Positions 1 through 64,000 of a stretch of 64,000 nt of DNA are shown here, piece after piece; positions within the stretch are counted from its first letter, which is position 1, and each line of letters starts with the position of its first letter. The stretch is from Malacoraja senta (taxonomy: Eukaryota), in assembly GCA_038087875.1 (NCBI GenBank), contig CM075988.1, positions 25,174,001 to 25,238,000 of the forward strand, in the 5' to 3' direction. The notes beneath the pieces were generated by a model, which was not told the origin of the DNA, did no database searches, and was given only the letters and a program-made list of their open reading frames with translations. Made by a program: the position numbers and the translations under genes.

Positions 1-900
1 AGTGACCCATACTAATACTGAATGTTTACTGCTTCATACTGTTTTGTCAAATAATAAATGCGTTCTCCCCTCGACAACAACATACTGATTCGATTGTTGA
101 GTAAATGTACTTGCGACACAACCTTTACCCAGTACTCTGCTCCTCCTCCCTCCCCCGTTGAGGCCCCAATAAGTCATGTGGAATGCGCTGGTTGGTAATC
201 TCATCTGTGAACATGATTAAGTGAAAAGTCTTGGCAGAAAAATAATGGATTAAAAAAGACTGGAGCAGGTAGGGTCAATAAATAAATAAAACCGAATTCA
301 TTGCTTACAGAAAGAAAACGATTTCCATCAACTCTTTTTAGAAGTTTAATTTGCCCAGTGTCCAACAAGTTATTAACTGAAGAGAGTAACAAGTTACTAC
401 TTTGTGGTAAATTCGTGAAAATGTCACTTTGCTGAAAGTTGCCAACCACACTGCAAACGTCTGTAAGGCAAATCCTCTGGGCTGTGTTTCGCCCACAGAG
501 TTGGCCTCTCACTCCAGTGCCAGATGACTAATCTACATTTGAGACCCCAGATTTGAGTCTCCGTTGTCTTATTGGGAAATAGTCAAGCCCAGTTCTAGCC
601 GAGCGCTGATACTATTTCCAGTAGTCACTGGCAAAAAGGACAGACAACACGCCAGACTCTTCTGTGGAAAACGCCCGGCTAACGCCTCGTCTCACGGGCA
701 GGTTAGATCCGTTAGAGGGGGGGCAGTACAGTGGTGTAGAGGCAAGAGAAAGTAGTCCTGAATATTCACAGCATTGAATCCAGGATCCATGAATTCCCCT
801 TGCATTCGATCAAACACCAGGGCGGCCACCTCCTCTTAACCCCTCAGATGATGAATCAAGGTTTCTACACGTTGAGTCACATTTGGAAGAAGTACTGAAA

Positions 901-1180
901 GCACGGTGGCGCAGCGGTAGAGTTGCTGCCCAACAGCGCCAGACACCCGGGTTCGATTCTGACTACGGGTGCTGTCTGTACGGAGTTTGTACGTTCTCCC
1001 TGTGACCGCGTGGGTTATCTCCGGGGGCTCTGGTTTCCTCCCACACTCCAAAGTCATGCAGGTTTGTTGGTTAATGTGCTTCAGTAAAAATTGTAAATTG
1101 TCCCTCTAGTGTACGGGGATCGCTGGTCGGCACGGACCCGATGGGCCAAAGGGCCTGTTTCCTCGCTGTGTCTCCAAACT
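901..1180 (+). mobile_element. tRNA-derived V-SINE (HE1-like)
   Basis: Box A-like ggtggcgcagcgg, box B-like ggttcgattc, V-domain gtttgtacgttctccc...ggtttcctcccacactccaaag, tail gggcctgtttcc...tctccaaact. Confidence 0.85.
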
Positions 1181-1453
1181 ACACTAGCATGAGTGTAAAA
1201 CGCCCTCTGGGTGAGAGATCTCAATGCACATCACTATTGATAGGGCCATGACTAGGCTGGACAAATTCTGAAGGACATGTTTGTCCGTCTGACTTTGCAG
1301 TAGGTGGTGAGAGAATCTACGCAAGGACTTTGTCTTAGCCAATTTATCTGTGGCAAATCCATCTGTCCATAAAACCCAAGAGGGAATGACTAATGCACAG
1401 ATCTTGTAAAGACAAAGTCATATATTCTTGCTAAAGACACCCTCAAATATGTT

Positions 1454-2060
1454 GTGTGGTCCGAGAACAATGATGCCATTATTAAGAAAGCACATCAGCG
1501 CCTCTACTTCCTGAGAAGATTACGGAGAGTCGGTTTGTCAAGGAGGACTCTCTCTAACTTCTACAGGTGCACAGTAGAGAGCATGCTGACCGGTTGCATC
1601 GTGGCTTGGTTCGGCAACTTGAGTGCCCTGGAGAGGAAAAGACTACAAAAAGTAGTAAACACTGCCCAGTCCATCATCGGCTCTGACCTTCCTTCCATCG
1701 AGGGGATCTACCACAGTCGCTGGCAGCATCATCAAGGACCCACACCATCCTGGCCACACACTCATCTCCCTACTACCTTCAGGTAGAAGGTACAGGAGCC
1801 TGAAGACGGCAACGACCAGGTTCAGGAACAGCTACTTCCCCACAGCCATCAGGCTATTAAACCTGGCTCGGACATAACACTGAACTTTACTAGCCAATAC
1901 TGTTATTTGCACTTTATCAGTATATTGACCATTGTGTATATATTTATAGAATGCCTTGTAGTAAATGCCTACTATGTTCTGTTGTGCTCAAGCAAAGCAA
2001 GAATTTCATTGTCCTACCAGGGATACATGACAATAAACTCACTTGACTTGACTTGACTTG
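1454..2060 (+). mobile_element. Rex1/Babar-like LINE, 5'-truncated 3' end
   Basis: KKAHQRLYFLRRLRR...FYRCTVESMLTGCIVAWFGN post-RT motif; (cttga)n tail. Confidence 0.75.
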
Positions 2061-3010
2061 ATAGTTGAGCTTAATAGGATAGACTTAGAACAGGTGCGGA
2101 CATTTATCCATGAGACATTGTGGACCATCAGCAACAGAAGAAACGTATACCTGAACGTACAACCTTACCAGCAGCACACACTTCACTCCTGCAGCGACCC
2201 TGGATCAACCCTGCTGCCATGCAAGGTTACAGAGCCCACTTGTTTGGTAACCCATCAACAAAATGCACTGTAGATATTCTGACCATACCTTCCCAATTCA
2301 CAACTTTGACCACCCCAGGATCAAGGGCAGCGATGTATTCCTCTTACCACCCTGACTTGCAAATAGCATGTGTAGGGAGGAACTGCAGATGCTGGTTCAT
2401 CCCGAAGATAGACACACAGCGGGGTCAGGCAGCTTCTCTGGAGACAAGGAGCAGGTGACGTTTTGGGTCGGAACCCTTCTTCAGATTCTTCATATGATGC
2501 TCAGTCTAAATCCTAAACCCCCCCTCCTCCCAATACCTCTGTGAGAACATCTTCACCTGAAGGTCTACACTGCTCACCAGTGGTCCATGAAAATGGCCCC
2601 TGACCATTAACCTAAGACCAATAGGACTGGGCAATAAATGCGGACCCCAAAACTAAAGGTACCGGAAATCCAATCTTCCCTTTCAATACAGAGCCTTCAC
2701 CCGCTGAATAGTGAGCAGGAATTCTCTAACACAAGGCCACTGTCACCAGTGATCCAAAGAGGATTTGTGTTCATATATCACCTTCAATATAATATAAACC
2801 ACCCTGGACACTTCAGCGGGTCATTTAACATGTACTGAGTCTACCAGCAGGCATCTGACTGTTGAATTCTCCTAGCTACAAAGCAGCAGGTCAAACCAAC
2901 AATTAGTTATAGAAGGTTTTACGCAGTCCACTCAGCCTAACTAGACTTCTCTTCTTTTTCCACAGATCGCCGACCATCAGTAGCTTAAGAAAGGCATCTA
3001 ATTCTCTCAT

Positions 3011-3149
3011 TAAGCTCACTGAAGGAGGGCCTCGACCTGAAACGTCACCCATTCCTTCTCTCCAGAGATGCTGCCTGACCCGCTGAGTTACTCCGGTATT
3101 TTGTGTCTATCTTCAGTGTAAACCAGCATCTGCAGTTCCTTCCCATACA
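3011..3149 (+). mobile_element. Penelope-like terminal fragment (others near 2370-2485, 3530-3706, 6575-7032, 20400-20597, 21975-22090, 23940-24055, 33013-33080, 53228-54388, 62335-62395)
   Basis: cagagatgctgcctgacccgctgagttactcc...ccagcatctgcagttccttcc; TSD taatt(c/g)tctcat at 2999-3010 and 3150-3161. Confidence 0.75.
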
Positions 3150-4032
3150 TAATTGTCTCATACCTATTTACACAAATGCACTTTATTGACCTTTCCTGAG
3201 AGCACTTTGATCAGAGGCAACCCACACAGACCAAAAGGTTTTCACTTGCTTTCTTAAAATAGACATAATGGCCTAACTAAGTAAAGACCTTGATGTTGAG
3301 GTGAGGGTCATGTCTCGTACTCAACACTCCAATATCATGACGCCAACTTGCTATTTTATTCTGTTGTTCAATGGATTCCTGCAGCTAATATTAAAATGGA
3401 CTTAAAATAATAGTTCTGGCATTTGGATTATGGGGGGTTTAATACCATTATAAATACATTTCAAAGCTTCTCAAATAATATATATGACAAGGCAGCTCCA
3501 TGAGTAACCCAATAGTCAAAGGTGCAACGTAGACACAAAATGCTGGAGTATCTCAGCGTGTGAGGCAGCATCTATGGAGATCTTTGGTCTCGACCCCAAA
3601 CGTCGCCCATTCCTTCTCTCCATAGATGCTGCCTCACCCGCTGAGTTACTCCAGCATTTTGTGTCCACCTTCCATTTTATCCAGCATCTGCAGTTCTTTC
3701 TTACACAGATAAAGGAGAAAAACTGTACCCACAGAGACAAGGATCGCTTTGGTTTCTATTGAGCAGTTACCACTTGTAGTCAGACAGCAAGAACACTTTA
3801 ATTATTGGGATGAATATAATTTGGCACTGTTTAATTTCTGCAGCAATGTGAATTTACCTGTAAGTTTGTGTTATGCGGGCTGCTGCACCAAGGAGCAAAG
3901 GCTTGAGCCTGTGCTTCAGGGGAGCAAAGGGTGGGAAGGCAAGGAGAAAGTTAAAGTGAAGATTTAAAAATGCTGTCATATTAGAAAATGAACTGGTGGC
4001 AATGCAGAAGTTGCAGCAAAGGCAAGGAGTTT

Positions 4033-4232
4033 NNNNNNNNNNNNNNNNNNNNNNNNNNNNNNNNNNNNNNNNNNNNNNNNNNNNNNNNNNNNNNNNNNNN
4101 NNNNNNNNNNNNNNNNNNNNNNNNNNNNNNNNNNNNNNNNNNNNNNNNNNNNNNNNNNNNNNNNNNNNNNNNNNNNNNNNNNNNNNNNNNNNNNNNNNNN
4201 NNNNNNNNNNNNNNNNNNNNNNNNNNNNNNNN
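4033..4232. other. Assembly gap (200 N)
   Basis: Run of N. Confidence 1.
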
Positions 4233-5000
4233 TACCTGAATGGTGGCCGAGTAGGAAAAGGGGAGATGCAACGAGAGCTGGGTGTCATGGTACACCAGTC
4301 ATTGAAAGTGGGCATGCAGGTGCAGCAGGCAGTGAAGAAAGCGAATGGTATGTTAGCATTCATAGCAAAAGGATTTGAGTATAGGAGCAGGGTGGTTCTA
4401 CTGCAGTTGTACAGGGTGTTGGTGAGACCACACCTGGAGTATTGCGTACAGTTTTGGTCTCCTAATCTGAGGAAGGACATTCTTGCCATAGAGGGAGTAC
4501 AGAGAAGGTTCACCAGACTGATTCCTGGGATGTCAGGACTTTCATATGAGGAAAGACTGGATAGACTCGGGCTTGTACTCGCTGGAATTTAGAAGATTGA
4601 GGGGGGATCTTATAGAAACTTACAAAATTCTTAAGGGATTGGGCAGGCTAGATTGGGGTTGGCAGGAAGATTGTTCCCGATGTTGGGGAAGTCCAGAACA
4701 AGGGGTCACAGTTTAAGGATAAGGGGAAATCTTTTAGGACTGAGATGAGAAAAAACATTTTTTACACAGAGAGTGGTGAATCTGATGGAATCCTCTGCAC
4801 AGAAGGTAGTTGAGGCCAGTTCATTGGCTATATTTAAGAGGGAGTTAGATGTGGTCCTTGTGGCTAAAGGGATCAGGGGGTATGGAGAGAAGGCAGGTAC
4901 AGGATACTGAGTTGGATGATCAGCCATGATCATATTGAATGGCGGTGCAGGCTCGAAGGGCCGAAATGCCTACTCCTGCACCTATTTTCTATGTTTCTAT
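4233..5000 (+). mobile_element. CR1 LINE 3' fragment abutting the gap
   Basis: RT C-terminus [15 protein letters not shown]; (ttctatgt)n tail. Confidence 0.9.
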
Positions 5001-5093
5001 TATCTCACTCACTCAAACATTTGTGGGATTGAAATTTCAAAGAAGTTTAGCGTTCCACACTGGCCATCAAAGGTTGACTGAGTCGTATTGAAT
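4999..5093 (+). repeat. 95-bp local direct repeat, copy 1 (copy 2 at 6833-6927)
   Basis: 4 mismatches in 95 nt by eye. Confidence 0.9.
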
Positions 5094-5583
5094 AGTCTGG
5101 TAAACACGGAGATATTGAGCGTTTACCCCCAATGTGTTTCTAGCTGGGTTTTCATCTTTCCAATTTCACATCCCTCTGAGAAAGCAACTGTGTTCATTCT
5201 GTGGCATGACCCCGATATCGCCACTACATCCAGTGTGACCATGGCTGACCTGGCCCAGTCCTCACCCCTTTCTCAGTCCCACCATAGATCTTTGATTCCC
5301 TCATCTTTTAAAAATGTATCAGCTTCCTCTGTAAATATCCTCAATGATCTGACATCACCACTGCATTGAGCTCGATTGTAATCATGGAATTGTCGTTCCG
5401 CTGACTGGTTAGCACACAAAAGCTTTTCACTGAACTGAACATACAAATGCACCCATTCCCATTCCCACTCCCAGCACCAGTGACAAAGAATCAAGGCAGG
5501 GAACAACTTTCAGCCACTTTCAACAACTCCCACTGGTGACAGACCCTAGTTTAATATCTTATGGCCCAGAGTTTCGATGATGC

Positions 5584-6055
5584 CAAGTCAAGTCAAGTCA
5601 AGTCAGGTTTATTCATCACATACACATACGAGACGTGCAGTGAAATGAAAAGTGGCAATGCCTGCGGATTGTGCAAAAAAACTACAAAACAGAATGGAAC
5701 AGAATCAGTAATTACATATTTGTGGAAGGGAAAAAAAGAAAAAACAGCAATTTTAAAAATACACCACACAGTAACTTGGTTCAGTAAAGTTAGTCCCTGG
5801 TGAGATAGGAGTTTACAGACCTAATGGCCTCTGGGAAGAAACTCCTTCTCATCCTCTCCGTTTTCACAGCCTGGCAACGGAGGCGTTTGCTTGACCGTAG
5901 CAGCTGGAACAGTCCATTGCAGGGGTGGAAGGGGTCTCCCTTGATCTTGTTGGCTCTGGAACTGCACCTTCTGATGTATAGTTCCTGCAGGGGGGCGAGT
6001 GTAGTTCCCATAGTGCGTTCGGCCGAACGCACTACTCTCTGCAGAGCCTTCTTGC
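5584..6055 (-). mobile_element. Rex1/Babar-like LINE 3' fragment
   Basis: RSAERTMG...RMRRSFFPEAIR; (caagt)n tail on the plus strand. Confidence 0.7.
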
Positions 6056-6640
6056 CAGATTGGAAGTATAAGGTCTGTTCCTAAATACAACTGTCACACA
6101 TCCGCTCACACAATCTTGCTTCTACGTACATGACTCACTTGTGCCTGGAAGCCACTGTGCACACTGCAGAGATGTTCATTGGCAGGCAGTGCATGTTTGA
6201 CATTGCTGCAGCAATTAAACACATATGTGCGCTTCAGAAACTACAGGCCACTTGCATGGAGAGCAGGTTTATTACAGTATTCGTGCTTGAGAACAAGTGG
6301 AAGGTTCCCTCCTTTCCAAACTACTGACTGGCAACATGTGTGATGCACCATGTCTTTGATGATTAAAGAAGGCCCTTCTGGATCACTAATCCAGAAAGAT
6401 AGGTTCTCGATTAGCACTGGTGTCAAAGGTTGTGGGGAGGAGAATGGGATTGAGAGGGAAAAATAGAATGTTGGAGCAGACTCAATCGGCCAAACAACTT
6501 GTGTCGCATGACCTTATATCTTGCATCTCCACCAAGATGTCCATCTAAAGTGAATTCCTCTGTTGATAAAGCTGGGATAGACACAAAATGCTGGAGGAAC
6601 TCAGTGGGACAGGCAGCAAATCTGTAGAGGAGGAATGGAT

Positions 6641-6668
6641 GATGTTTCAGGTCAAGACCCTTCTTCAG
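6641..6668 (-). ncRNA. Minimal hammerhead motif (AUC variant)
   Basis: Minus strand CTGAAGA-A-GGGTCTTGACCT-GAAAC-ATC. Confidence 0.5.
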
Positions 6669-7611
6669 TCTGAACCTGGGTTTCTGGAGCTGTAAGGCAG
6701 CAACTCTACCGCTGCGCCACCATGCCGCCCACATGCTGATCTCAGCTGGCATTTAAGCTTCAACTCTATGGAATCCTCACCCACTTCAAGGATTTCATGG
6801 TCTCATGTCCAGTTTGATATTTGGGTGGTTCCATTATCTCATTCACTCAAACATTTGTGGGATTAAAATTTCAAAGAAGTTTAGCGTTCCACACTGGCTA
6901 TCAAAGGTTGACTGAGTTGTATTGAATCCACCCATTCCTTCTCTCCCAGAGATGCTGCCTGTCCCGCTGAGTTCCTCCAGCATTTTGTGTCTTATCTTCA
7001 GTGTAAACCAACATCTGCAGTTCCTTCCCACATGATAAATCTGGAGTGTGGTCATAAGAAAGAACTCTAATTTGCATTTATTTCTGGTACAACTCATGAG
7101 TGCGTATAGTCCCAGTCCATTCATTCCCATCATCAATGCCTGCAATACTTGGCTGGATCCAACAGTGTTGGAAGCCCTCTGTAATATCTCAGCCATTTCA
7201 TCTCTGAACCAAACATCCCACCTTTGTAATGTTCCACTCTCTGGCAGACTAATAATTCGTTTAAAAGCTCACATGACAATATCATTGCCATAATTTTACT
7301 TTTAATTTCCCTCTTTGAAAAGTGGACTAAACATGCGGAATGCCCAAGATCATTAAGTGTTAATTAATATCACCGGCCTTCAAACCAGTTAATTACCATG
7401 TTCTTGCACTGTTGATTCATCATCAACACCTTGAGAAATTAAGTAACTGTTTAAAATTTTAAATACATAGCAGTGTTGGAATCGTGACTTGGCTCCACAT
7501 AAACACATGCTTTAGAAGTTTCATTTAAAAAAAAGCTCTTATAATAAACTCCTGAGCCAATCTCCCCAAAACTTCCTGTCTAATACACAGTCAAGGTACT
7601 CAAAGAGTTAA

Positions 7612-7929
7612 ACCCCTGTCCCACGGTACGAGTTCATTCCAAGAGCTCTCCCGAGTTTGCCCTGATTCAAACTCGGAGATTTACGGTAAAGGCCGCTCGT
7701 CGGTACTCGGGGCTCTCGTGGACATTTTTCAACATGTTGAAAAATCTTCACGAGTCTTCCCGTGCTTACCTGCCGTTAGCGAGTCTTCCCGAGTACCTGC
7801 CATTAGCGCTAAGAGGCGTCCCCGAGCTCCAACGTACCCGCTACGTACATTCTCCGTGCTTACCACGAGTTTGATTTTTTTTAAACTCGGGAGAGCTCTT
7901 GGAATGAACTCGCACCGTGGGACAGGGCT
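7612..7929. mobile_element. MITE family A (about 47 bp TIRs)
   Basis: TIR (a)gccctgtcccacggtacgagttcattccaagagctctcccgagttt and its reverse complement; TTA/TAA-rich flanks. Confidence 0.9.
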
Positions 7930-8767
7930 ATAATGCAATGGTTTAGAGCAAATGACTCTCTATCCTTTGGGACCTGATTACTTGCCTTTTCAAATTGTCC
8001 AAATCATATCAGTTCAACAAAATCTAGATGAAAAACAATTGTTGATGCTGGAAATCTGAAGTTAAGGTGGAATATTCTGACACTGTTCATCAGGCCATGC
8101 AGCACCTGTGGAGCAGGAAGCCAGACGAGTGTCGTAGCTCAAGTTTATTTTACCAGAAATGGGAAATAAAGCTTTCAATTGCAGAGAGAACAAAAATAAA
8201 AATATATGTTAGGCGGGAAAACATACACTGCATGTATCTGTACACTGTGGACGGCTCGATTGTAATCATGTATTGTCTTTCCGCTGACTGGATAGCACGC
8301 AACAAAAGCTTTTCACCGTACCTCGGTACACGTGACAATAAACTAAACTGAACTGGGAACAAAAGCGACCAAATGACAAAAGTAGCCATGAAGAAAGAAT
8401 AAGAATTAAAATAGCAGCTGACCAAGGAGCGAACGAGATCCAGGAATGTAAATAAATGCATTACGAAAGTGTTGAGCAGCGATGGGATTTAGTTTGGTCA
8501 AATCCTCTGGACTCTGACGGTCTGCATCCCCAGATTCGACAAGAAATGGGGCTGCCCAGATATTGGATGTATTAATTGGCTGTGATCTTCTATCAGCCAC
8601 TTAACATGAGACAGGCCCCAGCAGATGAGAAAACTACAAGTATAACGAGATAATGAAGAGAATGGTAACAGAGCAGTAAATAGAGGAGACGTCATTTGAT
8701 GAGAAAGGGGTCAGGCCTGACAAATGGATGTAGACTTGTGATGTACAACATAACCCCAGGCAAGATC

Positions 8768-9352
8768 CAAGGTAGATACAAATGCTGGAGAAACTCAGCG
8801 GGTGAGGCAGCATCGATGGAGCAAATGAATAGGTGATGTTTCGGGTCGAGACCCTTCCGAAGGAAGGGTCTCAACCCGAAACGTCACCTATTCCTTCGGG
8901 AAGGGTCTCAACCCGAAACGTCACCTATTCCTTCGGGAAGGGTCTCGACCCGAAACGTCACCTATTCCTTCGGGAAGGGTCTCAACCCGAAACGTCACCT
9001 ATTCCTTCGGGAAGGGTCTCGACCCGAAACGTCACCTATTCCTTCGGGAAGGGTCTCAACCCGAAACGTCACCTATTCCTTCGGGAAGGGTCTCAACCCG
9101 AAACGTCACCTATTCCTTCGGGAAGAGTCTCAACCCGAAACATCACCTATTCCTTCGGGAAGGGTCTCAACCCGAAACGTCACCTATTCCTTCGGGAAGG
9201 GTCTCGACCCGAAACGTCACCTATTCCTTCGGGAAGGGTCTCGACCCAAAACGTCACCTATTCCTTCGCTCCATAGATGCTGCCTCACCCGCTGAGTTTC
9301 TCCAGCATTTGTATCTACCTTCGATTTTTCCAGCATCTGCAGTTCCTTCTTA
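8768..9352. mobile_element. Palindromic Penelope-like terminal element with internal tandem array
   Basis: Inverted arms; 16-bp TSD aaccccaggc(a/t)agatc at 8752-8767 and 9353-9368. Confidence 0.85.
8866..9268 (+). repeat. Tandem array, 11 x 37 bp (last copy partial)
   Basis: Unit gggtctc(a/g)acccgaaacgtcacctattccttcgggaa starts every 37 nt from 8866 to 9236. Confidence 0.95.
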
Positions 9353-9499
9353 AACCCCAGGCTAGATCTAGATTGTTTTTAGTCATGTATTATCTTTCTG
9401 CTGACTGGATAGAATACAACAAAAAAGGTTTTGACTGTACCCCGGTTCAATAGCGACAGCATCCAAAGATGCCAAGGCAAGGTTTCTGGGGAATGATAG

Positions 9500-10060
9500 G
9501 CAATAGGTGCAGGAGTAGGCCATTTGGCCCTTCAAGCCAGCACCGCCATTCGATGTGATCATGGCTGATCATCCCCAATCAGTACCCCGTTCCTGCCTTC
9601 TCCCCTTATCCCCTGACTCAGTTATTTTTAAGAGCCCTATCTTGCTCTCTCTTGAAAGCATCCAGAGAACCCGCCTCCACCGCCCTCTGAGGCAGAGAAT
9701 TCCACAGACTCACCACTCTCTGTGAGAAAAAGTGTTTCATCGTCTCCGTTCTAAATGGCTTACTCCTTATTCTTAAACTGTGGCCCCTGGTTCTGGACTC
9801 CCCCAACATCGGGAACATGTTTCCTGCCTCTAGTGTGTCCAAACCCTTAACAACCTTATATGTTTCAATGAGATGCCCTCTCATCCTTCTAAACTCCAGA
9901 GTGTACAAGCCCAGCTGCTCCATTCTCTCAGCATATGACAGTCCCGCCATCCCGGGAATTAACCTTGTAAACCTACGCTGCACTCCCTCAATAGCAAGAA
10001 TGTCCTTCCTCAAATTAGGGGACCAAAACTGCACACAATACTCCAGCTGTGGTCTCACTA
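9500..10060 (-). mobile_element. CR1 LINE 3' fragment
   Basis: [13 protein letters not shown]...RTRGHSLRI...QRVVSLWNSLP. Confidence 0.9.
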
Positions 10061-10084
10061 TGATGGTGACTGACCCATGGTGAT

Positions 10085-10352
10085 TTGGCCCACCAAATCC
10101 GTGTCGACCAGCGATCCCTGGACACTAACACTATCCTACACTCGGGACAATTTACAATTTTACAGAAGCCAATTAACCTACAAACCCGCACGTCTTTGAG
10201 ATGTTGGTGGATATCGGAGCACCTGGAGAAAACCCACGCGGTCCACAAGGAGAACGTACACATTCTGTACAGACAGCACCTGTAGTCAGGATTGAACACG
10301 GGTCTCTGCCACCATAAGGCAGCAACTCTACCGCTGCGCCACCATGCCGCCC
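10085..10352 (-). mobile_element. V-SINE (HE1-like)
   Basis: Reverse complement of the same SINE consensus. Confidence 0.8.
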
Positions 10353-10699
10353 AAATACAAATGGGACAACTTGCTCATTGGCCTTCTGATCAAGTATCTT
10401 GTGAGCTGGATTGCAGCTATTCTCTGTGGATATTTGTTGACCCAGTCTGCAGAAGCCCCTGGATAATCAGTTACGCTAACCTGTGTGGAGCATCGGAGTT
10501 TGAGTCTGTGCAGTTGCCCACACAAAGATCCACAACACAACATGGCATTCAAAACATTAGAATTGGTGCACATTTGTAATAAATAGAGAAAGTGGAAGAG
10601 ATACTAGACAGGGCAGATAGCATCTGCAATGAGAATCACAGAGCTAATGTTTCTGGTCAAGAATACTTCATCTGAACCCACCTTAAGGTCATTGGCCCA

Positions 10700-11014
10700 G
10701 TGTGTGTGTGTGTTCGTGTGTGTGTGCGTGTGTGCGTGCGTGCGTGCGTGCGTGCGTGCGTGTGTGTGTGTGTATGTGTATGTATGTGTGCGTGCATGTG
10801 CGTGCGTGTGTGTTCATGTGTGCATGTGTGTGTGTGTGGGTTTGCGCGTGTGTGCGTGCGTGTGTGTTCGTGTGTGTGTTCGTGTGCGCGCGCGCTGCGT
10901 GTGCGTGTGCGTGTGTGTGTGGGTGTGTGGGTTTGCGCGTGTGTGCGTGCGTGTGTTCGTGTGTGTGTTCGTATGCATGCGTGTGTGCCTGTGTGTGTGC
11001 GTGCTGCATGTGCT

Positions 11015-11061
<47 letters not shown>

Positions 11062-11157
11062 GCATGTGTGCATGTGTGCGTGTGTGTGTGTGCGTGTGCA
11101 TGTGTGTGTGTGCGTGCGCGTATGTGCCTGTGCATGTGCGTGTGCGTGTGTGCGTGC
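10700..11157. repeat. Compound (GT)n/(GC)n/(GTGC)n microsatellite
   Basis: About 460 bp of mostly alternating purine-pyrimidine sequence. Confidence 0.97.
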
Positions 11158-11974
11158 CTAGCTGACCAACCTACAAATTTCCAATCTTATGAACCAGGTG
11201 AAACGGAGCTGATGAAGAGATGGGTTTTTAAAGTGACAAGAAATTATCTAACTGCTTAATTGGGACTTTATTCACTCAACTATGAAATGAATGATCTGTG
11301 ATGGCAAAATATGACTGAATGGAGAAAACAAAGATATAACATAGAACAGGCCCTTCAGTTCATGATGTTTTTGCCGAACATGATGCTGAATTAATCTAAT
11401 CACTTCTGCCAGCATGTGATCCATATGCGTCTGTTTATTTAAGCGGCTATCTAAAAAGCTTCTTGAATGCCATTACCATATCAGTTTCCACCACCACCCA
11501 TGCAGTATGTTCCAGCACCCACCACTTTCTATGTAAAAAAAACTTGTCCCACACATCTCCTTAAATGTTTCCCTCCCGACCATAAGCTAGGCCCGTTACT
11601 ATTTGACTGAAGTCTTAAACTAAGGAATAAACACAAGGCTTATTCCTCACAATGCTTCTCATTATGTTACGTCGGAAATGTGCCAGATGAATTCTTAACG
11701 TCAACGTCTAGCTTTGTGTAGAATGTCTAACATCCACACTGACAACGCCCTAGAATTTTGACCATGCTGAATGATTTAGCGACAAGTCTGTGGGCAGAAC
11801 AACCTGCGAATGTTTGCCACTCACTGTGAATTCACACTGAAGGAAGGACATTGGAGACATTAGTTTGTGGAAACGGAGGAAGTGAAACGCAGAAAGCCCT
11901 GTGCAAGATTGCACCCATTCAGGGCATTTCTCTACTGTGCAGAACTAGTCTTTGGGCAAGTCTAATGGCAAGGG

Positions 11975-12440
11975 GAAGGATTCAGTAGATGTCAGAAACA
12001 TTAGGACCATGTTGTGGGATCTGGGAGTACATGGCCATAACTCCCTGAAGATGACAACACAAGTGGACAGGGTGGTAAAGAAGCTATACGGCTTCTCTTA
12101 CCTTCTAGAGGTGTTTCAAATCATAAGAGGAATAGATCAGGTAGATTAGATGCGTAGAGTCTTCAGCTTAGAGTACCGGAATTGAGAATCAGAGGACATG
12201 GGTTTAAGGTGAAGTGGGAAAGATCTAATAGGAATCTGAGGGATAAGTTTTTCACACAAAGGGTGGTGGGTGTATGGAACGAGCTGCTCGTGGAGGTAGT
12301 TGAGGCAGTAACCATTGGAATGTTAAGAAACAATTAGACAGGTACATGGATAGGACAGGTTTAGAGGGATATGGGCCACACGCAGGCAGGTGCAGATCGG
12401 ACATGATGGTCGGTGTTGGCAAGTTATGCCAAAGTTGGGG
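11975..12440 (+). mobile_element. Degraded CR1 3' fragment of a second subfamily (related pieces at 16135-16365, 25550-25920, 61950-62325)
   Basis: DLGV..HNSLK..TQVDRVVKK remnant; aagggtggtgggtgtatggaacgagctgc. Confidence 0.7.
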
Positions 12441-12461
12441 CCACCTTTCAAAATGACTTAT

Positions 12462-12790
12462 AGCCCTGTCCCACGGTACGAGTTCATTCCAAGAGCTCTC
12501 CCAAGTTTGCCCTGATTCGAACTCGGAGATTTACGGTAATGGCCGCTCGTAGGTACTCGGGGCTCTCGTGGACATTTTTCAACATGTTGAAAAATCTTCA
12601 CGAGTCTTCCCGTGCTTACCTGCCGTTAGCGAGTCTTCCCGAGTACCTGCCGTTAGCGTTACGAGCCGCTAAGAGATGTCCCCGAGCTCCGACGTACCCG
12701 CTACGTTCATTCTACGTGCTTACCACGAGTTTGATTTTTTTTAAAACTCGGGAGAGCTCTTGGAATGAACTCGTACTGTGGGACAGGGCA
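12462..12790. mobile_element. MITE family A
   Basis: Same TIRs and interior as 7612-7929. Confidence 0.9.
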
Positions 12791-13057
12791 TTTAATAAAT
12801 ACATATTTACTAACAGTAAATAATAGCCACAAGTAAAGTGTTTTAAGATGCTCTGAGTTCATATTATACAAATGCAAATTCTTCCTTTCAGAATTATCTT
12901 TACTGCTGAAATAAATTCCTTTCCCTCTTTGAACTATCTCAACTAATAGCATTATTAAATATAATATTGTAGTGCCCCTCCCTCTGTGAAAAGAAATTTC
13001 ACTCCTTTTCTCCCCATCAACTCTTCATTTTCTAAGACAAACATATTGATTAATGAG

Positions 13058-13378
13058 ATTTAGTTTACTGTAGTTTAGAGATACAGTGTGGAAACAGGCC
13101 CTTCAGCCCACCGAGTCCACACCGACCAGCAATCCCCGCACATTAACACAAACCCTCACACACTAGGGACTTCACACTTATACCAAGTACACAAACCCAA
13201 GCCAATTAACCTACAAACCTGTACGTCTTTGGAGTGTGGAAGGAAACCAAAATTCTCGGTGAAAACCCACGCAGGTCACGGGGAAAACGTACAAACTCCG
13301 TACAGACAGCACCCGTAGCCGGGATCGAACCCGGGTCTCTGGCGCTGCAAGGCAGCAACTCTACCGCTGCGCCACCTT
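13058..13378 (-). mobile_element. V-SINE (HE1-like), near full length
   Basis: tttagagatacag tail through ctaccgctgcgccacc head. Confidence 0.85.
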
Positions 13379-14327
13379 GCCACCCTAGCATGTTATAGCC
13401 AAGTCCTCTCATTCCATGCTTCATCTAGTGAAATGCCAGGAATGCAGTCTGAAAATTATAAGCCACAGTGCAGGTGAAAGGGGCTCAGGTGTAAAGGCCA
13501 TGTGCATTCTTTAAAGAAGCAGAATTATATGGGGCTCTTCGCTTACAAATGAGGACTCTGGACTTCAAACAGGGAAGATGAAGAGAGGCAGGATTAGAAA
13601 ACTGCAAAGGGTTATTGAAACAAGATTGAAAGCCATGTCCAAATATACAAGGGCAGGCCATTGAGCTTGACACACCTGATCAAAGAGCTAACTTTGCAGT
13701 CTGTCTGATTCTCATATTCTTACTGCCCTGGGTGACATTTCAAATTCCACATGTACGCCAAAAACATCATGTCCAGTACAATATCTTCTGTGATATCTGT
13801 GATCCACCAATTCTCATCTCTTGTCTCACATCACGTTAACATTGGCACAGTGTTCCTACACCAAAACGTTGCTTATACATCTCCCTCCTTCAAATAATTC
13901 CATAAAACAAAATTCTTTGGCCAATCCTCTGCTCACTAGTCCAGGTGGCTTGGGGAACAATTTTATTTGATAAGTGTAGGCAGGGACTGCTAGCGCTGAT
14001 TTACACCAAATGATTATAGCTGGTCCTTGACTTCAATACCATCTTCTCAATTGATAAACACAACAATCTTAGATACATTCCAAAGACGTACAGGTTTGTA
14101 GGTTAATTGGCTTGGTAAATGTAAAAATTGTCCCAGATTGTCCATGGACAGAACTCATCAACAAATTGACCATCCACAAATTCAATGGATTATCAACCAA
14201 CATTTTTGTTTTAATGTGGAGTATATATTTATCGTCTGTCCTTTCCTTATAATTCATTACGATATTATCTGTATCTCTTGATAATTGGCTATTATTCATT
14301 CATCACTTTCACAATATTAGTTGAGTT

Positions 14328-14595
14328 TTTGAGAGACAGCGTGGAAACAGGCCCTTCGGCCCACCGAATCCACGCTGACCAGCGATCACAGATACTGTAC
14401 ATTAGTTCTTCCTATACCACAAATAACTCTGAGAAGCCAATCAACTAACAAACCTGTACGTCTTGCAATGTGGGAGGAAATCGGAGCACCTGGAGAAAAC
14501 CCACGTGGTCCCAGGGAGAAGGTACAAGCTCTGTACAGTGCTCGTAGTCAGGATTGAAACCGGGTCTCTGGCACTGTGAGGTTGCAGCCACTGTA
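14328..14595 (-). mobile_element. V-SINE (HE1-like), diverged
   Basis: Same motifs, more substitutions. Confidence 0.75.
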
Positions 14596-14749
14596 CACGG
14601 CCTGACAGTTTTGATAACTTCTAATTGCTCTCCATTTTTCCTGGCATTCCTGGTACTTCTTGTAGCTTAATATCCCTTCCGTTGTTGAAAATGGTGACTA
14701 ATAATACAATTGACACTAATATGAGAACATTTATGAAGAACTTGTGGGA

Positions 14750-15149
14750 TTAGAAACATAGAAACAGAAACATAGAAAGTAGGTGCAGGAGGAGGCCATT
14801 TGGCCCTTCGAGCCAACATCGCCATTCATTGTGATCATGGCTGATCGTCCCCTATCAATAACCCGTGCCTGCCTTCTCCCCATATCCCTTGACTCCACTA
14901 ACCCTAGAGCTCTATCTAACTCTCTCTTAAATCCATCCAGTGATTTGGCCTCCACTGCCCTCTGTGGCAGGGAATTCCATAAGTTCACAACTCTCTGGGT
15001 GAAAACGTTTTTTCTCACCTCGGTCTTAAATGACCTCCCCTTTATTCTAAGACTGTGGCCCCTGGTTCTGGACTCGCCCAACATTGGGAAAAAATTTCCC
15101 GCATCTAGCTTGTCCAGTCCTTTTATAATTTTATATGTTTCTATAAGAT
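14750..15149 (-). mobile_element. CR1 LINE 3' fragment
   Basis: LIETYKIIKGLDKLD...[11 protein letters not shown]; agaaacat tail repeats. Confidence 0.9.
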
Positions 15150-17215
15150 TGCAAAGAGAAGATCCAAGAAACATTTCTCCAGCCTTATAAATCTCAGAAT
15201 CGTCCACCCACCAATTCATCCATTCCCCACTTCCTTTACAACGCCATCAGATGCCACCACACTGAGCATTTGCAGAACTGGAGATGTGTTAGGTTTAGTG
15301 ACCAACTGGGATGACGTCAGTAAACAGAGTTTGTAATCTGAAGGACAGATTAACTTCCTCAGCAAAGGTGGCAATTTGGGTTTAAACCCGATGTGTGAAT
15401 AACTTGGATGAAGGACGTCTCTTAGCGACATCTAGATTTTCTAAAGTGTTCCACGCCTCCCTCTTCTCATTTAAGAACCTTGTCCAACACGACCACATTA
15501 ACCCTTTCCTCGACGTTGCTGCTAATCTCTGTCTCTTTGCACTCCAGCAAAGTCACTTCAGCGCACTGTGTAAATGCACGCCCCTCTGGTTACTGCTTAG
15601 AGGAGAAGGTCCTTGGGGAAGATGAGCCTGAGATGATAGAGAGGAGGTTGAATGTTGAACTGGAGGAGGTCATAGTAAATGTTCTGCTCAGTTTATTGTC
15701 ACGTGTACCGAGGTACAGTGAAAAGCTTTTTGTTGAGTGCTATCCAGTCAGCAGAAAGACAATACGATTACAATCGAGCCATTTACAGTGTATACATACA
15801 TGATAAGGGAATAACGTTTAGTGCAAGGTAAAGCCAACAAAGTCCGATCACGGATAGTCCGAGGGTATTATAGTTAAAGAAATATTACTGTAGGATTAGA
15901 GATTTAAGAGTGCGGGGCATTTGTAATATGTGATTGTAGATCTGCTTCTGTAGCTCGCATGCAAATAGTCACCTGGATTGGGCAGCATTTTAGTGTACAG
16001 AGACCTTGCAGGATTCTTTAGGAGGAAAAGGTTCTCCCTTTATGACTGCAACACATAACCTCACCCTTCAATATAGAAAACACATGGAAAGTTGCAGATG
16101 CATCGAGTGTATCTTTTTTCTCAGTTTGTATATTTCACACAAAGGGGTGGTGGGTGCATGGAACGAGCTGCCGAAGGAGGTGGTTGAGGCTGGGATCTTT
16201 GCAACGTTTTTAGAAGCAATTGGACAGGTACATGGATAGGGACAGGACAGGTTTAGAGGGATGTGGGCCAAACACAGGCAGGGGGACTAGTGTAGATGGA
16301 CGGCGCATGTTGGTCGGTGTCGGCAAGTTGGGCCGAAGGTCCTGTGTCCACACTGTATGATTCTATAGAAAGAACATTTGTTTCTCAATCCTTAATACTT
16401 GCCTACTGACTGACAAGGAACAATGGAATGATGTCCAAAAGATTCCTCCCTTGGCAGAGCAGATAGAGAAACAAATTAAAAAATGATGACATTAGTGTCT
16501 GGGGTGGACAGCACCTCACATCTTCCTGGAAGAAAATTGGCACTGCCGGTTTTATCTTTACAAGTATATCTATCACCATGAGGTTTCTTTGTTCCGATTT
16601 CAAGAGGATATCAAAGAACTGCCTTCAGGCTGTATAAAACCACTTCCCTACTTGTTATTAATATTGCTTAATGGCCAACATCCACCTTAACCAGGACATC
16701 CTAAACTACCGCCTTCCCTTATTTTAGGTCAATGCATGTTTTAAACATTGAAAGGTGGCGGTTCTGGAATGACTGATTGCTTCGAGTTACTTGAAATGAG
16801 ATTGCGATTTTAAAAATATGATGCAGAATTAGGAAATGGGAAAGAAGGTGGATTTGAGATAGGTGGGAATAGCAGAAGCCCATTAAAAATTAACTTTCGA
16901 AGTCTACCTCCGTCATTTTAAATGGTGTCGAGTTGGGATGAGTTGATAAATTTTAATTAAGCATCAAGTTTGGATGGAATGTAGCAGAAGCAGTGCACAT
17001 ACTGCCACCTGTTGGATGTTTATAGTAACATCTTTGAAATTAATTTATCTTTGGTTCTTCCCGCACTTCACCTACCGGGTAATTTGAGACTTAATATGGG
17101 CATCAGCTACATGGGTACAAAACTGGCAAAGGAATCAAAATTGGAGTAATGATGGTCCGTTAGAGTAGTGCAGTTGATGGGTGTAAACCAGCATCTGCAG
17201 TTCCTTCCTACACAG

Positions 17216-17636
17216 TATAAGTAAGTAAGTAAGTTTATTGGCCAAGTATTCACATACAAGGAATTTGCCTTGGTGCTCCGCCCACAAGTAACAACATGAC
17301 ATACAGTGACAGTTACGAATGACTCAGAAAACACTAAACATTAATAATAATAAAACATTAATGCTAAAACACCATTGATCAAGCATGTGAACCAACAAAA
17401 TACCAGATCAAAGGGAGGCTACAGATTTTTGGCTGTTGAGTAGAGCAACTACTCGTGGATAAAAACTGTTTTTATGTCTGGATGTGGCAGCTTTGACAAT
17501 CCGGAGTCGCCTTCCAGAGGGAAGTGATTCAAAGAGTTTGTGGCCAGGGTGAGAGGAGTCAGAGATGATCTTGCCAGCTCGCTTCCTGGCCCTTGCAGTG
17601 TACAGTTCATCAATGGAGGGAAGGTTGCAGCCAATA
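17216..17636 (-). mobile_element. Rex1/Babar-like LINE 3' fragment
   Basis: (taag)n tail plus tttattggcc; degenerate LP.G.RLR..K..T.RH.NSF-type coding remnant. Confidence 0.6.
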
Positions 17637-17868
17637 AAATATTGTACATGAATCTTTGAAGGCAGCAGACATATTTATCAAGCACTTAATAAGACAAATG
17701 GAATCCATGGCTCTCTAGAGGCAAGAGTGCAAACACTGGGAAGTTTAACAACAAAGTTAAGAATCGTGTATAATTCCGGGCAATAATGTGTTGATTGAGA
17801 GTAAAGAAAGACTGTTTCTGGTGATTGGAGGATCAATAACCAGTGAACACGCACATAAGGTCCAAGAT

Positions 17869-18068
17869 TAATGTTTAAGAAGGAACTGCAGATGCTGGAA
17901 AAATCGAAAGTAGACAAGAAATGCTGGAGAAATTCAGCGGGTGAGACAGCATCTATGGAGAAAAGGTGTAGGTGACGTTTCGGGTCTGAAGAAGGGTCTC
18001 GACCCGAAACGTCACCTTTTCTCCATAGATGCTGCCTCACCCGCTGAGTTTCTCCAGCATTTTTTGTC
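17869..18068. mobile_element. Palindromic Penelope-like terminal element
   Basis: Inverted arms around the hammerhead motif; perfect 12-bp TSD aaggtccaagat at 17857-17868 and 18069-18080. Confidence 0.85.
17986..18013 (+). ncRNA. Minimal type I hammerhead ribozyme motif (PLE-associated), core intact
   Basis: CTGAAGA-A-GGGT(CTCG)ACCC-GAAAC-GTC; flanks gggt/acct could form helix I. Confidence 0.7.
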
Positions 18069-18484
18069 AAGGTCCAAGATGAAAGTTTTTTTTCCTCAGA
18101 TGGTAAATGGCTGAAATGGGAATTTGGTAGTAAATATAGATTCCACAATATTGTCTAAAATGTCATTGGACAACTACATGGAGAAAAGGAGAAGAGCCTG
18201 GGGCAGGAGCACTTTGCTGCACAGACACCTGGGTTGAATGGTCTCCTGTGTATCTGTTCCGGGCCAGTATTATGTACAATTCACATATTTGGCTTTGCTC
18301 CAAAAAAACGTCAATGTTTTCCATTCAGGACATCTGTCCCGTCCACTGTTTGTGCTCAACGATGATACACTACCGTGACAATGGCAATAAACTGAACGAA
18401 CCTAAAAATAAACTAATGCAGGCTGAGAACAAAGAAAATGGCTGCCTACCCCTTTGTTACACTTATAGAAGGAAGAAGAGAAAG

Positions 18485-18770
18485 TCTTGCATTTATGAAA
18501 CAATTTTCAAGATGTCGGGATGTCCCAAGCCACATGTCCAAGACAATGCAGCAACAAACCACTGCTGCATTTGTTCAAAACACAGCAGTCAATGAACATG
18601 AGAAAAAAACTGCCACCAATAGCATTGGCTGGATAACATGTTCCAGTGACACTAATGGACGAATCTAGGCCAGTGCACAGGGGGCAAGTTCTCAGGTCTA
18701 TGAATTATCATGGGATCTTTTACATTCAATTTGAGCATCACCTCAATATCTCGTCTTAAAGACCAGAGCA
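18485..18770 (-). mobile_element. Old DeuSINE-like (SacSINE1/AmnSINE1-type) remnant
   Basis: catgggatcttttacattca...tctcgtcttaaagac resembles the Deu-domain; cttgcatttat...ggatgtcccaa resembles its tail; recognised from memory only. Confidence 0.45.
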
Positions 18771-18854
18771 ATTTAAATTACAAATACAATCATCACAATT
18801 ACTGACATTGATGGCACGTCTACAAATGGCTGCCCTCGTCTGGCTCACAAGGAA

Positions 18855-19247
18855 CGATAGACAAGGAGCGCTGCCTCGGCAAGGCCAGCAGCATAATCAA
18901 GGACCAGCCTTACCCCAGTCACTGCCTCTTTTCCTCTCTCCCATCGGGCAAGAGTGAAAACGCACACCTCCAGATTCAGGGACAGTTTCTTCCCAGTTGT
19001 TATCAGGCAACTGAACCATCCTACCACCAACCAGAGAGTGGTCCTGACCTCCCATCTATCTCATTGGAGACCCTCGGGCTATCGATGATCGGAGTTTATC
19101 TTGCATTATTCACGATGTTCCCTTTATCATGTATCTATATACTGTGAATGGCTCAATTGTAATCATGTATTGACTTTCCACTGACTAGATAGCGCGCAAC
19201 AAATGCTTTTCACTGTACACGTGATAATAAACTAACCTAAACTAAAC
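18855..19247 (+). mobile_element. Rex1/Babar-like LINE 3' fragment (short 3' tails of this family also near 5370, 8225, 9380, 15690, 24575, 46290)
   Basis: ggcaaggccagcagcataatcaagg...gacagtttcttcccagttgttatcagg; tail gataataaactaa. Confidence 0.65.
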
Positions 19248-19411
19248 TGCACCAGTTATAATTTTATTGCATTATGTCAAATAAATGAGCAGACTAGAGG
19301 ATACAGCATGGAGGCAGCATGACACCTCCTCGCTGGGGATATATATGGTGCACTGCAGGTCTCCTGCTACTCATGGTTTCCCACATCACACATTGATTAC
19401 ATTACAGCGCT

Positions 19412-19677
19412 TATAGCTCCAGAGACTTGGGTTCGATCCCAACTACGGGTGCTGTCTGTACGGAGTTTGTACGTTCTCCCCGTGACCCGAGTGGGTTCTC
19501 TCTGAGATCTTCGGTTTCCTCCCACACTCCAAAGACGTACAGGTTTGTAGGTTAATTGGCTTGGTGTAAATGTAAAATTGTCCCTAGTGTGTGTAGGATA
19601 GTGTTAATGTGCGGGGATCGCTGGTCGGTGCGGACTCGGTGGGCCGAAGGGCCTGTTTCCGCGCTGTATCTCTAAAT
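19412..19677 (+). mobile_element. V-SINE (HE1-like)
   Basis: Box B gggttcgatccc, V-domain, ctgtatctctaaa tail. Confidence 0.85.
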
Positions 19678-20030
19678 TGAACAAGACATATGTGAGAGCC
19701 CGAGCTTTTTGATTTTAATTACATGTGAGGATTGCAGCTCCCTCACTCAGCTGCCCCATAATCATTGGTTCCCTGTGACTCTGGCAACTGATCCAGTGTG
19801 GAGGGTGGGTGGGACAACCTATTGTAGGTTCTGCTCTGTGACCACCTGTAAGATGGGCGTAGTCCTTTGCTTCAGGAGGCATCTGTGATCACACTTAGTC
19901 TGCCTGTCTCCTCCAAGGACTGGCATGCTCTGGTGAGGGAACATGCAGCATCTCATGAGAAGGAAGGACATCGTACCTGTAGACACCATCAGCAATATTG
20001 GAGTTGGTTGCTGACTTTGGTGAATTCCAT

Positions 20031-20351
20031 TGGCGACCACCTACGTCAACCGGCGACAGGTACCGGCAACTGAATTGTCTTCAGTTGTCGCCGACAGGGT
20101 CGTTGCTTGTCGTAGCTTGCCGCGGGTGGACGTAGGTTGACTTTGGTTGTTGCCTGTGTGGTGTGGTCGTAGGTGGACGTCCTAATGGGTCGCAGGTAGA
20201 TTGCCCTAGCTTGACGTCGACCAGGTGGTAGGTGGTCGTAGACATTGTCGTGTAGGGGGGAGGGGAGGGGAGGGGAGGGGTCAAGTTGCCGATTTTTCGG
20301 CGAGCTGCTACGACTGTCACCGAAAAAATCACCTAAGTGGGACAGGCCCTT
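20031..20351. mobile_element. One-ended DNA transposon fragment related to family B
   Basis: Right end taagtgggacaggccctt is the exact reverse complement of the family B terminus; CpG-rich interior with gtcgtag repeats. Confidence 0.7.
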
Positions 20352-20468
20352 GAGTCTCAAGAGGAAACACAATCTGCAAAAACATCCTCTGCCTATTTCC
20401 CTCCCCAGATGCTGCCTGGCCTGCTGAGTTACTCTCACAGTTTGTGCTTTTGCCAACATAAAGTGAGA

Positions 20469-20496
20469 CTGAAGAAAGGTCTCAACCCGAAACGTC
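20469..20496 (+). ncRNA. Minimal hammerhead motif with weakened helix II
   Basis: CTGAAGA-A-AGGTCTCAACCC-GAAAC-GTC. Confidence 0.5.
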
Positions 20497-22212
20497 ACCC
20501 ACTCCTTCCCTCCACAGATGCTGCCTGTCCCGCTGAGTTACTCCAGCATTTTATATCTATCTTCGGTATAAACCAACAACTGCAGTTCCTTCCTACATGT
20601 TATGTGATAGACTGGCTACAGAGGTGTCAAAATGATTTGTCAATGAACATTTAAGAGTATTTTTATGCATCATTTGGATCAATGGCTTCTACTATCACAC
20701 AAAAGCATCTGGGTTGGACTCGTCAAAGTTCAAACATCAGACATTCTGGAAGTGGTAAATAATGGGATCATTGACCTATGGAACAAAACCTTTAACAACC
20801 TGGCAGTGAGGGATCACGGAGGGCGGGGGAGGGGGGGGGGGGGAGAGTGGTCAGGATGCTCGAGGAGAGCGAGACAAAGGGCAGTCTGGTCCCAATTAAT
20901 CCCAGACAAAAGAAGCACTCATAATCATCCAGGTTCTCGATTACCCTCCATTATTTCATTAGATCACGGCTGGGTTTTAATTCGTGCTACCTGCCTGTTT
21001 CTACAGTCTTTTATACTCACAGAGCATCTCTCAGTCTCGGTTTTGTGACATATTTTCATTAGCTTGTGACAAGTTTTCACTTACATTGCTTCAGATAGTC
21101 TCAGCCTTATCTAAACGTTGCAATTTCTAAGCAATCTTCTCCAGAATGGATTTCCTCCGTGACATCTACCCTAAGCGTCAGAAGCACCTTAGTAAAGAAT
21201 GTAAACTCAATCAAATCATATCCTCATAACTTAACTCTTAATCCCAGCAATATTTCCATGTCCTAAAATCAAGTTACAGAGAAGAAATTGCCAACAATCT
21301 TTTAAATTGGCATGACAAAAAATTGTTTAAACTACTCAAAATGGGACAAATTGTCCCTAGTGTGCAGGATAGAACTAGTGTACAGTGGACTTAAGAGCCT
21401 GCTTCAACACTGTATCTCTATACTAAAGGTAAGCTATACAGATCCTTACAAAGAGAAACAATATTTCGGCTCAAAACTATGCTTACCAATCGCAATAAAA
21501 AAACGCAAAAACGCAGAATTGGCAAGTGGAATATTAATCAAACAGTTTGTCTTCTGTGGTGACGAGTTTCTTAAATGTTGCCACATCTGTGTAATGTCAG
21601 ACGTCATAGCAGCAAACCATAATCTGTTTCAAAATGGTTCAATATAAATAGATATTATCTTGATCTTCGAAATGGGGCGTTAGTGGGGAGAGAGCAAGGA
21701 ATGTCCATCAAAGGCTGCAAGTCACTAGGAGAAATATTGTGTTTCCAACTTTGTGGATTTACTTGGCAGACGAGGGTGAATCAGGATATTATTCCGCAGT
21801 GTTACAAAACAACTGGGCCGCTGAGTTTACTCATTTCACTGACCTACGCTCTCGTTCCAGCAAAACACATTAAAACATTTACAACAAATCCACCCACATA
21901 AAATGTTCATTATATTTCATAACAAGGTATTTACATTCTGAAGTGAAAAAGAAACAAAGACAAGGAAATGTGGTACCAAGGAACCACAGATGGTGGTTTA
22001 CAAACAGACACTAAGTGCCAGAGTAACTCAGCGGGCCAGGCAGCATTTGTGAAGAAGGTGACATCTCGTGTCGGGATCCTTCTTCAGACATAATCAGATA
22101 AGGGAACGTTATGTCTTGCATGATAAAAAAAATATTTTTTATCAGTTAGATTGGGGTAGTTGTGCTCGAGTTGCTCTCTACAACTTCATTAAGAAGATAT
22201 CCATCAACATCA

Positions 22213-23032
22213 TAAGTTCTAGAAGCAGAATTAGGCCATTTAGTCCTTCAAGTCTACTCCGCCATTCAATTATGGCTGATCTATCTTTCCCTCTTAACCC
22301 CATTCTCCTACCTTCTCCCCATAGAAACATAGAAATGTAGAAACATAGGCCAGCACCGCCATTCAATATGATCAAGGCTGATCTACTAAATCAGTACCCC
22401 GTTCCTGCTTTTTCCCCATATCACTTGAGCTAAATCTAACTCTCCCTTGAAAACATCAAGTGAATTGGCTTCCACTGCCTTCTGCGGTGAAAACTTTTTT
22501 TCCTCATCTCATTGCTAAATGGCCTATCCCTTATTCTTAAACTGCGACCCCTGGTTCTGGACTCCCCCAACATGGGGAACATTTTCCCTGCACCTATCCT
22601 GCCCAATCCCTTCAGAATTTTACATGTTTCTATAAGAAACCCTCTCATCCTTCTAAATTCCAGTGAATACAAGCCCAGTCGACCCATTGTTTCATCACAT
22701 ATCAGTCCCGCCATCCCGGGAATTAACCTGGTGAACCTACGATGCACTCCCTCAATAGCAATAATGTCCTTCCTCAAATTAGGAGACCAAAATTGCACAC
22801 AATACTCCAGGTGTGGTCTCACTAGTGCCCTGTGCAACTGCAGTAGGACCTCCTTGCTCCTAAACTCAAATCCTCTCGCAATGAAGGCCAACATGCCAGT
22901 AACTTCCTTCACTGCCTGGTGTACCTGCATGTTTACTTTCAGTGACTGATGTACAAGCACACCCAGGTCTCGTTGCACCTCCCCTTTTCCTAATCTGACA
23001 CCATTCAGATAATAATCTGCCTTCCTGTTCTT
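22213..23032 (-). mobile_element. CR1 LINE 3' fragments (two adjacent 3' ends)
   Basis: QRDLGVLVHQSLK...[15 protein letters not shown]; agaaacatagaaa tail at ~22323. Confidence 0.88.
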
Positions 23033-25924
23033 GCAGTCAGGCAGTCATAACCCGACTGTCGTACCAATCTAGAATCTCTCTATCTCTGCCTTAAATATTG
23101 TCCAATATAATCAGCCAATATTGTATCTTCTTAGAATACATGAGCCATTACATATCTTGGTGACTGCACAGGCCTTAAGAAGAAATTTCAGCACGATACG
23201 TAATACTCATTATTAGTGGTGGGGCAACCACTGGAGCCTGCTCCAGCATTCAACAACATCTGCGGCTGATCTCTTATAACCTTTATCCTCTGTCATCTTT
23301 CACTCCCTTGGCTTATCAAGAATCTCTATTACTTAGCCTTAAAAATATTTAAGGACTACTCCCACTGTCCTTTGAGGGAAAAAAAAGATTTCAAACGCTC
23401 ATGACCATCAGAGAAAAGAAAACTATATTTCATCTGTCTTGTCGTGGCAACTTAGCCTTGTCTTTAAACAGCGACGCTAGTTTGAGATTCTAACAGAACA
23501 TATCAAAGGCACAGAGATCTGCAAACACAACATTTAATTGTTAGCTTGACAAATTAACTAATCAATTCTACAATAATTTATCAATAACCCGAGTAAAATT
23601 AACTTACCTTTTAATTCTGATGTCCCCGATTTCAAACATCTTAATAATTCCCTAGCACCTCTTAACAGCCTGGGATACATTTAGTTTGGACCCAGTGTTT
23701 TGAACCGTTTGGGTCAGAACCCTTCTTTAGACCGATTGCGTAGTAGGGGAGGAGAAAGCTGGAAGAAAGGTCAGGGCAGGACAGAGCCTGGGGACAGTGA
23801 AAGGCCAGAGATGAAAAGACAAAAGGTGTGAAATAAGATAATGGGTGGAAAGGGCTGGGGGGAGATAGGGAAAGGTAGAAATTGCCCTGCCTCCACCTCT
23901 CTTCCAACTTCCCCCATCCTCCCCTCCACTACAATCATTCTCAAGAAGGGACTTGATCCAAAATGTCGCTTACCCATGTTCTCCAGAGATGCTGCCTAAC
24001 CTACTGAGCCACTTTGTGTCTTCTTTTGTACATCTGCATCTGGAGTTTCGTGTGCCTAGAATCCCTTGATAGTCCCTTTATGTTTGAATTATTCTTCATA
24101 AATTTGCAAAGAAATGAATAAACCAGGTGTGTTTTGTTTAGAGACATGAGTAAGAACGTGACATCCAATTTTGGTTATTTCATGAAATTGCAAAATTTAG
24201 GGTTCTCTTCCAACTTTAAGTTTTAGATTGAATATTTGGATTTAGGAGAAGCATACATTTGGAAAACAAATTAATCAGCAGAATTGTAATTATCTTTGTG
24301 CAGTTTTCCACAAAAAAAAAATGTTTTGCTATTTCAGATCATGGACCATACTCTGAGACTCAAAGATCCCAAACTATCTGCACTGAAAATTCATCTTGTG
24401 ATTAGGAACAAGGACCTATTTTGTAACCAAACATTACTCATTTGATCACCAACCTCTCTAGAAGCTGCATTCCAACAGAAAAATCAGATGCCCTTGACCC
24501 GGTGAGGTCCTCTAGCAGTTTGCTTTTTTGATGAAAGCTACGTGGGTAGGTTCAGTTGGCTAGTTTGTCACATGAAACGCTTTTTGTTGCGTGCTAACCA
24601 GTCAGCAGAAAGACAATACATGATTACAATCAATCCATTTAGTGTATGGATACATGATAAGAGAATAAAGTTGAATGCAAGGTAAAGCCAACAAAGTCCG
24701 GGCAAGGATAGTCCAAGGGACATTAAAGAGGTAGACAGTAGTTCAGCAGTGTGTGTGGGAGGAAAGCCCAGGGCATGCGAGTTACCTCAAATTGGGAAAA
24801 CTCAACATTCGTACGATTGGGTTGCAAGACAATCTGCCTACCATCAGTAGTCTGATTGGCTGACACCTGTCCAAAACTTCAATCATCTTCAAACCTGCAA
24901 ATCAATCTTGGAGAAGTTGCTGGCTATTGAGTTTGGGCAGTGTTAAGGTCTACAAAGCTGTTTGGCGTTGAACTGGTCACAAGATTTTTTAAGCAAATGT
25001 TGATTAACTTGCAGTTTGAAGACAAGAAGCAAAATTCTTCAGATAATTTAGAAAGTTGGCATGAGTGTATTTTGTAGAACCCTTACCAAACACAGTCTCC
25101 CAGGCTAGCTTCTCACACCAACTTTGTCAATGTCATCAAAACAATCAAAATAGTAACATGATATTTTCTAGTCTTTGTTTGGTTCTTTACATTGCCTTCC
25201 ATCCAGGTGTCAAAGCTGAATACCCTGGTTCCTTTGAGCAGCCTATCTATAAACAAGGTCAAACACACAGGCACGTTTGGCCGGCCCCAACCCACCCCCG
25301 CCCTTTCTAAAGAATGAATCCACTTCTATAACCAGCTGTGGATATGTGGGGTGAAATGGCAGATGCAGCTCCAAGTCAGTGGCTATTTACAAGGCAGAGA
25401 TGGACTAATTCTTGATTAGAACAGGTGTCAAAGTTATGGGGAGAAGGCAGGAAAATTGGATTAGTAGGCAGAGATCAGCCATGATTGAATGGCGGAGTAG
25501 ACTCGATGGGCCGAATGGCCTAATTCTACTACTATAACTTGTGAACTTAATCTGAATAGGTGTGAGGTGATGCCCTTTGGGAGGTCAAATGTAAGGGGAA
25601 AGGGGCAAGATCCTTCACATCATTGATGTAGAGAGGGATCTTGGGGTCCAAGTCCATAGCTCCATGAAAGTGGCAACGCAAGTAGATAGAGTGGTAAAGA
25701 AGGTGTATGGTATGCTTGCTTTCATCGGTCAGGCAATTGAGAATACGATTCAGGAAGTCATGTTGCAGTTTTATAGAACTTTGGTTAGGCTGCATTTGGA
25801 ATAATGTGGCCCTTTCGGTTGCCTCGGAAGGATGTGGAGGTTTTGGAGGGTGCGGAGGAGGTATACCAGAATGCTGCCTGTATTGGAGGGTATGATCTAT
25901 AAGGAGAGGTTGGACAAACAAGCA

Positions 25925-26640
25925 CAGGGCTCCCCACTTCTCACCTCACCGGCCTCCGCATCCAACACGTCATCCTCCAACATTACTGTCACCTCCAACG
26001 TGATCCCACCACTAATCACATCTTCCCATGTCTACTCCTTTCCACTGAGACTGCTCCCTCCGCAAATCCTTGGTTCACTCATCTCTTCCCACCCAAACTA
26101 CCAGGTTTTGTTTTACCCCAGCAACCGCAGGAGATACACCAGCCTTCTACCTCACGTAAATTGGAGGAACAGCACGCCGTATTTCACGTGGGTAGCTCAC
26201 AACCCAGCCTGTAATCCCTCCTGGGATCACATTATCCCATGCCAACAATTGGTCTATCAGGGAACCACCCTGTCTGATGTCATCTTTTGCCAGCCCTAAT
26301 TTGTCCTGATCTTTTCATGCTTATAGTCCCCTCCAACCCCCCATAATCAGCTTGAAGGGTCCCGATTCAAAATGTGACCTTCTGCGACAGAACTCTAGGA
26401 TGATCTGATGTGATGCTGACAGCTGCTGTGTGATTTGTATATCCTGTTTGTACGTATACTTTGTCTTGTTAATAAATGTTGAGTGAAAACCCCCCAAAAA
26501 AACAAAATGTGGCCTATCCATTTTCTCCAGAGATGCTGCCTGACCCGCTGAGTTACTCCAGCACTCTGTGAAACGTCACCTATCCATGTTCTCCACAGAT
26601 GCTGCCTGACCCGCTGAGTTACTCCAGCATTTTGTATTCT
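25925..26640 (+). mobile_element. Degraded Penelope-like fragments
   Basis: LRIQHVILQH..HLQRDPTTNHIFP and LEEQHAVFHVGSSQP remnants; two tandem copies of the terminal repeat at 26513-26640. Confidence 0.65.
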
Positions 26641-27570
26641 TCCTTGGACAAACATGGGTTGTTTTTCTCTGAAGTGTTAGAGGTAGAGGGAAGTTCTGAT
26701 AGTACATCACACCATGAGGGACCTATAGACATATATTGGCACACGGAGACACAGCGATGGGAAGATGTAGATCACACGCAGTCAGAGACTTGTTTAATTT
26801 AGCATCATATTATAGGACAAAGCACAGACATTATAGGACAAAGGACCTGTTCCCATGCTGCACTGTCTTATGTTCTATCCTTTAAATCGTAGGAAGTTTA
26901 AAATTCTAGCTTTTGAACTGCTCACAATGGATATTCAAAGTCCCTTGATCTCAGCCGAATGTTGTAAAAGAAACACTATTTGGTTTTAAAATAATCAAAG
27001 AGTCTAATACTTCATTCAAACTCAAAGCTATGTAGGAAAGAATGAAGGGCTAGTTGAATTAAAGTTACAGAAAGATAATTTATGCAAACTGAGCTTGTGC
27101 CGAATGCTTTTCCTCCTTTCTCCAAAATCAATTTAAGGAGAGAGAGTTAAGAACAGAGATCCTATACTTTCTCAATTAATCTTAAACAACATAGGAGCAG
27201 GTTAATTTACCAATTAACTGCCCACAGTATCATAATAAGAGGATAGTTTGATACAAAATGTTGATCAACTTGGGATCAGTGGACGTGAGTGAACAGTGAT
27301 GCTGCTAGAGTGATGTGGTTAACCACTCTTCCAAAACAATGTGTGCGTACTAAATCATTGCCCATGTGTTAAAGCATGATATTGCCACGGTATTGTTTGT
27401 AATTTTCCTTTAAACAAACTTAAGAAAGAAAATATTCACAGGAATGGAGGAAAAATTAAGAATTGTGGAAATAAAGGTTGTAAGCAAATAATTTAAATAG
27501 TCTAATATGACATATATTACCTGTGGTTGAAGAATCAGTTAAAACTGAGAAAGTCTTGATCCAAGTAAAA

Positions 27571-27576
27571 TTTATT
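27571..27576 (-). terminator. Candidate distal polyadenylation signal (AATAAA)
   Basis: Plus-strand tttatt; the minus-strand sequence downstream is U-rich; TE density rises again below ~26.9 kb. Confidence 0.5.
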
Positions 27577-29138
27577 AAGTGAAATAAATCCACATTTAAA
27601 GCACATTGCACCACTTCCAAAAGTGTACATCAATAGTTGATTAAAGAATCAGAGGTCTGTCATACAATTCACCCAATATTCGATTAGTGCAAAGTCTCAC
27701 ATCACAACAGGCTGTAAATCAAAACACAGCGTGAACAATCTGAATCGGAACATCTTCAGTGCCACTCATTTTGACGGTTTCTGGCACGACTATGCTCAAT
27801 TCAAGATTTGTCTTGTAATATTTTGTGTCCGAAGACATGGAACATAAATGCGAGATGATTTAAACTGTTCTAGACAGAGGAACTCTCTGCATCCCCATGC
27901 AAACCATCGACTGTGCTTTCAATGATTGCTAATTACTACCAAACATAAAAAATAGATCCACAGCATTATTTTCCCAAAATTTACACTTTTTTTTAAAAAC
28001 ATATTCTCCATTTATACAAAAACACCCACTATTGTACACTGTGCATTGTCCAATCTGCGACTTTGGAATTTGATATGCATTTTCTTTCTCTACAAGTTAA
28101 AGCGATCAAATATTTTTATAGTACACTGAAACCACAAAGTGTCCTCATAGGTGCTGGCTGAACAAGAGTGGAGCATGTGTATCTTGATGTGCAATTCAAT
28201 CGTGGGGAATGGGGGTGGGAGAAATCATTAAAGGCTGATGCACAAAAACAGACACTTAAGATTTGCTCACTAAGGCAGATGCGGCAGGATGATTTAAAGG
28301 CTTTTAAGCATTTTCTTGTACAGAAAAGAACAATCCAGTTTTAAGGCAAGAAATTAAATGAAAACACAGGAAAATTAAAACAAAGTAGTACCATATATTA
28401 AAAATAAGCAGCCCTGCTGGACATTTCACTCCGAGCAGTAAAATAGTACATTCAAGTGACTTAAATATAATGCAAAAAATATTGATTAATTTTAAGATTT
28501 AACACGGAATCACATTACTACCAAACAGTGAAACTTCTCCAAGACAGCAGATTGCCAAGAATCATGTGATGGATTTTCCAACTAGAAAGATAGTGGAGGG
28601 TAAACATTATTATTTAACAAAATTCACTTTTCCCTTCAAAATATGCACATTGGACAAAATGTCACATGGATTCTGATCAAGTTCAACATAATCATACAGG
28701 AGGATTGCAACCCAGGCTCCAGGTTTGTACCATGCAGGTGTACACTTTGACACTTTTTGAAAAAGGACAAATTTAAAAGTGTCAAAAAATGCTCTCATGG
28801 ATGGATAGTTGTTTAAACATGCCCAATTCCTCAGCAAAAATGTCAAATATAAATTTTGTTAAACAAGACTTTCACTTTTAGCAGCACAACACATCACTAC
28901 AATACAGGCAGATATCCTATCCTTACTAGAATCCTTACTGTCATATTTCACTTTAAAAAGTGTGTTAACACACAATGCTCTTAACAATGGGGATTTCATT
29001 CATCAATTTGCTTTCCTTTGGACTTTCTGCCCACCAGTAAATTTTGACAACAAATGTATTCAATGCATGTTTGTTAGGATTTCTTTGGAGAATTCTTTGG
29101 AGAAAAGGTTTGAAGAGCATAAACATGTTGTGAAAATA

Positions 29139-29144
29139 TTTATT
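29139..29144 (-). terminator. Candidate proximal polyadenylation signal (AATAAA)
   Basis: Plus-strand tttatt within the putative UTR. Confidence 0.35.
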
Positions 29145-29949
29145 AATAATTAGGGCAATTTAAAATTATTTCATTAAGATAGTTTAAAAATCTTGTTGCA
29201 GTTATCTGTTTAGCCCTCAACTGTCATTATAATCCTTATTTTTTGGTTCTTATTCAGAACAGAATTTGAACCTATTTCCAGTTTCAAATCTAATTATGAA
29301 AACATAATTACATGTTGTGTGATTATGAGGAAATTTAAAGTGATATCACCTGCATTAGATCTACGTCAAAGTATTTAGCAAATACATAATTCAGAATACA
29401 CATCAATATTAAAAACGATTAAAATCCGTAGGATCCTTCTTAACTACATCAAGATTGGGAAGATATATTGGGCGATTCTGTCCTTTGGTTTAAGATTGGA
29501 TATTTCGCTCCTGACCGACACACAAAACTGATTACAATGTGGTGTAAAAGAGCTTAGTCTTGAAAATACATATGACAGTGGTTTGAATCGCGTATGATCT
29601 TATTGAATTTGTAGAACAGACTCAAGCAGAGTTGCTGCTATTCCTGATAATACTTCCTTAACAACTGCAGATAATTATTGCGCTAAATTTGCAAATAACT
29701 TGTATGTCCGGATGTGGGATCTAAACCCTTTTGGATGTTCTTCAATAAGAGCAAGGACAAACAATTATATCTTATGTTGAAAACATGACCAGGAACAATA
29801 TAAAATTGGCAATTGCTGGCAGCCTTGTAGTATTCTCCAACTTGAAGTTGTACTCTGTTTCTGATGGTCAAACTACCATCACATCTCAGTAACAAACTCC
29901 AAAACAACTAATCTGAAGTCAATCCTTTGGTCCCAAAGTGATCACTTAA

Positions 29950-30279
29950 AGGGCCTGTCCCACTTACGCAATTTTTTCGGCGACTTGCCGGCACCCGTCA
30001 TAGTCGCAGCAGGTTGGCGAAAATTCTCAACATGTTGAAAATCCAGCAGCGACCAGAAAAAGGTACGACTCTTTGGGCGACGACTCACGACCATACAGGC
30101 GTCACCCCTCGACATATCGACACGTGACGCCTGTATGGTCATGAGTAGTCGCCCAAAGAGTCGTACCTTTTTCTGGTCGCCGCTGGATTTTCAACATGTT
30201 GAACATTTTCGGAGACCTGCTGCGACTATGACGGGTGCCGGCAAGTCGCCGAAAAAAATCGTGTAAGTGGACAGGCCAT
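29950..30279. mobile_element. Fold-back MITE family B (whole element is a palindrome)
   Basis: agggcctgtcccactta...taagtggacaggccat; arms of ~155 bp pair up to a centre at ~30114. Confidence 0.9.
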
Positions 30280-32503
30280 TTATGCATTGTTCTTCACAGT
30301 ACAGTCTCTAATATTATGAATGTGCAGTAATTAAGTTGCACCCGTGCTCTGCTCAAAAACATGACCTACCAACTTTAACAAGATTCCATAACAAAACTTT
30401 TAAAATTGTTTTCTCATTGTTAAATGGGAATTAAAAAGTATACATTAATCATTCATTAGGTTGAACAGAATATAATTTACAGTCCAGGGTTCCAAGTATG
30501 TTGACGCAGTGCTGGCATGAAGTGTATGGTTCATTATTATATGAGATGAATTATTTCTTTTATAAAAACAGCAGATGCTGAAAATCCAGAGGTGACATAG
30601 GAAACATTGAAAATATGCAGCAAATTGGCCAGAACCAAAACCAGAAAAGGCAGGGAATTTTCAGCTGTGAAATGAAATAAACTTTCTTGATAAAATATCA
30701 ACCACAGTTACTGAGCAACATTGCAGAAGTACATTTGCAGCAGTTCCACTCATCCTATCTATGTGTCAATTAAACAATTCTGGTTTACAAGAGATCTGGT
30801 ATGAAATTATTTCAATGATGCACACATTTACAAAAATTCAGCCGAGTTTCAAAAGCAAAATGAACGCTAACTTTTTGAAAATGTGAAGGCAGTATAATGG
30901 GAAGACAGGTCTACTTCAGTATAAGCTGCAAGGTAAATGGAGTATTCCAATGCACCCGCTCAATTGCATGCAGGGTACCAGGTTGCCAATGTACCTTCCC
31001 TGTAATTGACAAAGGGCACCAAGGTTCTTTTTGCAAAGAAATCCCTTTCCCCTTCCACTTATTAGTGAGCAACAAAACTCTTTTGGCCAACCTCATCAAG
31101 TTTATGTATGAGGCAAGAGATTGGCAGCTATGTAGTTCTGTAAATGAAGAAACTGAAAAAAACACAGAGATTTAAAAGGAAAAGAAAATCAGTTTCTACA
31201 TTTTAGTACGCCCAGCTGAGTTCTATTCCCCTCCTCCCCCCACCCACCTAAAAAAGACAATGGATTTGGGAATATTAAATATTTCTGTTTAAAGACTAAA
31301 TTATGGGATAAGACCATTTTATACTATTCTAAATGAAGGCAACTTGGGCTTGTGCATACTAAAACTACACAAGATAAATATAGGCTGATCTGGGGGTGGG
31401 GGGGGGGGGGAATAGAGGACCACAACCCTGCTTTGAGAAACAAAATAAACCGCGGTGACCGAGGTGAATGTTCGTTTGCTCAGTAACTTTCTAGTAACTG
31501 GCAAAATAAATTCTTCCTGAAAAAAGCAGCGAGTTGTGATCTGGAATTCATTATTCAAAGGGAAATGGAAGCAGATTCAATAAAAACTTTCAAAATGGAA
31601 TTGGATTAATACTTGAATGTGGAAACGTGCAGAGCAGGGATCAAAGACTGTGCAAATGAAATGAACTGTACAAGTCTTTTCAAAAGCTGCTACAGTCTTC
31701 AGCCAAATAACTTCCTGCTGTTTCGTATTGTTGTAAGGTTCAATGAAGGTGATTGTGAAATTGTATCATGCAGGAATATGCAAGGAGCATACTGAAATAA
31801 CTAATTTAATATGGGCATAACACAAATTGAGATTGTAGAGGAAATGAAGTATATTGCATCGGCCTGTTTCATGATTACGCTGTTAATAAAAAGTATATTA
31901 TTTTTGATTTTTTTTTTTAAATGGACATTTTAAAAAAGCGACACAAGGAAGTAGTGAAAGTATTAATTGCACTAATTTCACCATAAACAGAATTTTTTTT
32001 GTTGCAAAATTATGAGATATACGAAATTGCCACACTTCAATACATGATTTAACAAACTAATTTGATGTGGTATCATGATAAGTTGTCTTATAATCTTTTG
32101 ATTAACTGTTTTATCGTAATTATTATTTAGCCATGACTATAGAAAATAGTATTGAAATGTGATTTAACTTTCTACTCATAAATTAGTCTAATTTACAGAC
32201 CATCAGAAAGAGGGGTTGCAACCATTAACATCCACCAAGCAAATAACCTGAAAAGTAAGAGTTGCCTGCAGACAAAGAACACAAGCAGAGCTGTGCAAAA
32301 GCCTACAGTCAGGGACTAGGGCTGCACCACACACCGTGCCATCTTATCCAAGTATCACAGCGCATTACAATAAAGTCTAATTTTTGGTCCATATAAAAAT
32401 AATGTAATGCAACTCAGAAAAGTGCATTTTTTTGAAAGATTTTTCTCCCTGCTGCCAAGACTTCCGAGAAGAATTCTTTAACCTCTTGTTTGCAGCAAGG
32501 TCT

Positions 32504-32568
32504 TCATGCAATCACCATTGGTACATCATCTGAAAAACCATTAATCAAGGGCGCATCTTCGTCGTCAC
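32504..32568 (-). CDS. SORL1: SORL1 last coding exon (~48), cytoplasmic tail end and stop
   Basis: cttttag|GT GAC...GCA TGA; (G)[20 protein letters not shown]. Confidence 0.97.
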
Positions 32569-35500
32569 CTAAAAGAGAACCAGAAGGTGATCAGCAGTAA
32601 TTCAGTGAACGGAAACTAATCTACATGAAAACTGAAAAACTTATTTTCTGATATCCACACAAAATTAGACGATGTCCTGAATCCAGGAAGTACCAATACA
32701 GTCATTATTGGTAATGTTCCATTTTCAAACAAATGACACATGTTTTTTACATCATTTAATGTGCATTTTGAACATAATGTAGGAGGCTTTTCTCAATTTC
32801 AATGAATGGCTCCAGTAAAATGGAGTTGAGCACAAAAATACAACTTGCAGAAAACCAATGGATAGACTATAACCACCACATTATTTTTAGGTGTGTGTCA
32901 TTGCTTCCTTATAGCCTTAAGGAAAACTAGTAAATATTTTGTTATTGAACAGAAAAGCACACGCCAGTTATCCAGTAAAATACCTCGGTAATATGAAGTA
33001 TTTCTTAATAACATCACCCATTCTTTCTATCCAGAGATGCTTGCTGCCTGTCCCCACTGAGTTACCCCAGCATTTTGTGTGTAATAAAGTAAAGGTCCTG
33101 GTTGAGGATTTGGTGACATTTTAAAGCCCTGTCCCACGGTACGAGTTCATTCCAAGAGCTCTCCCGAGTTTAAAAAAAATCAAACTCGTGGTAAGCACGG
33201 AGAATGAACCTAGCGGGTACGTCGGAGCTCGGGGACGTCTCTTAGCGCTAACGGCAGGTACTCGGGAAGACTCGCTAACGGCAGGTAAGCACGGGAAGAC
33301 TCGTGAAGATTTTTCAACATGAAAAATGTCCATGAGATCCCTGAGTACCGACGAGTGGCCATTACCGTAAATCTCCGAGTTCGAATCAGGCCAAACTCGG
33401 GAGAACTCTTGGAATGAACTCGTACCGTGGGACAGAGCTTTAAGTCTGCAGGATGAAGTTATAAGTAATACCCAAGGTAACAGCTTTTCGATGCATGCTG
33501 AGCAAACTCTTACCTAGCTCGTCACCTGAAGAAAACACAGCAGAGCCTAATCGAGAATTATAGTGGCTGTTGGCAAAGGCTGTAAAGCTGTTCTGAAGCC
33601 TTCGATGCCGAACATATAGCACAACAAAGCCGATGCCCAGCACGACTAGCAGCAAGAACATCACTGGCACCACGATGGCTGCTACATCGGTGGACTTGGA
33701 ACTTCTTGAAGAAGATCGATCTGCCGCTTGGGAGAAAGACAAGCAAACCAAAAGTTAGTTAACGCTGGCTATTTCAATCGAGAGACAGATTTCAAATCCA
33801 AGTGTGGATCACTTGCAGATTGTTAACTAAGTGGTCCCATCAACAACAAAACCAAGTGACACAAGAAAAGCAGAACATTCTGCAAATACATCTGGGAGCA
33901 AAAAGACAAACCAATCCTGGCATCCCAGAAGTAATAAAACCACTCGACCTTAAATAACAGCCAGCAGATCAGTAGCAATATTTATTTCCTCTACCCTACC
34001 TTGTTTTAATGATTCTGTAATGCTTGAAAAGTATACTTTTTATTTAAAAATAATGCACTATACAGATTACAAGCATCCAGAAACCTTTTATTCCTCTACC
34101 TTGGTCTTTCTGCCTATAGGTTGTTGTTAGGTGCAGTTTGCTAATTCTGCATTACCCTGATGTTCTAGCCTGAGACGTTAGTAAAATGAAACCTGGGAAT
34201 TAATTTATTTTTCCACTTCTGTGTGCAGTCAGCATTTTTAAGCAGCTCTTCTTTAAATCAAAGAACAAAAATTGTAAATGAGAAACAGGAGTCATTAACC
34301 ACTGGCATCCTGTAATTTTAGTCACTAAATCTCGTGGCTTGACAATTCAATTTGGTAGTTCCCAAAATTCCATTAACTAATTATCTAATCCAGTTACCAC
34401 TGTTAAAGTAAAACTTTAAAGGGGCCCTCGTTATTCAAAATACTCCTCATTTGAACAAAATAAATACTTTATATGCATAGTTTAACTTCAATTTTTTGCC
34501 AAAAGTTGTAAAACTTTTAGTTTTATTGGGCTTATAGAATTTCTCAAAGATGAAGCTCCAGGTCCCATTTATTATAGAAAAATCTTCCAAATCTTAAAGA
34601 TTTGGAACTTTATTTAGTTCCACACTAATTTCCATTTGCAGACTATTGAAATGCCTTTCAAACTGTTCTCCATCCATGTTAGTCAAGAAGGTAAAGATCT
34701 AAAGGCATTGCTGACCATTTAATTGTGGAAAATTGTGTGTTGTTTCCTCCTTATGCAATGCACCAAACAATCATAAAATACAGGACTCTTTCTGGGGTTA
34801 AAAACATCAGAATTATAGATCTTTTAATTTGGCTAGGCTTAGCTTATCCTGGTTGTAAAATCTCTCTATAATCTCAGCAAGTGAGGGAGGCATGCCTCAT
34901 GTTTGCTGCAATGATAGCTGCAGTTCCTAGAAAATCATTGAAAACAGACATTCAAACCTCTTTTTATTAGGGCAAAACTTAATGGCTGGAATGAGAGGTT
35001 CCAAGTGTCCAGCCATTTTATCTTCCTTTGTAAGGTGAGAAGTGGGAGAGTGACGACTTCAATGCGAGATTCCTGACCAAGTGAAGCGGTCCACACCTAT
35101 GTGCAGCAAGACAGGCCACCTGTAACAGCTGATAAGTAGCAAAGATCACTTGCATCACCATCTCGAACAGGATGGTCATCTTCAACAAGAGAAAGTCTAA
35201 TCATATGACCCAGACCTTCAATGGCAGTGACTAGAAATCCATGTGGACCAGCAACACAAATACAACTACTTCAAGGACAGAACAAAAGAGGCTGGGTATT
35301 TGATTTTAAAATTTCTGACATCATCCAAAATAATGTAAATGCTTTCATTGGTACCCCGAATACCACCCTAAACATCAAATATCTTCACCCATGAAGAGAG
35401 GCTGTTGTACCGTCCACAAATTACATTGCAGTTACTTGCCTAGCTCATCCTCAAACCTGCACCCACTACCAGCTACAAGGACCAAAGTTTCAAAGACACG

Positions 35501-38500
35501 GGAACACCACCGTCTGCATATTGGCATTCTGCACTGACAACAATATCACATATGCACAATAAATGTTTGCCTTAACGGTGATCAGCCCCTGGTTTTATGC
35601 CACTGCTCATGTGCTTGTACACAGGGAAATGAAACACAGTATTTTTTTTTAAATCCTACACTGCAGGCAAGTTCCAAGGACTAAAAGTAAACTCAATTTT
35701 AATATTGCCCTACACTCCTAACACAGCTTTAAAGTTATAATAACTTGGGAACTAATGACCATACCTAAAAAGTAGAGGGGAAAAAGTCCAACATTGACTA
35801 CAACATTGACTATAACATTGACTACAACATTGACTACAACATTGACTACAAATCCGTGAAAATGTAAAAGAAACTTCAGTAAACCATGGATAAGTGTTTG
35901 GCAATGTGGGATATTGTGCACTAGTTCTACTCAAAAGCTCCACAGTAACAGAGTTCAGCTTCGCTTGGACTTCCAAAGTTACTCAATTCCTACAACACAA
36001 TGAAACTGTGCAAGATCTGAGACCCCATTGATTTCAATGAGGATTCCAGCCCTCCAGCTGAGAAGTGTAAGGATTTAGACTTTAGAGATACAGAGTGGAG
36101 ACAGGCTCTTCTGCCCATCGAGTCCGTGCCGACCAGCGACCCCCCATACACTTGCACTATCCCACACACTAGGAACAATTTACAGTTTTTACCAAAGCCA
36201 ATTAACATACAAATTTGTACGCCTTTGTAGTGTGGAAGGAAACCAGAACACCCGGAGAAAACCCACGCAGACACAGGGAAGAAACACTATCTTTAATCAT
36301 TTACCTCTCCTTTAACTTCAGTTTTAGCTCGGTTTGAAGTCTCCGAAGGTCAGAGGCTTTAAAACTTTGACAGAAGTCAAAGTGCCTGTTTCAATTTGCC
36401 TTCTGCCAAGGTCTATCAGGGGTTTTCTGAAGCAGGGAGTCTACACTTTGTCACCCAAAGCCCAATGCAAACAGCCCTCACTGTTCCTTCACCTCTCCAT
36501 ATCCACCCTTGGTAAATACAGGTAGTGAACCAAACAGGGCACAAACCAGCCCCTGGTTTTATGCCACTGCTCATGTGCTTGTACACAGGGAAATGAAACA
36601 CAGTATTTTTTTTTAAATCCTACACTGCAGGCAAGTTCCAAGGACTAAAAGTAAACTCAATTTTAATATTGCCCTACACTCCTAACACAGCTTTAAAGTT
36701 ATAATAACTTGGGAACTAATGACCATACCTAAAAAGTAGAGGGGAAAAAGTCCAACATTGACTACAAATCAAACTGAACGATAATCTCCAAAGACGTACA
36801 GGTTTGTATGTTAATTGGCTTGGTAAATGTAAGAAATGTCCCTAGTGGGTGTAGGATAGAGTTAATATGCGGGGATCGCTGGTCGGCGCAGACCCGGTGG
36901 GCCAAAGGGACTGTTTCCGCACTGTATCTCTAAACTAAACTATGCAGAATGAAAAGAAAAAAAAGAAAAATCTGTCCACAGATTAAAAATTAAAATTATT
37001 TCTGGGTCAAAAAACCTTCTAAAAATACATTGGAAATCATTACATGTTTTGCGCTGGTGTAATTTATGCATTGCTTTATTTTTGATGTACAATAGCATAA
37101 TTGACCATTCTTTGGTACTCTGACAAGTATGCACGTAGTAATTACAGCAGCAAAGCCAAGTATTGTGTTCATTATTAACCATGAATTACTTGTGTTCTGT
37201 GCACTAATTACCAAATTTTCTTGACCTCACCATTGCCAAGTTCATCATAGAGCAGAGTAGCAGGAGCACCACAAATCTGTCCGTTGTACAAGCATCTAGC
37301 CTGTACAGTAAAGGTGTAGTTGTGGCCAAACTTTAGATCAGAAATCCTGAAGATGTTTTCCGTTGTATTGCCAAGGCATACCGTTGTATTGATCTTATGA
37401 TCAAACATGTGGATCTCATAACCCTAGGTGAAACAAAGGACAAGGTGTTAGGTTTTGTAGTTTTTCTTCCATTTCATTTGGTGTCATCTATCCGTAGAGC
37501 GTGCAGTTCACAGGGAAATGCATCGTAGTGCGAATTCAACACACACACACACAAACACAAACATGAGATCGAAGTGGGGCCCGCTGCAACAGCCAAACAT
37601 ATTAACATGGGCTGAAGAATTGCTGCAGGAGGCACTTAATCATTTCTGGTCCAAATGGACAATTTCTATGGCTTTAATTCCTGAATACGTTAGAACAAAT
37701 GTACCGGTAACAATTACAGAGGAAGGGTAGGCATAGTATCAACACTCATACGCCACATGATACAAGTTCATAAGTGATGGGAGCAAAATAAGGTCATTTG
37801 GCCCATCGTCTACTCTGCCATTCAATCACAGCTGATCTATCTTTCCTTCTCAACCCCATTATCCTGCCTTCGCCCCATAACCCCCGACACCTGCACTAAT
37901 CTAGCAGGTATTTCATTCAATAGATATTTGTGATGCAATCTATCTTTAATAATACCATTATGACTAATACTAATTTGAGTTAAGAAAATGCTTAACACAC
38001 ACATTCACACTTTTCCCATTATGCATATTGATTTTTCTCTCCATTTACAGAGAAACAGTTTGCCAAGTACAAATCAAGTTAAAAGCGAGCAACTTAGTGA
38101 TAAGTCTTCTAGTCTTCAGACATGCAAATGCGATCATTGCAGGTACAGTTTTTTCAGCAATGTCAACAAATGTAACGCTGAACATTCCGGAGTGCAACAG
38201 AATGGAAAATATGAAAATTGTCAAATATCGATTCGCACAGATCCGTTTCAATAAATTAATGTCAGCAATCTCATGTAGTTCCATGCCAAGAGAACATTCA
38301 TTTTGTCAACAACATGTCAAGATAATATTTTGGATACTTTTGGGAAATAAACCCCAGTGAATTCTATCGCCAACAAATTTAAACTCTGAAAACATTGACA
38401 CTCCCTCCAGCCACCATGACACCCCCCCCCCCCCTCTAAAGTATGCCCAGCAGGCTCCTACAATTATCCTGGAATTGAGAAACGTGGACTTTCTGCTCAT

Positions 38501-41500
38501 TTCTTTCATTCACTTCCTGCATTACTACTCTCCCCCCCCCCCCCCACCTTCCAATCGCCTGGTCGCCACCCATGTCATCTCAAAAAGGTTCTCTACAAAA
38601 ATTTCTCAGCTATTGCAAAACAGATGATTCATGAATATCTACAGTGTTCGCATGTCACATTGAATCCTAATAATAATCACCAGTCATCATCAAGGGAGGA
38701 GTATTAGATCACTCAATTAGCCATTACACACTCTCTCCATTCATTCAGTGCTTAAGCATCAATGAAAGCAGGGAGAAACAATCGTGCAGAACACTAGCTA
38801 TTTTGGAAACTCATTAAATCTTCTGAAATAAAAAGTATCCAACGTACCTCATGGGAGCTGTAAACCAGAAACACTTCCTCACAAAAGCTTTTATTTACTC
38901 ATCCAGCCTATTACTGTTTATAAAAGAGTAATTAAGTGTACCAAATTCTACTCAATCATCGTAAAGAAGAAATGCCCTCTAGGGAATGATTATTTTGCAA
39001 CACGGATGCAAGAACCTGACTCATCCTATACGTAACTCGCTGAAACATGCAAAGCTGTTATCACTGGGCGGAAGATGGGAGCAAAATTTATGGCAAAGAG
39101 TCAGACAGATCACAGAACCATTTAATATGATGAGTGTCATTTATTTAAAGAGTGAAATCTGTCAAAATGTAATGCATGTACATACAAATGAGTGTCATAC
39201 CAAATGAGTGAGATTTTATGAGTTCTAGTGTATTGGTTACTGTTATTGTGGTGGAACATACAAGCTTCATTTGCTGATGAAAATAGCAGCCATATAAAAC
39301 GCAAAACAAATTATCACAGAACTAAATCACTTATGGAAGAAATCCCAATTACAGCATTAAGCTTAGGCTGCTGCATTGTCATCCTTTCAAGTCTCATTTC
39401 ACTGCTCTCCAATAGAAAAATAACAAAACCAAGAGTCAAAGACTGATTAGGAAGCATGAATAGTGTCTTGAGATGCCTATTAGATAGAATCAGTTTCCAA
39501 CCTCCTTAAGGACACCTTGATCAAGATGCTGAGCTTTGTTCAGCGCAGGCATCTGCACTGTCAATATGTTTAGTCCTTGTTAGTTTAGAGACAGTGTAGA
39601 AACAGACCCTTTGGCCCACCGAGCCCGTGCCGACCGGAGATCCCCGCACATTAACACAAGCCTACACACACTAGGAGCAATTTACACTTATACCAAGTAG
39701 ACAAACTTGGACCCTGAGTATTCACTTGGATCCTTAAAGAAAGGCTGCAGATGCTGGGGATACCCAACAAGTATAGCACTGTACAAGGAGACAAAGTTTA
39801 ACTCTGTTGCTCCTTCCACAGTTACTGCCTAACTGCCAAAGTAACATGTTCTTATATTTCAGATATCCAGCATCTGCAGATATTTGCTTGTTAATAACTT
39901 GGTAATTTAGTCTTCCGCTAAACTTATTTCTCTCCTCAAATCTTTAACCACTTCTTGCACTATTTCTGGTACGATCCTTCTCTTCAAGAACCATCGCATT
40001 ACACGCAGCTCCAATTTCTGTCCTTTTAACATATTACATCCATTAAGGTTCAAATTATCTCATACACCTTAGAAACATAGAAAATAGGTGCAGGAGTACG
40101 CCATTCGGCCCTTCTAGCCTGCACCGCCATTCAATATGATCATGGCTGATCATCCAACTCAGTATCCTGTACCTGCCTTCTCTCCATACCCCCTGATCCC
40201 TTTAGCCACAAGGGCCACATCTAACTCCCTCTTAAATATAGCCAATGAACTGGCCTCAACTACCTTCTGTGGCAGAGAATTCAATCATATTCACCACTCT
40301 CTGTGTAAAAAATGATTTTCTCATCTCGGTCCTAAAAGACATCCCCCATATCCTTAAACTTGTTCTGGACTTCCCCAACATCAGGAATAATCTTCCTGCA
40401 TCTAGCCTGTCCAATCCCTTAAGAATTTTGTAAGTTTCTATAAGATCCCCCCTCAATCTTCTAAATTCTAGCGAGTACAAGCCGAGTCTATCCAGTCTTT
40501 CTTCATATGAAAGTCCTGCCATCCCAGGAATCAGTCTGGTGAACCTTCTCTGTACTCCCTCTATGGCAAGAATGTCTTTCCTCAGATTAGAAGACCAAAA
40601 CTGTATGCAGTACTCCAGGTGTGGTCTCACCAAGACCCTGTACAACTGCAGTAGAACCGCCCTGCTCTTATACACAAATCCTTTTGCTATGAATGCTAAC
40701 GTACCATTCCCTTTCTTCACTGCCTGCTGCACCTGCATGCCTACTTTCAATGACTGGTGTACCATGACACCCAGGTCTCGTTGCATCTCCCCTTTTCCTA
40801 ATCGGCCACCATTCAGATAATAGTCTACTTTCCTGTTTTTGCCACCAAAGTGGATAACCTTCACATTTATCCACATTATACTGCATCTGCCATGCATTTG
40901 CCCACTCACCCAACCTATCCAATTCACCTTACAGCCTCCTAGCATCCTCCTCACAGCTAACACTGCCCCCCAGCTTCATGTCATCCGCAAACTTGGAGAT
41001 GTTGCATTCAATTCCCTCATCCAGATCATTAATATATATTGTAAATAGCTGGGGTCCCAGCACTGAGCCTTGCGGTACCCCACTAGTCACTGCCTGCCAT
41101 TCTGAAAAGGACCCGTTTACTCCTACTCTTTACTTCCTGTCTGCCAGCCAGTTCTCTATCCACATCAATACTGAACCCCCAATACCGTGTGCTTTAAGTT
41201 TGCATACTAATCTCTTATGTGGCACCTTGTCGAAAGCCTTCTGAAAGTCCAGATATAACATATCCACTGGTTCTCCCTTATCCACTCTACTAGTTACATC
41301 CTCAAAAAATTCTATAAGATTCGTCAGACATGATTTACCTTTCATAAATCCATGCTGACTTTGTCCAATGAATTCACCACTTTCCAAATGTGCTGCTATC
41401 CCATCTTTAATAACTGACTCTAGCAGTTTCCCCACTACCGATGTTAGACTAACTGGTCTGTAATTCCCCGTTTTCTCTCTCCCTCCCTTTTTAAAAAGTG

Positions 41501-44500
41501 GGGTTACATTAGCTACCCTCCAATCCACAGGAACTACTCCAGAATCTAAAGAGTTTTGAAAAATTATCACTAATGCATCCACTATTTCTGGGGCTACTTC
41601 CTTAAGTACTCTGGGATGCAACCTATCTGGCCCTGGGGATTTATCGGCCTTTAATCCATTCAATTTACCTAACACCACTTCCTGGCTAACCTGGATTTCA
41701 CTCAGTTCCTCCATCTCATTTGACCCCCGGTCCCCTGCTATTTCCGGCAGATTATTTATGTCTTCCTTAGTGAAGACAGAACCAAAGTAGTTATTCAATT
41801 GGTCCGCCATGTCCTTGTTCCCCATGATCAATTCGCCTGTTTCTGACTGCAAGGGACCTACATTTGTTTTAACTAATCTTTTTCTCTTCACATATCTATA
41901 AACACTTTTGCAGTCAGTTTTTATGTTCCCTGCCAGTTTTCTTTCATAATCTATTTTCCCTTTCCTAATTAAGCCCTTTGTCCTCCTCTGCTGGACTCTG
42001 AATTTCTCCCAGTCCCCAGGTAGGCTGCTTTTTCTGGCTAATTTGTATGCATCATATTTTGTTTTGATACTATCCCTGATTTCCCTTGTTATCCACGGAT
42101 GCACTACCTTCCCTGATTTATTCTTTTGCCAAACTGGGATGAACAATTGTTGTAGTTCATCCATGCAGTCTTTAAATGCCTTCCATTGCATATCCACCGT
42201 CAACCCTTTTAGAACTAATTGCCAGTCAATCTTGGCCAATTCACGTCTCATACCCTCAAAGTTACCTTTCTTTAAGTTCAGAACCGTTGGTTTTTTAAAA
42301 ATTAACAATGTCACTATCCATCCTAATGAAGAACTCAACCATATTATGGTCACTCTTGCCCAAGGGGCCACGCACAAGAAGACTGCTAACTAACCCTTCC
42401 TCATTACTCAATACCCAGTCTAGAATAGCCTGCTCTCTCGTTGGTTCCTCTACATGTTGGTTTAGAAAACTATCCCACATACATTCCAAGAAATCCTCTT
42501 CCTCAGCACCCCTGCCAATTTGATTCACCCAATCTATATGTAGATTGAAGTCACCCATTATAACTGTTTTACCTTTGTTGCACGCATTTCTAATTTCCTG
42601 TTTGATGCCATCCCCAACTCCACTACTACTGTTAGGTGGCCTGTACACAACTCCCACTAGCGTTTTCTGCCCCTTAGTGTTTCGCAGCTCTACCCATATT
42701 GATTCCACATCCTCCAAGCTAATGTCCTTCCTTTCTATTGCGTTAATCTCCTCTCTAACCAGCAACGCTACCACACCTTGGTGTGACTTTATAAAAAGCA
42801 TCTTGGAAATGTAACATTCACTGTACTTCTTTTGTCCATTAACTCCCATTACATCCGTCAGAAGTAATTTGTAAATCTGTGTTAATCATCCCTAATGAAT
42901 CACGCTTGGCTTATTTCTTTCTCCTTGAACTTCCACATCCTGGGGTGTTTGGAGATTCATTTGGCAATGTAGACACCAAAGCATCTCGCCAAGTGTTGTT
43001 TAATAATGTTTGTCTGTAAATATGAGAACTGACCCACAGCAACTTACTGATTCTGCAAATCTCTACGGGTAATTCCTAACATTATCTCATTATATCTCTG
43101 CCCCCAGCAAGCTACATTATCAACATCAGGAAACTAATGTGTCAAAGCACAGTGGTAATCCCAGTGCTGTCCTCAATGCTGTGTAAAGCAACTGATTATT
43201 GTGACTAAGTCTCCTTGTACTTATGTATAAATCTATTCAGATTAGAGAATAAAACCTGAAATTATTTTGTTTTTTATTTTGAGCAAAATTTCATAATGCT
43301 ATATAGAGGAATGAACAATGTTTCACGTCATGGTCCAATGTGGACCTTCCATTGAGGTGTAACCAACTCCCAAAGGGGAAAGTCTATCATATCATTCATT
43401 CTACCCAGTTACAATGTAACATAATAATGGGAGGACCTACATTTTTATTCACTGTAGCAGTGCATAATAATATGCACAATAGTGGAAATATTAACAATAA
43501 AGTTCCCTATTGATTCCTGTGACATTCAATAGTCAATGAGTGTAAATGATTTAGGAGAGAATATCCATCCATGATTTATAAAATGCAATTCACAAATGTT
43601 TATCGAATAGCTTTCTGCTGTCTTAAATATGCATATTTGGCTTATTCGACAGGGCAGTTTAATGCCAAATGACTTTAAATAATATTGGAGTCAGCTCAAG
43701 TAAATAGTTGCAACTTGTGATCATGCTTTAGACTTACCCTGCTGTCATTAAAGCTTCGTTCTTTTAATCTGAGGCTTTTCCAGAACAGCAGGATGTGGTC
43801 TTTTTCTGGTAGAATTTTCAGTGACTCTGGTGCCGACAGAGGAACTGCCACAAGAGAACATGAAATGAAAATATGGACACAATAAGTTATTCAAACTATC
43901 AAAATACCATAATACCACCAGCTGCCTCCGGCAACCCTCCTAACAGACAGAGCTCATTGTTCGATGCATTCCAGATACATTCCTCACAGCATGTCTGCCC
44001 CTGAGCTAAGATCATGGTCAACTTCTACGGGTCATTGTCACAATTCCTGTGGCACAAAATCATGAAGAAAATTCAGTAACGTACTGATCCATTTTGAACT
44101 CATTTGCCAGATTCTGAACTCTGGCAAGAGTGCTCTGGAATCAGGATAGTTGAAGGTGGACAATGGTTCATTCTAGTTATTTTTCCATGCAAATTTCAAA
44201 AAGTAATTAAGTTCCCCGGACTACCCTGATAGCATCTGCCATGTTCAAAACAGACAACGATAGTTCCTGATAAGTGCGCAGATTATTACAATTTTCTGTG
44301 TTTATCACAAAGCCAAACCAAACGTTTTATTTGCACTTTCTTCGTAAATTAGGTCTAATTGTGATTATTTATTCAGCACTATTTTGGTCATTAAAATGGT
44401 AACAAAGACATTAAAAAATAAATCAATTTTTATTGATGTATTTCACACCCAGAGAGTTGAGAATTTGTGGAATTCTCTGCCACAGAAGGCAGTGGAGGCC

Positions 44501-47500
44501 AATTCACTGGATGAATAAAAGAGTTAGATAGAGCTCTAGGGGCTAGCAGAATCAAGGGATATGGGGAGAAGGCAGGCACGGGTTACTGATTGTGGATGAT
44601 CAGCCATGATCACAATGAATGGCGGTACAGGCTCGAAGGGCCAAATGGCCTCCCCTGCACCCATTTTCTATGTTTCTTTGTTTATGATTGCAGAAACACC
44701 ATGGTAGCGGGTTCTGTGTAAGAAGGAACTGCAGATGCTGATTTGAACCGAAGATAGACACAAAAAGCTCATATTTAGCTTGGGCAGCTTACAGCCCAGT
44801 GGTATGAATATTGAATTCTCTCACTTCAGGTAGCCCCGGCATTTCCTCTCGCTCTATCCCTCCCCCACCCAAGTCGCACTAGCTTCTCATTTTCACCCTA
44901 CAAACAGCTTACAATGGCCTGTTTCCTTTATCATCTTTACTTTTTTGCATATCTTTCATACATTGTTCTTTCTCTCCACATCACGGTCTACATCTCTCGT
45001 TTCCCTTATCTCTAACCAGTCTGAAGAAGGGTCTCGACCCGAAACATCACCCATTCCTTCTCTCCAGAGATGCTGCCTGTCCTGCTGAGTTACTCCAGCT
45101 TTTTGTGTCTATCTTCGGTAGCATGTTCTGAGTGGACTTGACAGCATAGAGGTTTGTAAGGACATTTCCCGCAATAAGGGAGTCTTGAACCAGGGGGCAG
45201 TGTTGCCGGGCAGGGGATGAATGACCTAATACTGAGGAGGAATTTCTTCTCCAAGAGTAATACATCTTAGCGAGTAGTCAATATCAAGTCATTAAGACTG
45301 GGGTAGATATATTTCTGCATTACAAGGATCCCGAGAATAATAGGGATCAGCCAGGAAAATGATAATCTTATTGACTGGAACAGCAGGCTTGACATGCTGT
45401 ATGGCCTCATCTCTTCCTATATCCGATAGCAACTACAGTAAAATCAGATGTTCTCTACAACAGTTTGAATATGTACTTCTCCACAGAGATTACTGCTTTG
45501 CTGCTGAAAAGTTAGTTGCATGTATAAATTATATTTTTGCATGGAACTCTGTTAATCTTTTACTTCTTGTTTCAACACAAAACTAAATAGCAACTAACTA
45601 GTGGGAACATCCAAAGTTCTACATAGACTGTAACAGTGTTATCAGAATAACAATTCACAGCTGCAAAGTCTTTTAACTTTTAACATTCCTCATTCAACCA
45701 ATAGCTTCATAGAGACAGCATAATGGTGCGGCAGTGATCTCTGCTGATACACAGCTCAAGGGACCAGGGTCCGACCCTGACCACGGGTGTCGTCTGTCTA
45801 GAATGTACTCGTTCTCCCCTTGACTGTGGGTTTCTGCCAGGTGCTCTCCAGTTTCCTCCCACATCTGCTCGCTTGGCTTGGCTCCTAAAGCCTCATCGCT
45901 GAAACAGAAGCTCATGCGATGAGCAATTCTTTGGAACGAATCTCGAATAATTATGCATTGAAGACCATATAGCTCCATGCAAGCACAGAACCCCAATGTC
46001 CTCCACAACATTCCTCCTTCAGGCAACAGAATCAGAGATATTTTCGGCTACATCATGCTGATGTTTATTTTGCTGGCGGTTCCAATCAATGTTCAACTGT
46101 TGAAAATGTAGTCCTAGACTTTCCCATGCACAAGTCTAGGGCTTGCTGTTTGATTGAGAAGCCCCTGTCTTGTTAGGATTCCCTGGCATTCTAACACGAC
46201 TGAGAACTTACTTCTCTCCTCCTGTACCAGGTACTGGTTCTCGGTAGGTAGAGTGAACCTAGGCAATCTGGCTCATCAACTGCTAGTTTTTCCGTTGTAT
46301 CTCAGTACATGTGACAATAATAAACTAATACCATTACCAACAGTACAAGATGTTCCCTTGCCCAAACAAACCCCAGTCTACCCATATAATATTAGACACA
46401 CTATAAACCAATGCTGCGCTGAAACCAGAAAATGACGTTGGCACAAATGACTGTCAATCTTTCTTTAAGCTTGCAACTAAGGTGCCTGAATTTTTTTTTC
46501 TAAGAGTTATTAATTCCATTGCCTGGTTATATATACACACTCTTTTTATAAAAATATGTTTAGATCTTACAATTTGCATTACCTGGGTTTAGAGATACAG
46601 TAGCTTCTTTGCTCATGTTTAACAGTCTAATGATCACGCTGTACTTTCCACCTGGTTCCAGCTGCTTCACGGCGTATTCCACTGTGTTGTTCTTTGTGGC
46701 CACCTTGTAATGTTTTTCACTTTGACGGATAGAATCTTTTACAAGAATTGCATAAGTCTGGGAAACATAAACAACTTTTGATCAGCGACCAGCACACTGC
46801 GCTTCAGTGATTACAGCAGTAAGAAACTATTTGGCTGTAAAATAGAACCCAGAAGAGTCAACTGTACATGTTTAAAGGGACTGTTTGCATGGCCGGTTAT
46901 CCACACGGCATTTATGGGAGCACTGAATGAAGATGGTTCCTGTTCCTGTTCTGGGGCAGAAGTAGCCTGCTGACAGAGGTGATTGTAATCAGAGACAGGA
47001 ACCACTCTTTCCCTTGGGCACCATCAAAAGGCCTCTATTAATAGTATGCCATATTTTATACTAATTATCTACGCTGCTATGTAAAACAGTCCCAAATCAA
47101 AACATACTCAATTATTGACCACATGCCAGTACTTTAGCACTCAAAAACCAAATTTACCAGGGCCAGTACATTTTGTGCATCACCTAATATATTTAAAACT
47201 TTGCAGTCTTTTCTGGAATGCACTTGTTTTGCAATTTCAGCAGAGAACACCTTAAGGAATTTTTATTTCTTTAGGGAATGAGGTATGCACAAATGCTGCT
47301 GAAATATTTCAATAAAACAGAATTTAAAATCACCAACAAACATAGGAATCACTGAATACTGACTGCTTTGGTTCTGCTTCTTGCTCTTGTCCAGAACTCA
47401 AAAATGCATCACCTGTGTTGCCAGTTTCTCTCCTCCTCTCACTTTCCCTCCTCTGATATGTTCCCAACCATTTGACCTCGAGCTCAGTGAAAGGGTTTGA

Positions 47501-50500
47501 GATGAATATCTATTACAAAGTACCTTGGCTGCACCATGCAGCATCCCATCCAGCTCCCTGCAAAGACCCCATTCCATATTCTTTTCTGTAACCCTGACAA
47601 TGACCCATTCCACACTGGAGGATACCAAGACATCATCTTTGGTCCTCTCCATCCAAGATCACAGGCCTGCCATGCTGCCTATTCCACTTTCCAGATGTCT
47701 GCTTTCACTTCTCTCCCTACAAATTCCCTGCACGGGAGGTCAGGATCGGACCCGGGTCTCTGGTGCTGTAAGGCAGCAACTCTACCGTTGCACCATTTCG
47801 GCCCCCATTCTTTGCACAGATTCTGCCTGACTGAAGTATTTCTACCATTTTCTGTTTTAATATGGCCTCGTTATTTTTTTGTCTGTAGGATTTCCAATGT
47901 TCAGAATTTCTCTGGAAAGGCTGTGGTGCATTGATGTATCTCCATACAAGGTGTCGATACTCACTAAAGTTTCATTCAGTAGGTCATATGGAGGTTGCCA
48001 CTTCAGTACAGCAAATGTTTTGTCCTCCTTCACAACGTGTAAATAGCGAGGTGGCAGTCGGTTATCAGGTATCATCTTAACGGCAATATATTCAGAAGGC
48101 GGTCCTAAAAATGGCTTCACAACACGAACCTAGAAAAATGTGAAAAAATATCAATAGTGAACTCAGTTAAAATTATCCATCTCAAACTTTCCATATCACC
48201 TATACTTTTCAGATAAATATTATGCATAAAACTAAATTAGGACAGCTCATTTAAGTGTAAAACAACTCGAATCGTGTCTCTAGCCAGGAATACATGATCC
48301 AAATTAGAAACTGCCTCTATTTTATACACCCCCTTTGAATGGACTGACTTAACTATCAAAAATTCAATTGTACTGCTTCTTGTCGGTGGATTCTTGATCA
48401 TTGGTAAAGGTTTCTATATAGCTAACATCTTAAACAACCACGAGGAACAGCACCGCATATTTTGCTTGGGCAGCTTACAATCCAGCAGTGTGAATATTGA
48501 TTTCTCCAACTTCATGTAACCCTTACTTTCCCTCTCTCTCCGTCCCTTCCCCACCCCAGTTCTACGACTAGTTTCACTGTCCTTCGGATTGATTTTACCA
48601 ATTGGATGTCTCCTTGTCACCTTCCCCTCAGCTAACAATCCACCATTCTACATTTTCTTTTCATCCTCTGCTTTGATCTGTAATTTTCACACCTCACCCA
48701 TCCATATTTCTAGTCTCCCTCTCCCCGGCTCTCAGTCTGAAGGGTCTCGACCGGAAACGTCACCCATTTCTTCTCTCCAGAGATGCTGCCTGTCCCGCTG
48801 AGTTAGTCCAGCATTTTGCGTCTATCTTTATGAGAATCACGGGATGTGCAATTAGGGGAGCCTAATACACAGCTGAATTGATTTGCTTAACTTTTATTTT
48901 TAACTAACCACTGCATGTATAGTTTAGTTTATAGATACAGCGTTGAAACAGGCCCTTCGGCCCACTGAGTCCTGCTGACCAGCGATCCTCGTACACTGCC
49001 GCTAACCTACACACACTAGGGACAATTTACAATTATACCAAGCCAATTAACCTACACACCTGTACGTCTTTGGAGTGTGGGAGGAAACTGGAAATCCCAG
49101 AGAAAATAGACAACATCCGCAGTCAGGATCGAACTCGGGTCTCTGGCGCTGTGTGGCAGCAACTTTACATCTGCGCCACCATGTTGCCCATGTTGTTACT
49201 TTCCAAAAGTGTTTGGGATTTTTTTTTTTTAAAACAACTCCTAAAGAACCCACACTCCACTCAGCACAATGTTAGTTGTGATATCCAGGGAGGACACCTG
49301 TAAATCACCAAATATCAGCATCCGACATTGGAGGACCAATTTCTCAAGGTCTTCCCAACAGCATCTCTTAGCATTCACATTAGGCTAATCACTCTCTAAT
49401 GTCTGGGAATCTAGAAGGAATCAATCCAATTTAAAAGATAGCAAGATTAAATCTAATCTAGAATTTTAAAAGAACAAATCTATTTTCTCAAATTTCTATG
49501 CAAACATTTTAACAATGTGAACTTCATCAGGCAATACACCGTATCAAGTACAATGAATGAAATAGGTACCAAAAATAGATACTGCTCATCACTGTTCACC
49601 AGCACTGTAACATTGCTCTTGGTTGAATTAACATTTTTTGGATTTCGATACAGTTCCAAAAACGATGTAGCAAAGAAAATACCATAAACCTGTGAAGAAA
49701 AGAAGATTGTTATTCCCAAGTTATCTCTGGAAATTTTGAGCATACCAAACCTATTAAATTTAATAGAGGAATTCGGTTCTTTTTCTGGATATAGAATAAA
49801 TTGGAATAAAAGTGAAATCATGATGTTAAAACCTCAAGAATCTACACACCTATTAAAATTCCCCTTTAAAATTGCAACAGAAAAATGTAAGTATTTGGGA
49901 ATTCAAATTACTAGAAAATACAAAGCATTATTTAATGCTAATTTTATGCCTTTATTAAATAAACTCAACGCGTTGATTAAATTCTGGAAAACACATCCGT
50001 TATCATTAATAGGCAGAATAAACACTATAAAAATGATCTTTTTACCACAAATATTATACCTATTTCAATCTATACCATTATATATACCAAAAAACGTTTT
50101 CAAAAAACTAGACTCTAATATTACCAATTTTATTTGGGACTATAGATCACATAGAATTCAAAGAAAACACTTGTGCAAACCAAAAGACGTTGGGGGACTT
50201 TCACTTCCAAACTTTTTGTATTATTATTGGGCAGTGCATATTAAGAATATAATTTATTGGTTGGACAGTCCTACCCAACAGACAGAATGGATAAGAATGG
50301 AGAAAGAGGATTGTTCTCCTTGTAACATAGGAGCGATCCTCTTCTCCCCGATAAAACTGAACACAATATATAAGAATAACCCAATTATACATAATACAAT
50401 AAGAATTTGGAAACAAATAAAATTATCTTTAAAATTAAGAAACCTATCATTGTTAATGCCAATAGTGAATAATCCTTCATTTAAACCATCTCTTATTGAT

Positions 50501-53500
50501 AAAACATATAATCAATGGGAAAGAATGGGAATTAAAAGGATCGGTGATATGTATGAAATGGGAAATCTGTTATCATTCCAACAATTACAATTAAAATTTA
50601 AACTGAAAAATAACCAATATTTTAAATATCTTCAGATCTGCGACTTCATGAAGAAATACATACAAAGATATCAAAATATAACTTTAGACCCAGTGGAAGA
50701 AGCAATGAATATTAAGGCTGACTCACAGAAATTAATATCATACTTATATAATAGTATTTTAAATATAGAACTACCATCAACAGAGGCACTTAGAGAAGAT
50801 TGGGAACTTAATAATAAAAATCACGAAGGAAACATGGGAAAAGTATTTGATATATACACAAATGTTCGATTAATGTAAGACATAATTTAATTCAATTTAA
50901 AATTTTACATAGATTATATTATTCAAAAACTAGATTGAATAAATTCTATCCAAATACTTCCCCCATTTGTGATAAATGTCTATCACAAAATGCAACTATA
51001 ACACACTCTTTTGTTTCCTGCATAAAACTTTATAAATTCTGGAGTGATATTTTTGAAATTTTACAAAATTATTCAAGATAAAAATGGAACCTAATACTGA
51101 AATGATTATATTTGGAGTAATGGAAGATGGGAACAAATTGAACTCATCTCAAAATTTATTTTTTAATTATGGGTTAATAATGGCAAAAAAACTTATACTT
51201 AAATTTTGGAAAAATACACCCACACCAACGCTTAAAATGTGGATTTCAAACATGTTGGACACCACACATCTTGAGGAAATGCGATTCCTCCTAATAGATA
51301 AATCAGACCAACTCTTAACGAGTTGGTCTCCATTTATCGACTTTTTGGAAGCATATGGTGCAACTAAATCGTAGAAACTAACTGTTTCAGGACTGGGTGA
51401 GGGATGGTCAAGAATATAAATAACTATCTCCTTAATCTCTTACTTTATACTCTTTCTCTTTCTATCTTCTTTTCTTCACTTTTCCTCTTTCACCCCTTTT
51501 TCCTTTTCACACACCATATATCACATGTTTTTCTATCTTTTATTATCTATTCTCTCTTTTTCTCTTTCATTATTTTAAAAAAAAAATAAGAAGCTGTACA
51601 TAAAATGTAACCTGTCAATATATATTAGGCACCTTGGTGCCATATTACTGTACTTCTAATAAAATTAAAATCAAAAATCAAAAAAAATCTCTGGAAAATT
51701 TTAATGCTCTCATGATACACGGAATGCGAGAAACTAATCAAAATATGCTTAATTACAGTTCATATGAAGGGGAACTGGTGGGTGTAGTAAATCTAGATTC
51801 CCAGAAGGTCTTGCACAGTGCAGGGATAACAAGGTTAGAGCACATGGAATTAGGAACTATGCACTGACACGGACTGAAAAATAGTTATTGTGCAAAAATA
51901 TAAGGCAAAGAATGAGGATAGGTTATAACTGGTGGGCCCCAGCTACTCACAAACTACATCAATGATCAGAATAACAATGTATGCATATATAATTCTAAAT
52001 ATAAATATTGAGGTTAATATGACACATATTTATATGAATAATACCATATATCAAGGACTGAGGATACAAGATATCATATTTCTAAGTCTGGCATTGACAC
52101 TGGACTGGCAGGGATAGTGAGTGGAGAAGAATATGCAAAGAGGATTTTAAGGGGATATGGACAAACTCGTGAGTGGGCCTGAACATGGCAGTTGGAATAT
52201 AATGTATGCAAGGTCATTTGTTTTGGTGCACTGAACAGACAGTTTTATTCTCTAACAGTTTTATTCTTGTTTCTTAGTCTCATAATATCTTCTTCGACTT
52301 TCATTGGCACAACTTAGGTCCTCATGTTGATAAACAGCAATAAACGTTTCCAAAGGTGATGGAAAGACTGGAGGAAAGACGAGGTGCTGAAAGCTCTCTT
52401 ATACCTGCTTTAAGGAAGCAATTAAACACACCTGAGCAATTACAAATGCCTGTGAAGCCATGTGTCCCAAACATTATGGTGCCCTGGAATGGGGGGACTA
52501 AGTATAAACACTGCTGTAATTTCTACATGGTGAAACCAAAATGTATAAAAATGGCCTTTAATAAAATCTGACAATGTGCATTTCAACCACATGTGATATT
52601 TTCTATTACAAATCTCAAATTATGGAGTACAGGGGCAAATAAATAAAAGATGGGTCTTTGTCCCAAACATTATGGAAGGCACTGTAAGAGGCGGAGGCAT
52701 AAATTAAGAGCACATGATATAGAAAGAAGACACAGAGAAAACAGAGGTGGAATAAATGAATTTTTCCAATGTGATAGACTACTTGATACATTCACTCATG
52801 TTGAATGCTAAAGGTCCCAGATAACCAATGAGCAGATACACTAGAGTGCCAAATCTCGTTAATAAATTTTCACAAGGTTAATGGCACACTACTGCATTCC
52901 CTCTACCACACATTTTAGTTTTTTAGTTTAGTTTACCGATAATGCATGGATACAGGCCCTTCGGCCCACCAATTTTACGCTGACCAGCGATCTTTACCGA
53001 ATCCAATCAACGTACGAACCTGTACGTCTTTGGGTGTGGGAGGAAACCGGAGCACCTGGGGAAAGTAGCTCTATTCTACTTAGTCTGTCGCCTCCTTTTT
53101 GCTCAGGTATTTTATTTCATTCTTCACATGTTTAAATTATTATGTTTTATTTTTAATTATGAGCAGAGCACTAAGGCAAATTCCTTGTATGTATACATAT
53201 TTGGCTAATAAAATGTACTTGATTCAATTCATTCCTTCTCTCCAGAGATGCTGCCTGTCCCGCTGAGTTACAGCCCTGTCCCACGGTACGAGTTCATTCC
53301 AAGAGCTCTCCAGAGTTTTAAAAAAAATCAAACTCGTGGTAAGCACGGAGAATGAACGTAGCGGGTACGTCGGAGTTCGGGGACGTCTCTTAGCGGCTCG
53401 TAACGCTAACGGCAGGTACTCGGGAAGACTCGCTAACGGCAGGTAAGCATGGGAAGACTCGTGAAGATTTTTCAACATGTTGAAAAATGTCCACGAGAGT

Positions 53501-56500
53501 CCCAAGTACCGACGAGTGGCCATTACCGTAAATCTCCAAGTTCGAATCAGGGCAAACTCGGGAGAGCTCTTGGAATGAACTCATACCGTGGGACAGGGCT
53601 TTTACTGCAGCTTTTTGTGTCTATCTTCGGTTTAAATGAGACCTGGGTGTCATGGTACACTAGTCATTGAAAGTAGGCATGCAGGTGCAGCAGGCAGTGA
53701 AGAAAGCGAATGGTATGTTAGCATTCATAGCAAAAGGATTTGAGTATAAGAGCAGGGAGGTTCTACTGCAGTTGTACAGGGTTTTGGTGAGACCACACCT
53801 GGAGTATTGCGTACAGTTTTGGTCTCCTAATCTGAGGAAAGACATTCTTGCCATAGAGGGAGTACAGAGAATCCCAGACTGATTCCTGGGATGTCAGGAC
53901 TTTCATATGAAGAAAGACTGGATCGACTGGATAGACTCGGCTTGTACTCGCTAGAATTTAGAAGTTTGAGGGGGGATCTTATAGAAACTTACAAAATTCT
54001 TAAGTGGTTGGACAGACTAGATGCAGGAAGATTATTCCCGATGTTGGGGAAGTCCAGAACAAGGGGTCACAGTTTAAGGATAAGGGGGAAGTCTTTTCGG
54101 ACCGAGATGAGAAAATCATTTTTTACACAGAAAGTGGTGAATCTGTGGAATTCTCTGCCACAGAAGGTAGTTGAGGCCAGTTCATTGGCTATATTTAAGA
54201 GGGAGTTAGAAGTGGCCCTTGTGGTTAAAGGGATCAGGGGGTATGGAGCAAAGGCAGGTACAGGATACTGAGTTGGATGATCAGCCATGATCATATTGAA
54301 TGGCGGTGCAGGCTCGAAGGACCGAACGGCCTACTCCTGCACCTATTTTCTATGTTTCTAAACCAACATCTGCAGTTCCTTCTTACACACTTACCACATT
54401 GGTTGGGCCACTCCAGCTGCAATCCACAGCAGTCTGGTTGACTGGTACTGCTTTGAATTTTGGAGGAGCTGGCATGGTTCCTTGTGTTTTTATGTGTGCA
54501 AAGGATATTGGGCTGTCCCCTTTTTCTGTTTTAGCCCATGCTAAAATCTCATAATCTGTTCCAGCAGTTAAATTGAAAACTGTAGAATAAATAAAATATA
54601 TAAATGCATTGATATCATTAAAAAGCCCTACCATGCTTCCAATCTAGTAGTTATATTGCACAAAATGTAATTTATGAAATATTAAACTTTGCTATGTAGA
54701 CCAGAAGAAAATATTGAAAAACGTGGCTACAAATATGAACTTTTGAAAAAATGTTATTTGTAACTTTAAGATTTTTATTTGTTAACAGAATGTGACGTCA
54801 AGTCATTGTGCCACGAGGACAAGTGAAGCAGCCTTTGTTAAAGAAGCAAAAGGGCGTATAGGAAGTATACAATATCCATTTTTGAAAGTGCTGTCTAGTC
54901 CAAAACATATAGAATCAGCAGTTTGAAAAGCTTTCACACAACTAAAATTCTTTGATGAATGTCACCGCTAGTCATTGTGTAACACACATACCAGATAAAG
55001 ATGTCTCTCCTCCATCAATATGCAATGTTCTCTTTTCTTTTATATGGGTATCAAACACCCACGACACATCCAGCACATAACTGATCACCTGAAATAATTT
55101 GGTGGAAACAAAGTTAAGTTCCTACCAGTGTAGGTCATGAAGCTTGTCCTGAACTAACAGCGATCAAGGCTATTCTGTAAATTTCTTCTCCAATGACAAA
55201 CTTAAATAGATTCATCTGGCCAGTAATATTATCCAGAGCAATCATACAAGGAACTTGCCAACCACACAGCAGGACTAGCATTTCTACTTTACAAAATTCG
55301 GAGTGGCTTTGATCAATCTGACACACACAACTTCAAATCGTGCAGCACAATTATACATTATTTCTACGGCTATTCAATCTGAAAAAGGGCATTTGTTAAA
55401 ACTCACTGTGTATGAAATGTACCTTAAAATTAACATCCAACTGTAGCTTCAAGTTAACCATGTTTTCCTTTGCATTTACAACTTCAATAGTTGGTGGTGG
55501 AATTGCTGTTAGGGGGGGAAATGGAAAAACCAAGTCATTTATTTCAACAATTGTGTACAGATAGTTACATCTAATCTTTCTCAATGTTCATCGTCTTTCA
55601 CATGCATTGGATTATTACATGTTGTTCAATAACAACTTTTGGTGATATACGTATTTAAAATTGGTTTAGAAACAAAGATTTTAGTTAAGATTTTAAATAT
55701 GTATATCACCAAAATATTGGTTTTTGACTTAACACACCTTAAATATTAACAAAAACAGATTGAGAGTAATTTTAATTTTGATAAAGAACAATTGCTGAAC
55801 TATAAACTTAACGCTGCTCATTTTGTCCTCAAAGTATTTATCACAATACAATATGGTAGATAGAGACCAGAAAATCACTCCTGTAGAGGCCAGAAGGCAC
55901 ATTCATGTCTGCTGAACAGGTAGAGTCTCAGCATGCACCTGCACCGTATGAAATTGGAGCAGCAATACAACTCCACATTGTTAATCCCTTCTAGAACTAC
56001 CAATAAAACTCTGAATGAAACAACTACATTTCAGTACATTTCTCAAAAATGTATGAGGCTCCTGTCAGACAGACACCAAGATCATTTCTTTATTAAGATA
56101 ACCAAAATACTGAAAACAATTAAAAACTTGATATTTAAATGGCAGCCATCATCTTTTGAGGCATTGTACCATTAACTTCCTGCCCTATGTGGGGTAAGTA
56201 GTTTATTCTTGGGGATCACCTCAAAAAATAAATTTCAGCATTCTGTGACAATGTTCACAGCTAAACTGAGGGAAATTTACAATGAAGTCTGATTACATTT
56301 AAGTATATATTTTTTTGCTCATCATTCCAGATTGCAACCTTCACGTAGTCCGCCCTGTTTCGATGAATGCAATCGACCCGGTTGCACAATCAAATAGAAC
56401 AATTTATCTTACAACTTTAGGCTGTGCAGGCCATACGCAAGAAGATCATTCCAAATGCTGCATATTGAATCTAAATAATATATTTATAACTAATGGTCTG

Positions 56501-59500
56501 CACTTTCTGACACGATTCTGACATGATTTTATAGCACAGCATTGGCTGCTGCACACGCAGGAAGAGTTTTTTTCCTTCAAGCTAATAGGTCACAGAGGCA
56601 CTTTTAAACTTGATAGTTTCATGTACATTAAATTTCAAACTACGGTCCAGGTTGCACAAGTTCATGAACTGCCAGTTAGGAATTACTGCCCGCCATGAAG
56701 GATATTGAAACAATCAAATTTCATACTATTGAGCTGTAAACATTTTACTGGAACTATTAATGGTAGCAACATAGCTCAAGCATCTCAAAAATAATCAAAG
56801 GGACACTGTTCGTTATTGTTTTGCTACCACCTTCTTTCTGTGTGCTGATGGTTTTTGTATCACTCCAGTTTCCGATCCCATGGCCTGTAACTGCTGCAAC
56901 CTGCAAAGAATAAGGAAACGATGTTAGAAGCTGTTGAAAACAAAAACTACAAATTCTGCTGAATTTATCCCACAGCTAATACTGACAAAACTAAAATAAA
57001 TGATGCCTGTATTGAATACTACCTCAGCAATACCCACTATTGGTTACGCTCTCCCTCATACTGGGTTAAATGGACGCTACCAATGTTCTTCATCTTAGCA
57101 AAGTACAAACATTCAGATTACAAATTTCAATTTCGAGCAGTTGAGCCACAGTTTGAAGGACGGTCATGTTTTTGTTAAGTTTGTTGCGTGTTGAAATGAT
57201 GGAACCTTAGGATCTGGAAAGGACTAGCATGAAATTCTCATTCTTAGATGTCAGCCTGTGACTGGTGTTGAAATATATTTATCGACAAAGTTAAGACGGG
57301 GATTAATGATCCCTATTATTTGTGTAAAACTGCCAGGTTGCGGAAAAACCTAGCAGGGAATCACATCTTGGAACTGTGGTGGGTTATGTCATGAATGGTG
57401 AAGGAAGCTCGAGAAGAAAGACAATGACCTGGGAAAAGTACTAAATCAAATTATATTTGGGTCAGTGCCGCTCTATGTACGTAGTATGAATGTACAGTCG
57501 CCTTCAAGGTTGGCGACAGGAGGCGTCACCGGACAGGTAAGGAGAGGAGAGCGATGTGGGTTCGCGGGTTCTGCTCCAGTACATCGAGTGGGCAGGCCGA
57601 CCCGACTTTGCACTTTGAATAATGCTGCCAGAACATGACGGCACCAGCGTGTAAAACATATGCTGGAAGAATGTGCAGTTGCACATGTGACAAGTAAAGC
57701 TCCATTGAACCTTTGAATGTAGAAATAAGTTTGGCACTATAAAGCTATTCTTGGATAATGTCTACACAAATCAATTTCAAAATGTTTTACCGTCAGTGGC
57801 CAACATGGCAAATAATCACTGTATTATACTCACCCTGACACTGTACAAGGTATTTATTTGCAGATTTGCAATGTCTTTCTGACATTCAAGGCTTTTCAGT
57901 GAAGTCCAATCTTTAACTTTATTGTTTGGGGAATATTCCACCTGGTTCGGGGCATTTGAGGATGGGTGTTGGGGAAGAGGCAGGAAAAGTACAATTATAG
58001 CAATGAAAGAATTGAATGTGTATACAGACAAAAAAAAACAAACAGGTCATGATAGTTTAATTGTAATTCAAGGGTGGACTCCATGCCAAAGGCAAGAACT
58101 GTAACTCTATGGAAATGCCTCACTCTGCCTCACAACCACAGGTTATCCTATGTCGGACCAAATTACAGCAGATGCAAAATAAACTTCCATCCAAACGATG
58201 GAATATCAATGTAAACTTTAGAATTTAGAGATACAGCGCGGAAACAGATCCTTCGACCCACCGAGTCCACGCCGACCAGCGATCGCCCGGTACACTAACA
58301 CTGCCCTACACATTAGGGACAATTTCCAATTTTTACCGAAGCCAATTAACCTACAAACCTATACGTCTTTGGAGTGTGTGATGAAACCAGAGCACCCAGA
58401 GTAAACCCACATGGTTAGAAACATAGAAACATAGCTGCAAGTGTAGGCCATTTGGCCCTTCAAGCCAGCACCGCCACTCAATATGATCATGGCCGATCAT
58501 CTAAAATCAGTACCCCATTCCTGCTTTTTCCCCATATCTCTTGATTCCATCAGCCCCAAGAGCTAAATCTAACTCTCTTTTGAAAACATCCAGTGAATTG
58601 GCCCCCACTGCCTTCTGTGGCTGAGAATTCTGCAGATTCACAACACTCAGTGAAAAAATGTTTCCTCATCTCAGTCCCAAATGGCCTACCCCTTATTCTT
58701 AAACTGTGTTCTGGACCCCAACATTGGGAACATTTTTCCTACATCTACCCTGTCCAATCCTCTAAGAATTTTATATCTTTCTATAAGATCCCCTCTCATC
58801 CTAAATTCCAGCGATTACAAGCCCAGTCGACCCATTCTTTCATCATATGTCAGTTCTGCCATCCCGGGAATTAACCTGGTGAACCTACGCAGCACTCCCT
58901 CAATAGCAAGAATGTCATGCCTCAAATTAGGAGACCAAAATTGCACACAATACTCCAGGTGCGGTCTCACCAGGGCCCTGTACAACTGCAGTAGGACATC
59001 CTTGCTCCTGAACTCAAATCCTCTCGCAATGAAGGCCAACATGCCTTACAGGGAGAATGCATAAACTCCATACAGGCAGTGCCTGTAGTCAGGATCGAAC
59101 CCAGGTCTCTGGCGCTGGAAGGCAGCAACTTTACAGCTGTGCCATTGTGCTGCCCTAAACGGCAAAGTGGTGCAGCAGCAGAGTTACTGCCTTACAGCGC
59201 CGACTTTGCATGGAAACCTGCAAAGATGTTATTCCAGATTAAATGAAATTAGTGGTTTAACTACATTCTATAACGAATGGAAGGACAATATTTTACAATT
59301 TAGTTTCTTGGAACTCAGATGTCTCATACGTGACCTTGTCCCGATCTTTGACTCTAATGCAAAAGATTAAGGAACACAAATGGGGCTAAATCATGTGAGC
59401 CCCAGCCTATTTGATGTGTAATGATTTTGAAAAGACTGCAGGAGTTTGTCAGAAAAACCCAACACTTTAATAAAAAGCAGTTTTATTACATATAAATGCA

Positions 59501-62500
59501 GACTTACAAGGTATTCCCGAATCAGACCATGTGTATTGGCAGGAGGACTCCATCGGGCAGTAATAGTATACTCTTTAATGTAAGATAACTGGAGACTTTC
59601 TGGAGGGTCAGGTACTGGAAGAAAAATTAATTAATGACATTAAAAGTTTCATTTGGATTCACATTTTTCTTTGCATAAAATTTGAAAATATCAAGAAATA
59701 AAGCTCGACAATTAATTTCACCTTTCATTATTTCCTATTATTTCTACAACTCGTGTGAATCATTGATATATATGTTCCTCTATCTTACAGTGGTTATTTG
59801 AGGCTTATCCCTCCCACGTCACTGATAACAAAGTTTACCTCCGTATATCTCTGTTCTTTACCACAACAGGACTCCTAAGCCAGTCCCATCCATGCCAAAT
59901 TAATTTCAACCCTTCAATGGCTCTCGTAAATCCCCTCTCCGCTACCCCAGACCTTGCTACACCCATCGCAATCCAGACACAACCAATCCAGACACAACCA
60001 CGACACGTCCCACCTTCCCCAGAAATGGTCTCAGTGATGCAGAAATATGAAGCCTAGCTTCCTGCATCATCTCTTTAGCAAAGCATTTATTTGACCCATC
60101 TCCCTGTTCCTACATGCACTTGGCACTGGAAGTATTCTAAAGATGACAACCTTAGGAGATCTTGCCCTTATATCTCATCTCTTCTCAATCCTTGCCTACT
60201 TCTTAGTTTCTGAACTCGTCACTTCTCTCTATTCTTTTTTTAACTATCATTAACTAACAGAGTCACACCTCAGTCTGTTCCTAGCTTCCTGCCTTTCTTT
60301 CACTGTGATGTGCATTTCAATGTTCAGTTCCCAATCTAAATCATGTTACGGTGGCGCAGCGGTAGAGTTGCTGCCTTACAGCAAATGCAGCACCGGAGAC
60401 CCGGGTTCGATCCCGACCACGGGTGCTGTCTGTACGGAGTTTGTACGTTCTCCCCGTGACCTGCAAAGGATTTCTAAAAAATCTTCGGTTTTCTCCCACA
60501 CTCCAAAGACGTACAGGTTTGTAGGTTAAGTGGCTTGGTAAATGTAAAAAAAAATGTCCCAAGTGGGTGTAGGATAGTGTTAATGTGCGGGGATCGCTGG
60601 TCGGCACGGACCCGGTGAGCCGAAGGGCCTGTTTCCACGCTGTATCTCTAAACTAAAATCACCAATGGCCTTGGAAAGATTGTCCAGTTACACGCACCCT
60701 TAAGCTCAAGCACTTTTTTCTTAGATCCACTTCCCCCTCAATCCTCCTTACATTTTTACTTAAAAGATACCTCTTTGACCAAACCTTTTCTGGTTTCTAT
60801 TCTAATTTCTGCGTGGAATAAAAAGTAGTCAGATAACACTGCTTGACAAGATGCTTCAGAATATTCTGCTGAATTAAACAGCCGTTGAAAATTTAGAACA
60901 CTATCCATATTTCAACATCCTTGCAAATAGCAAAAAAAGAAAATGAACAAACCAACACAGGGAAATGTGGCTATATATTAAAAAAAAATTAAAAATAATC
61001 AAACAAACAAACTTTGATCTCTTCATCAACTCAAGATATTTACATGGGCAGGATCTGGGAATATTAATAAAGGCATTCCAAAATGTGGCAGCTTCTCTCC
61101 ACCTCAGTTTCTGATAGCACGGTAGACAGAAACATACGATACCGGATCTAAGTTCAGGTCATTAGGTCATAGGAGCAAGAACAACGTTATTATGAGGAAA
61201 CTTTGCTATTTTACATTTCTATTGACCAGCAGCTCTTTTGTGCATCGTGGTCAGGCATTACAATGAAGCTAATGTAATCATTTTCAATGCGCCACAGGAA
61301 AACGCACAGCAGTATGTGCATGCCAAAAATATTTGGCACTACCTCTTCCAATTACTGCACCAGGCTAGGGAATTGGGTCAACAATCTGACTCTGCCTTGC
61401 ATTTACAGGAACTGTAAAATCAACTTCAGTTTTGAGCACATCTATTTTCTGTAAACATACCTTAAGGAAAATCGTATTTAAAAGAGTAAAATTCAACTTA
61501 CAGCCCTCAGGCGTTCGTAGTATAACGACGTCTCTTGTTTGGTGGATTTTATTTAGGCACTGCACTTCCACTTTCACCTGGTAGGTTGTATCAGGTTTCA
61601 ACACATTTATTATAATAGCAGTTTTATTGCCAGCTTCCAAGTACTTCCATTCCCCACCGACCAAACTAAAAGAGGGAAAAATCCAACAGTAAATGGTCAA
61701 ACTGTAGAAATTCCTAACATACTTAAACAAAATGAATATGGAGTGATGATTAATGCCATGGCGACCACATGGAAGTGCTTTGTTTGTCACAGGTCAATTG
61801 ATCTACTGTGAATTTCCAGTGTTTATTCATGTTTGACACTTGGAACTAAACCTATTGCTTTCATTTTTAATTGGATGCTGTCCTCCTTTCCCCTGCTCTT
61901 CCCATCATCTCTGGCTTCTTTCAACATGAGTATATGATACTAAGGGAATGGAATAGATAAGGTAAATCCACTGTCTTTTACCCAGAGCAGAGGAATCAAG
62001 AACAAGGGGACATAAGTTTAAGGTGAGAGGAGAAAGTTGTAATAGATTTGATTAGATTTGAAAGTTTTGATTAGAACGGGTGTCAATGTTTATGGGGAGA
62101 AAATGGGATTAGGAGGCAGAGATCGGCCATTATTGTATGGCGGAGTGGACTCGATGGGCCAAATGGCCTAATTCTACTTCGATAACTTGTGAACCTGAGG
62201 GGCCACCTTTTCACACCGAGGATGGTGGGCATGTGGACCAAGCTGCCAGAGCGGGTAGTTGAGGCAGGCACTGTAACATTGTTTAATAGACATTAGGACA
62301 GGTACATGGATAGGAAAGCTTTACAGAGAGAGAATGTAGAAACAAGGAACTGCAGATGCTGGTTTACCAAGAAAAGACACAAAATGCTGGAGTAATTTAA
62401 ATGGCAAATCATTAATTTAGGTTCAAATGTGAACTAGAAATCCAAGTTGTTATGAATAGAATTGAGAAGTGAATGATAACGAGCCAGAGGAATATTAAAT

Positions 62501-63484
62501 TTTGTCCTGTAATACTAGGAAAGATGACAAACATTTATAAAACAGAGATTTAATACCTGTAGTATACAACATAGACACATCCGGATTTCATATTATTTGG
62601 CTTGCTCCAGGTTAAAGAAATTGCTCCGTTAAAATCAGCTGACCAATGAAGATAACGTACTTTGTACACTGTTTTGTCATCTTAAAAAGAAAAAAAAGTT
62701 CATATTGTTGTGCACACAAACAGAATTTATTTTAGTGACTGAAACTTCTTGATATTTAGGTAAGAAACATCAATACAGTCCTCTTGGAAAAGATAAAGCT
62801 CCATTATAGGAGGTAGTAGGAGTCCTATTTCCACTTAAGTTAGGGTTCAAAGCCAGCCATGAAAAGCAATTAACAATGAAATTTGTCTACATCAAGGCAA
62901 ATATATTTTTCCTCAGTATTTCTGGGTAAATATAATCATAACGTGGTCATTTATCATCCTGGAGATGACTTTTGATATGTTGGGAAAACAATGGGCATCA
63001 TGGGTCACTCAGAATTTCATCGTTTTTACATGTTTTTATTTCTACATTCCTAAGATTAAAGCTTCTGCTACATGGCATGACATCATGCAGAAACTGAGAT
63101 ATTTATAATGCCCAATTATTTTTTAAAAATCAGTAATCTATGCTTCTTTCAAAAAGTTATACTAACCTATACATCAACACATAAATCAAGAAAAATGCTT
63201 TTGTAGATTTAATTTTCATAATCCCAATGACTTCACCACAACCCAAAGTTGCTACATCTTAAGACTCGCTCTTCAGTTCCTTGCTCAAATACTGTCAATT
63301 ACTTCAGGCAAGGTGCTGTTTCACAACCTCTTCATATTTACATGGGTTTACTTACTTGAGCAGTTCTTCTCGTCACTGTTATCAGAGCAGTCCAGAAACC
63401 CATCACACCGTTCAAATTGGCCTACACACTTCTCCCCATCGTCACATACAGTTCCATTCGAGCAGAGTAATGGAGGATGTGTAG
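32504..63484 (-). CDS. SORL1: SORL1 (sortilin-related receptor, SorLA/LR11), 3' portion: 16 spliced coding exons; the gene continues beyond the right edge
   Basis: Spliced translation gives LDLRA repeat, FN3 repeats, TM helix and a tail ending [45 protein letters not shown], diagnostic of SORL1. All junctions are GT-AG with matching phases. Confidence 0.97.
33125..33439. mobile_element. MITE family A in the last SORL1 intron
   Basis: Same TIRs, opposite internal orientation; flanked by ttaa on both sides. Confidence 0.9.
33514..33726 (-). CDS. SORL1: SORL1 exon ~47: stalk, transmembrane helix, FANSHY motif
   Basis: tcccaag|CG...CTA G|gtaag; [70 protein letters not shown]; 213 nt (alternative acceptor 6 nt downstream). 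Confidence 0.96.
35583..35854 (+). repeat. ~220-bp local direct duplication, copy 1 (copy 2 at 36547-36770), with a 5 x 12 bp minisatellite
   Basis: Identical by eye except that caacattgacta occurs x5 here and x1 in copy 2. Confidence 0.92.
36075..36280 (-). mobile_element. V-SINE 3' fragment (an opposite-orientation fragment lies at 36787-36940)
   Basis: SINE tail and V-domain motifs. Confidence 0.75.
37231..37423 (-). CDS. SORL1: SORL1 exon ~46 (last FN3)
   Basis: cacctag|GGT...AAT G|gtgag; [64 protein letters not shown]; 193 nt. Confidence 0.96.
40071..42772 (-). mobile_element. CR1 LINE, 2.7 kb 5'-truncated copy with disrupted ORF2 (part of APE endonuclease plus RT)
   Basis: VYRPP, IMGDFN, SDHN endonuclease motifs; [26 protein letters not shown] motifs; stop at 41130 and frameshifts; candidate TSD acacctt at 40064-40070 and 42773-42779. 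Confidence 0.95.
43738..43844 (-). CDS. SORL1: SORL1 exon ~45 (FN3)
   Basis: gtggcag|TT...AGG|gtaag; [35 protein letters not shown]; 107 nt. Confidence 0.95.
44440..44685 (+). mobile_element. CR1 LINE 3' fragment
   Basis: gtggaattctctgccacagaaggcagtggaggcc...ttttctatgtttct. Confidence 0.85.
44717..45116 (+). mobile_element. Penelope-like element 3' end with inverted terminal copy
   Basis: Coding remnant [21 protein letters not shown] typical of the PLE ORF C-terminus, then 3'UTR and hammerhead motif; TSD ggtagcNNgttctg at 44703-44716 and 45117-45130. Confidence 0.8.
45021..45048 (+). ncRNA. Minimal hammerhead motif (AUC triplet variant) directly downstream of a PLE ORF remnant
   Basis: CTGAAGA-A-GGGTCTCGACCC-GAAAC-ATC. 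Confidence 0.6.
46583..46757 (-). CDS. SORL1: SORL1 exon ~44 (FN3)
   Basis: ttcccag|ACT...CCA G|gtaat; [58 protein letters not shown]; 175 nt. Confidence 0.95.
47965..48129 (-). CDS. SORL1: SORL1 exon ~43 (FN3)
   Basis: tttctag|GTT...TTA|gtgag; [55 protein letters not shown]; 165 nt. Confidence 0.95.
48440..48828 (+). mobile_element. Penelope-like element 3' end
   Basis: [25 protein letters not shown], then a degenerate hammerhead motif and the terminal repeat. Confidence 0.78.
48922..49190 (-). mobile_element. V-SINE (HE1-like)
   Basis: Same consensus, reverse strand. Confidence 0.8.
49570..49689 (-). CDS. SORL1: SORL1 exon ~42 (FN3)
   Basis: ttcacag|GTT...TTG|gtacc; [40 protein letters not shown]; 120 nt. 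Confidence 0.95.
49738..51686 (+). mobile_element. L1-clade LINE, 5'-truncated, with ORF2 C-terminal half, 3'UTR and A-rich tail
   Basis: [38 protein letters not shown] motifs; CCHC finger CDKC-X8-H-X4-C at 50968-51021; AATAAA at 51658; TSD atctctggaaa(a)tttt at 49723-49737 and 51687-51702. Confidence 0.93.
52461..52686 (+). mobile_element. Tc1/mariner right terminal arm (IR/DR type)
   Basis: 17-bp direct repeat tgtcccaaacattatgg at 52463 and 52659; ends CACTG|TA. Confidence 0.7.
53272..53600. mobile_element. MITE family A nested in a Penelope-like terminus
   Basis: Same TIRs; the host sequence gagTTAc is duplicated around it. Confidence 0.9.
53637..54360 (+). mobile_element. CR1 LINE 3' fragment nested in a Penelope-like terminus
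   Basis: [15 protein letters not shown]; ttttctatgtttcta tail; the host repeat resumes after it. Confidence 0.92.
54395..54579 (-). CDS. SORL1: SORL1 exon ~41 (FN3)
   Basis: tctacag|TT...GTG|gtaag; [61 protein letters not shown]; 185 nt. Confidence 0.95.
54992..55088 (-). CDS. SORL1: SORL1 exon ~40 (FN3)
   Basis: atttcag|GTG...TCT G|gtatg; [32 protein letters not shown]; 97 nt. Confidence 0.92.
55423..55505 (-). CDS. SORL1: SORL1 exon ~39 (FN3)
   Basis: ctaacag|CA...AAG|gtaca; [27 protein letters not shown]; 83 nt. Confidence 0.9.
56828..56900 (-). CDS. SORL1: SORL1 exon ~38 (FN3); donor at 56828 or 56831
   Basis: tttgcag|[26 protein letters not shown](G); two in-frame GT donors 3 nt apart. 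Confidence 0.9.
57834..57941 (-). CDS. SORL1: SORL1 exon ~37 (FN3)
   Basis: gaaccag|GTG...AGG|gtgag; [36 protein letters not shown]; 108 nt. Confidence 0.92.
58222..59155 (-). mobile_element. V-SINE split by a CR1 insertion (58416-59047)
   Basis: SINE runs to ...aacccacatggtt, then CR1, then resumes acagggagaatgcataaactcc to the head. Confidence 0.8.
58416..59047 (-). mobile_element. CR1 LINE 3' fragment inserted in a SINE
   Basis: [32 protein letters not shown]; agaaacatagaaacatag tail. Confidence 0.9.
59508..59614 (-). CDS. SORL1: SORL1 exon ~36 (FN3)
   Basis: cttccag|TA...CTT|gtaag; [35 protein letters not shown]; 107 nt. Confidence 0.94.
60348..60657 (+). mobile_element. V-SINE (HE1-like), full length
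   Basis: Head ggtggcgcagcggtagag, box B gggttcgatcccg, tail ctgtatctctaaactaaa. Confidence 0.85.
61502..61665 (-). CDS. SORL1: SORL1 exon ~35 (FN3)
   Basis: cttttag|T...GGC T|gtaag; [54 protein letters not shown]; 164 nt. Confidence 0.95.
62557..62680 (-). CDS. SORL1: SORL1 exon ~34, start of FN3 region
   Basis: ttttaag|AT...TAC AG|gtatt; [40 protein letters not shown]; 124 nt. Confidence 0.93.
63356..63484 (-). CDS. SORL1: SORL1 exon ~33, last LDLR class A repeat
   Basis: ttttcag|CT...TCA A|gtaag; [42 protein letters not shown], six Cys plus DCSDxSDE motif; 129 nt. Confidence 0.95.
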
Positions 63485-64000
63485 CTGAAAATTAAACCAT
63501 TCCAATAAGTTGCAAGATATTTAAAGAAGCAAAAGTTAATCAAAATAAAGCAAATGCTCATCAGGTCAAACTGATTATTAAAAATAAAGCAAATCAGTTT
63601 CAAGTATAATCCTTCAGCATACTGCAGATACTGATTGGCTGGATATGGTCTGGTTATTTCTGAAAAATCGTGATTGGAAACCTTCTCATCTCTATGAGAA
63701 CAATAAACAAGAAGTGCTTCAACATTTAAAAAACGTCATGTTCTTAGCGTTGCTATATTCTATTTTCCCCAGCATAGGTTTCATAGCAAAGAGAACCAGC
63801 AACCAATTTACTCCCATATCACAATACAACGGCCTTAGATTGCAGCCAACGTTCAATATTATCACTCACCAGGTTTTCTTTTGTTCTACCCCCTTTTTCA
63901 TTTGATTCACGCCAAATACTACCAGTTGATGGTACATTAAATACATGGATACAATAACACCTGTAGGAGATACTAAAGCCAAACCACTATGATAATAGGG

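What the first reader, a model, noticed from the sequence alone, without database searches (positions are those of the whole stretch)
17869..18068. Dispersed Penelope-derived mini-elements carry a minimal hammerhead ribozyme (retrozyme-like family)
Seen: an abundant short repeat contains CTGAAGA-A-GGGT(CTCG)ACCC-GAAAC-GTC, i.e. the hammerhead core boxes CUGANGA and GAAA, a 4-5 bp helix II, a GUC triplet and only a palindromic AC/GU helix III. The core is intact at 17986-18013. Variants occur at 2457-2484(-), 3019-3046, 6641-6668(-), 20469-20496, 45021-45048 and 48737-48761. Four copies have 12-16 bp TSDs and several are inverted dimers. At 44770 and 48440 the motif follows a PLE ORF C-terminal remnant. 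Known: Penelope-like elements carry minimal type I hammerheads that cleave as dimers, and an extra A after A9 occurs in some natural hammerheads. Inference: this is a prolific, ribozyme-bearing non-autonomous PLE derivative family in this elasmobranch genome. In palindromic copies the long hairpin may compete with the ribozyme fold.
Basis: partly seen in the sequence, partly recalled or inferred. Interest (0 to 1): 0.75.

Follow-up and report, generated by a model that had tools for sequence, protein, structure and literature searches.

The report
Penelope leader copies with minimal hammerhead
This abundant 100-130-base repeat is the hammerhead-bearing end of a Penelope-like jumping gene, a known arrangement, and its copies likely are dead by-products copied from an internal start point back to the probably capped front end of uncut RNA, rather than a self-propagating retrozyme family.

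Summary
The motif is real. 17986-18013 has both hammerhead boxes, an extra base after A9, a 4-bp helix II and a palindromic helix III, which is the published minimal hammerhead of Penelope-like elements (PLEs). Only 1 of 10 window copies keeps the full core, native helix I is 2 bp, and there is no covariation. Four TSDs and three PLE ORF remnants are confirmed. 'Retrozyme-like family' is not supported: copies are dispersed, share tail subfamilies with ORF-bearing copies, and show CpG-type decay in the core. The useful result comes from contigs of other organisms that carry the repeat. Thousands of copies begin 1-4 nt before the core, at an initiator-like CAGT, not at the cleavage site. G, the rarest base, is the majority letter just before two of those starts, as a reverse-transcribed cap would give. 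Two fixed 3' ends match PLE 'tail' RT start sites. Best reading: cap-to-RT-start copies of uncleaved PLE RNA whose template jump failed. Cleavage and transcription start are untested. The scan has many PLE-hammerhead notes elsewhere, but none matching this sequence.

The parts
17857..17868 (+). left target-site duplication (12 bp, exact)
17869..17985 (-). inverted arm: long-tail PLE copy, 5'-truncated inside helix II
17986..18013 (+). minimal type I hammerhead core: C3-A9, extra A, helix II 17994-17997/18002-18005, G12-A14, palindromic ACGU, C17; predicted cut after 18013
18014..18068 (+). short tail of the direct arm (likely ends at the nearer RT start site)
   Evidence: inference from PMC11167929
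18069..18080 (+). right target-site duplication
44716..44768 (-). inverted long-tail arm of an ORF-bearing insertion (TSD 44703-44716 / 45117-45130)
44765..45017 (+). PLE ORF C-terminus (stop at 44831-44833) and pyrimidine-rich 3' UTR
45016..45022 (+). initiator-like site (fits YYANWYY, consensus recalled); population 5' ends at 45017-45020; inferred transcription start at A45018/G45019
   Evidence: inference
45021..45116 (+). hammerhead (G16.2>A in this copy) plus short tail
48440..48828 (+). second ORF-end + 3' UTR + hammerhead (3-nt deletion) + short tail copy
25922..26380 (+). third, decayed PLE remnant (RT-EN linker to C-terminus, then decayed core at about 26350)
8768..9355 (.). inverted dimer (short + long tail, 16-bp TSD) enclosing an 11-copy, 37-nt tandem array of helix II-GUC that lacks the CUGA box
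3011..3149 (+). solo hammerhead + long-tail copy with 12-bp TSD
3527..3707 (.). inverted dimer, short + long tail, no first box
20467..20597 (+). solo 131-nt copy starting at the initiator A and preceded by a G, long tail
2368..2485 (-). solo copy, G12>A, long tail with internal deletion
6578..6672 (-). solo copy, short tail
21975..22089 (-). older solo copy with decayed core

Best explanation
These repeats are the hammerhead-bearing pseudo-LTR end of an endonuclease-encoding Penelope-like retrotransposon, and the short copies likely are abortive insertions in which the element's RT starts at one of two internal sites, copies back to the probably capped 5' end of uncut RNA 1-4 nt before the ribozyme core, and is joined to the target without jumping to the RNA's 3' end. 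Shown: core motif, TSDs, ORF remnants upstream in long copies, two fixed 3' ends, 5' ends clustered just before the core, G before two of those starts. Inferred: the cluster is the transcription start (about +1 at A45018) and the G is the copied cap; the 3' ends, about 99 and 131 nt from that start, are RT start sites; inverted dimers arise when both nicked strands are extended, one from each site; successful jumps give the ORF-end + hammerhead + tail copies. The ribozyme would act only in the active element's RNA, as a weak protein-assisted dimer (2-bp helix I). Cutting the downstream copy would leave a 31-nt terminal repeat that could serve as the landing pad for the jump. Genomic short copies are dead and decay.
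For: (1) Architecture matches the published PLE minimal hammerhead: base between 9 and 10.1, G10.1-C11.1, palindromic 15.2-16.2 (PMC4209133). It also matches the Anolis PAc ribozyme, which has the same GAAACGUC and cuts only with protein present (PMC11167929). (2) PLE identity: the C-terminal peptide is shared by three window remnants. The 25927 remnant matches P0005 (E 4e-13 pairwise), whose nearest Atlas clusters include GIY-YIG (21% of members) and HTH_animal. (3) In run X1 the top 5' loose ends are 45017 (1955 contigs, partly other subfamilies' 3' UTR), 45018 (1163), 45019 (1202) and 45020 (808). The last three have random AT-rich flanks (agreement 0.31-0.32). The cleavage site 45049 is not among the 6 rows shown, so it has at most 471. 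45017-45019 are also among the top 6 rows in X2 and X3. Depth rises about 6.8-fold from 45013-15 to 45019-21 but 1.09-fold across the cut site. (4) The majority letter before 45018 and before 45019 is G in 3 of 3 large runs, although G is the rarest base (19%). All 4 listed head-to-tail joints that return to 45018 have G as the last inserted letter, from 3 different donor positions (table 5c). An extra cap G at full-length L1 5' junctions is reported (PMC11702581, passage). (5) 4 of 4 inverted insertions carry one long and one short tail. PAc extends both strands and has two RT start sites that bracket the tail. (6) Long and short copies interleave in the tail tree, with weak support. (7) In the focal subfamily both arms of a dimer share private variants.
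Against: No RNA data: transcription start, cap and cleavage are all untested. The runs laid are other organisms that hold 10-31% of the stretch's words, and Logan contig depth is not copy number; counts saturated and only 6 loose-end rows per run were shown. The reference ends 33 nt after the cut site, so starts there may be under-counted. The G is a majority letter without counts, and could be templated in a short master. In the window only 1 of 6 short copies that start before the core has a clear extra G; 2 are ambiguous. About ten other arms start inside or after the core. The relative sizes of the 45018/45019/45020 groups also resemble what splicing of varied exons into an AG acceptor would give (exon-end frequencies recalled). 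There is no covariation (0 of 8 pairs) and native helix I is only 2 bp. In PAc, RNA-seq showed no ends at the cut site and ribozyme mutants still inserted in vitro, which weakens the landing-pad role. No full-length element was recovered.
Confidence: 0.55

Rival explanations
1. A self-propagating, SINE-like non-autonomous PLE family: short copies are transcribed from their own internal promoter and re-mobilised in trans, with the 5' G fixed in the master.
For: Fixed 5' boundary and about 10-fold higher depth over the hammerhead than over the ORF end. No ORF-bearing copy of the focal tail subfamily lies in the window. Non-autonomous PLE derivatives exist (PMC8557442 passage).
Against: Two other subfamilies have both long and short copies. 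In PAc the template needs about 55-60 nt downstream of the RT start, which copies do not carry. Core positions decay like CpG sites: G12>A 14.7%, C15.2>T 10.6%.
Confidence: 0.2
2. The 5' boundary is a splice acceptor (pyrimidine tract-CAG before the core), and the short copies come from spliced RNA; splicing could also lengthen helix I.
For: The sequence at 45000-45019 looks like an acceptor. The D. virilis Penelope intron ends at helix I (PMC4209133). Group sizes at 45018-45020 fit exon-end frequencies (recalled).
Against: Loose ends show no shared upstream exon (agreement 0.30-0.32) and are AT-rich like genomic flank. The letter before 45018 is G, whereas exon ends favour A there (recalled). 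No skip joint into 45020 is among the rows shown (many rows hidden).
Confidence: 0.12
3. Non-LTR retrozyme: ribozyme-cut monomers circularise and are copied by rolling circle into tandem arrays.
For: Head-to-tail joints of about 98 nt (8-26 contigs per row in X1) and of 39 nt (11 contigs) that keep the whole core do exist; a preprint derives retrozymes from PLE pLTRs.
Against: Such joints are rare against more than 1000 contigs per dispersed 5' end. They return to 45017-45020, not to the cut site, so they are not permuted at GUC. The window's only array lacks the CUGA box.
Confidence: 0.05
4. Ordinary random 5' truncation or structure-induced RT stalling, with no link to the RNA's 5' end.
For: About ten window arms start inside or after the core; 5' truncation is typical of PLEs.
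Against: Ends pile up in a 4-nt interval on the 5' side of the structure, whereas stalling is expected on its 3' side; the G bias is unexplained.
Confidence: 0.08

Closest known systems
Minimal type I hammerheads in PLE pLTRs (Cervera & de la Pena 2014, PMC4209133; abstract through start of methods read)
   Same: Core boxes, base between 9 and 10.1, G10.1-C11.1, palindromic helix III without loop; thousands of dispersed single motifs attributed to truncated PLEs; opposite-strand pairs.
   Different: Helix II is 4 bp (7-8 in Schistosoma) and native helix I is 2 bp (4-5 there; 2 in D. virilis). No cartilaginous fish is named in the parts read; supplementary figures were not seen.
PAc, Poseidon of Anolis carolinensis (Frangieh et al. 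2024, PMC11167929; main text and methods read, supplement 1 as text)
   Same: Same GAAACGUC end and extra base; two RT start sites downstream of the ribozyme bracket the tail; both strands extended; uncleaved RNA is the main template. Cut-to-3'-end distances here are 68 and 101 nt, against about 85-92 nt there.
   Different: PAc has at least 126 nt of UTR before the ORF, and its ORF starts inside the ribozyme. Here copies begin 1-4 nt before the core, and no conserved ORF start was seen in the tail. The family here may be Neptune-like (zinc-finger-like linker seen by eye in P0005; not tested by a tree).
Non-LTR retrozymes (Cervera & de la Pena 2020, PMC7229834, passages; Li et al. 2026 preprint 10.64898/2026.07.22.740005, parts 1-3 read)
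   Same: Short, non-coding, PLE pLTR-related, type I hammerhead.
   Different: Retrozymes are head-to-tail arrays with a ribozyme in each unit and make circular RNA; these copies are dispersed, head-to-head, TSD-flanked and begin upstream of the core.
Minus-strand strong-stop DNA of LTR retroelements, and cap-derived G at full-length L1 5' junctions (first recalled; second PMC11702581, passage read)
   Same: cDNA from an internal start to the RNA's 5' end that must jump to continue; extra G.
   Different: Here priming is from nicked target DNA, so a failed jump is left in the genome as an insertion.

Membership tests
PLE minimal type I hammerhead | CUGANGA and GAAA boxes, UH, in type I order | tested here: met
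   17986-18013; majority letters in run X1 keep the core
PLE minimal type I hammerhead | extra base after A9; G10.1-C11.1; palindromic 15.2-16.2 | tested here: met
   features from PMC4209133
PLE minimal type I hammerhead | helix I of 2-5 bp | tested here: inconclusive
   2 bp natively, 60% of cells paired in 10 copies; 4 bp in the focal copy only through the inversion junction
PLE minimal type I hammerhead | compensatory changes in helices | tested here: not met
   0 of 8 pairs in 10 window copies; low power, since the copies are decayed members of few subfamilies
PLE minimal type I hammerhead | self-cleavage as a dimer or with protein | not testable with these tools
   needs an in vitro assay
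EN+ Penelope-like element | motif lies downstream of a GIY-YIG ORF end, in the pLTR | tested here: met
   three ORF remnants upstream of the motif; the GIY-YIG link is indirect, through P0005 and Atlas clusters; no direct Pfam hit
EN+ Penelope-like element | inverted 5'-truncated copy, 30-40-bp tail at one end, TSD | tested here: met
   4 of 4 inverted insertions have long + short ends about 33 nt apart; TSDs at 3 of these 4 and at one solo copy
EN+ Penelope-like element | telomerase-like RT, clade placement | not tested
   no full-length ORF recovered
Non-LTR retrozyme | head-to-tail units, each with a complete hammerhead | tested here: not met
   no such array in the window; the 37-nt array lacks box 1; rare tandem joints in other organisms
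Non-LTR retrozyme | unit boundaries at the cleavage site | tested here: not met
   5' ends and tandem joints at 45017-45020, not 45049
Non-LTR retrozyme | circular RNA accumulates | not testable with these tools
   no run on record as RNA held the stretch
Independent non-autonomous (SINE-like) family | own lineage, separate from autonomous copies | tested here: inconclusive
   long and short copies interleave in two subfamilies; the focal subfamily has only short copies among 19 arms

The most novel reading that the evidence does not exclude
The genome records the missing step of Penelope transposition. RT starts about 100-130 nt inside the RNA, runs to a cap that sits 2-3 nt before the hammerhead core, and then must jump. 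The two hammerhead copies of one transcript pair through the ACGU palindrome, bringing the RNA's ends together, and cutting the downstream copy makes a 31-nt terminal repeat for strand transfer, like a retroviral R region. The mass of short repeats are integrated strong-stop cDNAs marked by a cap-derived G, and tandem re-use of the same jump seeds retrozyme-like arrays.
Probability: 0.25. Interest if true: 0.72.

Novelty: new member of a known kind. Interest (0 to 1): 0.42.

Why it matters
The ribozyme and the inverted, tailed insertions are known. What could matter is the mechanism. How PLEs build their pseudo-LTRs after starting RT internally, and what their weak hammerhead is for, are open questions (PMC11167929 leaves the later steps unvalidated). 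A very high-copy family with sharply defined 5' and 3' ends makes these questions testable by counting junctions in one assembly and by one CAGE and cyclic-phosphate experiment. It also cautions against counting such dispersed motifs as retrozymes or as active ribozymes: 9 of 10 copies here have a damaged core.

Tried and rejected
No whole genome is held for this window, so no genome-wide census or family consensus was possible. A tail pattern found nothing in viral or metagenome contigs. Rfam gave no hammerhead hit at E<=5; its models do not capture this minimal form here. Pfam found nothing PLE-specific in 2 remnants, in 102 of 164 long stop-free frames, or in 5 hit proteins. Searches for full-length PLE proteins returned none. 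Of the 5 phmmer hits only P0002 and P0005 look related; the other three are repetitive. No RNA holder was listed, which is no evidence on expression; X15 is marked probably DNA. Lack of listed variants at 45021-45028 was not used as evidence of selection, because these positions lie near alignment ends. Monomer folds are not more stable than shuffles (z -0.13 to 1.23). A helix pairing the first box with the short-tail end appears in 2 of the 5 folds but varies between copies, so it is only a lead. The tail consensus fold has no covariation (0 of 16 pairs). A conserved ORF start in the tail was considered and rejected by eye: the ATG frame closes early in one subfamily. Lunse et al. 2017 is not held and is known only from its title and a review passage; it may bear on novelty. 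Paper searches for a cap G, strong-stop or fixed 5' end in PLEs listed nothing that states it, judged from listings and the passages read. Supplements of PMC4209133 and of the preprint were not seen. The scrambled-order Naiad hammerheads in earlier scan notes do not apply: the order here is standard type I.

Full report
Observation. The stretch 17869-18068 is a head-to-head dimer between 12-bp exact direct repeats. Its right arm holds a complete minimal hammerhead core at 17986-18013. BLAST and inspection give 21 loci of this repeat in the window, 25 arms aligned. Ten arms have a recognisable box-1-to-GUC stretch, and only the focal one passes a full descriptor, which 5 of 200 shuffles also pass once. 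The bare two-box pattern is at chance level, and Rfam does not see the motif. The cited variants, the four TSDs and the ORF remnants are all present. The focal copy lies about 14 kb beyond the stop codon of a SORL1-like gene on the minus strand.

What the element is. Three copies are preceded by the same ORF C-terminus and a pyrimidine-rich 3' UTR (44765, 48442, 25927), and a fourth (23940) by 3' UTR-like sequence only (by eye). The peptide recurs at 79% identity at the end of a skate protein record. The longest remnant matches an unnamed protein whose nearest Atlas clusters include GIY-YIG and HTH_animal families; this link is indirect, and no full ORF was found. The insertion anatomy is that described for PLEs: an inverted 5'-truncated copy and a 30-40-bp tail at one end (PMC8557442; PMC3846280). 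All four inverted insertions carry one long and one short tail, about 33 nt apart. The ribozyme has the features listed for PLE minimal hammerheads (PMC4209133) and the same GAAACGUC end as the tested Anolis PAc ribozyme. Native helix I is only 2 bp; the focal copy's 4 bp come from the inversion, whose hairpin takes up the core. No pair shows a compensatory change.

Where copies begin. With no genome held, I laid contigs of four public runs from other organisms that carry the repeat on the ORF-bearing copy. In X1 the top 5' loose ends are at 45017, 45018, 45019 and 45020 (1955, 1163, 1202 and 808 contigs), 1-4 nt before C3. The last three have random AT-rich flanks. The cleavage site (45049) is not among the six rows shown, so it has at most 471, with the caveat that the reference ended 33 nt later. 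X2 and X3 repeat the 45017-45019 peak; X15 lists 45017 only. Summed depth rises about 6.8-fold into the core but 1.09-fold across the cut site; contig depth is not copy number. In the window, 6 of 6 core-bearing copies without upstream PLE sequence begin within 0-4 nt of C3, while about ten other arms begin inside or after the core, one or two of them near the cut site. So most copies that reach this far come from uncleaved RNA, as found for PAc in vitro.

The extra G. The majority letter just before 45018 and 45019 is G in 3 of 3 large runs, while G is the rarest base in the window; before 45020 it is A. All four listed tandem joints returning to 45018 end their inserted letters with G, from three donor positions; of the three returning to 45019, one does. 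In the window one of six copies shows it clearly. The site fits an initiator (consensus recalled; Inr-like sites in PLE pLTRs). A copied cap gives such a G at full-length L1 junctions (PMC11702581). I therefore infer a transcription start 2-3 nt before the core. A splice acceptor at the same AG is the main alternative. The group sizes would fit it, but there is no shared upstream exon and the letter bias goes the other way.

Mechanism. Inferred by analogy with PAc: the RNP nicks AT-rich DNA on both strands and starts RT at one of two sites about 99 and 131 nt from the cap. It then copies to the cap. If the cDNA is joined there, a 100-130-nt copy results; if both strands are extended, an inverted dimer with one long and one short end results; if RT jumps to the RNA's 3' end, it continues into the 3' UTR and ORF, giving the long copies. 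Re-jumping to the same leader gives the rare 39- and 98-nt tandems. The ribozyme would work in the source element's RNA, as a weak dimer needing protein. More speculatively, cutting the downstream copy leaves a 31-nt terminal repeat for the jump; PAc data give no support for that step so far. Short copies lack the sequence downstream of the RT start that PAc needs, share subfamilies with long copies (weak tree), and lose core bases at CpG sites, so they are likely dead.

Comparison and verdict. The element works like PAc and is a PLE pLTR with a minimal hammerhead. It fails the retrozyme tests on tandem organisation and on boundaries at the cut site (definitions). A self-propagating SINE-like family is not excluded (0.2). 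The motif is known in kind. The fixed 5' end with a G was not stated in the papers my searches listed or in the passages I read, but Lunse et al. 2017 and several supplements were unavailable. Earlier scan notes hold many PLE hammerheads, and the eight shown are of other kinds; none matches this sequence. Interest 0.42; new member of a known kind.

Noticed in passing
window 8862-9268: Eleven 37-nt tandem units (97% matches) of helix II-GAAAC-GUC plus 9 nt, without the CUGA box, inside an inverted dimer with a TSD: a minisatellite born within one insertion. The unit junction sits at a short inverted micro-repeat.
   Followed up: partly
window 32430-59630, minus strand: Exons of a SORL1-like gene (fn3_SORL1 hits; last two coding exons near 33577 and 32539). 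The copies at 45021 and 48737 are intronic and antisense to it.
   Followed up: partly
P0001: An NCBI skate 'neuromedin-U receptor 1' model ends in the PLE C-terminal peptide: exonised or mis-annotated PLE remnant.
   Followed up: no
table 7, loose ends at 45061: In another tail subfamily the majority letter at G12 is A in runs X3 and X15 but G in X1 and X2: heavy CpG decay, or masters with a dead ribozyme that still spread.
   Followed up: no
table 3: The CpG in loop II varies less (3.2-3.5%) than the CpGs at C11.1-G12 (11-15%) and C15.2-G16.2 (11-18%); unexplained, may be mapping bias.
   Followed up: no
tail, e.g. window 3047-3149: A CCAGCAT motif occurs twice about 33 nt apart, once before each 3' end, and either copy can pair with the upstream GATGCTG: two alternative stems that might set the two RT start sites. 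No covariation.
   Followed up: partly
window 29950-30280: Near-perfect palindromic element (141-nt arms, 92%), MITE-like; related ends occur at 20340, 33127 and 53273.
   Followed up: no
window 40259-42885, minus strand: LINE-type remnant with endonuclease and RT domains (Pfam Exo_endo_phos_2, RVT_1).
   Followed up: no
window 4033-4232: Assembly gap of 200 N.
   Followed up: no
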